This document shows, one piece after another, positions 1 to 64,000 of a stretch of DNA of 64,000 nucleotides. The first letter of the stretch is position 1. Each line of letters starts with the position of its first letter. The position numbers and the translations under genes are program-made. Below the pieces are notes generated by a model. The model was not told the DNA's origin. It made no database searches and worked only from the letters and a program-made list of their open reading frames with translations. Source of the DNA: Candidatus Heimdallarchaeum endolithica (GTDB lineage Archaea; Asgardarchaeota; Heimdallarchaeia; Heimdallarchaeales; Heimdallarchaeaceae); the NCBI GenBank assembly GCA_021513715.1, contig CP084167.1, positions 1,024,001-1,088,000 on the forward strand, given 5' to 3'.

Positions 1-1
1 C

Positions 2-415
2 GGAACAATTTTAACTCTCTTCCTGCTTCTTTGGTTAAAACAGGTTTTTGAGGTTACTATTATTGGTACAACGAACCCCTCTAGTATTTATGAAGATAAC
101 AAAAACGGTTTCTGGCTCATCAAATTCCTTGACCTAGGAATAGCTATTCCTTTAGGTTTTTATTCTACTTACTTACTATGGAAAAGATCTAGCAAAAGCT
201 TTCCTCTAGTAATACTACTGTACAGTTTCTTTGCTTCAATGATTGCAGCAGTTTTTGGAATGTTAATTACTCAATTTGTATTCAATGATCAAAGCATAAC
301 TTTTGGAAATGGAGTGATTTTTGGTCTTCTAACTGTTGTTACTTGGATTGTTTACATTAAACTAATTATAATCAGACAATCAGCAATAAAAAAGAAAAAG
401 GAGAACTCTTTATAA
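2..415 (+). CDS. Partial (5'-truncated by the window edge) multi-pass membrane protein
   Basis: Manual translation of frame 2 is open to TAA at 413-415: GTILTLFLLLWLKQV...FWLIKFLDLGIAIPL...KKKKENSL*, with several hydrophobic helices. Confidence 0.75.
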   Translation, partial: GTILTLFLLLWLKQVFEVTIIGTTNPSSIYEDNKNGFWLIKFLDLGIAIPLGFYSTYLLWKRSSKSFPLVILLYSFFASMIAAVFGMLITQFVFNDQSITFGNGVIFGLLTVVTWIVYIKLIIIRQSAIKKKKENSL

Positions 416-759
416 TTTAAGAAAAAAATCAATTGTTCTATTTATTGTAAATTCAACTCTTTTTTCTTTTTTCTTCTAACCATTAAAAGTACAATACTTA
501 GTGTTGCAAAAAAACCTAAATAGACCATCAACTCAAGAGCTGTTGGTTTATCTTGATAACCAAATAACGATCTTAAGAATCGCCCTATTTCTGTATTTTT
601 ATCATCTATTAATCCACTATTATCCTATAACTGTTTTTTTACGTAAATTTGTAGAAATTGAGAGAAAATTGAATAAAAAAAAGAAAAAGAAAAGAAGGAA
701 AGGAGAAGAGTAAAAAGGAAGATGAAAATTAGTGCTCATAACGATGATATTAGCTTAAT

Positions 760-1431
760 CTACCTACTAGCGAATAACATCACTATAAACGAAGAAAAGA
801 TTCCTATAATAGAAAGAATCAAAAAACACATTATTATTCTGAAGAGAAGGTTAAAATTTAAAACTAGATATAAATCAGGCAACTTATTTTCTGCATAAAT
901 CAAACCACAGATTAAACCTGTAAAGAGACCAAGCAATATATTCTCAATAAGAGGTTTACAGATAAATTTGATATAGTTTTTTCGCAATTTTTTCTCAGAA
1001 TAACCTCTTGCTCCCAATTGGTTTAATTCAGGAGTTATTATTCTAACAGTTATTCGGCTATAGATTATTATAGTTAATGGAAGAAAAAATAAAGCAAATA
1101 TGAGCTCAAAAAAGATAAAAAACTCCTCAACATTATAATTTAAATCAAGAATTTCATTTACATCTGCTTTTGTAAATATTCGCACATTTGCTTTAGATAT
1201 ATTTAAATTTTTGAGTAAGGATTCAATTGCTTTTTCTATTGCTACATTACTCTGCTCTAGAATTTCATCTTCTTCCTCAAATATATTTATGCCAAATGAG
1301 TCAATTTTTAACAATTTACAATATTCTTGCGATGAATCTATTAGCATGCCATCAAGTTCAAAAGCTTCATCAAATCTAGGAACGATCCTAGCTACTCCTG
1401 CACTCTCAAGAAAGATTTTTTTCCATCTTTC
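760..1431 (-). pseudogene. C-terminal fragment of an FtsX/MacB-like ABC permease
   Basis: TM helices with an FtsX-like 'ELNQLGARGYSEKKL' segment. The frame stays open ~28 codons upstream of the ATG at 1347 (ERWKKIFLESAGVARIVPRFDEAFELDG) and then hits a stop. Much shorter than full permeases. Confidence 0.5.
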
Positions 1432-1506
1432 TTAATGAGAATGATGTCGTATGGAGTTAGATTTACAAACTCTATTCGTTTCTTTTCTTGTTCAGACACT
1501 ATTTAT

Positions 1507-2766
1507 TCACTTTTTGCTTGTTTGTTTTTCATTATATGTTACTACTATTTCTTCTTTTCCTATTATTTTTATTCTTTTTTTTAGCTCAAATTGCGATATA
1601 TCCCTCTTTAGCTGCTCTACTTGCCATTTTTCTAATAATGTTACCAAAAAAATCATTGAATGCATTCCACCAATCTGGTTTGCTCTGTGAAGAACTTCAA
1701 ACAGTTTTAATTTAATCAAACCTATTGATCTACTTGTTGTAACTGAAACTACTGTTAAATTGAATCCTTCGCTTATTACTACATCTATTTCTGCTTTTCT
1801 CCCTTTATGTTTAAAAACTACATTTTTATATAATCTTGCTTTCATATTGTAGGTAGATAAAAAAAGATTAAAGCAAAAGTCTTCTAACCAAACTCCTCTT
1901 AAATATTCAACAAGATTAAGAATTTCTTTTTTCCTGTTATTTTCAATAAGGTTATCTACTAGCTTTTTTAAATTCAGATCACTAATTATTTCAAAGAATG
2001 ATGACAAAAGTTCAGAATTTGTTTCATTAAGATTAAAAAATTGCTTAACATTTTCTTTCTTTCTAATTTCATTTTCTATTTGCTGTAATACTTTATCCTT
2101 TGTAATCGTTATATAACCACTGAGTAGCTTTTCAGTTAGTTCTTTTTTTCCTAAAAGATCTTCAGCAATATTGTTATTTATCTGAACAATCTCTATATTA
2201 TGCAATTTTGAGAAAATGTGTAAATCTATATCGATTATATCACTTAATTTTTTATTTTCAGGTAAACTTACACTTTCTTCCAAACTTAATATTCCTTGAT
2301 GATTCCTAATTTTCTTAATTATAATTTTGTCTAGTTCTGCACTTAAATTTGTTAAACAAACTTCTTTGTAGTTTAAGAGAGAAATAAGAGTATCAATTAC
2401 CATATTCTTTGTACCACTCGTAAATAAGAAAAAAATTTCAGTATAATAATTTAGAGAGTTTAAAACTTGTTCTACTTTTGCTTTAAATTTATTTAATATT
2501 ATTTTTTTCTCATCCACAACAATTCTGTTGAAATTTAAATTACTATTAACTGTTTCCTTGTTTAGAGTTTCAATAATATTTGTAGTAAATTGATTACTTT
2601 CTCTACTTTCAATAAAATAAACATCAATCTGTTCAAATTTTTTGTAATGAGAATCTGCAAAAAACTTCAACCCTATAAATACAGGTAAAGGGCTTCCTCC
2701 TACAGTTGCAAAAATAACCAGTTTACTTCTGGATTTTTTATTTTCATTTTTCTTGTTAATCATCAA
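1507..2766 (-). CDS. CARF + PD-(D/E)xK-like nuclease (DUF1887; Card1/Can2-like cOA-activated effector)
   Basis: CARF motifs 'ATVGGSPLPV' and 'FTSGTKNM'. C-terminal 'GVWLEDF...NV...EIDVV...VVSVTTS' restriction-endonuclease-like domain. Confidence 0.8.
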   Translation of the reverse strand: MMINKKNENKKSRSKLVIFATVGGSPLPVFIGLKFFADSHYKKFEQIDVYFIESRESNQFTTNIIETLNKETVNSNLNFNRIVVDEKKIILNKFKAKVEQVLNSLNYYTEIFFLFTSGTKNMVIDTLISLLNYKEVCLTNLSAELDKIIIKKIRNHQGILSLEESVSLPENKKLSDIIDIDLHIFSKLHNIEIVQINNNIAEDLLGKKELTEKLLSGYITITKDKVLQQIENEIRKKENVKQFFNLNETNSELLSSFFEIISDLNLKKLVDNLIENNRKKEILNLVEYLRGVWLEDFCFNLFLSTYNMKARLYKNVVFKHKGRKAEIDVVISEGFNLTVVSVTTSRSIGLIKLKLFEVLHRANQIGGMHSMIFLVTLLEKWQVEQLKRDISQFELKKRIKIIGKEEIVVTYNEKQTSKK

Positions 2767-2897
2767 GCATAGTTAGTTTATTTCTTTATAATTTCTTCTT
2801 CATTTTCTATTTCATAGACTCTTCTTTTTTTAATTTTATTTATTTTATCTTTCTATTTTCTAAAAACTTTTATTCTCATCTTTTTTCTCTATCAAGA

Positions 2898-3656
2898 ATG
2901 AGTTTAGACTTGCAAGACTTTCAACGTTTGGTTATTAGAGTTAAGTTGGATAAGGCTGTTTCTTATTCTAGCTTATTTAATAAATCCTCTTTAAATTATT
3001 GGTCTAACTTTTTGCAATTGGACTTAAGTAGAAATAGAATTATTTCTTCATTTTTTATTCCTGAAAAAAACAATTTCTCCTTTTATATTAACAATAAATC
3101 TACGCAATCTTTTGATCTCAATATTACCTATTCTAATCTAAAGATTCAACAATCTTTTATTGAAAATATTCTTCTGGAGACCAACGAATTCTTTTTTTCT
3201 TCCTTCAATATTTCTATTGAGAACTTGTTTGTTCATAGAATTCCTTCTTTACAAAAAATTTCATCTTTAGATAACACTTATGTTTCCTTCTATTTTACTA
3301 ATCCTACATTTATCCTTTCTTATGATGGAGCTAACAAACGGTATGCTCTTCCTACTCTTTCTTCAATTATTGAATCTCTTGAAACAAGACTTAATGAATT
3401 TCATTCTGAATCTGTTCTTTCCTCTATTATTACACAAATTGATTTATCTTCTTTGGATTATTCAATAAGCTCATACAATCTTAAAAGCTTAAATATCGAT
3501 GAATTGGGTGTGGGTTGTTTAGGTCAGGTTACTTTCTTTTTTACTCATATACCTAAAGAACTTCACTATTTATTCTATTTAGTTAATGTTTTTGGACTTG
3601 GAGCATATTTTGAAAGAGGATTAGGATGGGTTAATGTTAAAACAAAGGGAGAATAG
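2898..3656 (+). CDS. cas6: Divergent Cas6 family RAMP
   Basis: 'FTNPT' motif and C-terminal G-rich loop 'GLGAYFERGLGWV'. Convergent with cas3. Confidence 0.75.
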   Translation: MSLDLQDFQRLVIRVKLDKAVSYSSLFNKSSLNYWSNFLQLDLSRNRIISSFFIPEKNNFSFYINNKSTQSFDLNITYSNLKIQQSFIENILLETNEFFFSSFNISIENLFVHRIPSLQKISSLDNTYVSFYFTNPTFILSYDGANKRYALPTLSSIIESLETRLNEFHSESVLSSIITQIDLSSLDYSISSYNLKSLNIDELGVGCLGQVTFFFTHIPKELHYLFYLVNVFGLGAYFERGLGWVNVKTKGE

Positions 3657-3662
3657 TTTCTT

Positions 3663-6293
3663 TTATTCATATTCTGACAATTTCTTTGAGTTATATAACA
3701 ATGGTATATTTAAACCTCCATTTTTGCTATAAAATGGGTCATCTAGTTCTTTTACATAACCTAATATTTCTCCTTCTTCCTCAGAGCTTATGATAAACAA
3801 CTTATAATGGTCTGAAATTTTTTCTTTAAGCATTTTCTTCTGCTTTTTAGTTAGCGAAATAGCTTTTGTTCTGTATTCATAAAGATAAGCCTTTCCCCTA
3901 CTTGAATCTACTCTTTTTAACAAAGATTGATACTCTTTTGATGAATCTAAAATTATTAAGGTTTCATTTTCTTTTTCTTCTATTAACTTAAATGTCTCTG
4001 TCAGGTTCTCTATTTCTGTGTTGTTAAGTTCATCTACACCTAAGTTTGTTGCTTTTTTTTCTCCTATAAGTGTTAATTTATCATAATATTCATTGATTAT
4101 TTTATTTATCTCATTTTCTTCTATCTTGTCATATTTTTCTAGAACCTTTCTTGTTTCCCAGATCATTGTAGTGTCGTAAATCATTTTGTAGTAAGCTGCG
4201 TTCTCTGTCCCTGGTTTAACTAATTCAACTATTTTAACCACACCTTTTTCTTTATTATATCTATTACATCTTCCTGCTACTTGAATTAGAGAATCTAATG
4301 GCGCCATATCTCTGAAAACAACGTCAAAAGTCACATCTATTCCAGCTTCTATTACTTGAGTACAGACTAAAATTCTTTTTTTCTCTTTTTCTTTCAGTTT
4401 TTCTATTACCATTTTCCTATCTTTATGAGTTACAACTGAAGAAAGGAAGTATATTGGCTCTTTAGGAAATTTTTCAATAAGATAGTCAAACAATAATCTT
4501 GCGCTCTCTTTAGTGTTCAAAACAAACATTACTGACTTTTCCTTATTTTGTATTAAGAATTCTACAGCTTCTTTACCAAATTCTACCAGATCTTTTCTCA
4601 TTTTTGAGTAGTAAATAGTATATCTATCAATGTTTGCCTTTTTTTCATTAAATTTTATTTCGTATAATTTTCCTTTATATTTATTCCATTCGTAAGGATA
4701 GCTAATAGCTTTTGGATTCGTTGCACTACCCAGTATAACTTTACAGCCTAAAATTTCTGTTAACTGATGGATTAGTGTTGAGATTAATTGCCAGTATTTT
4801 ATTGGAATACTTTGTATTTCATCAAAAATTATTATGGACCCTGCAATTCTATGAAACCTCAGTAAATTTCTTTTCTTTCCTCCTAGCAATGAGTTCCAAA
4901 AAGAGACAAAAGTTGTTACTATGATATTAGAGTTCCATAGATAAATATAATCTCTGTAAGATTTAATGTTATACTCATCCTTTTCTTCATTTTCAGAGAA
5001 ATAGCTCCACTCTGCTTCTGCTAAGTGGTGATGAATTGTAAGCAAGTCTGATTGTTTAATTTTCTTTTCCTCAAGGAGAATATTCCTTAAAGTTTCACCT
5101 ACTTGGTCAGTAATTGAAATAAATGGTAAACAGTATATAATTCTAGGAATAACTTGTGATTTTTCATATATTTTATGTCTTAAATTAAACGCTAAATTGA
5201 GAAAAGCTAGCGTTTTTCCTGAACCAGTAGGATAAGTCACAGAAATGATATTTTCTTCTTGTAACTTTTCTAAAGCTTCACTAGATTTTTCCCACAGTTT
5301 TTGCTTTAGTTTCAATAACTCATCTTCAGTTTTTTCATCTATTGGAGCAAAGTTCTTTTTTCTATATTCTTCTATTATTGTTCTTTCTAGCTTTATTTTC
5401 TTGTTTTCAAAATTCATAAAGTGTTCTTCGCTATCTTCAATATGTGATTTAGCATCCCATTCGTCAAGATCACACAATAGCGAATAATAATAGATAATTA
5501 AAAGAGTAAGTCTATTATCTGTGCAGACTTCGTCCCACAATTCTTCCATTTCATCAAAAACGAGCTCTATATCTTCTACATCGGTTAACTCTAGGATATT
5601 TGATATTGTTTCTTCGACAATTCCATCAAAACGTGGATTCTCTTCGAAAAACTTTACTATAAAGTCAAAAACAGGATTTTCTCTCTTAATATCTATTTCA
5701 TCTTTTGTTAATTTATTCTCCAGGTAATCTATTAGCTCTGAATCTAGGTAGCTATCAAAGTATCTTTTATTAATTTCAGTTATGATCTCTGCAAGGTCTT
5801 CATAAGTTAAATTTGTCCCGTATTTTCTTATTGAAGAGTTTATTGTGTTTGGTAATTTTCCTAAATTATGATGATTAAATATTGCAAAAGTTATTGATAC
5901 AAGGTGCAAATTAAACTCTTTTTCATCTATCTCATTTTCTTGGTATATATCTCTAGCTTTTAGGCCTAATAACCAACAAAAAAGTCCGCCAAGTTGTGAG
6001 TGATAGGTCAAAGTTCTCTTTTTATCAGGATATTTAATTTTCCTTAGTTTATCTTGGAAAAAAGGATTAATCTTTCCGAAGTCATGAGAGAGTATTAGAT
6101 TATTTATAAAGAATGATTCAATTTGAGAAAGGTTGGAACTCTCTATTTTTTGCCTAAATAAAGTAAAGTTCTTTTTGTTTAATTTGTTTGCTTCTTTTAG
6201 CATATTAGATATGTGCCTGCTTAATCTTTGTTTGGGTCTAGCTAAAAGAGTAAACCCTACATTCTCTGTATTATTAATTGCATGCTTAGACAC
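3663..6293 (-). CDS. cas3: Cas3 HD nuclease-SF2 helicase
   Basis: HD motif 'SHDFGK', Walker A 'PTGSGKT', 'DEIQ', 'SAT', 'TQVIEAGIDV' and 'QVAGRCNR'. Confidence 0.97.
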   Translation of the reverse strand: MSKHAINNTENVGFTLLARPKQRLSRHISNMLKEANKLNKKNFTLFRQKIESSNLSQIESFFINNLILSHDFGKINPFFQDKLRKIKYPDKKRTLTYHSQLGGLFCWLLGLKARDIYQENEIDEKEFNLHLVSITFAIFNHHNLGKLPNTINSSIRKYGTNLTYEDLAEIITEINKRYFDSYLDSELIDYLENKLTKDEIDIKRENPVFDFIVKFFEENPRFDGIVEETISNILELTDVEDIELVFDEMEELWDEVCTDNRLTLLIIYYYSLLCDLDEWDAKSHIEDSEEHFMNFENKKIKLERTIIEEYRKKNFAPIDEKTEDELLKLKQKLWEKSSEALEKLQEENIISVTYPTGSGKTLAFLNLAFNLRHKIYEKSQVIPRIIYCLPFISITDQVGETLRNILLEEKKIKQSDLLTIHHHLAEAEWSYFSENEEKDEYNIKSYRDYIYLWNSNIIVTTFVSFWNSLLGGKKRNLLRFHRIAGSIIIFDEIQSIPIKYWQLISTLIHQLTEILGCKVILGSATNPKAISYPYEWNKYKGKLYEIKFNEKKANIDRYTIYYSKMRKDLVEFGKEAVEFLIQNKEKSVMFVLNTKESARLLFDYLIEKFPKEPIYFLSSVVTHKDRKMVIEKLKEKEKKRILVCTQVIEAGIDVTFDVVFRDMAPLDSLIQVAGRCNRYNKEKGVVKIVELVKPGTENAAYYKMIYDTTMIWETRKVLEKYDKIEENEINKIINEYYDKLTLIGEKKATNLGVDELNNTEIENLTETFKLIEEKENETLIILDSSKEYQSLLKRVDSSRGKAYLYEYRTKAISLTKKQKKMLKEKISDHYKLFIISSEEEGEILGYVKELDDPFYSKNGGLNIPLLYNSKKLSEYE

Positions 6294-6315
6294 TTTTTTC
6301 TCACATCAACTATGT

Positions 6316-7113
6316 TTACTGACCAATAAAAGATACGAAAACTTCTTTTTCATCCATTTTCAGTTTAAAAACTTGTTTTGCATTGCAAGAAACTTTCAGT
6401 TTTTTGTTTTTAACATTAAAGATTACATGTTCTGCCTTTTTCAGGACTATTCTATCATTTTTGTAGCTTAATGAAACAGGAATGTTAAACAATATTGAGT
6501 AACCTAGGTCCTCAATTTTCATTATTTTCTCGTTTACAGCTTGAACTGGAACAATAGTGTCTAAGTCATATATTCCTTCATCTAGAGGTTTGTAAGCGTA
6601 TTTTCCTTTTAGCTTAATTTCAGCTAGTAAATTAGCATGACCTAAATATGGAGGGTAACAATATTTGTGCTCTTTTAATCTATTGTATAATTTTTCCATC
6701 AGTTTTTCATCTTCAGAAGTGAAAAAGATTCTATAAGCTACATTTCTAAGCATGTTTAGATTGACAGGGGCAGAAAATCCTCTTTGATCCTTTGATTTTA
6801 CTTCATATGGGTCTTTTGCTAGTATAATTTTTATTCCTGAGGCTAGACTCATTGGATATTTTGTTTGTAAGTAGTTAACTTTTATTTTTGTTCTCCATAT
6901 TGGGTTAAGGATTTGTATAGCTATTTTAGCAGAAGACAAAGGGTGATTTTCCCAGTACTCATTACGTGGTAAACCCATTATTCCTGCTATTAAACCTATT
7001 ACTGCAGTCCTAGGTGGAAAAGGATAAGAGATATTCTCTCTCGTGGTATCAAAAGCTCTAAAGTGAGCAAATTCTCCTAGAATGTCGAAAGTAATTAGTT
7101 CATCCATTCTCAT
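6316..7113 (-). CDS. cas5: Type I-B Cas5
   Basis: 'GEFAHFR...SYPFPPRTAVIGLIAGIMG' and 'PYLG' motifs. Confidence 0.95.
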   Translation of the reverse strand: MRMDELITFDILGEFAHFRAFDTTRENISYPFPPRTAVIGLIAGIMGLPRNEYWENHPLSSAKIAIQILNPIWRTKIKVNYLQTKYPMSLASGIKIILAKDPYEVKSKDQRGFSAPVNLNMLRNVAYRIFFTSEDEKLMEKLYNRLKEHKYCYPPYLGHANLLAEIKLKGKYAYKPLDEGIYDLDTIVPVQAVNEKIMKIEDLGYSILFNIPVSLSYKNDRIVLKKAEHVIFNVKNKKLKVSCNAKQVFKLKMDEKEVFVSFIGQ

Positions 7114-7124
7114 TCCCTGTTAGA

Positions 7125-8090
7125 TTATATTTCTTCTAATTGAATGCCTATTTTACTAATAAGATCTGCAAATGAAGAATATTCTTCACCTTTGTATAAG
7201 TAAGTTAATTCTTTCGTCTCCTTGAATTCTATTTTGAGTATCTTGTCTTTGTAGGACTGTAAAATCTCCATGAGTTCATCTACTACAACTTTAGCATCTT
7301 CACAAGAGAGGATATTTTCTTCGTCTTTTAGTTTTATTTTAGTATCTAATCCGCCAATTTGGAATTCATTTTCTTTTGATACAACTGCAAATAGTAGTCT
7401 TGGATTATGATTAAACTTAGAACGAGTATTGAGTTTTTTCGTTCCCATCCATAAACCTTCATACACATTTTTCAGATCTTCTTCGCTAAACTGTGTTTTT
7501 TTGCTATTATATTCACAAGCAATACCATGGAACATTATTAATGAATAATCAACATAGTGAAATTGACCCATTCCTCCAGCTCCTTGTTCTCCAGTAGAAG
7601 ACAAAACAGTAGTTAATCCCATTGTTACAATTTCTGGCTTGTTTAGTGATTTGCCTATTCCAAATTGTACAGGTCCTGTAATTGAAATATTTGCATTTTT
7701 AAAGGTAACAGCTGCACCAAAAGTTCTAACATCTATGTATTTTTCTGGTAATCTATTTTGCAACTCATCTCTTGAAACTTTATCTACATCACTAATTTCC
7801 AGTTCTTTTGTTACTATATCTTGTAAATTCATAACTGTTTTTTTATCATCTTTTAGTACACGTTTAATAAGCACTTGTTTGCTCTGAGACAACCAATAGT
7901 CCCTTATCGTTCTTTTTAGCCTTAAATCTGTTACTAGATTATATCCTTGTTCATCCATTCTGGGTCTGTTCCCATCATCAGGATCACCATTTGGATTTGC
8001 TCGAATAACATCATACACAAAGATTATTTCCCTTCTATTATTCAATAACACATTTTTCACCTCATTTTCTATTTTATTCTTCTGATTCAT
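7125..8090 (-). CDS. cas7: Type I-B Cas7 (Csh2); exact start uncertain
   Basis: 'ANPNGDPDDGNRPR', 'LKRTIRDY', 'DVRTFG' and 'TGPVQF' motifs. Confidence 0.95.
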   Translation of the reverse strand: MNQKNKIENEVKNVLLNNRREIIFVYDVIRANPNGDPDDGNRPRMDEQGYNLVTDLRLKRTIRDYWLSQSKQVLIKRVLKDDKKTVMNLQDIVTKELEISDVDKVSRDELQNRLPEKYIDVRTFGAAVTFKNANISITGPVQFGIGKSLNKPEIVTMGLTTVLSSTGEQGAGGMGQFHYVDYSLIMFHGIACEYNSKKTQFSEEDLKNVYEGLWMGTKKLNTRSKFNHNPRLLFAVVSKENEFQIGGLDTKIKLKDEENILSCEDAKVVVDELMEILQSYKDKILKIEFKETKELTYLYKGEEYSSFADLISKIGIQLEEI

Positions 8091-8490
8091 TTTCTTCTTC
8101 AGATTCCACATAGAAAGTGAAACCCATCATAAAAGCTAAAGAAAGCTCATAATGTGAACTTTCCCACTCATCTTTGCTTAAGAGATCGTTGAGTTTTTCC
8201 CATAGTCTAGCTTCAGTCTTTGATGTACTTTTATTCTTAGAAATCAAGCGTTTTACAACGCTATTGCACTTATCAGCTAATTTGTAGATTTGTTCATTGT
8301 CTAATCTCTTGGTAAGTACAGGAAGTTTTGTGTACAAACTTGTAGTTTTCAACTCTTTTTTCTCTTTATAAGCTAAAGAACTGTAATATTTCCCTATGAG
8401 GAAACTTATTTTTCTATCTGTTTTTTTAAAGAAATCTCTATTGAGATATTCTTCTATTTTAGCATAGTATTTTTCTGCTTTTTCAGACAT
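8074..8490 (-). CDS. cas11: Cas11-like small subunit (equivalent to the Cas8b C-terminal domain)
   Basis: Helical 138-aa protein with 'SFLIG' and 'LAFMMG' motifs like those of TM1802/Csh1 C-termini. Lies between cas8b and cas7. Confidence 0.75.
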   Translation of the reverse strand: MSEKAEKYYAKIEEYLNRDFFKKTDRKISFLIGKYYSSLAYKEKKELKTTSLYTKLPVLTKRLDNEQIYKLADKCNSVVKRLISKNKSTSKTEARLWEKLNDLLSKDEWESSHYELSLAFMMGFTFYVESEEENESEE

Positions 8491-8493
8491 TTT

Positions 8494-10047
8494 TCACACC
8501 AAAACATTCATTTTTTCAAGTAAAGTAAGTGTATAATGAATAATTTCTTTCTTTTCAGAAACAAACCATTTAAGATACGAGGATTCATCACTCTTAATTA
8601 ATGAAGTCCTAAAAGTCTTCCATATTTTGTTGTAAGCTGCTTTATTAAGAGTTTTTCTTCTTATTTTTTTCTCATTGAAAAGAGATTGAATTATCAATCT
8701 GGCCGTTTTTTCTCCATAAACGTCGAATAAGTGTCTAAAGTTAAAGAGGATTGAATTTTTGTAATATTCATCTGTTTCGCTAAGATTTCTAACGATATTT
8801 TTTATTTGGTTTCTATCACCATAGATAAAATCTTCTACTACTTTTTTCGGATTTCCTGCAGCCATTACATCTTCATAGTAAAAATCAATTATTCCCAAAC
8901 TATTTTCTGAAGCTTGTTTAAGCAATTCTCTCAGATCAACGTCAGCAGAACCTGCTAATTCTCCTCCTTTCTTTAAATCTGTAAGTTGCTTTACATAATT
9001 TTTATATTGTCTTTTTTTCTCCTTTTTTTTACTTTTTTCTGTTTTTTCTATAGAAACTAGTAATTCTTCTATTTTACTTCTTAGAGTTTCTTTTTTTGAC
9101 TCATAGATTTTTCTCCTGTATTTACTAATGTTCTTGATAAAAGTTTGAATGGTTTCTATGTCAGAGCTTAAAGGAATAATGCTATGCTTGATATACTTGT
9201 ATTTTTTTTCTCCTAACTTTAATCTATAGGCTTCAAACTTTAGAGTAGAATCTAGTTCAGAATATCCTTGTCTAACTAGCAGTTCACAATCTTTGCATAT
9301 CATAGCTTGTTTGGCATTTTTATTAAACCCTAGTTGGAAATTTACTTGGTCAACAGAGAAAAACTTGAAGAAACTGCACTTCTCTAAAGGAAACAGTTCT
9401 TCTTTTTTTTCTCCACAAGCAATACAGACAACTTCGTCATCAGAAATTTTCTTTTTTCCTTTTGTTGCTGATTTTTGAAGAAGAAAAAGAGTTCTAAAAG
9501 CTTCAATTTCCCCAGGGTATTTTCCATTTAATTGAAAAACAATAAATTTAGGAGCATTTTTTGTAACTACTAACTGCTCTTTATCTTTTTCTTCTGTAAA
9601 TTCTTGAGTAATGCGTTTATACAATTCTTCACATATTTCTTCGATTTTCTGTTCCATAAGCTTAAAGAAGTCAAGAATTATTGGTTCATTTAATTTCTCA
9701 AGAAAAGAATTGTAGTCTGGAATTTTTTTGAAGTTTATGATCTCTCCAGGAGAAAGTTTAGAAAAATCCTTATCATTGCCTTTTTGATATTTAAGGGCAA
9801 ATAAAGGAGAATAATTACGAGAATTGCCAGATGTAACTCCAGGCAAATAAATGTCTATTTTATCTTGGCTTAGATCTTCTATTTCTATTGAAAAAGTGTT
9901 TTCTTCTAAATTTAAGTTACAAACGAAAATTGATGGAGACTTGGTCAACTTTTTTGCTTGTTCTTCTAGTATTATATCTAGTTCACTCTTTGTTCCTAAA
10001 GTAGCCAATCCAATGTTTCTTAATACACTTACTAACATTCTTTTCAC
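8494..10047 (-). CDS. cas8b: Type I-B large subunit Cas8b (TM1802/Csh1-like)
   Basis: Zn-finger CIAC...FKFFSVDQ...ICKDC and position at the head of cas7-cas5-cas3. Confidence 0.85.
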   Translation of the reverse strand: MKRMLVSVLRNIGLATLGTKSELDIILEEQAKKLTKSPSIFVCNLNLEENTFSIEIEDLSQDKIDIYLPGVTSGNSRNYSPLFALKYQKGNDKDFSKLSPGEIINFKKIPDYNSFLEKLNEPIILDFFKLMEQKIEEICEELYKRITQEFTEEKDKEQLVVTKNAPKFIVFQLNGKYPGEIEAFRTLFLLQKSATKGKKKISDDEVVCIACGEKKEELFPLEKCSFFKFFSVDQVNFQLGFNKNAKQAMICKDCELLVRQGYSELDSTLKFEAYRLKLGEKKYKYIKHSIIPLSSDIETIQTFIKNISKYRRKIYESKKETLRSKIEELLVSIEKTEKSKKKEKKRQYKNYVKQLTDLKKGGELAGSADVDLRELLKQASENSLGIIDFYYEDVMAAGNPKKVVEDFIYGDRNQIKNIVRNLSETDEYYKNSILFNFRHLFDVYGEKTARLIIQSLFNEKKIRRKTLNKAAYNKIWKTFRTSLIKSDESSYLKWFVSEKKEIIHYTLTLLEKMNVLV

Positions 10048-10158
10048 GTTTGTTGTAATTATATGTTATCGTAACTTAAAACTAAAATTGACAATTTTAC
10101 TTATAATAAATTGCTTTTTTAGTAAAAAGTTATAGAAAAAAAAACAAAAAATATAACT

Positions 10159-19677: not shown

Positions 19678-20580
19678 ATGGTGAGACAGATGGAAAAATT
19701 AAGAAGTATGGAAAAAACTTATCAAACACTTACTTTTGATAATAAAGTAATTAACTTACCTGGAGGAGAAATATCTTTATCTGTTCTTTCTCAAGAAGAT
19801 ACTGTTATTCCTTCTCACTCAGGTTCTATCGTAAGAGGAGCCTTCTTGAATTTGATCTCAACTATTGACTATTCATTAGCTGATAAACTACATAATGGAA
19901 ATAATGTAAGGCCTTACTCTGTAGAGTCCATAAAAAAAATTAGTGGAGAATACATCAAAAATAGAAGAAATGATTTAATAGTTAAAAAAGGAGAACTCTT
20001 AAAATTAAAACTCAAGGTGCTGGATTCAGATATTTTACGCGCTTTAATTGAACATTTCATGCAATCCTCTCTTCCAAAGATTGATCTTGTTGGTAAAGAA
20101 TATGTTATCTCTGATCTAGTATATAATATTAAAAGAGTTGAACTGAAAAAAAGAGCTTTCAAACTAAAAGTCAATTTCCTTTCTCCAACATACTTTTCAA
20201 TGATTAGTAGAGAGGACTCAATGTACTTCCCTGAACCCAAATATTTGTTCATGAACCTAGCCAAACTCTGGAATCTTTATAATAAAGAAGTATTTATCCC
20301 TGAAAAGCAATTCTACGAATGGTTAGATAAAAACGCAAGAATAAATGATTACTCAACTAGAACTAAAAGAGTTTATATCGGAAAAAGCACCCCCATAAAA
20401 GGATTTCAAGGATGGGCAGTCTACAGATTCTTAGAAGAAGAGAACTTTTTACCTTGGATTCATGTACTAGCCAAGTTCGGAGAGTTATCTAATGTAGGAG
20501 GAAGTAGAACTGCAGGATTTGGAGTAATGAGAGCTAAATGGTTAGACATCAATGAAAATGATGAACAAAAGAAAAAGTAA
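19678..20580 (+). CDS. cas6: Cas6 endoribonuclease
   Basis: 'LH...VRPYSV', 'FLSPTYF' and G-loop 'NVGGSRTAGFG'. Confidence 0.93.
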   Translation: MVRQMEKLRSMEKTYQTLTFDNKVINLPGGEISLSVLSQEDTVIPSHSGSIVRGAFLNLISTIDYSLADKLHNGNNVRPYSVESIKKISGEYIKNRRNDLIVKKGELLKLKLKVLDSDILRALIEHFMQSSLPKIDLVGKEYVISDLVYNIKRVELKKRAFKLKVNFLSPTYFSMISREDSMYFPEPKYLFMNLAKLWNLYNKEVFIPEKQFYEWLDKNARINDYSTRTKRVYIGKSTPIKGFQGWAVYRFLEEENFLPWIHVLAKFGELSNVGGSRTAGFGVMRAKWLDINENDEQKKK

Positions 20581-20780
20581 TGAGTGAACCCCTTTTCAAT
20601 CTGAAATGATAGAGGTTATAATAAAACTAAAATCTGGAAAAGAAACACAAACAATTCATATTTTTTTTCTTTGAATTAAAACGTTATTTTTTCCTCCAGA
20701 ATAAAAAAAACAAAATAAGATAAAATTAGATAGAGAAAGTGTAGAAAAATACTTAATAAGCTATTAAATTCTAGAGTTAG

Positions 20781-22265
20781 ATGAGAAAAATAGGGGTTAT
20801 TAACCTACAAGAAGCTTTAGATGAAGCAAGGGGGATTATAGGAGAGAATTATGACCTTTTTAAGAGGTTAGTAACTTCTTTCTCAATAACAGCAAATAAA
20901 CCTACATGGGATATTGTAATTTTTTTAATAAGCTTAAAGCTAACAAAAGACCAAGAACAATTCAAGAAATGGATGGATTTTTGGGCAAAATATTCTTCAA
21001 CAAGGAAATATAAGAACATAAGATATCACGCTCCGAGCGCATTTTCACCTTTCTACAGTGAGATAGATATTGAAAAAAAATTTACTAAAATGATGCAATA
21101 TCTATATAATAGCGAAACTGAGCTAACAGAAAGCCAAAGTTGGAAACTTTTCTTTGAACTATTCTATAAACTTAGAGCAGTAATCAAACCAAAATTCAGT
21201 AAGGTAGAATTCAAGGTCTTTTTAACAATATTAGAAAAACAAACAACTAGTCTATCTTCTCTGAATGAAAGTTTAAAAATGGCTAAGTCAAACTTATCCA
21301 ACTATTTAAAAAGAATTAGAGAAAAAAGGGTCATCTTTGAAGGATTCTTAATTAACTTAAGAAAATTTGATCTAAATATGTTTTTTTCAAGAATCAAATA
21401 TCCTTTATCATACAAAGAAAAAGTAACTAATAACGTCCCAAAAGGAAAATTCTTGAGGAGAATCTACGAAGGACATATTGGTTGCAACTACTATTTAATG
21501 AGCTATCTAGCCCCAAACATAGATAAAATTGAACAATATCTAGAAAATGATAAAAGAGTAATTTTAGACACAATTCCAAATGCAGAAATAGATATTCTAA
21601 AAAGTGATAGAAATAGCAGACTTTACTCATTTAACTATATAAACTATGATTTAAAAAAGGGAAAATGGAATTTTGATATTGATGATATAAATTATAATCT
21701 TTTCCTTTTCAAAAGTAAAAATAAAATCAAAAATAAAAGAACTATTAAGATAATAGAAAATTTCCCAATTGATGATAATAAAGAGTTGAAGTTTGATAGA
21801 GAAACGCTAAACATACTAAAGTTTTTCTATAAAAATCCACAAAAGTCAATTTCACAAATTATTCAAGAATTGGATATAAGAGAAAGTAAAATTAGAGAAG
21901 CAATAGCTAACTTTGAAAAAAAGAATATACTAAAAAGAAGAGTAAATCCAGGGTCAGTATTTGGGCTTACAAACATTATATTCTTTCTAAAAGAAAAAAA
22001 AGAAAAAATAAGAGAAATACATGAAGATCTATCGTTCTTTCCAGAAATATATAGTGAACCAATGATTAACAAAAAAACAAAACAAGAAGAACTTATGATA
22101 ATCATAAGATCACCAGAAACAATACTGTTACCAGTCCTAGATTCTATCTATAGGAAATATGAAAGAAAAATAGTAGACCTGTTTGTTATAGACCAGATGT
22201 ACTCAACTAGACAAGATCTACCACTAGAAAACTTCGACACACTGTTCAAAAAATGGGAAATATAA
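20781..22265 (+). CDS. Protein with two HTH modules (MarR/Lrp-like); putative regulator
   Basis: 'SLSSLNESLKMAKSNLSNYLKRIREKRVI' and 'SISQIIQELDIRESKIREAIANFEKKNIL'. Confidence 0.6.
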   Translation: MRKIGVINLQEALDEARGIIGENYDLFKRLVTSFSITANKPTWDIVIFLISLKLTKDQEQFKKWMDFWAKYSSTRKYKNIRYHAPSAFSPFYSEIDIEKKFTKMMQYLYNSETELTESQSWKLFFELFYKLRAVIKPKFSKVEFKVFLTILEKQTTSLSSLNESLKMAKSNLSNYLKRIREKRVIFEGFLINLRKFDLNMFFSRIKYPLSYKEKVTNNVPKGKFLRRIYEGHIGCNYYLMSYLAPNIDKIEQYLENDKRVILDTIPNAEIDILKSDRNSRLYSFNYINYDLKKGKWNFDIDDINYNLFLFKSKNKIKNKRTIKIIENFPIDDNKELKFDRETLNILKFFYKNPQKSISQIIQELDIRESKIREAIANFEKKNILKRRVNPGSVFGLTNIIFFLKEKKEKIREIHEDLSFFPEIYSEPMINKKTKQEELMIIIRSPETILLPVLDSIYRKYERKIVDLFVIDQMYSTRQDLPLENFDTLFKKWEI

Positions 22266-22421
22266 ATCATAATTTAAGATTTAAGTTTTCTAACCAGAAG
22301 CGGAAAATAAGACAGATTGTAATAAAAACTAGAAAAAATTATTAAAAATAGAATAGAAAATATAACTTTTTTTTGAAAATAGTAAAGTTAAATACTTTCT
22401 AAAAAAATAGTCTTATTTAAA

Positions 22422-23357
22422 GTGATTTTTTTGACACAGAATATCGAGTATATAGAAGGAATAAGAAATCAATATCAAGTAGCAAAAAGTGAATTAGAAG
22501 AAATTTTCTTTCCTACTGTAGTAACAAGATATTCAGTTATCTTGGGCTCAGGAACAACTTACCACACATATTTAATTGCAAGAAATGCGAATTTAGATTA
22601 TTATAGAATAACACTAAATGGGTTGATAGACCTAAATTTTGGCAAAAAAGTGTGTTTAACTTGTGGGAAAAAAATAAACGAAAACGAAACTAAGACATAT
22701 TGTAATAATTGCACTACTGAGGAAGAAGAAAAATACAAAAACTGTTTATTTCACTCACCTTTCAAATATTACAATAAAAAATGCACATTAGAATATCAAC
22801 CGTGCCAAGTATTAGGAAATAGAGAAAAGTGCTATTCTAAATACATCCTCTATTTTGGCAGATTCGGTGAAAAAATAAAAGTTGGAATATCGAGATTTAG
22901 TTATGGAAAATATAAATACAAAAGAATAATTGAACAAGGTCTAAATGAAGCAATAGTAGTCTATCCATTTAACTCACTCCCTGAAGTGACATTTTACGAA
23001 AGAATGTTGATCGATGAATTAGGTTTAGCAGAAAAGATTACTTTTGAGGAAAAAGTAGAAGCTTTACTTAATCCAACTTTTATTGAAATAGAAACATATT
23101 ATCCTCTAAAACAAATAAAAGAACTCTTTTACAACAAAAAATTGAAAAAAATCGATGTTTATCCTGATAACTTGCTTGAAAATGTAGTTTCATCTTCTTT
23201 TGATATAACACTAAAAAAGAACATCAAGAAATTGAGTGGGACAATAATCTTCACCCAGGGAAACGTGGGAATAATAAAAAAGACAAATGAACTAACATTT
23301 TTTGATATAAGTAAACTTGTAGGAAGAGAATTAGAAAGAAGGAATGAAGAATGGTAG
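22422..23357 (+). CDS. DUF2797-like Zn-finger protein
   Basis: CLTC...YCNNC, further Cys residues, and 'YILYFG...KIKVGISR...RIIEQG'. Overlaps the cas1 start. Confidence 0.7.
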   Translation: MIFLTQNIEYIEGIRNQYQVAKSELEEIFFPTVVTRYSVILGSGTTYHTYLIARNANLDYYRITLNGLIDLNFGKKVCLTCGKKINENETKTYCNNCTTEEEEKYKNCLFHSPFKYYNKKCTLEYQPCQVLGNREKCYSKYILYFGRFGEKIKVGISRFSYGKYKYKRIIEQGLNEAIVVYPFNSLPEVTFYERMLIDELGLAEKITFEEKVEALLNPTFIEIETYYPLKQIKELFYNKKLKKIDVYPDNLLENVVSSSFDITLKKNIKKLSGTIIFTQGNVGIIKKTNELTFFDISKLVGRELERRNEEW

Positions 23358-24385
23358 TATTGGTCTTAACTTCTCACGGAACAAAACTAGGAAGAAAAAA
23401 AGAAATGTTCAAAATAACTAGACCAGATACAGAGTTTCAAGAAGAGCTATTTGCAGCAGAAACAGTAGAAGAAATAATAGTAGAATCTACAGGAAGTATT
23501 TCAACTGAAGCAGTAAAACTGGCTTCAAGATACGCAATACCCATTCTTTTTGTTTATGGTAATGAACCTATAGCCTGTCTGACTCCTTTTGCATCACACG
23601 GAACAGTAAGAGTAAGAAGAGCACAAATTAAAGCCTATGAAACAAAAATAGGAGTAAGATTCTGCAAAGAAATAATAAAAGCAGCAACAGATAACAAAAT
23701 TAAGATAATAAAAGAGATGGTAAGAGTAAGAAAACTAGATAAAAATATAGCAGGAACTATAAAAAATGAAATAAACAAAATGGACTATCTAAAAGCAAAA
23801 CTAAAGGAAATAAAAAAAGAAAAAATAGACGAATGTAGAGAAGAGATATTCACAAAAGAATCAGAGATAACCAAGATATATTATGGCTGCCTACAAAAAA
23901 TGCTACCAAAAGAGATAAACTTCAATGGAAGAACAAGAAGACCTCCTAAAGACCCAGTAAACGTGTTATTAAGCTATGGATATGCAGTGCTAACAGCACA
24001 AATACACAAATCAGTAATAATTGCAGGGTTAGAACCCTACGCAGGTTTTTTACATACAGATAGAGCAGGAAAAGTATCTTTTGTACTTGATCTAATAGAA
24101 ATATTCAGACAACCAGTAGTAGATAGGCTAGCGTTAACACTAATAGAAAAAAAGATGATTAAAAAAGAAGATTTCGAAAAAAGGGAAGAAAATAATGGAC
24201 TGAGAATGAAAGAAAAAACAAAAAAGAAGTTCCTAGAATACCTATTCGAAAAAATTAGAACAGAAAATGTAAACTATAAAGGAATAAAGACAAGCTACCA
24301 GAGAATATTCGTAGATCAAGCAAGGAAAGCAGGAGAGTTCTTCATAAATAAAGTAAATTATGAGCCATACTCAATAAAAAAATAA
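23351..24385 (+). CDS. cas1: Cas1 integrase
   Basis: 'FNGRTRRPPKDPVNVLLSYGY', 'GLEPYAGFLH' and 'SFVLDLIEIFRQPVVD'. Confidence 0.97.
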   Translation: MVVLVLTSHGTKLGRKKEMFKITRPDTEFQEELFAAETVEEIIVESTGSISTEAVKLASRYAIPILFVYGNEPIACLTPFASHGTVRVRRAQIKAYETKIGVRFCKEIIKAATDNKIKIIKEMVRVRKLDKNIAGTIKNEINKMDYLKAKLKEIKKEKIDECREEIFTKESEITKIYYGCLQKMLPKEINFNGRTRRPPKDPVNVLLSYGYAVLTAQIHKSVIIAGLEPYAGFLHTDRAGKVSFVLDLIEIFRQPVVDRLALTLIEKKMIKKEDFEKREENNGLRMKEKTKKKFLEYLFEKIRTENVNYKGIKTSYQRIFVDQARKAGEFFINKVNYEPYSIKK

Positions 24386-24395
24386 AGGGAAAAAA

Positions 24396-24818
24396 ATGGA
24401 ATACATAATATGCTACGATATATCAAAAGATGAAATAAGAGAAAAAGTAGCAGAAATATGCCAAAATAGAGGATTTAGAAGAATACAATATTCAGTTTTT
24501 TACGGAAATGTGACAAAAAATATACTAGAAACAACAATAATGGAAATAAAAGAAAAAACAAAAGGAGAACAAGCAGAAATATTTATTGGACAAATATGTG
24601 AAAAATGCGCGAAAAATAAAATATTCTATGTGTCAGAAGAAAAAAAGAAAGAAAACAAGGCAAATGAAGAGGAAAATGAAGAAGAATTAGAACCAAAAAA
24701 AGTAGAAGAGAAAAAAAATAACAAAAACAAAAAAAGAGAAAGGAAAAGAAAAAACAAAACAAAGACTGATGTACAAACAATTATGGATACTCTAAAGAAA
24801 GGAGTAATTATACTATGA
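24396..24818 (+). CDS. cas2: Cas2 with long charged insertion
   Basis: 'YIICYDIS...RIQYSVFYG' and 'ICEKC'. Confidence 0.93.
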   Translation: MEYIICYDISKDEIREKVAEICQNRGFRRIQYSVFYGNVTKNILETTIMEIKEKTKGEQAEIFIGQICEKCAKNKIFYVSEEKKKENKANEEENEEELEPKKVEEKKNNKNKKRERKRKNKTKTDVQTIMDTLKKGVIIL

Positions 24819-25390
24819 TCAGAGAACAAGTCAGTGAACAAGAAAAGATATGGATAAACTTTGAAGCAGTAAGACAGTTCTTTTATTGCAAAAGAAAAAT
24901 ATATTTTAGATACTGCGCAAAATTCAAAGGATACAAAAGCTATAAAATGGTTAAAGGAACAGAATACCACAACTATAAATTCAAAAGAAAAGAAAAAATA
25001 AATGAAAAAAAGAATTTCTGGGTGGAAAATGAAAAATTAAAAGTGAGAGGATTTATAGACTATATTATAAAAACAAAAGACAATGAAACAATAATAGGAG
25101 ACTATAAACAAAAATATCCATACAAAGGAAAAATACCAGAACAGTATAAAATGCAACTAGTAATAGAAGCAGTCGCTCTTCAACCAAAAGTAAATATAAA
25201 AAAAGTAGAAATAAAATTACCAAAAGGAAAAAAAATACAAGAAGAAATAAAAGAAGAGGAAATAAAAAAAGTAATAAAAGCAATAAAAGAAATAAGAAAA
25301 ATAATAAAAAAAGAAGAAATACCTGAACAAACAAAAATAAAAAGTAAATGTAAAGACTGTGAATGCAGAAATATGTGCCAACCAATGTAA
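24815..25390 (+). CDS. cas4: Cas4 RecB-like nuclease
   Basis: 'FFYCKRK', 'GTEYH', 'GFIDY...GDYK', 'MQL' and C-terminal CxxCxxxxxC Fe-S ligands. Confidence 0.92.
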   Translation: MIREQVSEQEKIWINFEAVRQFFYCKRKIYFRYCAKFKGYKSYKMVKGTEYHNYKFKRKEKINEKKNFWVENEKLKVRGFIDYIIKTKDNETIIGDYKQKYPYKGKIPEQYKMQLVIEAVALQPKVNIKKVEIKLPKGKKIQEEIKEEEIKKVIKAIKEIRKIIKKEEIPEQTKIKSKCKDCECRNMCQPM

Positions 25391-25591
25391 AAATCAAAAA
25401 AAAAGAAAAATTGAGGGAAAAAGATCTTTTATAAACAATTTTTTTCACAAGAGTCATTTATAAATAAAAAATTACACAAAATTTATAAAAAAAATGAATC
25501 TCTTTATAAATGAACTGACAACTTTGACAGATTCAAAAAAAGAGAAAATAAAAAAGGCTCAAAGAGCAATATTATAAAGAAATAGGTATGT
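25391..25591 (+). promoter_or_regulatory. CRISPR leader
   Basis: AT-rich non-coding 200 bp between cas4 and the first repeat, with several TTTATAAA boxes. The degenerate repeats lie at the opposite end of the array. Confidence 0.8.
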
Positions 25592-28500
25592 GTTGCAATT
25601 AGGATCTCAGAATAGTGAGAATTGAAATTTTCCCGTGTAAGCGTTCTAGCAACATAGAAGAAAGCTCGTTGCAATTAGGATCTCAGAATAGTGAGAATTG
25701 AAATTATAGTAACGGAATTTGAAGAAAAGACAAGGTGGTTCTAGTTGCAATTAGGATCTCAGAATAGTGAGAATTGAAATAAACCCAAGCCCGCTCTAAA
25801 CGAAACTGACAAACTCAAGAAGTTGCAATTAGGATCTCAGAATAGTGAGAATTGAAATCATTTTTAGTCCGCCCACTGTTGCTATGATTTGGAAAAGTTG
25901 TTGCAATTAGGATCTCAGAATAGTGAGAATTGAAATACCACCCAACAAATCACAATAAGTGATCTTGATATGCCAGGTTGCAATTAGGATCTCAGAATAG
26001 TGAGAATTGAAATTTTATTTTTTCTATTACAGCCATTTTTTTCACTTCCTAAGTTGCAATTAGGATCTCAGAATAGTGAGAATTGAAATTTTACTTTCAT
26101 TCTTGGTATTAACGAATATTCTAAAACCTGTTGCAATTAGGATCTCAGAATAGTGAGAATTGAAATTGACCATTTTTCTTTCAATTCATCTACTGAATTA
26201 AAAGTGTTGCAATTAGGATCTCAGAATAGTGAGAATTGAAATGAATAATAAATGGTCAAAGTATAAGTTGCTTCTTCTAATTGTTGCAATTAGGATCTCA
26301 GAATAGTGAGAATTGAAATACTGTTGCACATTTCCAGGGTAATTGATTCTTCCATAGTGTTGCAATTAGGATCTCAGAATAGTGAGAATTGAAATCAAGT
26401 CTGTTGTAGTTTTGTATAACTTGTGGAGGATAAGCGTTGCAATTAGGATCTCAGAATAGTGAGAATTGAAATCCTGTTCAAAAGTCATGATTGCTGGTGA
26501 TGGAACACAGGCGTTGCAATTAGGATCTCAGAATAGTGAGAATTGAAATACATCATTTATAAACTGTTGTATTCGCAAACATGCAAACAAGTTGCAATTA
26601 GGATCTCAGAATAGTGAGAATTGAAATTTTATTAGTTCTTCGCTCATTTTTTCTGCTATTAATCGGTTGCAATTAGGATCTCAGAATAGTGAGAATTGAA
26701 ATAATGACAGTAGAGAAGGACATCCAACCGAGCGAGGAAATAAGTTGCAATTAGGATCTCAGAATAGTGAGAATTGAAATTTATTTTTTATACCTATGAA
26801 TGCTTTAACAAGATAAACAGGTTGCAATTAGGATCTCAGAATAGTGAGAATTGAAATCCTTTTGAGGAATCTGACTTCGCTATTAACAGTCTCTAATGTT
26901 GCAATTAGGATCTCAGAATAGTGAGAATTGAAATGATAACTGCCCCTGACCAGAAAAAAGAAACCGCTTTACGTGGTGTGTTGCAATTAGGATCTCAGAA
27001 TAGTGAGAATTGAAATTTATACAAAAAGCAAATACAGGAACAAGAACAGCAGGAGAAGGTTGCAATTAGGATCTCAGAATAGTGAGAATTGAAATACTTC
27101 TGAACGGATCATTATATGCAAACCTTTACCACTGCTTGTTGCAATTAGGATCTCAGAATAGTGAGAATTGAAATCCCTTTTTACTTTTTCCTTTTCCCTT
27201 TCTTCTACTAACTCGTTGCAATTAGGATCTCAGAATAGTGAGAATTGAAATCATAAATTAGATAGAGTAACGTTAATATTACTAATCCTGTTAGTTGCAA
27301 TTAGGATCTCAGAATAGTGAGAATTGAAATTTTGATGGTTTAGACGTTATTATTTCTACTACTGGAAGTTAGTTGCAATTAGGATCTCAGAATAGTGAGA
27401 ATTGAAATTCTATTTTTTCCTTATACGCACTATAAAAAACGTAAGGTTCTGTTGCAATTAGGATCTCAGAATAGTGAGAATTGAAATGGTCTTTACCCCA
27501 TGCAAATACCCATCCCTGCAGTTCATGGTTGCAATTAGGATCTCAGAATAGTGAGAATTGAAATCAGGATAGCAAAGCCAGAGCGTTTTGAAAGAGTCGA
27601 GGAAGTTGCAATTAGGATCTCAGAATAGTGAGAATTGAAATATAAAATCAAGTGCGAATATATCAACAGAAAGAGCACCACTAACGTTGCAATTAGGATC
27701 TCAGAATAGTGAGAATTGAAATAAAACTGTATTTTTTAACAGTTCTCGGAATTTTTCTAAAAGTTGTTGCAATTAGGATCTCAGAATAGTGAGAATTGAA
27801 ATTACATTATATAGTGCTTCAGAAAATTATGAGCGATTTAAAGGTTGCAATTAGGATCTCAGAATAGTGAGAATTGAAATGCTTATACTGAAAAGAAACT
27901 TTGGCTTGCTTCTGGAAATTAGTTGCAATTAGGATCTCAGAATAGTGAGAATTGAAATTCATTTAAAACACCTTTTATAATTCTTCAATTTTAATTGTTG
28001 CAATTAGGATCTCAGAATAGTGAGAATTGAAATTTTTGAATAATTTCTGTTCCATAGGAACTGCTATATTTATGTTGCAATTAGGATCTCAGAATAGTGA
28101 GAATTGAAATTTCTTTTCTTTTGGTTCTTCTGGTTCCGGAGGAAGAACGTTGCAATTAGGATCTCAGAATAGTGAGAATTGAAATAATTTTATAACCGCT
28201 AACTCTATAGATACCTATGAATGGTGTTGCAATTAGGATCTCAGAATAGTGAGAATTGAAATTCCTCTAAATTCATCACTCTTTCAGCTAATATTCTTGT
28301 TGTTGCAATTAGGATCTCAGAATAGTGAGAATTGAAATCTTTAGTTAAATCATTATTTAAACGAGTATTTAATAAAGTTGCAATTAGGATCTCAGAATAG
28401 TGAGAATTGAAATTCAAAAGACAAATAGACTTTCTCTATTCCCTCATCATCAACTGTTGCAATTAGGATCTCAGAATAGTGAGAATTGAAATTTAGTAAT

Positions 28501-31500
28501 AGGAAGACCAGAAGTGAAAAAGATTGCTTTATGTTGCAATTAGGATCTCAGAATAGTGAGAATTGAAATTTCCTATTCCGAGACCCATAGTCCAAATTTT
28601 CTTCAAATGTTGCAATTAGGATCTCAGAATAGTGAGAATTGAAATTTGAACTATGGCGTCGGAAGGCCAATCAAGAAAGGCCTCGTTGCAATTAGGATCT
28701 CAGAATAGTGAGAATTGAAATAACATAATTTAAATTTATCACTATTAAACAGCCTTTTGTTGAGGTTGCAATTAGGATCTCAGAATAGTGAGAATTGAAA
28801 TTTCATCACAGTGTCATCTACTCTTGGGTTTCTATCTAAATCTATGTTGCAATTAGGATCTCAGAATAGTGAGAATTGAAATGCAAGAAACTCTTACGGG
28901 GGCTGGAAAGATTTCGAGAACACGTTGCAATTAGGATCTCAGAATAGTGAGAATTGAAATAACTGGGAGATTGTTCTTCCTTGAAGAACCCATTAATTAT
29001 GTTGCAATTAGGATCTCAGAATAGTGAGAATTGAAATAAAATATAAAAGTCGTTTAAATTATCCTCTTCTTCTTGTTCGTTGCAATTAGGATCTCAGAAT
29101 AGTGAGAATTGAAATACAAAATAAGCAACAGCCCCAGTTCCTCCAGCAAGCAAAAAAGTTGCAATTAGGATCTCAGAATAGTGAGAATTGAAATATTATA
29201 TCAGCTTCAAGAACAGAAACGATGAGCGTACCGGTTGCAATTAGGATCTCAGAATAGTGAGAATTGAAATTTTCTCTAAATCAATATCAGTATATAGTTC
29301 TTTAGTTATTGTTGCAATTAGGATCTCAGAATAGTGAGAATTGAAATTAGAACTTCTTACAACCATCACATTGGAGTAGTTTAGGAAGTTGCAATTAGGA
29401 TCTCAGAATAGTGAGAATTGAAATCTGTTCTATTCCAATAAACACCAAACTTATTTACTCCGTGTTGCAATTAGGATCTCAGAATAGTGAGAATTGAAAT
29501 ATTACATAGCCATATTTTTCTGCCACCTGTTTTTGTGGTGTTGCAATTAGGATCTCAGAATAGTGAGAATTGAAATTTGAATTATTATAAAAATGTTAAA
29601 AACTTTACTACCATGTTGCAATTAGGATCTCAGAATAGTGAGAATTGAAATAAATTTTCTGTTAATTCTTTATATTCTTCATACTTCATTTTGTTGCAAT
29701 TAGGATCTCAGAATAGTGAGAATTGAAATAAAGATAAATGAGTTAGTTTCATCCGAATTTCTAAAAGCGGTTGCAATTAGGATCTCAGAATAGTGAGAAT
29801 TGAAATACAGTTAAGAAAAATATTGAAACCGTATTAGCCAGAAATAATGTTGCAATTAGGATCTCAGAATAGTGAGAATTGAAATACTAGGCAATGATAA
29901 GTAGAATTCTCTAAATTTAGAGGTTGCAATTAGGATCTCAGAATAGTGAGAATTGAAATCTAAATTACGTGTTCTTGATATGAACGAGTCTTTTAAGTTG
30001 CAATTAGGATCTCAGAATAGTGAGAATTGAAATCAAAGCTTGTTTTGGGGTTTCACACCCCAAAATCTTTGAAGTTGCAATTAGGATCTCAGAATAGTGA
30101 GAATTGAAATTTTTGAATCCGAATAATGTTAGAAAACCTACCGCTACAGTGTTGCAATTAGGATCTCAGAATAGTGAGAATTGAAATCGAACTTTTCTTG
30201 AAACTTCTTATAATTATACTCTGACTTTGTTGCAATTAGGATCTCAGAATAGTGAGAATTGAAATTTTGACTTTTACCCTGTTTATCTTTTAGCCTAATT
30301 CAGAGGTTGCAATTAGGATCTCAGAATAGTGAGAATTGAAATCCTATATTTCTTTCTAAACAGCATGGATATATGTTTAATATGGCTGTTGCAATTAGGA
30401 TCTCAGAATAGTGAGAATTGAAATCGAACTTTTCTTGAAACTTCTTATAATTATACTCTGACTTTGTTGCAATTAGGATCTCAGAATAGTGAGAATTGAA
30501 ATCCTTTCTTAATTCTTGAAATTTCAGTAATATCAGTTTCTTGTTGCAATTAGGATCTCAGAATAGTGAGAATTGAAATTATTTATCGTCTACAGGACGG
30601 ACTATAATAGGTTCAATATGTTGCAATTAGGATCTCAGAATAGTGAGAATTGAAATTTCAAAGTAAAATAGTGCCAATACTAACAAAAAATAAAGGAGTT
30701 GCAATTAGGATCTCAGAATAGTGAGAATTGAAATTGTTGAGGATAAATAAAAGCGTCAATATATAAATTTTCATAGTTGCAATTAGGATCTCAGAATAGT
30801 GAGAATTGAAATGGTATTCACTTCCTGTATCCATACGCCCTTTCAACATCTATTGTTGCAATTAGGATCTCAGAATAGTGAGAATTGAAATCCCCGTCGC
30901 CGCTACAACGTAGGTTTTGATTTATCCTGTGTTGCAATTAGGATCTCAGAATAGTGAGAATTGAAATTTCGTGAATGGACCTGGTTAGATATTTGGGCTT
31001 ATATTGTTGTTGCAATTAGGATCTCAGAATAGTGAGAATTGAAATTTTGCTTTCTTATAAAGAACTCTTACAGTGTCCTCAGCAGTGTTGCAATTAGGAT
31101 CTCAGAATAGTGAGAATTGAAATCCATAACTAAAAAGTTCGACCTGAAAACAAATGTTCAAGTTGCAATTAGGATCTCAGAATAGTGAGAATTGAAATGA
31201 CTTACTAAATTTTTTACGTTCAACTTTATCCCTAAATTTGTTGCAATTAGGATCTCAGAATAGTGAGAATTGAAATTCTCTTTTGCCTCCTATTTTTCTT
31301 GTATTGTGTAAGCATCGTTGCAATTAGGATCTCAGAATAGTGAGAATTGAAATCAAATAACGTAGAGTCTTGGACTAACCTTCTCATATTCGATATGTTG
31401 CAATTAGGATCTCAGAATAGTGAGAATTGAAATACTCTCACGATTCTTGCTTATACTTAAAGCGAGAATATCTGTTGCAATTAGGATCTCAGAATAGTGA

Positions 31501-34500
31501 GAATTGAAATCTTGAACTCTATTTTATGCTCATCTTTGATTTTTTGTGCCCGTTGCAATTAGGATCTCAGAATAGTGAGAATTGAAATATACTCACGTGG
31601 GACACGCCCACGTTCGTATAATTATGATTGTTGCAATTAGGATCTCAGAATAGTGAGAATTGAAATTTCAAATCTACTCGGGCAAATTATCAGAAAATAG
31701 CGAAATTGTTGCAATTAGGATCTCAGAATAGTGAGAATTGAAATTCCATTCTTTACACCCCTAACTTGAATTCTGTTGAATTAGTTGCAATTAGGATCTC
31801 AGAATAGTGAGAATTGAAATTGTAAACTCTTTCCCTGCTGTATTAAATAATCATTCAGTGTTGCAATTAGGATCTCAGAATAGTGAGAATTGAAATTTGT
31901 TAGCACCTGTATTCACAGAAAATACATAGTCATTTACGTTGCAATTAGGATCTCAGAATAGTGAGAATTGAAATTCAGTTGTTATTTTCAATTCTCTGAG
32001 CATTTCTCCTTTTGTTGCAATTAGGATCTCAGAATAGTGAGAATTGAAATTTGTAGTTTTCTACTACAATATTGCATTTGGGACAATATATTGTGTTGCA
32101 ATTAGGATCTCAGAATAGTGAGAATTGAAATATAAAATCGCATCTATCTCCCAAAATATATTCAAAATAATGTTGCAATTAGGATCTCAGAATAGTGAGA
32201 ATTGAAATAAATTAACGATTTTGTCGCCTACAATCAACTTTTTATGACTGTTGCAATTAGGATCTCAGAATAGTGAGAATTGAAATTTTACAATTTCATA
32301 ATCATATAATAAAAATCTAAATACTAGTTGCAATTAGGATCTCAGAATAGTGAGAATTGAAATACAGGATAAAAATATATAAATTCCGGATTTTTTTTAG
32401 CAAGTTGCAATTAGGATCTCAGAATAGTGAGAATTGAAATATATACTCAACCAATTGTTTAACAGTATCCCTTTGTAACAAGTTGCAATTAGGATCTCAG
32501 AATAGTGAGAATTGAAATTACTTACTCCTAACCTTAAAAACTCTTCTATCTGTTCTATGTTGCAATTAGGATCTCAGAATAGTGAGAATTGAAATAAAAA
32601 CGCTTTTTCAAGGTCATTGTCATATTCGTTCAATTTCGTTGCAATTAGGATCTCAGAATAGTGAGAATTGAAATATCAGTGAAATTAGTAAATATGGGGA
32701 AATTGTAAGAAGATAGTTGCAATTAGGATCTCAGAATAGTGAGAATTGAAATTTTATATTGACTTCAAATTCAACTTTTTTTGTTTCCTCTAGTTGCAAT
32801 TAGGATCTCAGAATAGTGAGAATTGAAATTGATAGACATAGGTTTATACAAATCAGCCGGAAGATGAAGTTGCAATTAGGATCTCAGAATAGTGAGAATT
32901 GAAATAAAAGCTTTGGAAGAGTGGGCCAAAGAAAATGACCAAGAAAGTTGCAATTAGGATCTCAGAATAGTGAGAATTGAAATTATAAAAAACATGTTCC
33001 AATTATAGACCACAAAACTATCGCAGTTGCAATTAGGATCTCAGAATAGTGAGAATTGAAATTAAAAAACACCCTAGCTTCACTCAAGTACTGGTTCTCA
33101 AAAACGTTGCAATTAGGATCTCAGAATAGTGAGAATTGAAATTGTATGTCCCGTTAATACTGTTGGTACTATGGGCAAAGGTGTTGCAATTAGGATCTCA
33201 GAATAGTGAGAATTGAAATTTGCGATGACCCAAATTCCCGATTTTTCAAGAGGTAAATGTTGCAATTAGGATCTCAGAATAGTGAGAATTGAAATGATGT
33301 GTCCGATAACTTTCAGGTAGGCACAAATGGAACTGTTGCAATTAGGATCTCAGAATAGTGAGAATTGAAATACCTTATTGACAAATGTAGAAAAAGCCCT
33401 TTTACAAGCAGTGTTGCAATTAGGATCTCAGAATAGTGAGAATTGAAATTTTGAATGAAGCTGATGAAAGCATTATTGTTTCGCTTGAAAGTTGCAATTA
33501 GGATCTCAGAATAGTGAGAATTGAAATTCACACTCCTTTTCATATCTAAGTTTGACTATATGTCCATTGTTGCAATTAGGATCTCAGAATAGTGAGAATT
33601 GAAATTTTACATCTTCAACATATTCAAATGAGTTTATGTCTATCAGTTGCAATTAGGATCTCAGAATAGTGAGAATTGAAATTTTCAGTAATTCAATTGA
33701 ATTATATGAAAAAGTTGTTTGTTGCAATTAGGATCTCAGAATAGTGAGAATTGAAATTTGAAAAGCACTTGTTTTTTTCAACTTTTCATACTTCTCTCTG
33801 TTGCAATTAGGATCTCAGAATAGTGAGAATTGAAATGGTGAGCATTTAGCTCTCTTCCTAGCTGTGGAAATTTTCTAGCCAGTTGCAATTAGGATCTCAG
33901 AATAGTGAGAATTGAAATTCATAATTTTTTGAATCTTTTCCATCGCTTCCTTTTTGGTTTGTTGCAATTAGGATCTCAGAATAGTGAGAATTGAAATTAA
34001 AAATAATAAACGAGTTTTTTGCTGACGAACAAAGTTCCAAGTTGCAATTAGGATCTCAGAATAGTGAGAATTGAAATTCTGAATAACTGTTATAATCGGC
34101 ATAGAAAGAAATGCTATGTTGCAATTAGGATCTCAGAATAGTGAGAATTGAAATATTAGAGAACCAAAAACGAGAGAAAAAACCGTATGGCTAAGTTGCA
34201 ATTAGGATCTCAGAATAGTGAGAATTGAAATTTTGATATTTTTAGTTCTCTGAGCATTTCTTCATTGTTGTGTTGCAATTAGGATCTCAGAATAGTGAGA
34301 ATTGAAATATATATTTCAGTTCGTAATCTCTCGCACCCTGATAGTAGCTGTTGCAATTAGGATCTCAGAATAGTGAGAATTGAAATATAAAATGAACATT
34401 CTTAGCACGAACTGAACGTCTTAAGTTGTTGCAATTAGGATCTCAGAATAGTGAGAATTGAAATACATTCGTCACCTACATTAAATTTACTCTTTCTCCT

Positions 34501-34619
34501 ATAAGGTTGCAATTAGGATCTCAGTATAGTGAGAATTGAAATGTTAACTGGACTATTTCAAAAATCTCCCAAGTAGAAAGATGTTACAATTAGGATCTCA
34601 TAAGAAGGAGAATTTAAAT
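25592..34619 (+). CRISPR. CRISPR array, repeat GTTGCAATTAGGATCTCAGAATAGTGAGAATTGAAAT (37 nt), about 117 repeats / 116 spacers of roughly 37-45 nt
   Basis: Counted by hand. Repeat hairpin TCTCA/TGAGA followed by an ATTGAAAT handle. Penultimate repeat (34506) has one substitution and the terminal repeat (34583-34619) is degenerate. Confidence 0.99.
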
Positions 34620-34645
34620 CATTCACTTAAAAGAGAGATAAAGAG

Positions 34646-34915
34646 ATGAGTTGGGTATTATCACTTATTAAAGATTTATACTTTTATTTTTTTATTTTTG
34701 CTATTAATGGTTTGTTCTTTCATATGTTGTTTAACATTAAACAAATCGTAAAATATAATTCTTTGAAAAAAATGAGTATAAAAGAAAGGATGAATGAAAG
34801 GAAAAATTGTGAAATTATCTTAAGTACTGAATACACAAAACCTTCATTAATAACTGATCTACTTGTTATGTTTATTCTTATTGCTATAGCTATTATTTTA
34901 TATCATTATTTATGA
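34646..34915 (+). CDS. Small two-TM membrane protein between degenerate repeats
   Basis: 89 aa, with hydrophobic segments LYFYFFIFAINGLFFHMLF and LLVMFILIAIAIILYHYL. Confidence 0.55.
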   Translation: MSWVLSLIKDLYFYFFIFAINGLFFHMLFNIKQIVKYNSLKKMSIKERMNERKNCEIILSTEYTKPSLITDLLVMFILIAIAIILYHYL

Positions 34916-34942
34916 ACTCTTTTTTTAACACTTAATCCTCTT

Positions 34943-34980
34943 ATTACAATTAGATCTCAAAAGAAGAATAAATTCTAAAC
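34943..34980 (+). repeat. Orphan degenerate CRISPR repeat
   Basis: ATTACAATTAG-ATCTCAAAAGAAGAATAAATTCTAAAC shares TTACAATTAG, ATCTCA and AAGAAG with the degenerate terminal repeat. Confidence 0.7.
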
Positions 34981-35022
34981 ACAAAAATTATTAATATTCT
35001 CTACATTTTGTAAGTAAAAAAA

Positions 35023-35901
35023 ATGAGTGATAGTAACAATTTGTCTTCTGAATTAAATAATAATTCTGATGATTTTTCTTTTTCTGATCCTCTCTTGAAG
35101 TCAAATCTTATTAGTGGTGAAAGGGTCTTTAGCGAATTTTTTATTCCTCACAGGACTATTTCTTTATTTGGTCTTGTTGTTTTGCTATTATCTTTTCTTT
35201 TACCTTTGATAGTTATTTTAGTTGTTCAATTTGGTACTGATTTTTCTAAAGTTGTTAAATACACTATTGATATTATAATGGGTTTATGGTTATTTTTCAC
35301 TTTCTTGTTTTTCTTTTTCATTGGTTCAAGTAATCAATTTCTTGTTATTACTAATTTTCGTTTAATTTACGTTAGAGAGTATTTTCCTTTTTTCCTTAAG
35401 CGGTTTAGGATCCTCAAGGAATTTTCTACTGATATTAACAGTGTTACTCTTGTTGAGCGCAAAAAGTTTTCTCGCCCTGATCCTTTTATGTTTTTTACTG
35501 GGTTATTGATGTTTTTTGTTAGTTTATTTCTTTTCATTTCTATTAAGATCGTTGAGCAGTTTAACATTTCTTCTTTTCCTCAGTATAGAAAAACCATTCT
35601 TATTAGCAGTTCAATTCTTTTGATTCTTTCTTTTATGCTTATTATCTATGCTTTATTCTTTTTCTCCAAGAATATTTACAAGTTGGCTTTTTCCATTGGT
35701 CAAACTTATCCTTTACTTCCTGTTATTGGCAGATTTTTCTCTAGGAGTTTGAAAGCTGGTTATTGGGTTATTTACGGTTGGGAAAAAGATTCAAAGAAGA
35801 TGTATGAAGAAGCTCCTCAACTGTTTTTTTCTTTACAACTTGATGAATCACTTCTTTTTACAAAAAAAATATTAGAAAAAAAGAAGGAAGGAGAAAACTA
35901 G
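35023..35901 (+). CDS. Membrane protein, possible bacterial-PH-like domain
   Basis: Four TM segments and a 'LVITNFRLI' motif. Confidence 0.6.
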   Translation: MSDSNNLSSELNNNSDDFSFSDPLLKSNLISGERVFSEFFIPHRTISLFGLVVLLLSFLLPLIVILVVQFGTDFSKVVKYTIDIIMGLWLFFTFLFFFFIGSSNQFLVITNFRLIYVREYFPFFLKRFRILKEFSTDINSVTLVERKKFSRPDPFMFFTGLLMFFVSLFLFISIKIVEQFNISSFPQYRKTILISSSILLILSFMLIIYALFFFSKNIYKLAFSIGQTYPLLPVIGRFFSRSLKAGYWVIYGWEKDSKKMYEEAPQLFFSLQLDESLLFTKKILEKKKEGEN

Positions 35902-36128
35902 ATCTAAATAGAAAAAAAAAGAATAAAGTAAATGATGAGTTGAAATTTAATTTAAAGCTATTACTCTTGAACAGAAACTTTTTTTACGGAGTTTTTGGTG
36001 TACACTTATTGCTAAGGTTTTTCCTGTTTGCTTCTTATTTGTTGTTTCTTTGCTTTTATTATTCTTATGCTTTTGCTCACTATTGTTAAGAAGCAATAAC
36101 AGGAGAAGCTTTTGTGTGAGGGGATAAG

Positions 36129-36386
36129 ATGTCACAAGCAAAATATCGTATTTATTGGAAGTCCTATTATCCTAAACGCATTACAGAGGAGTACATCAAA
36201 GCCAATAATCCTTGTCACGCTTTACTCTTAATTCGTGACAAGTTCATTGCTGAGCATTCTGACGATATCTATCGTACTTGTATATTTAATTTACAAGTAA
36301 TAAAAAACGGTTATTGGGCTGATTGGACTTCTGAGAATGGTTTAGACATTACTACTCTTGCTGAAGAATTAGAATTATTTACTTAA
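36129..36386 (+). CDS. Small hypothetical protein
   Basis: 85-aa ORF with protein-like composition and a GAGGGG SD-like sequence upstream. Confidence 0.6.
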   Translation: MSQAKYRIYWKSYYPKRITEEYIKANNPCHALLLIRDKFIAEHSDDIYRTCIFNLQVIKNGYWADWTSENGLDITTLAEELELFT

Positions 36387-36543
36387 TCTTGTTCTTGTTT
36401 CCTGTGTGACAAGTGGAATAAACAAGATTAGATTTCTATGTTGACTTTATATAGACCTATTGAAAATATTCTTAGCTGTTATCAAAGTTCTTTGATTTTG
36501 TCAATTATTTCTCTTTTTTTCTTTTTTTTCCTTTATTTATTCT

Positions 36544-37566
36544 CTATTTTTCTTCTGCTGCTTTTGCTTCTTTTGTTTTTATTTTATTTGTTCTTTCTGT
36601 CTCTGTTTCTTTTCCTTCTATTTTTTTACTTTTATCTAGTATAATTATTATTACTCCTGCTATTATTCCTATTCCTCCCAGAATGTAAGATAGTGTTATT
36701 GGTTCTTTTAGTATTATTGCTCCTAATATTATTGCGAACACTGGTTCATCTAGTAGTAGTAGTGAGCTTTTTGACGACTCTTGATATTTTGCTGATATCA
36801 TTAGCAATCCGTATGGTATCACGCTTCCTGCTAGTGCGAATCCTATTCCTATCAGTATTATTTTTGTTTTCAGTATATTCTCTATTTCCATTTTTACTAG
36901 TTCTTCTGGTAGGGGTAGTAATGAGAACATTATTAATAGAGGTAGAGCTATAATTATTGCCCACGATATTACCCAAGCTATAGATAGAGAATAAGGTACA
37001 TCTTTTCTTTTTTCTGCGCTTGCTCTTCCAATTAACAAGTAAAAAGCGTAGAACAGTCCATTTAGTATTGCTAGCGTTGTTCCAACTATTGATGACATGA
37101 ATGACTCCCATTTCCACACTTCTGTCAATGTGATTAGTCCTGCTGTTGCTACAATTATTGCTATTATTTTGCTTTTTGTTATTCTTTCTTTTAGAAATAT
37201 CCTTCCTAGTATTAATGTTACGAACGGATGTATCTGTATTACCAGTGCTGCTTCTCCTGCTGGTGTTCCTACTGCTATTGAACTTAAGTATACAAATATC
37301 ATCATAACAAATAGCAAACTTTGTAACAAGTATGTTTTCTGGCTTGTTAATTTAATGGAGTTTTTCACTTGATCCTTGTTTTTCTTTAGAGTGTAGAAAA
37401 CTATTATTCCTATCCCAAATATAGAACCAAAGAATATTCTCAGCAATGATTGTTCTATGCTTGAAATATTTAGATCTCTTAATATTGCTGAGATAATAGG
37501 TATTGAACCAAAAAACAGCCCTGCTGTAATTGACGCCAGGTAGGAAAGATTAGTTTTTTTATCCAT
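36544..37566 (-). CDS. DMT/EamA family transporter
   Basis: About 10 TM helices, 'LGRIFLKERIT' and 'DEPVFAIILGAIILKEPIT'. Confidence 0.92.
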   Translation of the reverse strand: MDKKTNLSYLASITAGLFFGSIPIISAILRDLNISSIEQSLLRIFFGSIFGIGIIVFYTLKKNKDQVKNSIKLTSQKTYLLQSLLFVMMIFVYLSSIAVGTPAGEAALVIQIHPFVTLILGRIFLKERITKSKIIAIIVATAGLITLTEVWKWESFMSSIVGTTLAILNGLFYAFYLLIGRASAEKRKDVPYSLSIAWVISWAIIIALPLLIMFSLLPLPEELVKMEIENILKTKIILIGIGFALAGSVIPYGLLMISAKYQESSKSSLLLLDEPVFAIILGAIILKEPITLSYILGGIGIIAGVIIIILDKSKKIEGKETETERTNKIKTKEAKAAEEK

Positions 37567-37782
37567 TCTTGCTATTTTTATTTTTTATATTTATCAATCT
37601 TTACTCTTCTATTAGTTTTCTACTAGTCAACTTTCGATATTCATTCTCTTATTTTTTTGTTTTTTTAGTTATTTTTAGCTTTTTCTTGTTTTTTTATTAG
37701 TTTTTCTGGTTTTTTTGTTTCTCCTTATTTATTGTTCTACTTTTTCATAATTTTCTTAAATTGATTTTTTTTCTTTCTTTTT

Positions 37783-38253
37783 ATGGGTTGTAGCTGGTGT
37801 GACTTGGATAATTCATCAAATTATTTCATTTATACCAGTGAACATTTCAATGTTTATCTTTCTGAAGATCAAAGTCTTTTGGGTAGGCTTATACTGGTTC
37901 TTAATCGTCACGCTTCTTCTTTAAGTGACTTGACTTCTGAAGAGATACAAGATTTTTTTTCTAATGTCAAAATTATCGAAAAAACTTTAGCTGAATCTTT
38001 TGGTGCTACTATGTTCAATTGGAGTTGTTTAATGAATAATTCTTACAAAGAACAACCTTGCTTTCCTCATGTTCATTGGCATTGTCGTCCTCCCTATGCT
38101 CACGATGTTTCTTTTACTGGTCAAGTTTTTTCTGACCCTGATTTCGCTCATCATTACAATAATAAGAGAAAGCTTACTGTTTCTTCAGAAGTTCAACATA
38201 TGATCATTACTTCTATCAGGACTTCTATCAAGAATAATTTCACTATTCTTTGA
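37783..38253 (+). CDS. HIT family hydrolase
   Basis: N-terminal CxxC and histidine triad 'PHVHWH'. Confidence 0.9.
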   Translation: MGCSWCDLDNSSNYFIYTSEHFNVYLSEDQSLLGRLILVLNRHASSLSDLTSEEIQDFFSNVKIIEKTLAESFGATMFNWSCLMNNSYKEQPCFPHVHWHCRPPYAHDVSFTGQVFSDPDFAHHYNNKRKLTVSSEVQHMIITSIRTSIKNNFTIL

Positions 38254-38480
38254 ACTTAGTTTATTTTTCTTTAATTTATTTTCTTCCTTCTACTTATTTG
38301 AACATATAACCTTTTCTTATTTTATTTTGTAAGGCATTTTACCAATCTTCATACATTATTTTAGGCTCCCCCAGCCATCTCGCACTTTTTTTCGAAATGC
38401 TTTTAAAGCCCCTTAAATATTTTTCATTGATTGAAGAATTTTTCTTCGGTCATAATAATAACAAATTAGAAGGAATTATT

Positions 38481-40574
38481 ATGAAAAAAAGAATATTAAT
38501 AACAAGCATTTTCATTTTTGCCTTTTTAGTAGCAGTTATTCCTTTAACTGCTAATGCTAACGTCCTTTCCACCAAAGGTACAAAGGATTTAGGCGGTGGA
38601 GATGCTTATAATGCATATAGTGCATCTAATTATGCTACTCTTATTAGTACACCTATTTCAGGTTACGGAGACATTTACTATTCTAGTGATCAATATGATC
38701 AATACAAGGTAGCAGTCAGTTCAGGAGATAAAGTAACAATTGAGTTTACTGCTCCTAGTGGAGCAACAGGAATTGATCTTCCTGTTTATGACACTGACAA
38801 GTCTCGAATACTCATTCGTTACAACATCCAGACTTTCTCCGAGACTGTTACTGCTTCGGGGAATGGCTATATTTACTTTACTATAGATGCTGATAGAACT
38901 GCAGATAGAGGTACTTATTATCTCAGTGTTTCTAAATCTGGAGCAGCTGACACTACTCCACCTACTGTAAGTATTACTGACCCTGCTGATGGAGCAACTG
39001 TTTATTCTGCTGATGTCACTGTTTCATGGACTGGTTCTGACAATGTTGGTATTGACCACTATAATGTCAGAATAGACAGTGGTTCATGGACTAATGTCGG
39101 AACAGCTACAAGTCACACCTTTACTGGTTTGTCCGATGGCAGTCACACTGTAGATGTCAACGCCTATGATGCTGCAGGAAATGTTGGTTCTGACAGCGTG
39201 ACTTTCACTGTTGACACCAGTGCTCCTCCTACAGAGTATACTTTCACTGGTTCACTTAGTGCAGGACAGGACAGTACTCAACATACTTTCAACGTTCCTT
39301 CCAACACCATTAAGATCGAAGTTCAGCTTCAAATGCCCAGTGGTGCAGATTATGATCTCAGCCTTTGGGACTCTAATGGAGCTCGAACTGGTGGTTGGAC
39401 TAACTCTGATCACAGCACTAAGACTAATATTGCCAACAGTGATTATTCTGGTTATTCTGCTAATCCTGAGTGGATTAATGTTGATCCTCCTACTGTTTTT
39501 GGCACATGGAAGACTGGTTGTTATGCTTACAGTGGTTCTGGTACTTACACCATCACTGTTACTCTAACTCTCAGTGGTCCAGATACTGCTGCACCTACTG
39601 TTACTATTACTGCCCCAACAGACGGTTCTACAGTTAATTCTGCTGATGTTACTGTCACATGGACTGGTTCTGACAATGTTGGTATTGACCACTATGAAGT
39701 TAGAATAGACAGTGGTTCATGGACTAATGTCGGAACAGCTACAAGTCACACCTTTACTGGTTTGTCTGATGGCAGTCACACTGTAGATGTCAACGCCTAT
39801 GATGCTGCAGGAAATGTTGGTTCTGACAGTGTAACATTCACTGTTGACACTACTACTAACCCTGTTGAAAAATGGGCTGTTATTGTTGGTATTAGTGATT
39901 ACAAGGCTATTAGTGATCTTTCCTATTGTGATGAAGACGCTACTGATTGGTATTACCAACTTACCAGCAGTCAAATGAGCTATGATCATGTGACTGTTTT
40001 AGGAGATGGCCATTCTAGCAACTATCCCCAATATGATGGATATGCTACAGAGTACAATGTTAAACAAGCTTTAAACAACATGGTTAATTCTGCTGACTCT
40101 AATGACATTATAGCTTTCATCAGTTCTGGTCATGGTTCGGGTAATGGTGGAGGTTCTTCCTACTTATGTATGTGGGATTGCAGTTCAGGAGAAAACGGAG
40201 AAGATGGTAATCTCTATGACACTGAATTAGCAGCTATTCTCGATGGAGCTGTTGCTGACAGGATTTTTGTCTTCTTAGACCATTGTTACAGTGGAGGTTT
40301 TGGAGATAATCTTATGAACATGCCCAACAAAGCTCATGTTTATCTTACAACCACTTGTACAGAAAATGGTTATGGTTATGATGACTCTACTCATCATAAT
40401 GGTGCTTGGACTTATTACTTCTTAGATTATTCATGGCAACAACATTTCGGTGGTGCAGCTAATGTTGCTATGGAAGATATTTTCGACTATGCTTTAGCTG
40501 CTTATCCATACAGTGGTGGAGATACTCCTCAAGAATTTGATGGAAACACTGGTGCATACTTCTACTTGGCATAA
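38481..40574 (+). CDS. Secreted caspase-fold (clan CD) peptidase with PPC-like and Ig-like domains
   Basis: Signal peptide MKKRILITSIFIFAFLVAVIP. C-terminal 'KWAVIVGISDY', 'SGHG' and 'FLDHCYSGGF' His/Cys dyad. Confidence 0.85.
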   Translation: MKKRILITSIFIFAFLVAVIPLTANANVLSTKGTKDLGGGDAYNAYSASNYATLISTPISGYGDIYYSSDQYDQYKVAVSSGDKVTIEFTAPSGATGIDLPVYDTDKSRILIRYNIQTFSETVTASGNGYIYFTIDADRTADRGTYYLSVSKSGAADTTPPTVSITDPADGATVYSADVTVSWTGSDNVGIDHYNVRIDSGSWTNVGTATSHTFTGLSDGSHTVDVNAYDAAGNVGSDSVTFTVDTSAPPTEYTFTGSLSAGQDSTQHTFNVPSNTIKIEVQLQMPSGADYDLSLWDSNGARTGGWTNSDHSTKTNIANSDYSGYSANPEWINVDPPTVFGTWKTGCYAYSGSGTYTITVTLTLSGPDTAAPTVTITAPTDGSTVNSADVTVTWTGSDNVGIDHYEVRIDSGSWTNVGTATSHTFTGLSDGSHTVDVNAYDAAGNVGSDSVTFTVDTTTNPVEKWAVIVGISDYKAISDLSYCDEDATDWYYQLTSSQMSYDHVTVLGDGHSSNYPQYDGYATEYNVKQALNNMVNSADSNDIIAFISSGHGSGNGGGSSYLCMWDCSSGENGEDGNLYDTELAAILDGAVADRIFVFLDHCYSGGFGDNLMNMPNKAHVYLTTTCTENGYGYDDSTHHNGAWTYYFLDYSWQQHFGGAANVAMEDIFDYALAAYPYSGGDTPQEFDGNTGAYFYLA
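39004..39850 (+). repeat. Intragenic near-identical direct repeat (39004-39217 and 39637-39850) encoding Ig-like domains
   Basis: Two ~214-bp copies 633 bp apart, differing at few positions. Confidence 0.9.
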
Positions 40575-40753
40575 TCCTTTTCTTTTTTTCTTTTTTCAGA
40601 GATTCCTTCGAAAATCTCTTTTTTTATTTAATTTTAAACAATTTCTACATATTTTCAAAAAAGATGTTCAAAGATTACTAGAAATACATTCTTATTATAG
40701 TATCAAATATATCAGAATAGTTCATTTATTTAAAAAAATGAATAAATAATATA

Positions 40754-40965
40754 TTATTTTTGTTTAACTGTAGATATTTTGAAAACTGCATATAATTCCC
40801 AGAAACCTGTAATCCCTGTAATCAACGAGATTAATCCCACGATCAATAATATAATTAACAAGATCAAGCTTATTGGAGAACTAAATACAAAGTAGAAAAC
40901 TATTGCCAAGACAGTTAGAATTATTCCTAAAGCTACTCTTATTATTCTATCAGTTTTTCATTCAT
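40754..40965 (-). pseudogene. Frameshifted DUF2892 (YgaP-like) small membrane protein
   Basis: MNE then (shift) KTDRIIRVALGIIL...GLISLITGITGFWELYAVFKIST. One A is missing in an A-run near the start, and the family 'FCPLY' reads FWELY. Confidence 0.7.
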
Positions 40966-41073
40966 TTACTTGCTTAGTGATTTAATGTTCTTTAAAGGAC
41001 TATAAATATATTAATGACTTACAAAAATTGAGAAAAAAATAATCAGTTCATTTTGTTTCTTTTTTATTAGTTT

Positions 41074-42516
41074 TTACACCCCCTCGCTCTTCTTTTGTTC
41101 TTTTGTTATATCTACAAATACAATATATTTACTTTGGTTTAACAGTGCCTTTACATTTAGTCTCTTTGACTTAGTTTTTGATCCAATTGCTTGTAAATTA
41201 ATCAAAAACCATTCAAACGAACCTTTAAAATTCACTCTTGACCACAAAAACACTATTAATTCGTAGAATAAAAATGAGAAAGCACCTACTCCTAAAGCTA
41301 TTGTAAAGTAACCGTAACCTAAACTATGTTCAAAGAGATTTTTTCCTATTTTCTTTGCAAATATTATGTTTAAAATCCATTTAGGAAAGAGATCTACTAT
41401 TTCTAGCCAAAAAATTGATAGTGAAGCTATTGCCCAGAGTCTAAAATGTTTAACAATTAGATTATTTGCAAACTTTTCCGATTTTCCTCTATACTCCACT
41501 ATTCTTAGGAAAAGCATCACTACCATTATTTGTCCTCCTAATTGGATAATAAAAGTTGAGATTTCTGGTCTCTGGTCGAATAAGGAGTATGGAAGTCCTA
41601 GAAAAATTAAAATTATTCCTATTATTATAAATATTAATCCTCCTAATGAAGCAAAAAGAGGTAGTTTTTTTGGAGGGTGATCATTTGATAGAATTATACC
41701 TATCATTGCACCTATAAAACCTGTTGCTAGACACGGGAAGATAGGTTCTAGATGTCCTGCCACAATTACTAAGAAGAACGTTCTTATTGAAGCGTTATTT
41801 GCTTGAATGTAGGGATTTGGCCAATTTGGTTCAATTACTGGAGTAACTATTCCAGGATAAACTGTTGGTTTTTCCCAATTCATATTGTCTACACAATCGT
41901 GGACAAATTGTGTTGAGACGAGAATAGCTAAAGCTAAAAAGCCGTATATGAACAAGTTTTTTCTGTCATTATCTTGTTTTCCATTTCTTAACAAATAATA
42001 GTTTATTATTGTCGTAATTATTATTGATAGAGAAATTATTTGAATTGTGCTTATTTGGAATAGTTGAGCCCAAATAAAATAAGTATTTGACCAATCTCCT
42101 GTTCTTATTGCATATCCAAGGTATCCATAATAGCCAAAAGCATCTATAAAGTAGCTGTAGAACAGTAATATCATTCCACTTAACAACCTTTTTCTGAAAA
42201 CTTCTTTTGCTTCTTTTCCATTTTTTATTCTTTTAGTCATTGAGTAGGTGTTGACTATTGAAGAGATTAATAGAAAAAAGGTATTCCAGCTCCCTAAATA
42301 AGCAATTAATGCCCCAATTCCTACTAATATTTTTGGATAGGCCAATAACAGTTCTGGATTTTCAATAGCCCAGCTATAATCATACGAATGATAAAAACAA
42401 TGAGCAAAGGTCATAAATAGAATTGCTACTCCTCGTAAAAAATCTAAAGTTACTATACGTTCTAGTGAAGAAGTATCTTCTTTTACTGGTATAGGAATCC
42501 TTTCTATGAGGTGCAT
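41074..42516 (-). CDS. HGSNAT/DUF1624-like membrane acyltransferase
   Basis: 'RIVTLDFLRGVAILFMTFAH' motif; multi-TM. Confidence 0.75.
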   Translation of the reverse strand: MHLIERIPIPVKEDTSSLERIVTLDFLRGVAILFMTFAHCFYHSYDYSWAIENPELLLAYPKILVGIGALIAYLGSWNTFFLLISSIVNTYSMTKRIKNGKEAKEVFRKRLLSGMILLFYSYFIDAFGYYGYLGYAIRTGDWSNTYFIWAQLFQISTIQIISLSIIITTIINYYLLRNGKQDNDRKNLFIYGFLALAILVSTQFVHDCVDNMNWEKPTVYPGIVTPVIEPNWPNPYIQANNASIRTFFLVIVAGHLEPIFPCLATGFIGAMIGIILSNDHPPKKLPLFASLGGLIFIIIGIILIFLGLPYSLFDQRPEISTFIIQLGGQIMVVMLFLRIVEYRGKSEKFANNLIVKHFRLWAIASLSIFWLEIVDLFPKWILNIIFAKKIGKNLFEHSLGYGYFTIALGVGAFSFLFYELIVFLWSRVNFKGSFEWFLINLQAIGSKTKSKRLNVKALLNQSKYIVFVDITKEQKKSEGV

Positions 42517-42638
42517 AATAATAAACTTTTGAACTTTATTTTTAAATTTGTTTAAAAGGAAATGAAGAAATTATTGTTTTAAATAAACTAAAAAAAGAGA
42601 AGTTTGCGCATATAGATGGCGTAAAAAGCAGAATAGAA

Positions 42639-43808
42639 TTAAGTTTTTGTCTCTTGTTCTGAATACATTCTTTTAGTTGTAGAGAAATATACTGCTAGTA
42701 ATGAAACAGCTAGCATATAAAATACAAGAACAATTCCCCAATATAATATCATTGTTAAATTTGAGTAGTTGCCTTCTATTAATGAATTCGCGCTATCACC
42801 ATATATTAGAGAGAGAGTATAAAATACTGTATTGACAATGATTTTTCTTGCTATGAAAATATACTCTATTATAAACGGAAACAAGAGAACAACATAAGAA
42901 ATTTGGAACTTTGGATAGAAGATTAAGAATATTAACAGAAAAGGGAATGCATCCATATAATTATTTTTTCTTCTAAATAGGAAAAAAACACCACAAATAA
43001 GTAAAATCAGTGCTGTAGTTATCTTGAAGTATAAATTAAATTTTTCTAGATTCAGACTAAAAAAGGCCTGAATAACAGATAATATCCCTTGGTTTCCTCC
43101 ATGTGTTTCTTGAACTGGATCTTTAAACTGAAAGAGAAATTCTTCTGGAGCTAGGAAATAAAAAGGAATGTATATTAAACCAACCAATAGTACGAATAAG
43201 CTTATTCCTATTGTTCTCTTTTTCCAATTTTCAAAATACACCCAAATGAGAGGAGCTAACAGAATAGGATAGTATTTTATTCCTGCTCCAAGGGCTATAG
43301 TAATCGTACCTAGTATAGGTTTATCTTTTTCAAATAAGAATATTGGAATCAAAATAAGCAATGGTAGAATACACTCATCTCCTCCCCATATAACATTTAG
43401 GTAAAGAAAAAAGGGATTTAATCCATAAACAAGGGCCATAATGAATGCCTTGGGATTATTTTTCTTTTTTTGAATTTTAAATAAAATTAAACTTGACAAA
43501 ATTAGACATAAAGCGAAAAAGAATCTTACTACAAAGTCAAATTTGACCACTAGTAAACTGGAAATCAATACTATTATTGACCAAACATATGGACTTAAAG
43601 GAGCAGCATTTGTATAAAAGTCTCTATAAGGTAAAAGTCCAGAAAGAATTCCTGACCCTCTTGTGACAAAATTTCCTTGATCTGGTACTTCAGTAACATA
43701 ATTAGGATTTATGAATATGCAGTAAAGAATAAAAACACTGTTAAGAAATAGATATGTTGAAGAAAGTATCAATAGCAATTTTGTTTCTTTTTTCAGTCTC
43801 ATAAGCAT
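42639..43808 (-). CDS. GT-C fold membrane glycosyltransferase (GT87/DUF2029-like)
   Basis: 'LPYRDFYTNAAPL', 'YGLNPF' and 'GAGIKYYPILLAP'. Confidence 0.8.
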   Translation of the reverse strand: MLMRLKKETKLLLILSSTYLFLNSVFILYCIFINPNYVTEVPDQGNFVTRGSGILSGLLPYRDFYTNAAPLSPYVWSIIVLISSLLVVKFDFVVRFFFALCLILSSLILFKIQKKKNNPKAFIMALVYGLNPFFLYLNVIWGGDECILPLLILIPIFLFEKDKPILGTITIALGAGIKYYPILLAPLIWVYFENWKKRTIGISLFVLLVGLIYIPFYFLAPEEFLFQFKDPVQETHGGNQGILSVIQAFFSLNLEKFNLYFKITTALILLICGVFFLFRRKNNYMDAFPFLLIFLIFYPKFQISYVVLLFPFIIEYIFIARKIIVNTVFYTLSLIYGDSANSLIEGNYSNLTMILYWGIVLVFYMLAVSLLAVYFSTTKRMYSEQETKT

Positions 43809-43979
43809 TTTTACGAAATTCTTTTGATTTAAAATTGTTTTGAAATTACTGATAGGTTTTCTATTTTTAGAATTTTATTAAGAATTGACTTTGTACAAAA
43901 TGAGATAATATTGAGTGAAAATATATTCTGTTTTTTTAGAAAGATTTTAAATGTCCTAGATTAAATATTTAATAAATCA

Positions 43980-44645
43980 GTGATACAAATGTCAAATTCA
44001 AATTTGAAAGTTAAACCAGGAGATATTAAAATTAACAATTCGATAATAAACTTTTCTTTCCTATATCCTCTAGACTTTTCTCAATTGTTTAGAATTTTTA
44101 ACGAAGCTGGCTATGAAGCAGTGATGCCAATTTTAAAAGATAAAGGATTTCAGCCATTTATTAATATAGTAGATACAGAAAAATTTAGACTGAACTATTA
44201 TCCTGAGAAAAAACTTCTCGAACTTATCTCAGATTCTAAAAACATATCAGAAGTCTTTAGCGAGATTATTGACACCATTCAACTATCTGATTACAACATC
44301 TTAAATAATTTAACGTATTGTGAAATTGTCTCAAGAACGCTAAATATTGAGTCTGAAGAATGGAAAACAAAATTAAAAGATATTAATGTTGATTTTATAA
44401 ATAAATTTGCAGAAATATTTAATTTTAAAAAACTAAATGTGAATAGAATTGGATTTACAAATAGCTTAGATCCATTAACAGTTAACTGGTTTGGTGTTAA
44501 CATTTTACCTGTTAATGCACTAGGAGAAAATTATTACACATTTGAAATTGTATATAGAAGTGATAATATAGATAGCTTTAGAAATTTCCTCAAAAGTCTG
44601 AAAGACAATAGTGATAAAAGTATATTTGGTGATAAAAGTGGATGA
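43980..44645 (+). CDS. Hypothetical protein, first of a coupled three-gene operon
   Basis: 221-aa soluble ORF; likely ATG at 43989. Confidence 0.65.
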   Translation: MIQMSNSNLKVKPGDIKINNSIINFSFLYPLDFSQLFRIFNEAGYEAVMPILKDKGFQPFINIVDTEKFRLNYYPEKKLLELISDSKNISEVFSEIIDTIQLSDYNILNNLTYCEIVSRTLNIESEEWKTKLKDINVDFINKFAEIFNFKKLNVNRIGFTNSLDPLTVNWFGVNILPVNALGENYYTFEIVYRSDNIDSFRNFLKSLKDNSDKSIFGDKSG

Positions 44646-45081
44646 AACTACTAACTCAAATAGCACTTGGGAAACTTCAGAAAACATTACTCCCTTAAGA
44701 AATTTAAAGAGTAGATCAAAAGAGCCCATTCCTGGAATTCATACAATATTACAAGAGATAGAAATTAAACAAAAACAAAGTGAACAAGTAATAGAAAAAC
44801 AAAAAATACTTAGATTCAAAAAACCGAAATCTGAAAGCGATAAAATACAAAGTTTAACAATTTTTATTGAAAAAGCAATTGAAAAGAAAAAAGAAAGTAT
44901 TAAAGATATGTATGATTTTAAGATTGAATTTGACGAATATAACGGTTTATTCATAGTATCCTATTATTTTGATAGAGATTTAACATTAGAAGATGAAAGA
45001 AAAATTGCAGAATTAGAAGTTTTAATATTAGAAAAAATTGACATTTTTAGAATTGATTTTCAGAGAATATATAAGAGGTGA
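44638..45081 (+). CDS. Hypothetical protein (possible antitoxin)
   Basis: GTG start overlapping the upstream stop. Disordered N-terminus and acidic alpha/beta C-terminus. Confidence 0.55.
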   Translation: MDETTNSNSTWETSENITPLRNLKSRSKEPIPGIHTILQEIEIKQKQSEQVIEKQKILRFKKPKSESDKIQSLTIFIEKAIEKKKESIKDMYDFKIEFDEYNGLFIVSYYFDRDLTLEDERKIAELEVLILEKIDIFRIDFQRIYKR

Positions 45082-45491
45082 AATTTATCCCATCTCAGGA
45101 GGATCACTACAATGCTGCAATTAGCAACTTAAATTTCTATAAATTGAATAAAAATAACTTAAATAAATATCCTGATTGGGGAATTGTTATTCTGTTTTAT
45201 GAACTAATTCACTTAATTGAGCGTGTTTTAGCTATTTCTCCAATAAAAAAAGAATATCAACATTCTAGAAATCATAAACAAAGATATAGAACAATGCAAA
45301 ATATGCGAACAAAGATTCCAAAGGAGATATTAACCAAATATAGAATAATGAGCAATTTAAGTAGAAACGCAAGATATGATTATGGGAAAATAACCTTAGA
45401 AATTCTACAAAATTTTGAAAAGGAAGAATATAATGATTTGAAATATTTTTTCCAAAATTTATTTAGGGAGTTTCGAAAATATAAAAGATAA
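45078..45491 (+). CDS. HEPN-like protein
   Basis: 'HYNAAISN...DWGIVILFYELIHLIE...NHKQR...LSRNARY' pattern of small HEPN toxins. Confidence 0.65.
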   Translation: MKFIPSQEDHYNAAISNLNFYKLNKNNLNKYPDWGIVILFYELIHLIERVLAISPIKKEYQHSRNHKQRYRTMQNMRTKIPKEILTKYRIMSNLSRNARYDYGKITLEILQNFEKEEYNDLKYFFQNLFREFRKYKR

Positions 45492-45630
45492 TTCAAATTA
45501 AAACCTTTTTTTGATAACTATTTTTAGTCTTACAGTTTAAACAATGTATAACAAATATCTAAAGTTACTGTTATCAACAATAAAACGTGTTAGAAATGAC
45601 TTCAAGAATAGTCAATTTAACAAACACTAA

Positions 45631-46071
45631 CTATATTTTTATTGTTGACGAATCTTTTATTGTATTTAGAATTAGTTTTGTATTTGTTCTTTCTACATAT
45701 TTGTAAGCTTGAAGCTTTTTAATGAACTGATCTAATCCTTTTCTTGTCTTAAAAATAGCTAATACTACTACATCGAAGTCTCCTGTTACATCATATACTG
45801 CTATTACATTTTTTGATTTTGCTATTTCGTTTTCTACTTCAAACAATTTTCCTTTTGAAACTTTTACATCTATAATTACAGGAACATCATAACCTAAATT
45901 TGCATAATCGAGGGTTATAGTATAATCTCTTATTATCTTTTTTTCTTCTAGCTTCTTTATTCTAGACAACACTGTTGATGGAGCTATGTTCATTTTTTTT
46001 GCTATTGCTCTTGCTGACAATCTTGAGTCTGATTGTAAAATTTTGATTATTTTCTCATCTACACTATCCAT
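45631..46071 (-). CDS. Lrp/AsnC transcriptional regulator
   Basis: 'DEKIIKILQSDSRLS...STVLSRIKKLEEKKIIR' and 'VYDVTGDFD'. Confidence 0.95.
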   Translation of the reverse strand: MDSVDEKIIKILQSDSRLSARAIAKKMNIAPSTVLSRIKKLEEKKIIRDYTITLDYANLGYDVPVIIDVKVSKGKLFEVENEIAKSKNVIAVYDVTGDFDVVVLAIFKTRKGLDQFIKKLQAYKYVERTNTKLILNTIKDSSTIKI

Positions 46072-46234
46072 TTAATCACATTCTCAATTGAATATTTGTA
46101 TGGTTTTATTATTTAACACAACATTAAATAGGACATATGTTTTTAAAATTTTTTTCTTTTCAAACATACGTTTCGTCTCTTTTTATAAACCCTAATAAAT
46201 ATCAGATTTATATCAAACATAAGTATATAATTGA

Positions 46235-47563
46235 ATGGTTCGAATAATGATTACAGAGGAAGTAACAAAGGAAATTGTTGAAAGTGTAAAGTATGTTAAT
46301 CTACAGTTTACTGATATAGTTGGCCACTTAAGATCTATTACTGTTACAAAGAGTGAGTTGGGGCAGAACAACTTTTTAGAATTTGGTTTAGACGGGAGCA
46401 GTATTGAAGGTTTTACTTCCGTAGATAATAGCGATTTATTACTTAAGCCTGTTCTTGACACTTTTGTAGTTTACCCTTGGGATAAAAGAATTGGACGAGT
46501 TTTTTGCGAAATTGTTGAACCTTCTGGCGAACCTTTTCTTGGAGACACCAGATTCTTGTTAAAGAGATATTTAGATAAGATAGAAAAGGAATTCAACTAT
46601 AAATATTTTACAGGAAGTGAAATAGAATTCTTCCTTATTGATGGAAAAAAGCCTTCAGATAATGCTTCTTACTTTTCTTCAGAATATCTAGACTTTCACT
46701 CTTATTTTCGTTTAGAGCTGGCTGAAATTCTTGAGCATTTTGGTATTAAACCTGAATTTCTTCATCACGAAGTTGCTCCGGGTCAACACGAAATAAACTT
46801 TAGATATGCTGAAGCTCTTAGAACTGCAGATAATATTCAAACATACAAAATTGTTGTTCGTCGGTTAGCTTCTAATTTCAATCTTATAGCAACTTTTATG
46901 CCTAAGCCTTTTATTGATTTTAATGGTTCTGGCATGCATATTCATCAAAGTTTAGTTGACACAAAAACGAACAACAACCTGTTTAATGATGAAAATGGTT
47001 TATCTGATCTAGGAAAAATGTTCATTGCTGGATTAATCAAGTATTCTAAAGAAATTCTATTTTTCCTTGCTCCTACTGTTAACAGTTATAAAAGGTTAGT
47101 TCCTGGATTTGAAGCTCCTATTTATTCTTCGTGGGGAATTGGTAATAGAAGCACTTTGATTCGGATACCTACGTATAAATTAAGGAAGAACAGAACAATA
47201 ACCGTAGAATTTAGAGCTTCTGACCCTACTTGTAATCCATATATTGCTTTCACAGTTCTTTTAGCTGCTGGAATGAAAGGAATTAGAGAAAAACTTGAAC
47301 CTCCAGAACAAGTCTCAAAGAATCTTTTCTTAATGGATGTTAATGAAAGAAGAGAAAAATATCCACTATTGCCTACTTCATTAATAGAGGCGCTTGAAAA
47401 TTCCAAAAAGAACCATTTTCTTAAAGAAGTTTTGGGAGAACACATTTTCAATTCGTTCATAGGAATAAAAGAAAAAGAGTTTCAAGAATATTCACTAGTC
47501 GAAGGAAAATCATATTCTAAAGAAATAACGAAATGGGAATGGAAGAAATATCTAAATTATTGA
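46235..47563 (+). CDS. glnA: Glutamine synthetase type I
   Basis: 'DGSSIEGF', 'HHEVAPGQHE', 'ATFMPKP...NGSGMHIH', 'NSYKRLVPGFEAP' and 'EFRASDPTCNPY'. Confidence 0.95.
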   Translation: MVRIMITEEVTKEIVESVKYVNLQFTDIVGHLRSITVTKSELGQNNFLEFGLDGSSIEGFTSVDNSDLLLKPVLDTFVVYPWDKRIGRVFCEIVEPSGEPFLGDTRFLLKRYLDKIEKEFNYKYFTGSEIEFFLIDGKKPSDNASYFSSEYLDFHSYFRLELAEILEHFGIKPEFLHHEVAPGQHEINFRYAEALRTADNIQTYKIVVRRLASNFNLIATFMPKPFIDFNGSGMHIHQSLVDTKTNNNLFNDENGLSDLGKMFIAGLIKYSKEILFFLAPTVNSYKRLVPGFEAPIYSSWGIGNRSTLIRIPTYKLRKNRTITVEFRASDPTCNPYIAFTVLLAAGMKGIREKLEPPEQVSKNLFLMDVNERREKYPLLPTSLIEALENSKKNHFLKEVLGEHIFNSFIGIKEKEFQEYSLVEGKSYSKEITKWEWKKYLNY

Positions 47564-47582
47564 CTTTCTCCCTTTATTTTGC

Positions 47583-47867
47583 ATGAATAGTTTTAAGTAT
47601 TTGCCGAACTTAGTAATTATGAAAATGAAAAATGACTATAATTTAGCAACGATAGAAATTTTACGTGCTAAATATCCTGAACAATACATTGTTATTGATT
47701 CTAACTATAACGTTGTTGCAGTATTCAAGACTGTTGAAGAATTATATAAGTCACCATTATTATCCTCAGAAACAAGAATTATTGCACCTAAAAAAATTGT
47801 CAAATTTGATACAGCAAAAAGAAGACAATTTGGGTGGTATATGAAAAGAAGAAATGTGGAGGGCTAA
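47583..47867 (+). CDS. Small DUF5678-like protein
   Basis: 'LRAKYPEQYIVID...VVAV...EELY' pattern. True start is probably downstream of 47583. Confidence 0.55.
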   Translation: MNSFKYLPNLVIMKMKNDYNLATIEILRAKYPEQYIVIDSNYNVVAVFKTVEELYKSPLLSSETRIIAPKKIVKFDTAKRRQFGWYMKRRNVEG

Positions 47868-48011
47868 TTGAAATCTAGGTTTTTTTGAACAATACCTATC
47901 AAATAAAACAATTTGCAATTAACATCGATATCTTTTTTCAAAAAAAGAAGTAAAATATGGATAAAATATGAAAATGCAATAATAGACACGGGATTTAAAG
48001 GAAATATCTAA
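47868..48011 (+). pseudogene. Remnant of a retropepsin-like (clan AA) aspartyl protease
   Basis: Frameshifted fragments FAINIDIFF / RSKIWIKYENAIIDTGFKGNI* containing the DTG motif. Confidence 0.6.
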
Positions 48012-48044
48012 TCTTCAAAAAGAATTTCAAAAACGGTAGATTTT

Positions 48045-49361
48045 TTATCTATTTTTCTTGAATAATACTATTCTATTCGTATTTGTTCCATATTCGTTGT
48101 TTTCTATCCCCCAGATATTTGCTGTTTTTGTAAACTCTTGAAGATTGATTACTATTCCTACTGGTTCAAATCCAACTTCTGCTCCTATTGGTACTACTTC
48201 TTCATCTAGCTTTATTTTTCCTTTTCTTACTTCTCCTACTTCAAAAGCCAGATATCCTCCTGGTTTAATTATTCTATAGAATTCCTTGAATGCTTCTTTC
48301 ATCACTTTAGTCCATTCATCTAGTTTTCTTGTTATTGTTATCTTTTTTTCTATTTCTTTCACGTCTATATCGTTAAACCAACATCTTAGCCAATTATCTT
48401 TTGAATATTGCACCACGTCTAAGAATGGTGGAGAAGTTACTATTAGTGATACTTTTTCATCTTCTATTTCTGGTGTTTTTCTTGCGTCAGATGTAAGGAA
48501 TTTAGCTGTTTTTCCTGCTTCAGCTAGTTTTATTTTCTCTTCTTTCTTCAAATTCCTTTGCAGTGCCTTTGTTTTTCTTACTATTAATTTCTTTACTTCT
48601 CTATACTCTGGCTCTTGGTTTCTTTTTTCATTAATCTTTCTTTGTCTTTCTGGTGAAACTGCTTGGTTAGGTGGAAGAGTGAAAACTGAAAAAAATCCTT
48701 TTGAGTGTCCTGATAAGCGATTTGTCGCTACCATTCTTATCCACTTATCTATTATATCTTCTTCATTTTTTTCTTTTCTTTCTAGGAGATAGTTCTTTAG
48801 AGAAACTATTTCTGCTTCTGTTTTTTTGTGATAAAACATTGACAGATCTATTTCTGCTTCAGATTTATAATCTACTTTTATCTCGCTTAACCTTTCTTCT
48901 ACTTCTTTTATTGTTTGTACAAAAAATCTAGGAACTGTTAATATCTCACTTAGAGGGTTAATATCATTTGATATCACTTTTCTTCCCATTATTCCTGCTT
49001 CTATAACTGTTGTTCCTCTTCCACTAAAAGGGTCATATACCATCTCATTTTCTTTGGTTAATAATTGGATAAAAAATTTTGGTAATTGGGCTTTAAAACA
49101 AGCCCTATAAGATATTTCGTGGATAGAAGCTGCTTGTCTTTGTTTAGAAGTCCAGAACTCATTAGTGTATCTAATAATTTTCTTTCCGTCAATTTCCAAA
49201 TAATCGATTTTCGTTGATTTTTGATTTAATTTTTTTGAGTTTTTTCGTTCTTTTTCTTTACTATACAACTTAAAATTTTTCAAATACCCATGAATAGTGG
49301 AAATTGACTTTTTGCTTATTTTATTCACCATTTTGTCATTTATCCTGTGAACACCTTTCAA
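48045..49361 (-). CDS. Orphan N4-C/N6-A DNA methyltransferase
   Basis: Motif I 'YDPFSGRGTT' precedes motif IV 'VTSPPF'. No adjacent endonuclease. Confidence 0.88.
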   Translation of the reverse strand: MKGVHRINDKMVNKISKKSISTIHGYLKNFKLYSKEKERKNSKKLNQKSTKIDYLEIDGKKIIRYTNEFWTSKQRQAASIHEISYRACFKAQLPKFFIQLLTKENEMVYDPFSGRGTTVIEAGIMGRKVISNDINPLSEILTVPRFFVQTIKEVEERLSEIKVDYKSEAEIDLSMFYHKKTEAEIVSLKNYLLERKEKNEEDIIDKWIRMVATNRLSGHSKGFFSVFTLPPNQAVSPERQRKINEKRNQEPEYREVKKLIVRKTKALQRNLKKEEKIKLAEAGKTAKFLTSDARKTPEIEDEKVSLIVTSPPFLDVVQYSKDNWLRCWFNDIDVKEIEKKITITRKLDEWTKVMKEAFKEFYRIIKPGGYLAFEVGEVRKGKIKLDEEVVPIGAEVGFEPVGIVINLQEFTKTANIWGIENNEYGTNTNRIVLFKKNR

Positions 49362-49435
49362 ATTACATTTTTTATCTCTTTCTAAAAAAAATAAAAAACA
49401 AGAAATAGTTTTAATGTAGAATTAGAATTTTATTT

Positions 49436-49963
49436 TTACAACTCTTTCATTTTTTCTTTAATGAAATTCCTTCTTTCTCCTCTTGTCTTCAGTTCTGCTA
49501 TTTCTTTCTTATAGCGCTCTAATATCACTTCTCTTTGGAGATAAGCATATAATATATCATAAAATGGGAACTCCAATTCCAAAGCATCGTGGTCAGACTC
49601 ACATAATAGAGGAGCTCCACTTGCAACTGCTTCCAATCCATAAGCTAGTTTTTCACTTGGTTCTCTTTCTGTATCTCCAGAACGGACTATTTTTCGCAGT
49701 TTTGCTAAAGCAGGATCTTCTGTTAGATTATACTTTTCAATAATGGAGTCAAAAGTACAATATTTTACTCCGTCACGTTCAAAGTGATCAAGTTCTATTC
49801 CTGTTCCTGTATCAAAAGGAATTGCTCCAGTTTTCTCTACAAATTCAGTTATTTCTTCTTTAGGCAAGAAGATAAATTGTGCTTTTTTGTCTACAAAGCG
49901 CTTGATCAACCAAGGACAAGCTACTCTGTCAACATGTACATAATCTCTTGTAACCCATAACAT
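49436..49963 (-). CDS. chrB: Chromate resistance ChrB-domain protein
   Basis: 'MLWVTR...VDRVACPWLIKRFVD' and 'CTFD'. Confidence 0.85.
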   Translation of the reverse strand: MLWVTRDYVHVDRVACPWLIKRFVDKKAQFIFLPKEEITEFVEKTGAIPFDTGTGIELDHFERDGVKYCTFDSIIEKYNLTEDPALAKLRKIVRSGDTEREPSEKLAYGLEAVASGAPLLCESDHDALELEFPFYDILYAYLQREVILERYKKEIAELKTRGERRNFIKEKMKEL

Positions 49964-50121
49964 TTTGGTCAAAAAATGAAAACTTTTCACATTTAAAAAG
50001 TTTAAGCAGAAAGTTTATATTTTCTTTTATTTTTTCTTTCTCAATATTCATTTTTTTCATTTCTTTTACTACTAATTCTTTAATATTCAAAAAAAGTAAA
50101 AATGAAAAGTTACAACTATTC

Positions 50122-51522
50122 TCACTTTTCTTTATCATTTTTAGGATTAAGTTTCACAAAAAGAACAGGTTCAACGTTGTAGATTATTTCTCTTGAACGA
50201 ATTGGATCCATATGGTTAATAGTTCTTCTTCCTACAACTTTATTAAGGTAAGCCAAGCACCATTCCCATGTACCAATATATCTTGCTAAATCCCAGATTC
50301 TTATTAATGCTTCCCACATCAAAGTAAAAACAACAGCCAAGAAAAGCGCTTGAACAAAAGTCGCTTGATATCTATGAACATAATCCAGACCTGGAATAAG
50401 AGATAAGATTTTCTCTGGAATGAATATCAATACTTGAAACATATAGACTGTTAAGGACATTATTCCCCATCTACGGACAAATCTAGAGTTCTTTAACCAT
50501 TTTTCGACATCCAATTTAGGGTTGAATTCTACTTTGTGGATAATGAACAGCAATGCTGCTAGTTCTAATCCTGTGTTAGATAACATAAACCATGTTGGGT
50601 GAATGTGCTGAAAAACAAGTACACCATCTACATCATATCCATTACCGAACAAATTCTTTGTAAATAGTTTACTATCTATAAAAACGAACCAAATGGCTCC
50701 TAAAAGAAACAATCCAAGAGCTGTCCAGTAACCTCTTTTTAGAAATTTCTCAGAAGGATTATCTTGTATTAACCAATAACCTATAATTACACCTACTAAA
50801 CCAGAAGCTAACATTGGAAACAGCGGAGATTCTCTTCCTCCTAAAGCAATTATCCAATATCTTACAAACGGTTTTGTTATTGGTTTTACATAGGGAGGGT
50901 AAGCAGATGTTCTCAAGTCGACTATTTCTCCTAATCCTGTTTCTTTTCCTACAATTAAGTTTGCTAATTGTTGTACATAAGGGGATACAAAGACTATGAT
51001 AAGAGCTAAAGTACCAAGAACAATTGTATTTCTTTGAAGTTTATTCATTCCATCTTTTCTACTTAATATAAAGAACACTATACTTGCTACGATAATACTT
51101 GCAGCTATATCTTGTAAAGCTTCAACAAAGAAAACAAAATCACTAGCTACAGACCAATCCCACACTCCAGTTCTATGCCACACATCTATAATCCCAAAAG
51201 TATTAAAGATTGCATTATACAGATCTCCAATACCCCATAATATCAACCCAGCAAAGAAGTTTTGAAATAATATAACCCCTGGTCTTTTTCCTTTCTTGAA
51301 TTTTTGAGCCATTGAAAAAGTATTAACTGTAGATGAGATCATGATGAAAAAACCTCTCCAATGACCAAAAATAAAGAATAGAAAAGCAAATGGAAGTTCC
51401 CATGTTAAACTTCCTAAGTCTCCTGTTCCAAAGAAGTTCCATGAATTAAAAAAACCATGAAAAAGAGTCATTCCTAGCACAGTTAGACCTCTTGCAAAAT
51501 CAATTGACGTTATTCTCTTCAT
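50122..51522 (-). CDS. HGSNAT/DUF1624-like membrane acyltransferase (paralog 2)
   Basis: 'RITSIDFARGLTVLGMTLFH'. Confidence 0.72.
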   Translation of the reverse strand: MKRITSIDFARGLTVLGMTLFHGFFNSWNFFGTGDLGSLTWELPFAFLFFIFGHWRGFFIMISSTVNTFSMAQKFKKGKRPGVILFQNFFAGLILWGIGDLYNAIFNTFGIIDVWHRTGVWDWSVASDFVFFVEALQDIAASIIVASIVFFILSRKDGMNKLQRNTIVLGTLALIIVFVSPYVQQLANLIVGKETGLGEIVDLRTSAYPPYVKPITKPFVRYWIIALGGRESPLFPMLASGLVGVIIGYWLIQDNPSEKFLKRGYWTALGLFLLGAIWFVFIDSKLFTKNLFGNGYDVDGVLVFQHIHPTWFMLSNTGLELAALLFIIHKVEFNPKLDVEKWLKNSRFVRRWGIMSLTVYMFQVLIFIPEKILSLIPGLDYVHRYQATFVQALFLAVVFTLMWEALIRIWDLARYIGTWEWCLAYLNKVVGRRTINHMDPIRSREIIYNVEPVLFVKLNPKNDKEK

Positions 51523-51583
51523 AGTTTTTCAACTTTTAGCTAATTTAAAAAGATTATTAGCTTTTAGGCATCTTTTTTGTTAG

Positions 51584-53005
51584 TTAATCACTGTAAGAAA
51601 CTGTTTCTTGTTTATAGTTTATCCAGTAGACATTTTCTTGTATCAAATCATGTTTTAATTTATTAGACTTAATAGTTGAGAAAGCATTTAGAAGCTTTAC
51701 ATAAGCCCACTCAAAAGAACCTCTCATTTTTAATTTTAGCAGTATTTGTATAATAAGTTCATAGAAAAGGAGAACATAAAAATCTATGAAAACTATCAGG
51801 TAAAAATATTCTTTTGGGATAACATAGTGTTTCATAAGATTAATACCTGTAGATTTTCGTATTATAACAGATAATATCCATCTAGGAAGCAATTCTAAAA
51901 TATTAAAGGAATAGATTGTTAAAGATAGTGTGCTCCATCTTCTAAAGAACTTCACCATCTTTTTATTAGCGACTTTCTCTCCTCTACCTCTAAATTCTAT
52001 CTGATTTAGCAAGATCATTACCAGAATTATCTGTCCTCCCAATCTTACTAAATAAGATCCAATTGATGGGGTATTTTCAATAGTAGTAAATGTAAAAATG
52101 TGATATTTTTGCGATAAGGAAGGAAATCGAAAACCTATAACAATAAGTATTGAGCCCAAGAAAATCATTAATAATCCTGATAAAACAAAATACAACAAAC
52201 CTTTTCTTTTTGGGTTTGGTTCAGACAAGAATAGACCAATAATTGTTCCTACAAATGAAGAGACTAAAAATGGCAGTAATGGGAACTTAGGCCCAATTAC
52301 TATGTTTAGGAGCATAGTTTTAAAGGTAAAATAATGACTAACCACATATATATCTGGCCAACCAGGAATATAGTTATTAGAAATTAGATCATTAAGGAAA
52401 GGAGTAGAAAAGAGAACAAGAAAAATTAGTATAACATAGATTAGGATGTATCTCTTTATTTTTTTATAACCTTCATTTTTTAATAGAAAGAATAGTATAA
52501 AACCATTAATAATAAGAGCAAAACCTATAATTTGAAGAGTCTGTATCCAAAAATTTTCAGATAGAAAAGGTCTAAAGTTTGACCAATCTCCTGAGCGAAT
52601 AGCTGTTCCGAAATATCCCCAATACCCCAATCCTTCAACTAAATATCCTATGAATACTATAACTACTCCACCGGCTACATTTTTCTTTAATAATTTTTTC
52701 ATATCATGTTCCATTCTCGCTTTTTTGGAAAAAGTGAGTGAATTAACTATTGCAGAAATGAAAAGAAAAAAACCATGCCAGGTCCCGAAATAACCTAACA
52801 GGACTATTAAAAACCATGTAAAAGGAGAAAAACTAAGATTACCTGAATAAAAAGAGTCCATTAACCAACTAGCATCAAAGAGTTTGTAACTTACGTGTAC
52901 TAAAATTACTCCAAAGATAGCTACACCTCTTAAGATATCTAGTGAGACCAATCTTTTCGGCAGTTTATCTACAGAAATATTTGCTTTTTTCTTTTCAAAA
53001 TTCAA
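51584..53005 (-). CDS. HGSNAT/DUF1624-like membrane acyltransferase (paralog 3)
   Basis: 'RLVSLDILRGVAIFGVILVH'. Confidence 0.75.
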   Translation of the reverse strand: MNFEKKKANISVDKLPKRLVSLDILRGVAIFGVILVHVSYKLFDASWLMDSFYSGNLSFSPFTWFLIVLLGYFGTWHGFFLFISAIVNSLTFSKKARMEHDMKKLLKKNVAGGVVIVFIGYLVEGLGYWGYFGTAIRSGDWSNFRPFLSENFWIQTLQIIGFALIINGFILFFLLKNEGYKKIKRYILIYVILIFLVLFSTPFLNDLISNNYIPGWPDIYVVSHYFTFKTMLLNIVIGPKFPLLPFLVSSFVGTIIGLFLSEPNPKRKGLLYFVLSGLLMIFLGSILIVIGFRFPSLSQKYHIFTFTTIENTPSIGSYLVRLGGQIILVMILLNQIEFRGRGEKVANKKMVKFFRRWSTLSLTIYSFNILELLPRWILSVIIRKSTGINLMKHYVIPKEYFYLIVFIDFYVLLFYELIIQILLKLKMRGSFEWAYVKLLNAFSTIKSNKLKHDLIQENVYWINYKQETVSYSD

Positions 53006-53162
53006 GCTCTTTCAACTCAATGTTTTCTTTTGGTTTAAAAATTCATTTAAGATTTTCTATTCTTATTTACTATTCACTAGCCAATCATTTTTACAAAATA
53101 CATTTCTGTTAGTAATAAATATACCTAAATAAGAAAAACTTAATTTTTTCTATTTCAGATAA

Positions 53163-53789
53163 TTATTTTCTGTTTTCATTATTTTTCCGTCTTTTTTTCT
53201 TCCTTTCTTCTCTGTCTTTTTTTATACGGTAAGGAATTAGAAAAGGAAAACTAAACAAGAAAACAAAAAACTCGAATATAATTGACCCTTTTTCTGGAGG
53301 TTTTCCTATAAATCTACTCAAAAAAGCATCAAAAGTGTTTCCTAACAAATTTCCTATTGAAATCATCCTTATTATAATTAGTATATTCTCTGCTTCTTCT
53401 TCCCCGTAAAAATCAATCAACTGTTCTAAAGCCTCTTTTTGTGGGTTTTCCTCTGTTTCTGTGAAGTGTTGTGCAAACATTAATGCTAAACTCTCTTCTT
53501 CTGAACTGATATTAAAATTGAATTTCATTAATTCTTTTATTTCTTCTTCATTGCAGCCAGCTTTTTTAGCCCAATCAGTGTGTCCCCAAGCGCAATAGCG
53601 ACAACCATTTACCGCAGTGACTACTAACATTATTCTTTCTCGAAAAGCTTCACTTATTTTTTCAGATCGCATTGCTCTTCGAACTATCTTTCTGTTTTGC
53701 ATTATTACTTTATTAGCTTTGTAAAATGTTCTAAAAGTGAAAGTTCTTTTTGAAAAATATTTACCATATTCTATAATTTTATTTCTCAT
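53163..53789 (-). CDS. Carboxymuconolactone decarboxylase / AhpD-like protein
   Basis: 'ERIMLVVTAVNGCRYCAWGH' CxxC-H motif. Confidence 0.88.
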   Translation of the reverse strand: MRNKIIEYGKYFSKRTFTFRTFYKANKVIMQNRKIVRRAMRSEKISEAFRERIMLVVTAVNGCRYCAWGHTDWAKKAGCNEEEIKELMKFNFNISSEEESLALMFAQHFTETEENPQKEALEQLIDFYGEEEAENILIIIRMISIGNLLGNTFDAFLSRFIGKPPEKGSIIFEFFVFLFSFPFLIPYRIKKDREERKKKRRKNNENRK

Positions 53790-54031
53790 TCGACTACCCC
53801 TTTGAAATGAAGAGATTATAAGAAAATTCATTTTACAAGAAAAATTAGAGAATTCTAAATAGTACCTTAAAATTCAGTTTTCTTAATTTATAAGCTTTTT
53901 ACTTTTTAATTATGTTTTTTCACTTGTGTAAAGTGTCCTTCTATAATAGGTGAATAATAAGTAAAAGTTTTGATAGTTTGTGTTCAGGTTCTAACAATGC
54001 AATAATCATAAAGTTGCAAAATCTGAAATAT

Positions 54032-56620
54032 TTAACTAATCCATTTAATTTTTTTCAATCCTGACCTAAAACTTAATTTTTTCTGTCCGGATAATAAAAG
54101 ATATTTATTATCCTCACTAAGCAGATTTCTATTGTTAATTAATTCCAAAAAATCTTTCAACAGTCTTTCTTCAATGTTTGTTCCCGTATTTTTATCTAAA
54201 TTTCTGTTTCTTGTTAGGAATTTAATTATAGTTTTAATAAAACTGTTTCTTGATTTTTGTTTTTTAAACAATTCATCAAAATATGTCTGTAAATAGATTT
54301 TTTCCTGAACATATAGTCTTTGATTTTTCAGAGCAAATTTTGTTGGTAGTGTTAATCTTAATGTAGACAGATTATCATTTTTTATTGAAATAAAACAAGG
54401 GATGTAACCCAATGCAATTCTTTTTGTAGTTTCATAATTTTTTAGCGGAGATAGAGAAGAATCTATTGCATATCTCCTAGCTATTTGTTGTTCATCACTT
54501 ACATCCATTATCATTTTTTCTCTAACACTAATTTTTATAGATTCTATAAGTTCCACTTTATTCTGATAATCTTTAACAAACCTCTTATTTTTTTCTTCAT
54601 TTTTTTCTAGAATTCTCATCACTTCTTGTTGTTTCTTCAACAGTCCACGTAATTGATTTTCTTGTGATAGAATTTCTTCCTCAAATTCTTTAATTTTTTT
54701 TAATTGCTCAATTTGCAATTTAGAATAGCCAGTTTTCATTCTATTTAATCTATTAACCTCATTTTCAAATTGAACTAATTTCTCTCTTAATTCATTTCTT
54801 AAGTCATTATATGTGATATTTCTTAATTGTATTCGAATTTGTTCGATGTTATTTTTTGCGTCTTTAATACGTAAGTTAGTTTTCTTTATTTCATTTTCAA
54901 TTTCTTCTACTTTATTCTTTATCCTTTCTCTATTATTTCTATTTTGAGATATTGACTTTTTAAGTTTCGAAACTTCTGTATTAATTTTTTCTAATATTCG
55001 TTGATTTTGACTGATTACATTTTTTAGAACTGCTACCTCTCTATTATAGTTCTCATACAATTTTTCAAATATTTCATCAGCTGTTTCAACAAACATTTGA
55101 AAATATGAAATAAGCCTTTCGCTTCCCACAATGTCTCCTTTTAGAATATCCCCAATGTCTTTTTTGACTAAACTATCCATTTTTTCAGCAGAATAGATTT
55201 TAGGTTCTATTAAACCGTCATATTCTTCAAAATTAACATATTCATATATTCTAATGAATGGTAAGAAATTTTCTAGATCTTGAACAAAATGTCTGAGAAT
55301 TACATTTATTGTGATATTCTTTTCAATAATATCAAGTTCTAATTCTCTTTCAAATTTTTCTAACGCAGGAAAATCATAAATTTCACTTATTTTTTCGCCA
55401 ACTTTATCTAAATTCCTGACTTGTCTATAAGAAAACGACATTGTATTTGATTCAAATAGTTGCGATATTGATATTGGTATAATTTCTTTTTCTGAAAGAT
55501 AAAATGCCATTGGAATAAATAATGGTGCTATTTTCGAGTATTTTATTTTTTCATAATTAAGAGCTTGCATTGCCAATACTAAAGACTCATCAAGGCTCCA
55601 TGTAGAAAATAATTTTTTTCCTTCGACTAATCCAAATGGAAAAGAAAATATTAGATATTCTGCATCAGGCAAAGGTTGATAGGTTTTCTTATTTTTTTGT
55701 TCTAATTTTGGTCTCGAAGGAAGAGGTTGAATTTTTTTACCTTCCCTTGGTTTGATAATATCTACAGATTCTAATTTTAGTTTATAATCTACAGAGATTT
55801 TTGCATTACCTTCTAGTTCGTAGCTATAAAAATTGTCATTTAAAGAAGGTTCGAAAAAAACACTTATATGCCCAGGATCAACAAAACCTATTTCTGGTGG
55901 AGTATAGGTAGGATCAACAGGCACCCATTTCTTTCTAGTATATATCTCTGCCCATGCATGACCACCCCAATCATCCACAATCTTACCATCTACAAACTCA
56001 AAATTTCCTGAGAAGCCAGAAACTAATCTACAAGGAATGTTTACAGCTCTGCATAAAGCAGCAAAAAGATTTGCTTTTTCATAACAAACACCCGTTTTCA
56101 AAACATAAGTATCATAAGCAGTTCGTTTCTTCCCCCCATATATTTCTGCATAAAGTATATTTCTATTTACGTACTCAGCTATCCTTGTAATTGCTTCTTC
56201 TAAATTTTTACAATTTTGAGTTAACTTCTTTGATTCATTAATTAATTGTTCATTTTCAGATTCTACTTCAAACGATGGAATTAAATAATTGTTTATCTCT
56301 GGGAGATACTTCTGAATAATTGGAAAAGGGATATTACTCATATCTTCTTTTTTAGCATTGGATATTATTTCAAGTTCTGCTTTGAAAATCACTGGATTAT
56401 CTGTGAAGTTATATGAATCGTAATGCACTTCTATTACTTGATCTTTATTTTCAATAGAAGAAGGTTCAGGTGAAATATCAATAAGTTTCACTCTTTGGTA
56501 ACGAGAATTTCCCGGCAGATACAAAGATAATTCGATAGCATCTAAAGTACCCTCAAAACAATATATATAGAAACCAAAGCTTATTTTAAATTTAGCATAC
56601 TCAGCGTTTAAAATGTCCAC
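54032..56620 (-). CDS. Transglutaminase-like domain + long coiled-coil protein
   Basis: Triad 'GVCYEKA...HAWAE...VDPT'. Heptad-rich region at about aa 510-690. No signal peptide or TM seen. Confidence 0.85.
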   Translation of the reverse strand: MDILNAEYAKFKISFGFYIYCFEGTLDAIELSLYLPGNSRYQRVKLIDISPEPSSIENKDQVIEVHYDSYNFTDNPVIFKAELEIISNAKKEDMSNIPFPIIQKYLPEINNYLIPSFEVESENEQLINESKKLTQNCKNLEEAITRIAEYVNRNILYAEIYGGKKRTAYDTYVLKTGVCYEKANLFAALCRAVNIPCRLVSGFSGNFEFVDGKIVDDWGGHAWAEIYTRKKWVPVDPTYTPPEIGFVDPGHISVFFEPSLNDNFYSYELEGNAKISVDYKLKLESVDIIKPREGKKIQPLPSRPKLEQKNKKTYQPLPDAEYLIFSFPFGLVEGKKLFSTWSLDESLVLAMQALNYEKIKYSKIAPLFIPMAFYLSEKEIIPISISQLFESNTMSFSYRQVRNLDKVGEKISEIYDFPALEKFERELELDIIEKNITINVILRHFVQDLENFLPFIRIYEYVNFEEYDGLIEPKIYSAEKMDSLVKKDIGDILKGDIVGSERLISYFQMFVETADEIFEKLYENYNREVAVLKNVISQNQRILEKINTEVSKLKKSISQNRNNRERIKNKVEEIENEIKKTNLRIKDAKNNIEQIRIQLRNITYNDLRNELREKLVQFENEVNRLNRMKTGYSKLQIEQLKKIKEFEEEILSQENQLRGLLKKQQEVMRILEKNEEKNKRFVKDYQNKVELIESIKISVREKMIMDVSDEQQIARRYAIDSSLSPLKNYETTKRIALGYIPCFISIKNDNLSTLRLTLPTKFALKNQRLYVQEKIYLQTYFDELFKKQKSRNSFIKTIIKFLTRNRNLDKNTGTNIEERLLKDFLELINNRNLLSEDNKYLLLSGQKKLSFRSGLKKIKWIS

Positions 56621-56654
56621 AAAATTTTGTTCGGAAATAGTATCAGCCCCTAAT

Positions 56655-59600
56655 TTATCCTTTTCCTTTTTTTATACGTATTTTTAATATTGATCCTACG
56701 TCTATTCTATGCTTTATTCCATCTTTCTTAATAATAGGAGAAATATCTATGATATCTTCTTTATTAAAACTCCCTTTACGTACTTCCATCCTAACGTCAT
56801 TGATTTGTTTTTCCATTTCTCCTTTAACAATAATTATATCAACAAATAACAATGGCTGATTGTCTTGATAAAACATTTCATCCTCCAACTCGTATAATTC
56901 AATTAGTTTAGGATGAACTGATATTGAAGCACTACGATTATTGTGATTTGCAACTACAACCTCAACGAACTCATTCTTCATTAATTTGTCTAATCCTCGA
57001 ACGTCCAGAGTAGAATCTCTCTTTGATATTATATTTTCAGTTACTTTAGGTGGTATTCTGGAAGCTATTGTACGTTCTCTCTTTTGTGTTGAAGAGCTAG
57101 AAGTTGGAAATTGTCCATATAATCCAAGTTTTTCAGCAATTTTTTTGTTTTTTATAATATCCTTATAAAATGGATTTTCCTCTACAAAATTAGTACGACT
57201 GTCAGAATAGATGTATCGTTCTAGACTTTCTTTAAATTCATTACTACTCGAATGTGGAATTACATGAATAATATCAAACTTGGAAATTTTATAATTAATA
57301 TTAGCTCCTGAATTTTTATTTTCTCTGTATAGTACTATTGCTTGACGTAGTAAAGCTTCCAAACTGTTTTTTATATCACGAGGTGTTTGACGACCACATG
57401 ACATTTGACCAAGATGAAGGCATACATCATCTAAATTATTTTTTATGTCCTCATCATAAAGAATAGAATAAAATTTGTTTTTTAAATGCTTTTCTATATT
57501 GCTTTTCCATATTGTAGCATATACATCTTTTGTTTCTGGTGGAAGAATTTTTATTATGTCCGAGGATCTAGATTTTATAGCTTTATTCATCTGACTTGGA
57601 ATAAGATTAGTCAAAAAAATCAATCTAACATGTTCCTCCAGTCTAGATAATGAAGAAGTGCGTTCTTTTAAGACATTAATAATTTGTTTATTTTGAATAT
57701 AGTGACTATCACTTAGAAAAATATCTGCCTCATCAAAAACAGCAAAACAAGGTGAAGATGATAATATAGTATCAATCGCTTCATGCATATCTTCTGGTGT
57801 AATAATTTCTTTCAAATTAAATACAAGCACATTTAGTTCTTTTTTATAGAAGTTCTTTAAGGCAGATATCAGCATTGTTTTTCCACAACCAGGAGGACCA
57901 AATAATATTATTATTGGTATATGATCCATAAATTGTTGTTGCTCTGATAATGTAAGCATAGATTGGCCATGACAATATAAAATTACCTTTGGTTCATCTA
58001 AACCCTTAATATCTTTAAAAGTTGCTTTAGTTATTACCGTTGATTCCTTTCTTTCTTCCAAAAATCCTTTGAAAAAGTTTTCTCTCTCACTTTTGCCCAT
58101 GCTATCAACATTTGTATATTTAAAAAGTGAATATTTTTCTCGATTTTCTTTGTTATCAAAAAAATTTATGAATTCTTCTTCTCTATATCGTGCCTTATGA
58201 AATACACCTGTTCTATATCGTTCATAAATTTCCATCTTTACATTTGAACCTCTGAGCTCTTGAAATATTGAGCGCTCATTTTTTATTTGTTCAATTATTA
58301 GATTATTCAATTCATCTTTTTTATTCAACATGTTATTGTTATATGGCTCAAAATTTATATTAAATAATGCAGCTCTAATGTTTCGTGGTGCAATCTTTTT
58401 TCGCATTGCTTCTTGCGCAAATTTTTCTAAATCAAGATTAGCAATTACTTCTTCTCTAATTCCCAATTCATTACGTAGAATAACTTCAATAATATGTTGG
58501 TACTCCCATATATTATAAGGTAATCCAACGAAAATACTTCTATCAATTCGCTGAAATATTCTTCTATCCATTTTGTCTGGATGGTTTGTACAAAATACTA
58601 TCAATAGCTTATTATTAGAATGTGTTTCACCTTCAAGTTCTGATAGAAGCGTATTTAATACTTCTTCTCTAGCAACTGTACCACCGTCTTCGTGTGATGA
58701 AGAAGGAGGATGTGATATTGTATCAATATCATCAAATATTAATGCACAACCTTTACTATTTTCCATATTTGCGGCTAATCTTGCCCTCTCAAAATAGGTA
58801 GCCAAATTAGCAGCACTAGAACCCACATATCTTTCCATTATGTCACTTGGTCTTTCAATGTGAATTACATTCAATCCTAAAGCATCACATAATCTAACTG
58901 CCATAACTGTTTTTCCTGTTCCCGGAGGACCATAGAGTAGAACTTTATAACCACGTCTATTAATATCGGACATAGCTTTTTTATATGAATCAAGTATTAT
59001 ATATTTTAATTTCTCATTTCCTCCGATTTCAGAAAATGTATATTTAGGCTTAGGAGGTTCAGGATTTTGAAGGAACTTCATGTTATAAGATACAGAAATT
59101 TGATGAAAAAATTGTAAGTCCTGTTCAGGAAATTCATGTATTGACTGGATATGTGTAATAATATTATTGAAAACAAGCCTTTTTTTTGGAGAATTTTCTA
59201 GTTCAGACTCTATTATTGAAAATGAATCAATAACATTTCTTTTAGAAACTAGATCAGCTAATATTTCGACATCATCAGGAGAAATAGAAGAAATAGAATG
59301 TGTTTGAAATTTCTTTTGTATTAATTCTTTAATTCGTTCTTTTTTTAAAGGTGGAACATAAATTAAATTAAACATCTTTGCTATTCTTGAATGACCAGCA
59401 TGTCTCACAAGGTCTTGATAGTATAATTCTGAACAATATATTATTGTATAAGATCCTGTATTATCAATGCTTAAATTTTCCAATTCATTAATCAATGAAT
59501 AAAATCGCTCCTTCAATTGTTCAAATAAATTATTTCCCCCTCTTTGGTTAACAGCTAAAGGACGTTCTAGCCCATCTACTCTTATGATGTAAGGTTTACT

Positions 59601-59930
59601 CTTTAACTTTTTGTATAAATTAATAAAACTAATTCTCTGTCCAGAAGTAAAACTAGCTTGATTTTCATATAAATTTATAAATTGAGAATAAGGTGATGTA
59701 ACCGTTAATTTCTTATAAAAGCATTTAGCTAAATCCTTAACAGATGAAATTGAAGGACCAAAGAAGAATACTCCATTTTTGATTTTTGAATTTGTTTTAA
59801 TATCTTCTGCTCTTGCATTTACAATATCTTCCAACAATTTTTCAAACAAATAATCCCAAACTTCTTTAGGATAATATTCTTTTATCTCAGAACATAAATC
59901 CCTTTCTCCAACTAGTAGGTCTCTACTCAT
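56655..59930 (-). CDS. Large multi-module classic-clade AAA+ ATPase
   Basis: Walker A GPPGTGKT and GPPGCGKT, pore loop 'RYVG', Walker B 'LIFDD' and 'VFDE', SRH 'TNHPDKMDRRIFQR'. Confidence 0.9.
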   Translation of the reverse strand: MSRDLLVGERDLCSEIKEYYPKEVWDYLFEKLLEDIVNARAEDIKTNSKIKNGVFFFGPSISSVKDLAKCFYKKLTVTSPYSQFINLYENQASFTSGQRISFINLYKKLKSKPYIIRVDGLERPLAVNQRGGNNLFEQLKERFYSLINELENLSIDNTGSYTIIYCSELYYQDLVRHAGHSRIAKMFNLIYVPPLKKERIKELIQKKFQTHSISSISPDDVEILADLVSKRNVIDSFSIIESELENSPKKRLVFNNIITHIQSIHEFPEQDLQFFHQISVSYNMKFLQNPEPPKPKYTFSEIGGNEKLKYIILDSYKKAMSDINRRGYKVLLYGPPGTGKTVMAVRLCDALGLNVIHIERPSDIMERYVGSSAANLATYFERARLAANMENSKGCALIFDDIDTISHPPSSSHEDGGTVAREEVLNTLLSELEGETHSNNKLLIVFCTNHPDKMDRRIFQRIDRSIFVGLPYNIWEYQHIIEVILRNELGIREEVIANLDLEKFAQEAMRKKIAPRNIRAALFNINFEPYNNNMLNKKDELNNLIIEQIKNERSIFQELRGSNVKMEIYERYRTGVFHKARYREEEFINFFDNKENREKYSLFKYTNVDSMGKSERENFFKGFLEERKESTVITKATFKDIKGLDEPKVILYCHGQSMLTLSEQQQFMDHIPIIILFGPPGCGKTMLISALKNFYKKELNVLVFNLKEIITPEDMHEAIDTILSSSPCFAVFDEADIFLSDSHYIQNKQIINVLKERTSSLSRLEEHVRLIFLTNLIPSQMNKAIKSRSSDIIKILPPETKDVYATIWKSNIEKHLKNKFYSILYDEDIKNNLDDVCLHLGQMSCGRQTPRDIKNSLEALLRQAIVLYRENKNSGANINYKISKFDIIHVIPHSSSNEFKESLERYIYSDSRTNFVEENPFYKDIIKNKKIAEKLGLYGQFPTSSSSTQKRERTIASRIPPKVTENIISKRDSTLDVRGLDKLMKNEFVEVVVANHNNRSASISVHPKLIELYELEDEMFYQDNQPLLFVDIIIVKGEMEKQINDVRMEVRKGSFNKEDIIDISPIIKKDGIKHRIDVGSILKIRIKKGKG

Positions 59931-60135
59931 ATATAGCACCGATATTTATGTAAAAGAACTATATATATTCTCTTAAAAACTTTATTGTAGAAAAAATAGC
60001 GAGAGCTCTTTATGTTTATCTTGTGCTTAAATTGAAAAAACTACCAGATAAAAATTTTAGTATTTTTAGTTAACAAAATTTTTAATTAATGAAAGTTATC
60101 TACTAAAACACCTAAATGGTTTATAAAAAATAGGG

Positions 60136-63100
60136 GTGGTCAATATTAAAAGAGAAAAGATATTTAGTTATTTGATAATTTTATTGTTCTTATTAAATCC
60201 ATTCTCAACAGTTTTAATAAAGGATATTGAAAACAAAGATACTAAAAATAACGAAATAACTGACATCAAACCAGAGCATATAAATTCAAATATAAAAAAC
60301 ATAAGTAATAATCCTAAATCAGAAAATAAGAAAACTAAAATTAAAAATGATTATAATAAAAGTTCAAAAATTGAAGAAAAAAATACTAAAAAATTATCGG
60401 TGGAACTAAAAAAATACTCTAATGGATCTTACGTATCAGGAACAATTGAGCTCTATTTTACTTGTTCAGGCGTACCTAAAGCACAATCTATGACTCTATT
60501 GATAAATAATCAATTTAAAATGTGGGTATTGGGTTCAATAGGTATCTATATCTGGAATACAAAAACAATTGACGATGGAAAATATTACTTAAAATTAATT
60601 GTACATACAGAAAACAAAGACTACGCATTCTTTTGGTATATCTACGTTAGTAACAATATAACAGAAGAAAAAGTTTCTAATGAAAATGTAACTACCACTA
60701 AAAGTGATATAAAATCAGCTTTTCTCTTTATCCCCCCAATTTCAAGTAATACAATGCAATACATAAGTTCCAATATTGACATCACAATTAAAAATCCAGC
60801 TAATGATTCAACAGTAGGTGGAGATGTAACAATTGATGCCAATGCTAGTTCTAGCGTTGGAACAATAAGTGAAATGAGAATTTATATTGATGAAGAATTA
60901 AAGAAGAGCGTATTTGATATTGACAGCATAACTTATTTATGGAGTAGCTATTCAAACCCTGATGGAAATTATAATATTACAATTTATGCTAAGGATTCTG
61001 ATGGAGGAGAAAGCACAAAAACAATTTTTGTTCAAACAAACAACCACCCCGATATTAGTTTTATTTCACCAAGTAATAATGAAACAATAATCAAAGGAAT
61101 TTATTTAATTCAAGGAGAAGCAGTTTGTGAAGACACAATAAGTTGGTTTGCATTGAGAGTTGACAGTCTAACAGTTTATAACAGCTCTTCAAGTTCTATT
61201 TCGTATAACCTAGATACTGTTTCTTACTTTGATGGGAGACACACTTTAGAATTAATATGTAAGACAATTCATTCAATAGAAACAAACTTAAAATATATAG
61301 TAATAATTGATAATACAAAACCAGTTTTGTTTACTGATTATCCTACAAATAATACAGATATATATGGAACAATAACCCTAACAACTTCTGCATTTGATGT
61401 TCATTTTTCAAAAATTCAAATTATTATAAATGGAACAACAGTTTATTCTAATGGAAATGGAAGTTTTACCTGGAAAACAATCAATTATGAAGATGCTTAC
61501 TACAATGTTACAACAATAGCTAGTGACACAGTAGGTAACTCGCAAAAAGAATACTATCTTTACAAAATTGATAATGTGCCTAATTTTCATGTTAAACCAG
61601 AAAAAATAGTCATTGAAGGAAGTCAAAATTTCAATATAACAATAAATTGTGCAAATGAATTGAAATTTATCAGTTTATATTTTAATGGACTTTTATATTA
61701 TCAGACTACTAGTTATAATTTTAGTTATTTATTAGATTCTCTTGACTTTTTAGATGGAAATCTTACTGTATTAGTGAAAGCTATAGACACTGAAAATGTT
61801 GAATATTACTACTATACTTGGGTTATAGTTGATAACGATCCAGAAATCACAATTGATAATGATATAAATAATACTTATGTTCATGGGATACTTTCTTTGA
61901 ATTGTTTTTCCTCTAGTAATCATGTTACTAACATATCTGCAATCCTGGACAATACAGAAATTGCTTTTAATGATTCAAATTACCTTTCAATTAGCATTGA
62001 TACAAAAACATTGGCAACCACAAACCATAATCTTACAATAGTAATAAACGGCTTATACGGCCAAAATTCTACATACATTAATTTTTATGTCAATAATAAT
62101 CCAACAATTGATAGTTTTATTCCTCTGACGGGAACAAAGGTATTTAATGAAGTTAGTATAGAAGCATCAATAACCTTTGAGAACAATCCTGGTATAATAA
62201 TATTTTATATTAATGGAACAGTCGTTTATTCAATATCTGGAAGCAGTTCTGCGACCTACACATGGAACACTGAAAGTTATACCGATGGAACATACAATAT
62301 TTCTGTTTATTGTAAAGATGAATTTGGATTTTCTAATTTTACTTCAAACTTAATTTATTTAGAAAATACACCTGAAATATCGTTTCTTGACTGTACACCT
62401 GCAAATTCTACAGAAATCCATGCGACAGTTTTTGTTGCAGGTTATGTGACCTCGATTTTCGATATAGATTATGTTCAACTTTGGTTTAATAATTCCTTAA
62501 TAAATTCTACAAATTCAAAAAACTTCAATTTTAGTATTAATACTCTAAATTATAAAGATGGACAAAAGAATCTTACTATTATTGTAAAAACATTAAACTC
62601 TACAACAAACTATGTTTATATGCAATATTATATAAACAATGTACCAGAAATATTTCTTGATTCATTTAATGATGGAAGCAAAGTAGGGGGTAATTTTCTA
62701 CTAAAATTACATGTTGAATCTTTCTTTTCAGATCTTATACTTTCATTATATATCAATAACGAATTAAGGGAACAAATATCAAATTATCAGATTACTTATA
62801 ATTGGAATACAGAGGAGCTTTCAGATGGCAACGCAAATATCACCATTTATGCAGAGTGTACTGGAGGAAATAACATTTCAATTGCAATTGTTGAAATTGA
62901 TAATATACCAGATATCGAAATCATAAGTCCAGTTTCATTTAATGAGAAATTTATTGACAATGTTCTTTTTGATTTCATTGGGTCAGGATATTTTAATATT
63001 TCAAATGTATCATTATTTTTTGATAATAATTTAATACATTCAGTTACTGACACACAATATTTTACATATAACTTAGACACAACAAAATATGCCGACAATA

Positions 63101-64000
63101 GCTATCCTATTACTATTTATATCCAAGATACGCAAAATCATGAAAATTATTATTACTACACAATGACTATAAATAATTACCCAAATATTAACTTAAGCCC
63201 TACTACAACAATAAACGGTAGTCATGTAGCTGGTTTAATGGATATAAACGGTACAATTGACACGCAAAGATCATTAAAAAACACAACAATATACATAGAT
63301 AATATAGTTCAAGCGACATATACTGGAACATCTTTTAGTTTTGAGTGGAACACACTTTTGTTTGAAGATAATAAGCATATCATTACAATAAAATCCTATG
63401 ATTCAGAAGGCTATAATAATCAAACAACACTTGTATATGTTGTTGATAACTTACCTTCTATATGGATTACTAGTCCAGCAAACAATAGCATGATAACAAA
63501 TACTGAAAAGATAAATATTACAGTAGATTCATTTCCAATTTTAGATTCCATAAAAGTATATCTCAATTCTACCTTAATTGAAACAATTTCATCAAATAGT
63601 AGTGGAATTACATACTTTTCTGTTTCATTAGATTCAACTCTATTTGCAGATGGTTATTATATTTTAAAAGTTGAGGCAATTACTCAAATCACTACTACAA
63701 ATAGCACAAAAATACAAATTAATATCGACAACTTTCCTAATATAAATATTATTTCACCAGTAGAAAATGAAGAAGTTTATGACTTGTATCCAATAAACGT
63801 TCAAATTTCAGGCCCTCCCATCAAAAATAGTACTATAGCAATTGATGGTAAAATTGTAAGCATATTTTATCAAACAACAGGTTATATTTATTATTGGAAC
63901 ACTTCATTATACGCCGATGGTTATCACGAAATAATAGTTACTACGATTTCAGAATTTGATTTTATTAGCAGTGAAAATGTAAATGTATTTTCAAATAATG
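60136..64000 (+). CDS. Large secreted/surface protein with tandem Ig-like repeats (3'-truncated by window)
   Basis: Frame 1 appears open from GTG 60136 to the window end. N-terminal hydrophobic signal, then ~85-aa repeats of the P-x-I...Y-x-W/L-D/N-T...DG-x-Y/H type with many N-x-S/T sequons. Confidence 0.85.
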   Translation, partial: MVNIKREKIFSYLIILLFLLNPFSTVLIKDIENKDTKNNEITDIKPEHINSNIKNISNNPKSENKKTKIKNDYNKSSKIEEKNTKKLSVELKKYSNGSYVSGTIELYFTCSGVPKAQSMTLLINNQFKMWVLGSIGIYIWNTKTIDDGKYYLKLIVHTENKDYAFFWYIYVSNNITEEKVSNENVTTTKSDIKSAFLFIPPISSNTMQYISSNIDITIKNPANDSTVGGDVTIDANASSSVGTISEMRIYIDEELKKSVFDIDSITYLWSSYSNPDGNYNITIYAKDSDGGESTKTIFVQTNNHPDISFISPSNNETIIKGIYLIQGEAVCEDTISWFALRVDSLTVYNSSSSSISYNLDTVSYFDGRHTLELICKTIHSIETNLKYIVIIDNTKPVLFTDYPTNNTDIYGTITLTTSAFDVHFSKIQIIINGTTVYSNGNGSFTWKTINYEDAYYNVTTIASDTVGNSQKEYYLYKIDNVPNFHVKPEKIVIEGSQNFNITINCANELKFISLYFNGLLYYQTTSYNFSYLLDSLDFLDGNLTVLVKAIDTENVEYYYYTWVIVDNDPEITIDNDINNTYVHGILSLNCFSSSNHVTNISAILDNTEIAFNDSNYLSISIDTKTLATTNHNLTIVINGLYGQNSTYINFYVNNNPTIDSFIPLTGTKVFNEVSIEASITFENNPGIIIFYINGTVVYSISGSSSATYTWNTESYTDGTYNISVYCKDEFGFSNFTSNLIYLENTPEISFLDCTPANSTEIHATVFVAGYVTSIFDIDYVQLWFNNSLINSTNSKNFNFSINTLNYKDGQKNLTIIVKTLNSTTNYVYMQYYINNVPEIFLDSFNDGSKVGGNFLLKLHVESFFSDLILSLYINNELREQISNYQITYNWNTEELSDGNANITIYAECTGGNNISIAIVEIDNIPDIEIISPVSFNEKFIDNVLFDFIGSGYFNISNVSLFFDNNLIHSVTDTQYFTYNLDTTKYADNSYPITIYIQDTQNHENYYYYTMTINNYPNINLSPTTTINGSHVAGLMDINGTIDTQRSLKNTTIYIDNIVQATYTGTSFSFEWNTLLFEDNKHIITIKSYDSEGYNNQTTLVYVVDNLPSIWITSPANNSMITNTEKINITVDSFPILDSIKVYLNSTLIETISSNSSGITYFSVSLDSTLFADGYYILKVEAITQITTTNSTKIQINIDNFPNINIISPVENEEVYDLYPINVQISGPPIKNSTIAIDGKIVSIFYQTTGYIYYWNTSLYADGYHEIIVTTISEFDFISSENVNVFSNN

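Follow-up and report, generated by a model that had tools for sequence, protein, structure and literature searches.

CRISPR spacers are thought to obey a tight length rule and to act only as guides, and two repeat copies that abut a foreign fragment without a gap are the hallmark of full-site integration by Cas1-Cas2. The closest described departure from ordinary spacer length is locus F of Sulfolobus solfataricus, where an 899-bp fragment resembling the plasmid pNOB8 lies between two repeats; the match to the plasmid is partial, the locus is inactive and leaderless, and the insert is about the size of 13 repeats plus 14 spacers (PMC4390879). Apart from this Sulfolobus case, a search of the accessible literature for giant, oversized or whole-gene spacers found nothing. 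The locus of Candidatus Heimdallarchaeum endolithica described here resembles locus F in that oversized DNA of a mobile element sits between two repeats of an archaeal array, but differs from it in that the source is matched from end to end, the insert contains one whole gene and is located at the trailer end, the flanking repeats have decayed together, and there are signs of selection. New relative to the precedent are thus the whole gene, the identified source, the exact ends and the indirect signs of domestication. The arrays of this archaeon have been described previously (PMC8813620), and a word search of the accessible text of that report gave no mention of the insert.

We analyzed a window of 64,000 nucleotides from the single-contig genome (3,326,783 bp) of this archaeon. 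The locus within the window combines adaptation genes and a long array with type I-B effector genes, Csx1, a type III-A operon and cas6 (Table 1). At the trailer end of the array, a fragment of a virus-like element forms an oversized spacer between two repeat copies and carries one complete viral gene for a protein with two transmembrane (TM) segments. Array-calling tools miss such units because calling stops at the last normal spacer.

Table 1. Positions of the main features of the locus, counted from the first nucleotide of the window
Feature	Position	Strand	Remarks
cas1-cas2-cas4 adaptation genes, presumed integrase	23351..25390	+	like the array, without counterpart at the sister-species site
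CRISPR leader, AT-rich	25391..25591	+	near-identical to the leader of array 2 in the same genome
CRISPR array	25592..34619	+	117 repeats of 37 nt; spacers of 37-45 nt
Ordinary spacer	33606..33645	+	36/40 match to the virus-like element
Last ordinary spacer	34543..34582	+	common to the second strain, with 3 differences
Left degenerate (terminal) repeat	34583..34619	+	6 changes relative to consensus, 5 in the second strain
Candidate TATA box	34613..34619	+	33 nt before the ATG of the ORF; transcription start predicted near 34643
Giant spacer	34620..34942	+	323 bp, 84% identical to L015:9975-10294
Gp157/Gam-like gene stub	34620..34649	+	last 9 codons and stop; 4/4 changes non-synonymous
Intact 89-aa two-TM gene	34646..34915	+	71% identical to viral P0002, dN/dS 0.34
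C2H2 zinc-finger gene stub, C-terminal half	34906..34942	-	first His ligand lost (H to K)
Orphan (outermost) repeat copy	34943..34980	+	more decayed, stem lost
Host backbone resumes	34982..35901	+	promoter region; gene of a 292-aa membrane protein with 84% identity to the sister species

A first-pass annotation, made from the sequence alone, had described an intact, co-oriented 89-aa two-TM frame lying between two degenerate repeats, and this description holds, with a gap of exactly 323 bp between the repeats. As with an ordinary spacer, repeat copies are present on both sides, in register, and the enclosed DNA is of foreign origin with ends flush to the repeats; however, the length, about eightfold the normal, is not typical of the system and corresponds to no whole number of repeat-spacer units. 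The alignment with the viral contig spans window positions 34615-34942 (L015:9970-10294, 84% identity), and the local alignment ends at the base preceding the orphan repeat. Just inside the two borders, identity is 17/20 and 16/20, compared with 9/20 and 6/20 just outside. The insert is a contiguous mid-operon stretch of the viral contig, and both neighboring viral genes are cut at its ends. These genes are continuous in the virus (the zinc-finger frame runs on past the junction in the virus and in the gene of an unrelated relative), so the transfer ran from virus to host, and the opposite direction is ruled out. An assembly artefact was rejected as well, given that contigs of two runs are 100% identical over the junctions and that a second strain carries the insert. 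By hydropathy, the encoded protein has two hydrophobic membrane segments around a basic loop; its AlphaFold model (pLDDT 79) shows a helical hairpin in which the middle helix is short. A T7 tract following the stop codon may be a terminator; T tracts are common in this genome.

A protein search, in line with one of the checks proposed initially, identified the source. The sole relative among 5.8 billion clusters and 1.84 billion representatives is P0002, encoded on a virus-like contig from a JGI metagenome on which small ORFs are densely packed. The source element spans 27.5 kb (L021, L015 and L023, from JGI samples 3300033150 and 3300033149) and encodes PolB, a DNA methyltransferase, an excisionase-like HTH protein, Gp157/RecE-like and Sak4-like proteins and a protein with a response-regulator domain. 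The two-TM gene lies at the end of an early-type operon that includes the excisionase-like HTH and Gp157-like genes; the viral copy is promoterless and coupled to the upstream stop. No virion genes (capsid, terminase or tail) were recognized on the 27.5-kb contig, and we accordingly call the element virus-like; the word virus reflects the style of its genes and its targeting by spacers. Four ordinary spacers of the host genome match the element at 82-91%, indicating that it infects this host. The element appears distinct from the elements inside the host genome. Scans of IMG/VR and JGI data, and a protein search with the neighboring gene, yielded no further relatives of the element that could serve as an outgroup.

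Several other features of the CRISPR systems in this genome were observed. A second array (array 2, G000:C1:1243168-1249104), with 77 copies of the same repeat, a near-identical leader and no cas genes nearby, contains three spacers within a few units of each other that target the same virus-like element as the window spacer at 33606. A DUF2797-like gene (window 22422-23357) overlaps the start of cas1, within the module that is absent from the sister species; it is a possible adaptation accessory and could bear on prespacer trimming. An identical 41-nt spacer occurs at window positions 30188 and 30425, three units apart. Two window spacers (26858-26893 and 30034-30069) match sister-species spacers exactly (35/35 and 31/31) in the opposite orientation and within a different repeat family, which implies independent acquisition from shared invaders. 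At the position corresponding to window 3663-20580, the sister species (G001:C1:948029-961600) has a different type I-B operon and arrays with 30-nt repeats, with no Cas10 match; this is the published local swap of CRISPR operons (PMC8813620). A two-repeat mini-array of the 30-nt family with a single spacer is located at G000:C1:2117967-2118062 (minus strand); the first bases of its spacer are antisense to a tRNA-Cys(GCA)-like anticodon arm, and at the threshold used the spacer has no match elsewhere in the genome. A three-repeat mini-array (G000:C1:2085610-2085770, plus strand) and a solitary degenerate repeat (3207074) are both located away from the main 30-nt arrays and are possible regulatory mini-arrays.

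The terminal repeat departs from the consensus at positions 4, 19, 22, 24, 25 and 33. The orphan copy, which directly adjoins the insert on its left and the conserved backbone on its right, agrees with the terminal repeat at 22 of the first 25 positions and with the consensus at 18 of 25; A4, G22, A24 and G25 are common to both copies, in agreement with the original observation that they share non-consensus changes. In a related Heimdallarchaeal repeat family, the consensus loop bases are kept and A4 is present; thus, G22, A24 and G25 represent decay, whereas A4 may be an ancestral rather than a derived state. The terminal repeat retains a 4-bp stem; the variant loses one stem pair and breaks the conserved 3' handle. 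When the entire genome was scanned with the terminal repeat (3.33 Mb in 16,632 tiles, both strands, arrays masked), the orphan emerged as the best local match, with a score of 38 against 32 for the next. A chance match is thereby ruled out, and the possibility that the second repeat is not significant, which would have undermined the initial description, did not materialize. This significance rests on the terminal variant, because against the consensus alone the orphan scores only 24, a value reached by about 93 tiles. In Heimdallarchaeota 7H_bin4 (L025, G024:C211), which has a related 36-nt repeat family, a truncated terminal repeat begins with the first ten bases of the orphan.

The shared non-consensus bases and the flush ends can both be explained by one integration event that duplicated an already decayed repeat. 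It seems reasonably probable that Cas1-Cas2 integrated an untrimmed viral fragment, by full-site integration, at a decayed trailer repeat, and that this trailer repeat was duplicated in the process. Ectopic integration away from the leader has been documented (PMC8047081). Of the origins proposed in the first-pass annotation, an oversized acquisition or a repeat-targeted insertion with repeat duplication is strongly supported by the viral source and by the arrest of homology at the repeat borders. The insert shares with canonical Cas4-Cas1-Cas2 acquisition the repeat-insert-repeat arrangement, the flush ends, the targeting of the same element by ordinary spacers and a C at position -2. It differs from the canonical products in its length, its position at the trailer end, the duplication of a decayed repeat and a likely product that is a protein rather than a guide. 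The likeness at the PAM is confined to that C: the upstream triplet in the viral copy, which is 15% diverged, is ACT, and the targets of ordinary spacers have TCT, CCG, TCT and TCA (TCN in 3 of 4).

The flush ends could also have arisen without Cas1-Cas2 handling long DNA, if the virus recombined with two adjacent ordinary spacers whose matching viral sites lie about 280 bp apart, the spacers acting as homology arms and the spacer-repeat-spacer segment being exchanged for viral DNA; the decay of the orphan could then predate the capture, and selection would not be needed. Spacers against this virus are clustered in the same orientation in array 2, the element encodes Sak4-like and Gp157/RecE-like proteins, with a viral annealing protein making the route feasible, and a TCA triplet is found 37 nt before the right end in the host copy. 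Nevertheless, an internal TC in that span is expected by chance 43% of the time, the ends of the insert are no more diverged than its middle, and two prior acquisitions, both copying the decayed variant, would be required, so that the shared decay is explained less economically; we consider this route unlikely. Somewhat less plausible still is an ordinary acquisition at the leader end, long ago, when the repeat of the array was what is now the terminal variant, followed by replacement of the upstream array or its conversion to the present consensus. Such a history would fit with A4 being the consensus state in the related family, with the orphan adjoining the backbone like a founding repeat, and with the swap of CRISPR operons at this locus between the two species (PMC8813620). 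It fits poorly with the loss of a stem pair and of the conserved 3' handle in the variant, and no array with the variant as its consensus was found in 83 genomes of the class, GTDB, IMG/VR or JGI metagenomes.

Duplicated repeats around viral DNA could, finally, be left by a provirus that used an att site to enter a CRISPR repeat and then lost most of its DNA by deletion. A temperate phage of Streptococcus pyogenes is known to integrate into a CRISPR repeat in this manner, the element encodes an excisionase-like HTH protein, and short, chance-like resemblances to the repeat occur near both junctions. The insert, however, is one contiguous mid-operon piece instead of a junction of provirus ends, and no att site resembling the repeat is present on the 27.5-kb contig, where the best scores are at background; a provirus remnant is therefore highly improbable.

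The first-pass annotation had suggested comparing trailers in related genomes. The second strain (ENA records named DOMB18, which we take to be from Guaymas Basin) carries the insert with 5 differences, together with the last ordinary spacer and an orphan that is identical to the one here; the sister species lacks the insert. In that species, no cas1-array module separates the upstream wHTH gene from the 292-aa gene, and homology picks up again at 34982, one base past the orphan. No true homolog of the 89-aa gene was detected in 60 relatives or 83 genomes of the class, and the complete sister genome lacks the gene; the alternative that the ORF is a conserved chromosomal gene present in array-free relatives is thus ruled out. 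Between the ORFs of the two strains, 2 codons differ synonymously and 2 non-synonymously, too few to inform on selection, and other contigs, all short pieces, repeat the variants of the second strain. The differences in the second strain (L019:1-300 compared with window 34428-34705) cluster in the trailer repeats, the last spacer and the first 60 nt of the ORF, compared with 2 in 879 nt of the next gene, which might reflect a recombination tract or raised mutation near the array.

After the capture, the two-TM gene would have been kept by purifying selection, while the outer repeat and the gene stubs drifted. Comparison of the host and viral copies gives dN 0.134, dS 0.39 and dN/dS 0.34 (P=0.006); only 4 of the 41 changes in the ORF fall in codon position 2, the sole indel is in frame, and the replacements have a mean BLOSUM score of 1.32, compared with -0.2 +/- 0.4 in simulations of neutral change. 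Of the 8 changes in the two gene stubs, 7 are non-synonymous, and one of these removes a Zn ligand. Since the duplication, the orphan has accumulated at least 3 changes in 25 nt, or about 7 in 37 nt with indels, compared with 0-1 in the left repeat (P=0.056); if the ORF had drifted neutrally to the extent of the orphan, the observed pattern would arise with P 0.02-0.05 and frameshifts would be avoided with P 0.01-0.03. The decay of the orphan and the stubs, set against the conservative changes in the ORF, suggests selection in the host, and we consider purifying selection on the gene in the host probable, in a model-dependent sense. This argument leans on a clock of 25-37 nt and fails if the orphan decayed before the capture; furthermore, with a single viral homolog and no outgroup, the conservative changes are not assignable to the host lineage.

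The same data can be read as an inert fossil, that is, a true giant spacer of viral origin that persists only because deletion seldom removes trailer spacers behind mutated repeats, with an ORF left intact by the short time elapsed. Retention of trailer spacers that have mutated repeats on either side is indeed known (PMC12839519; PMC8047081). The insert differs from the viral contig by 15%, close to the 11% of ordinary spacers (the difference is not significant); because the path from host to virus includes viral lineages on top of this baseline, most of the divergence could be virus-to-virus and the drift in the host small, and a neutral model fits with up to 10 host substitutions (P 0.19-0.59). 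Moreover, the first 40 nt of the insert are sense to the viral mRNA, so that as a guide this part would be useless for type III targeting. On the other side, the changes in the orphan must postdate the duplication and predict 21-93 neutral changes in the ORF, along with frameshifts, and the stubs have lost a Zn ligand while the changes in the ORF are conservative. We regard passive retention as a less probable, tentative alternative, and the overall reading of capture plus retention, leaving function aside, as modestly favored.

In the left repeat, the change G33T removes an in-frame stop and creates a TATA-like box. On a promoter matrix derived from this genome, the box has a modest score of 4.7 bits, at the 59th percentile of genes that lack a ribosome-binding site; this value is reached by 8% of shuffles, and without G33T, which adds about 7 bits, the site scores -2.5 bits. 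Among ordinary junctions, 2 of 190 score as high, and the handle G at position 33 is also mutated in other terminal repeats of this genome. It is conceivable, if somewhat short of probable, that the gene is expressed either from this box, on an mRNA with almost no leader, or as part of the array transcript. A repeat-derived TATA box would account for the conservation of the left repeat alongside the decay of the right one. The left repeat also keeps its 4-bp stem, in contrast to the orphan, so that cutting of the left repeat by Cas6 is possible, and judged from the sequence, release by Cas6 is as plausible a route of expression as the box. A minor possibility is translation through a 22-codon upstream ORF that crosses the left repeat and, as it also does in the virus, ends on the start of the ORF; AT precedes 26 of 190 repeats, and the ribosome-binding signal of this frame is weak in this strain.

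For the 89-aa protein, searches of the PADLOC, Pfam and PHROG libraries and fold searches gave no functional family, fold or atlas match: fold searches returned no match with E<1 or only generic helical hairpins, and atlas matches stayed below 0.9. Phage T4 Imm, a superinfection-exclusion protein, and class II holins are small phage membrane proteins, and the 89-aa protein resembles them in having about 85-90 aa, two TM helices, a short loop and a viral origin. The likeness is one of size and topology, with no sequence or fold match and, in the family and fold searches, no homology to a characterized superinfection-exclusion family. Given its similar size and topology and its place as the last gene of an early-type operon in the virus, we tentatively suggest that the protein might be an early viral membrane factor of the superinfection-exclusion type, which would protect the host against the virus family that its spacers target.

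The first-pass annotation had also proposed a role as membrane effector or toxin; the protein shows no link to any known member of either class. CreTA and its variants with protein toxins are CRISPR-regulated toxin-antitoxin modules, and by analogy a holin-like toxin or abortive-infection membrane protein could be held silent by CRISPR processing. The small two-TM hairpin with a basic loop and the placement of the gene within the transcribed unit of the array, after a repeat that Cas6 may be able to cleave, would suit such a role, and degenerate repeats and a small gene beside cas genes are features that the locus has in common with CreTA. Here, however, the gene lies inside the repeat pair on a captured viral fragment, and a seed-plus-PAM scan of the last two spacers and the 5' end of the insert found no self target and hence no guide to the promoter of the gene. 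The viral gene, in addition, ends an early-type operon rather than a lysis cassette, and the PADLOC, Pfam and PHROG libraries contain no match. A silenced toxin is accordingly very doubtful.

The expression of a captured gene invites comparison with integrons, in which gene cassettes are promoterless whole genes between repeated sites that are expressed from signals of the host platform. The two-TM gene is likewise a promoterless whole gene between repeated sites that would be expressed via host-platform signals; unlike integrons, the locus has no IntI or attC, contains a single cassette, and the ends of the insert cut the neighboring genes as in a random fragment. Taken to its full extent, this comparison would make CRISPR adaptation a gene-capture device, in which a viral membrane gene was integrated as a spacer, a repeat mutation became its promoter, and the product was domesticated as a protein-based defense against the same virus family; we consider this complete scenario unlikely as a whole. 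The finding raises the questions of whether archaeal Cas1-Cas2 can integrate 300-bp DNA at a decayed trailer repeat and whether a repeat can become a promoter. It also connects Heimdallarchaeum with a virus-like element of 27 kb that had not been described and puts forward a candidate protein for virus-host interaction. A gene-sized spacer under protein-level selection, if true, would mean that genes can be transferred horizontally and domesticated by way of CRISPR arrays, much as with integrons; beyond storing memories, these arrays may sometimes capture usable genes.
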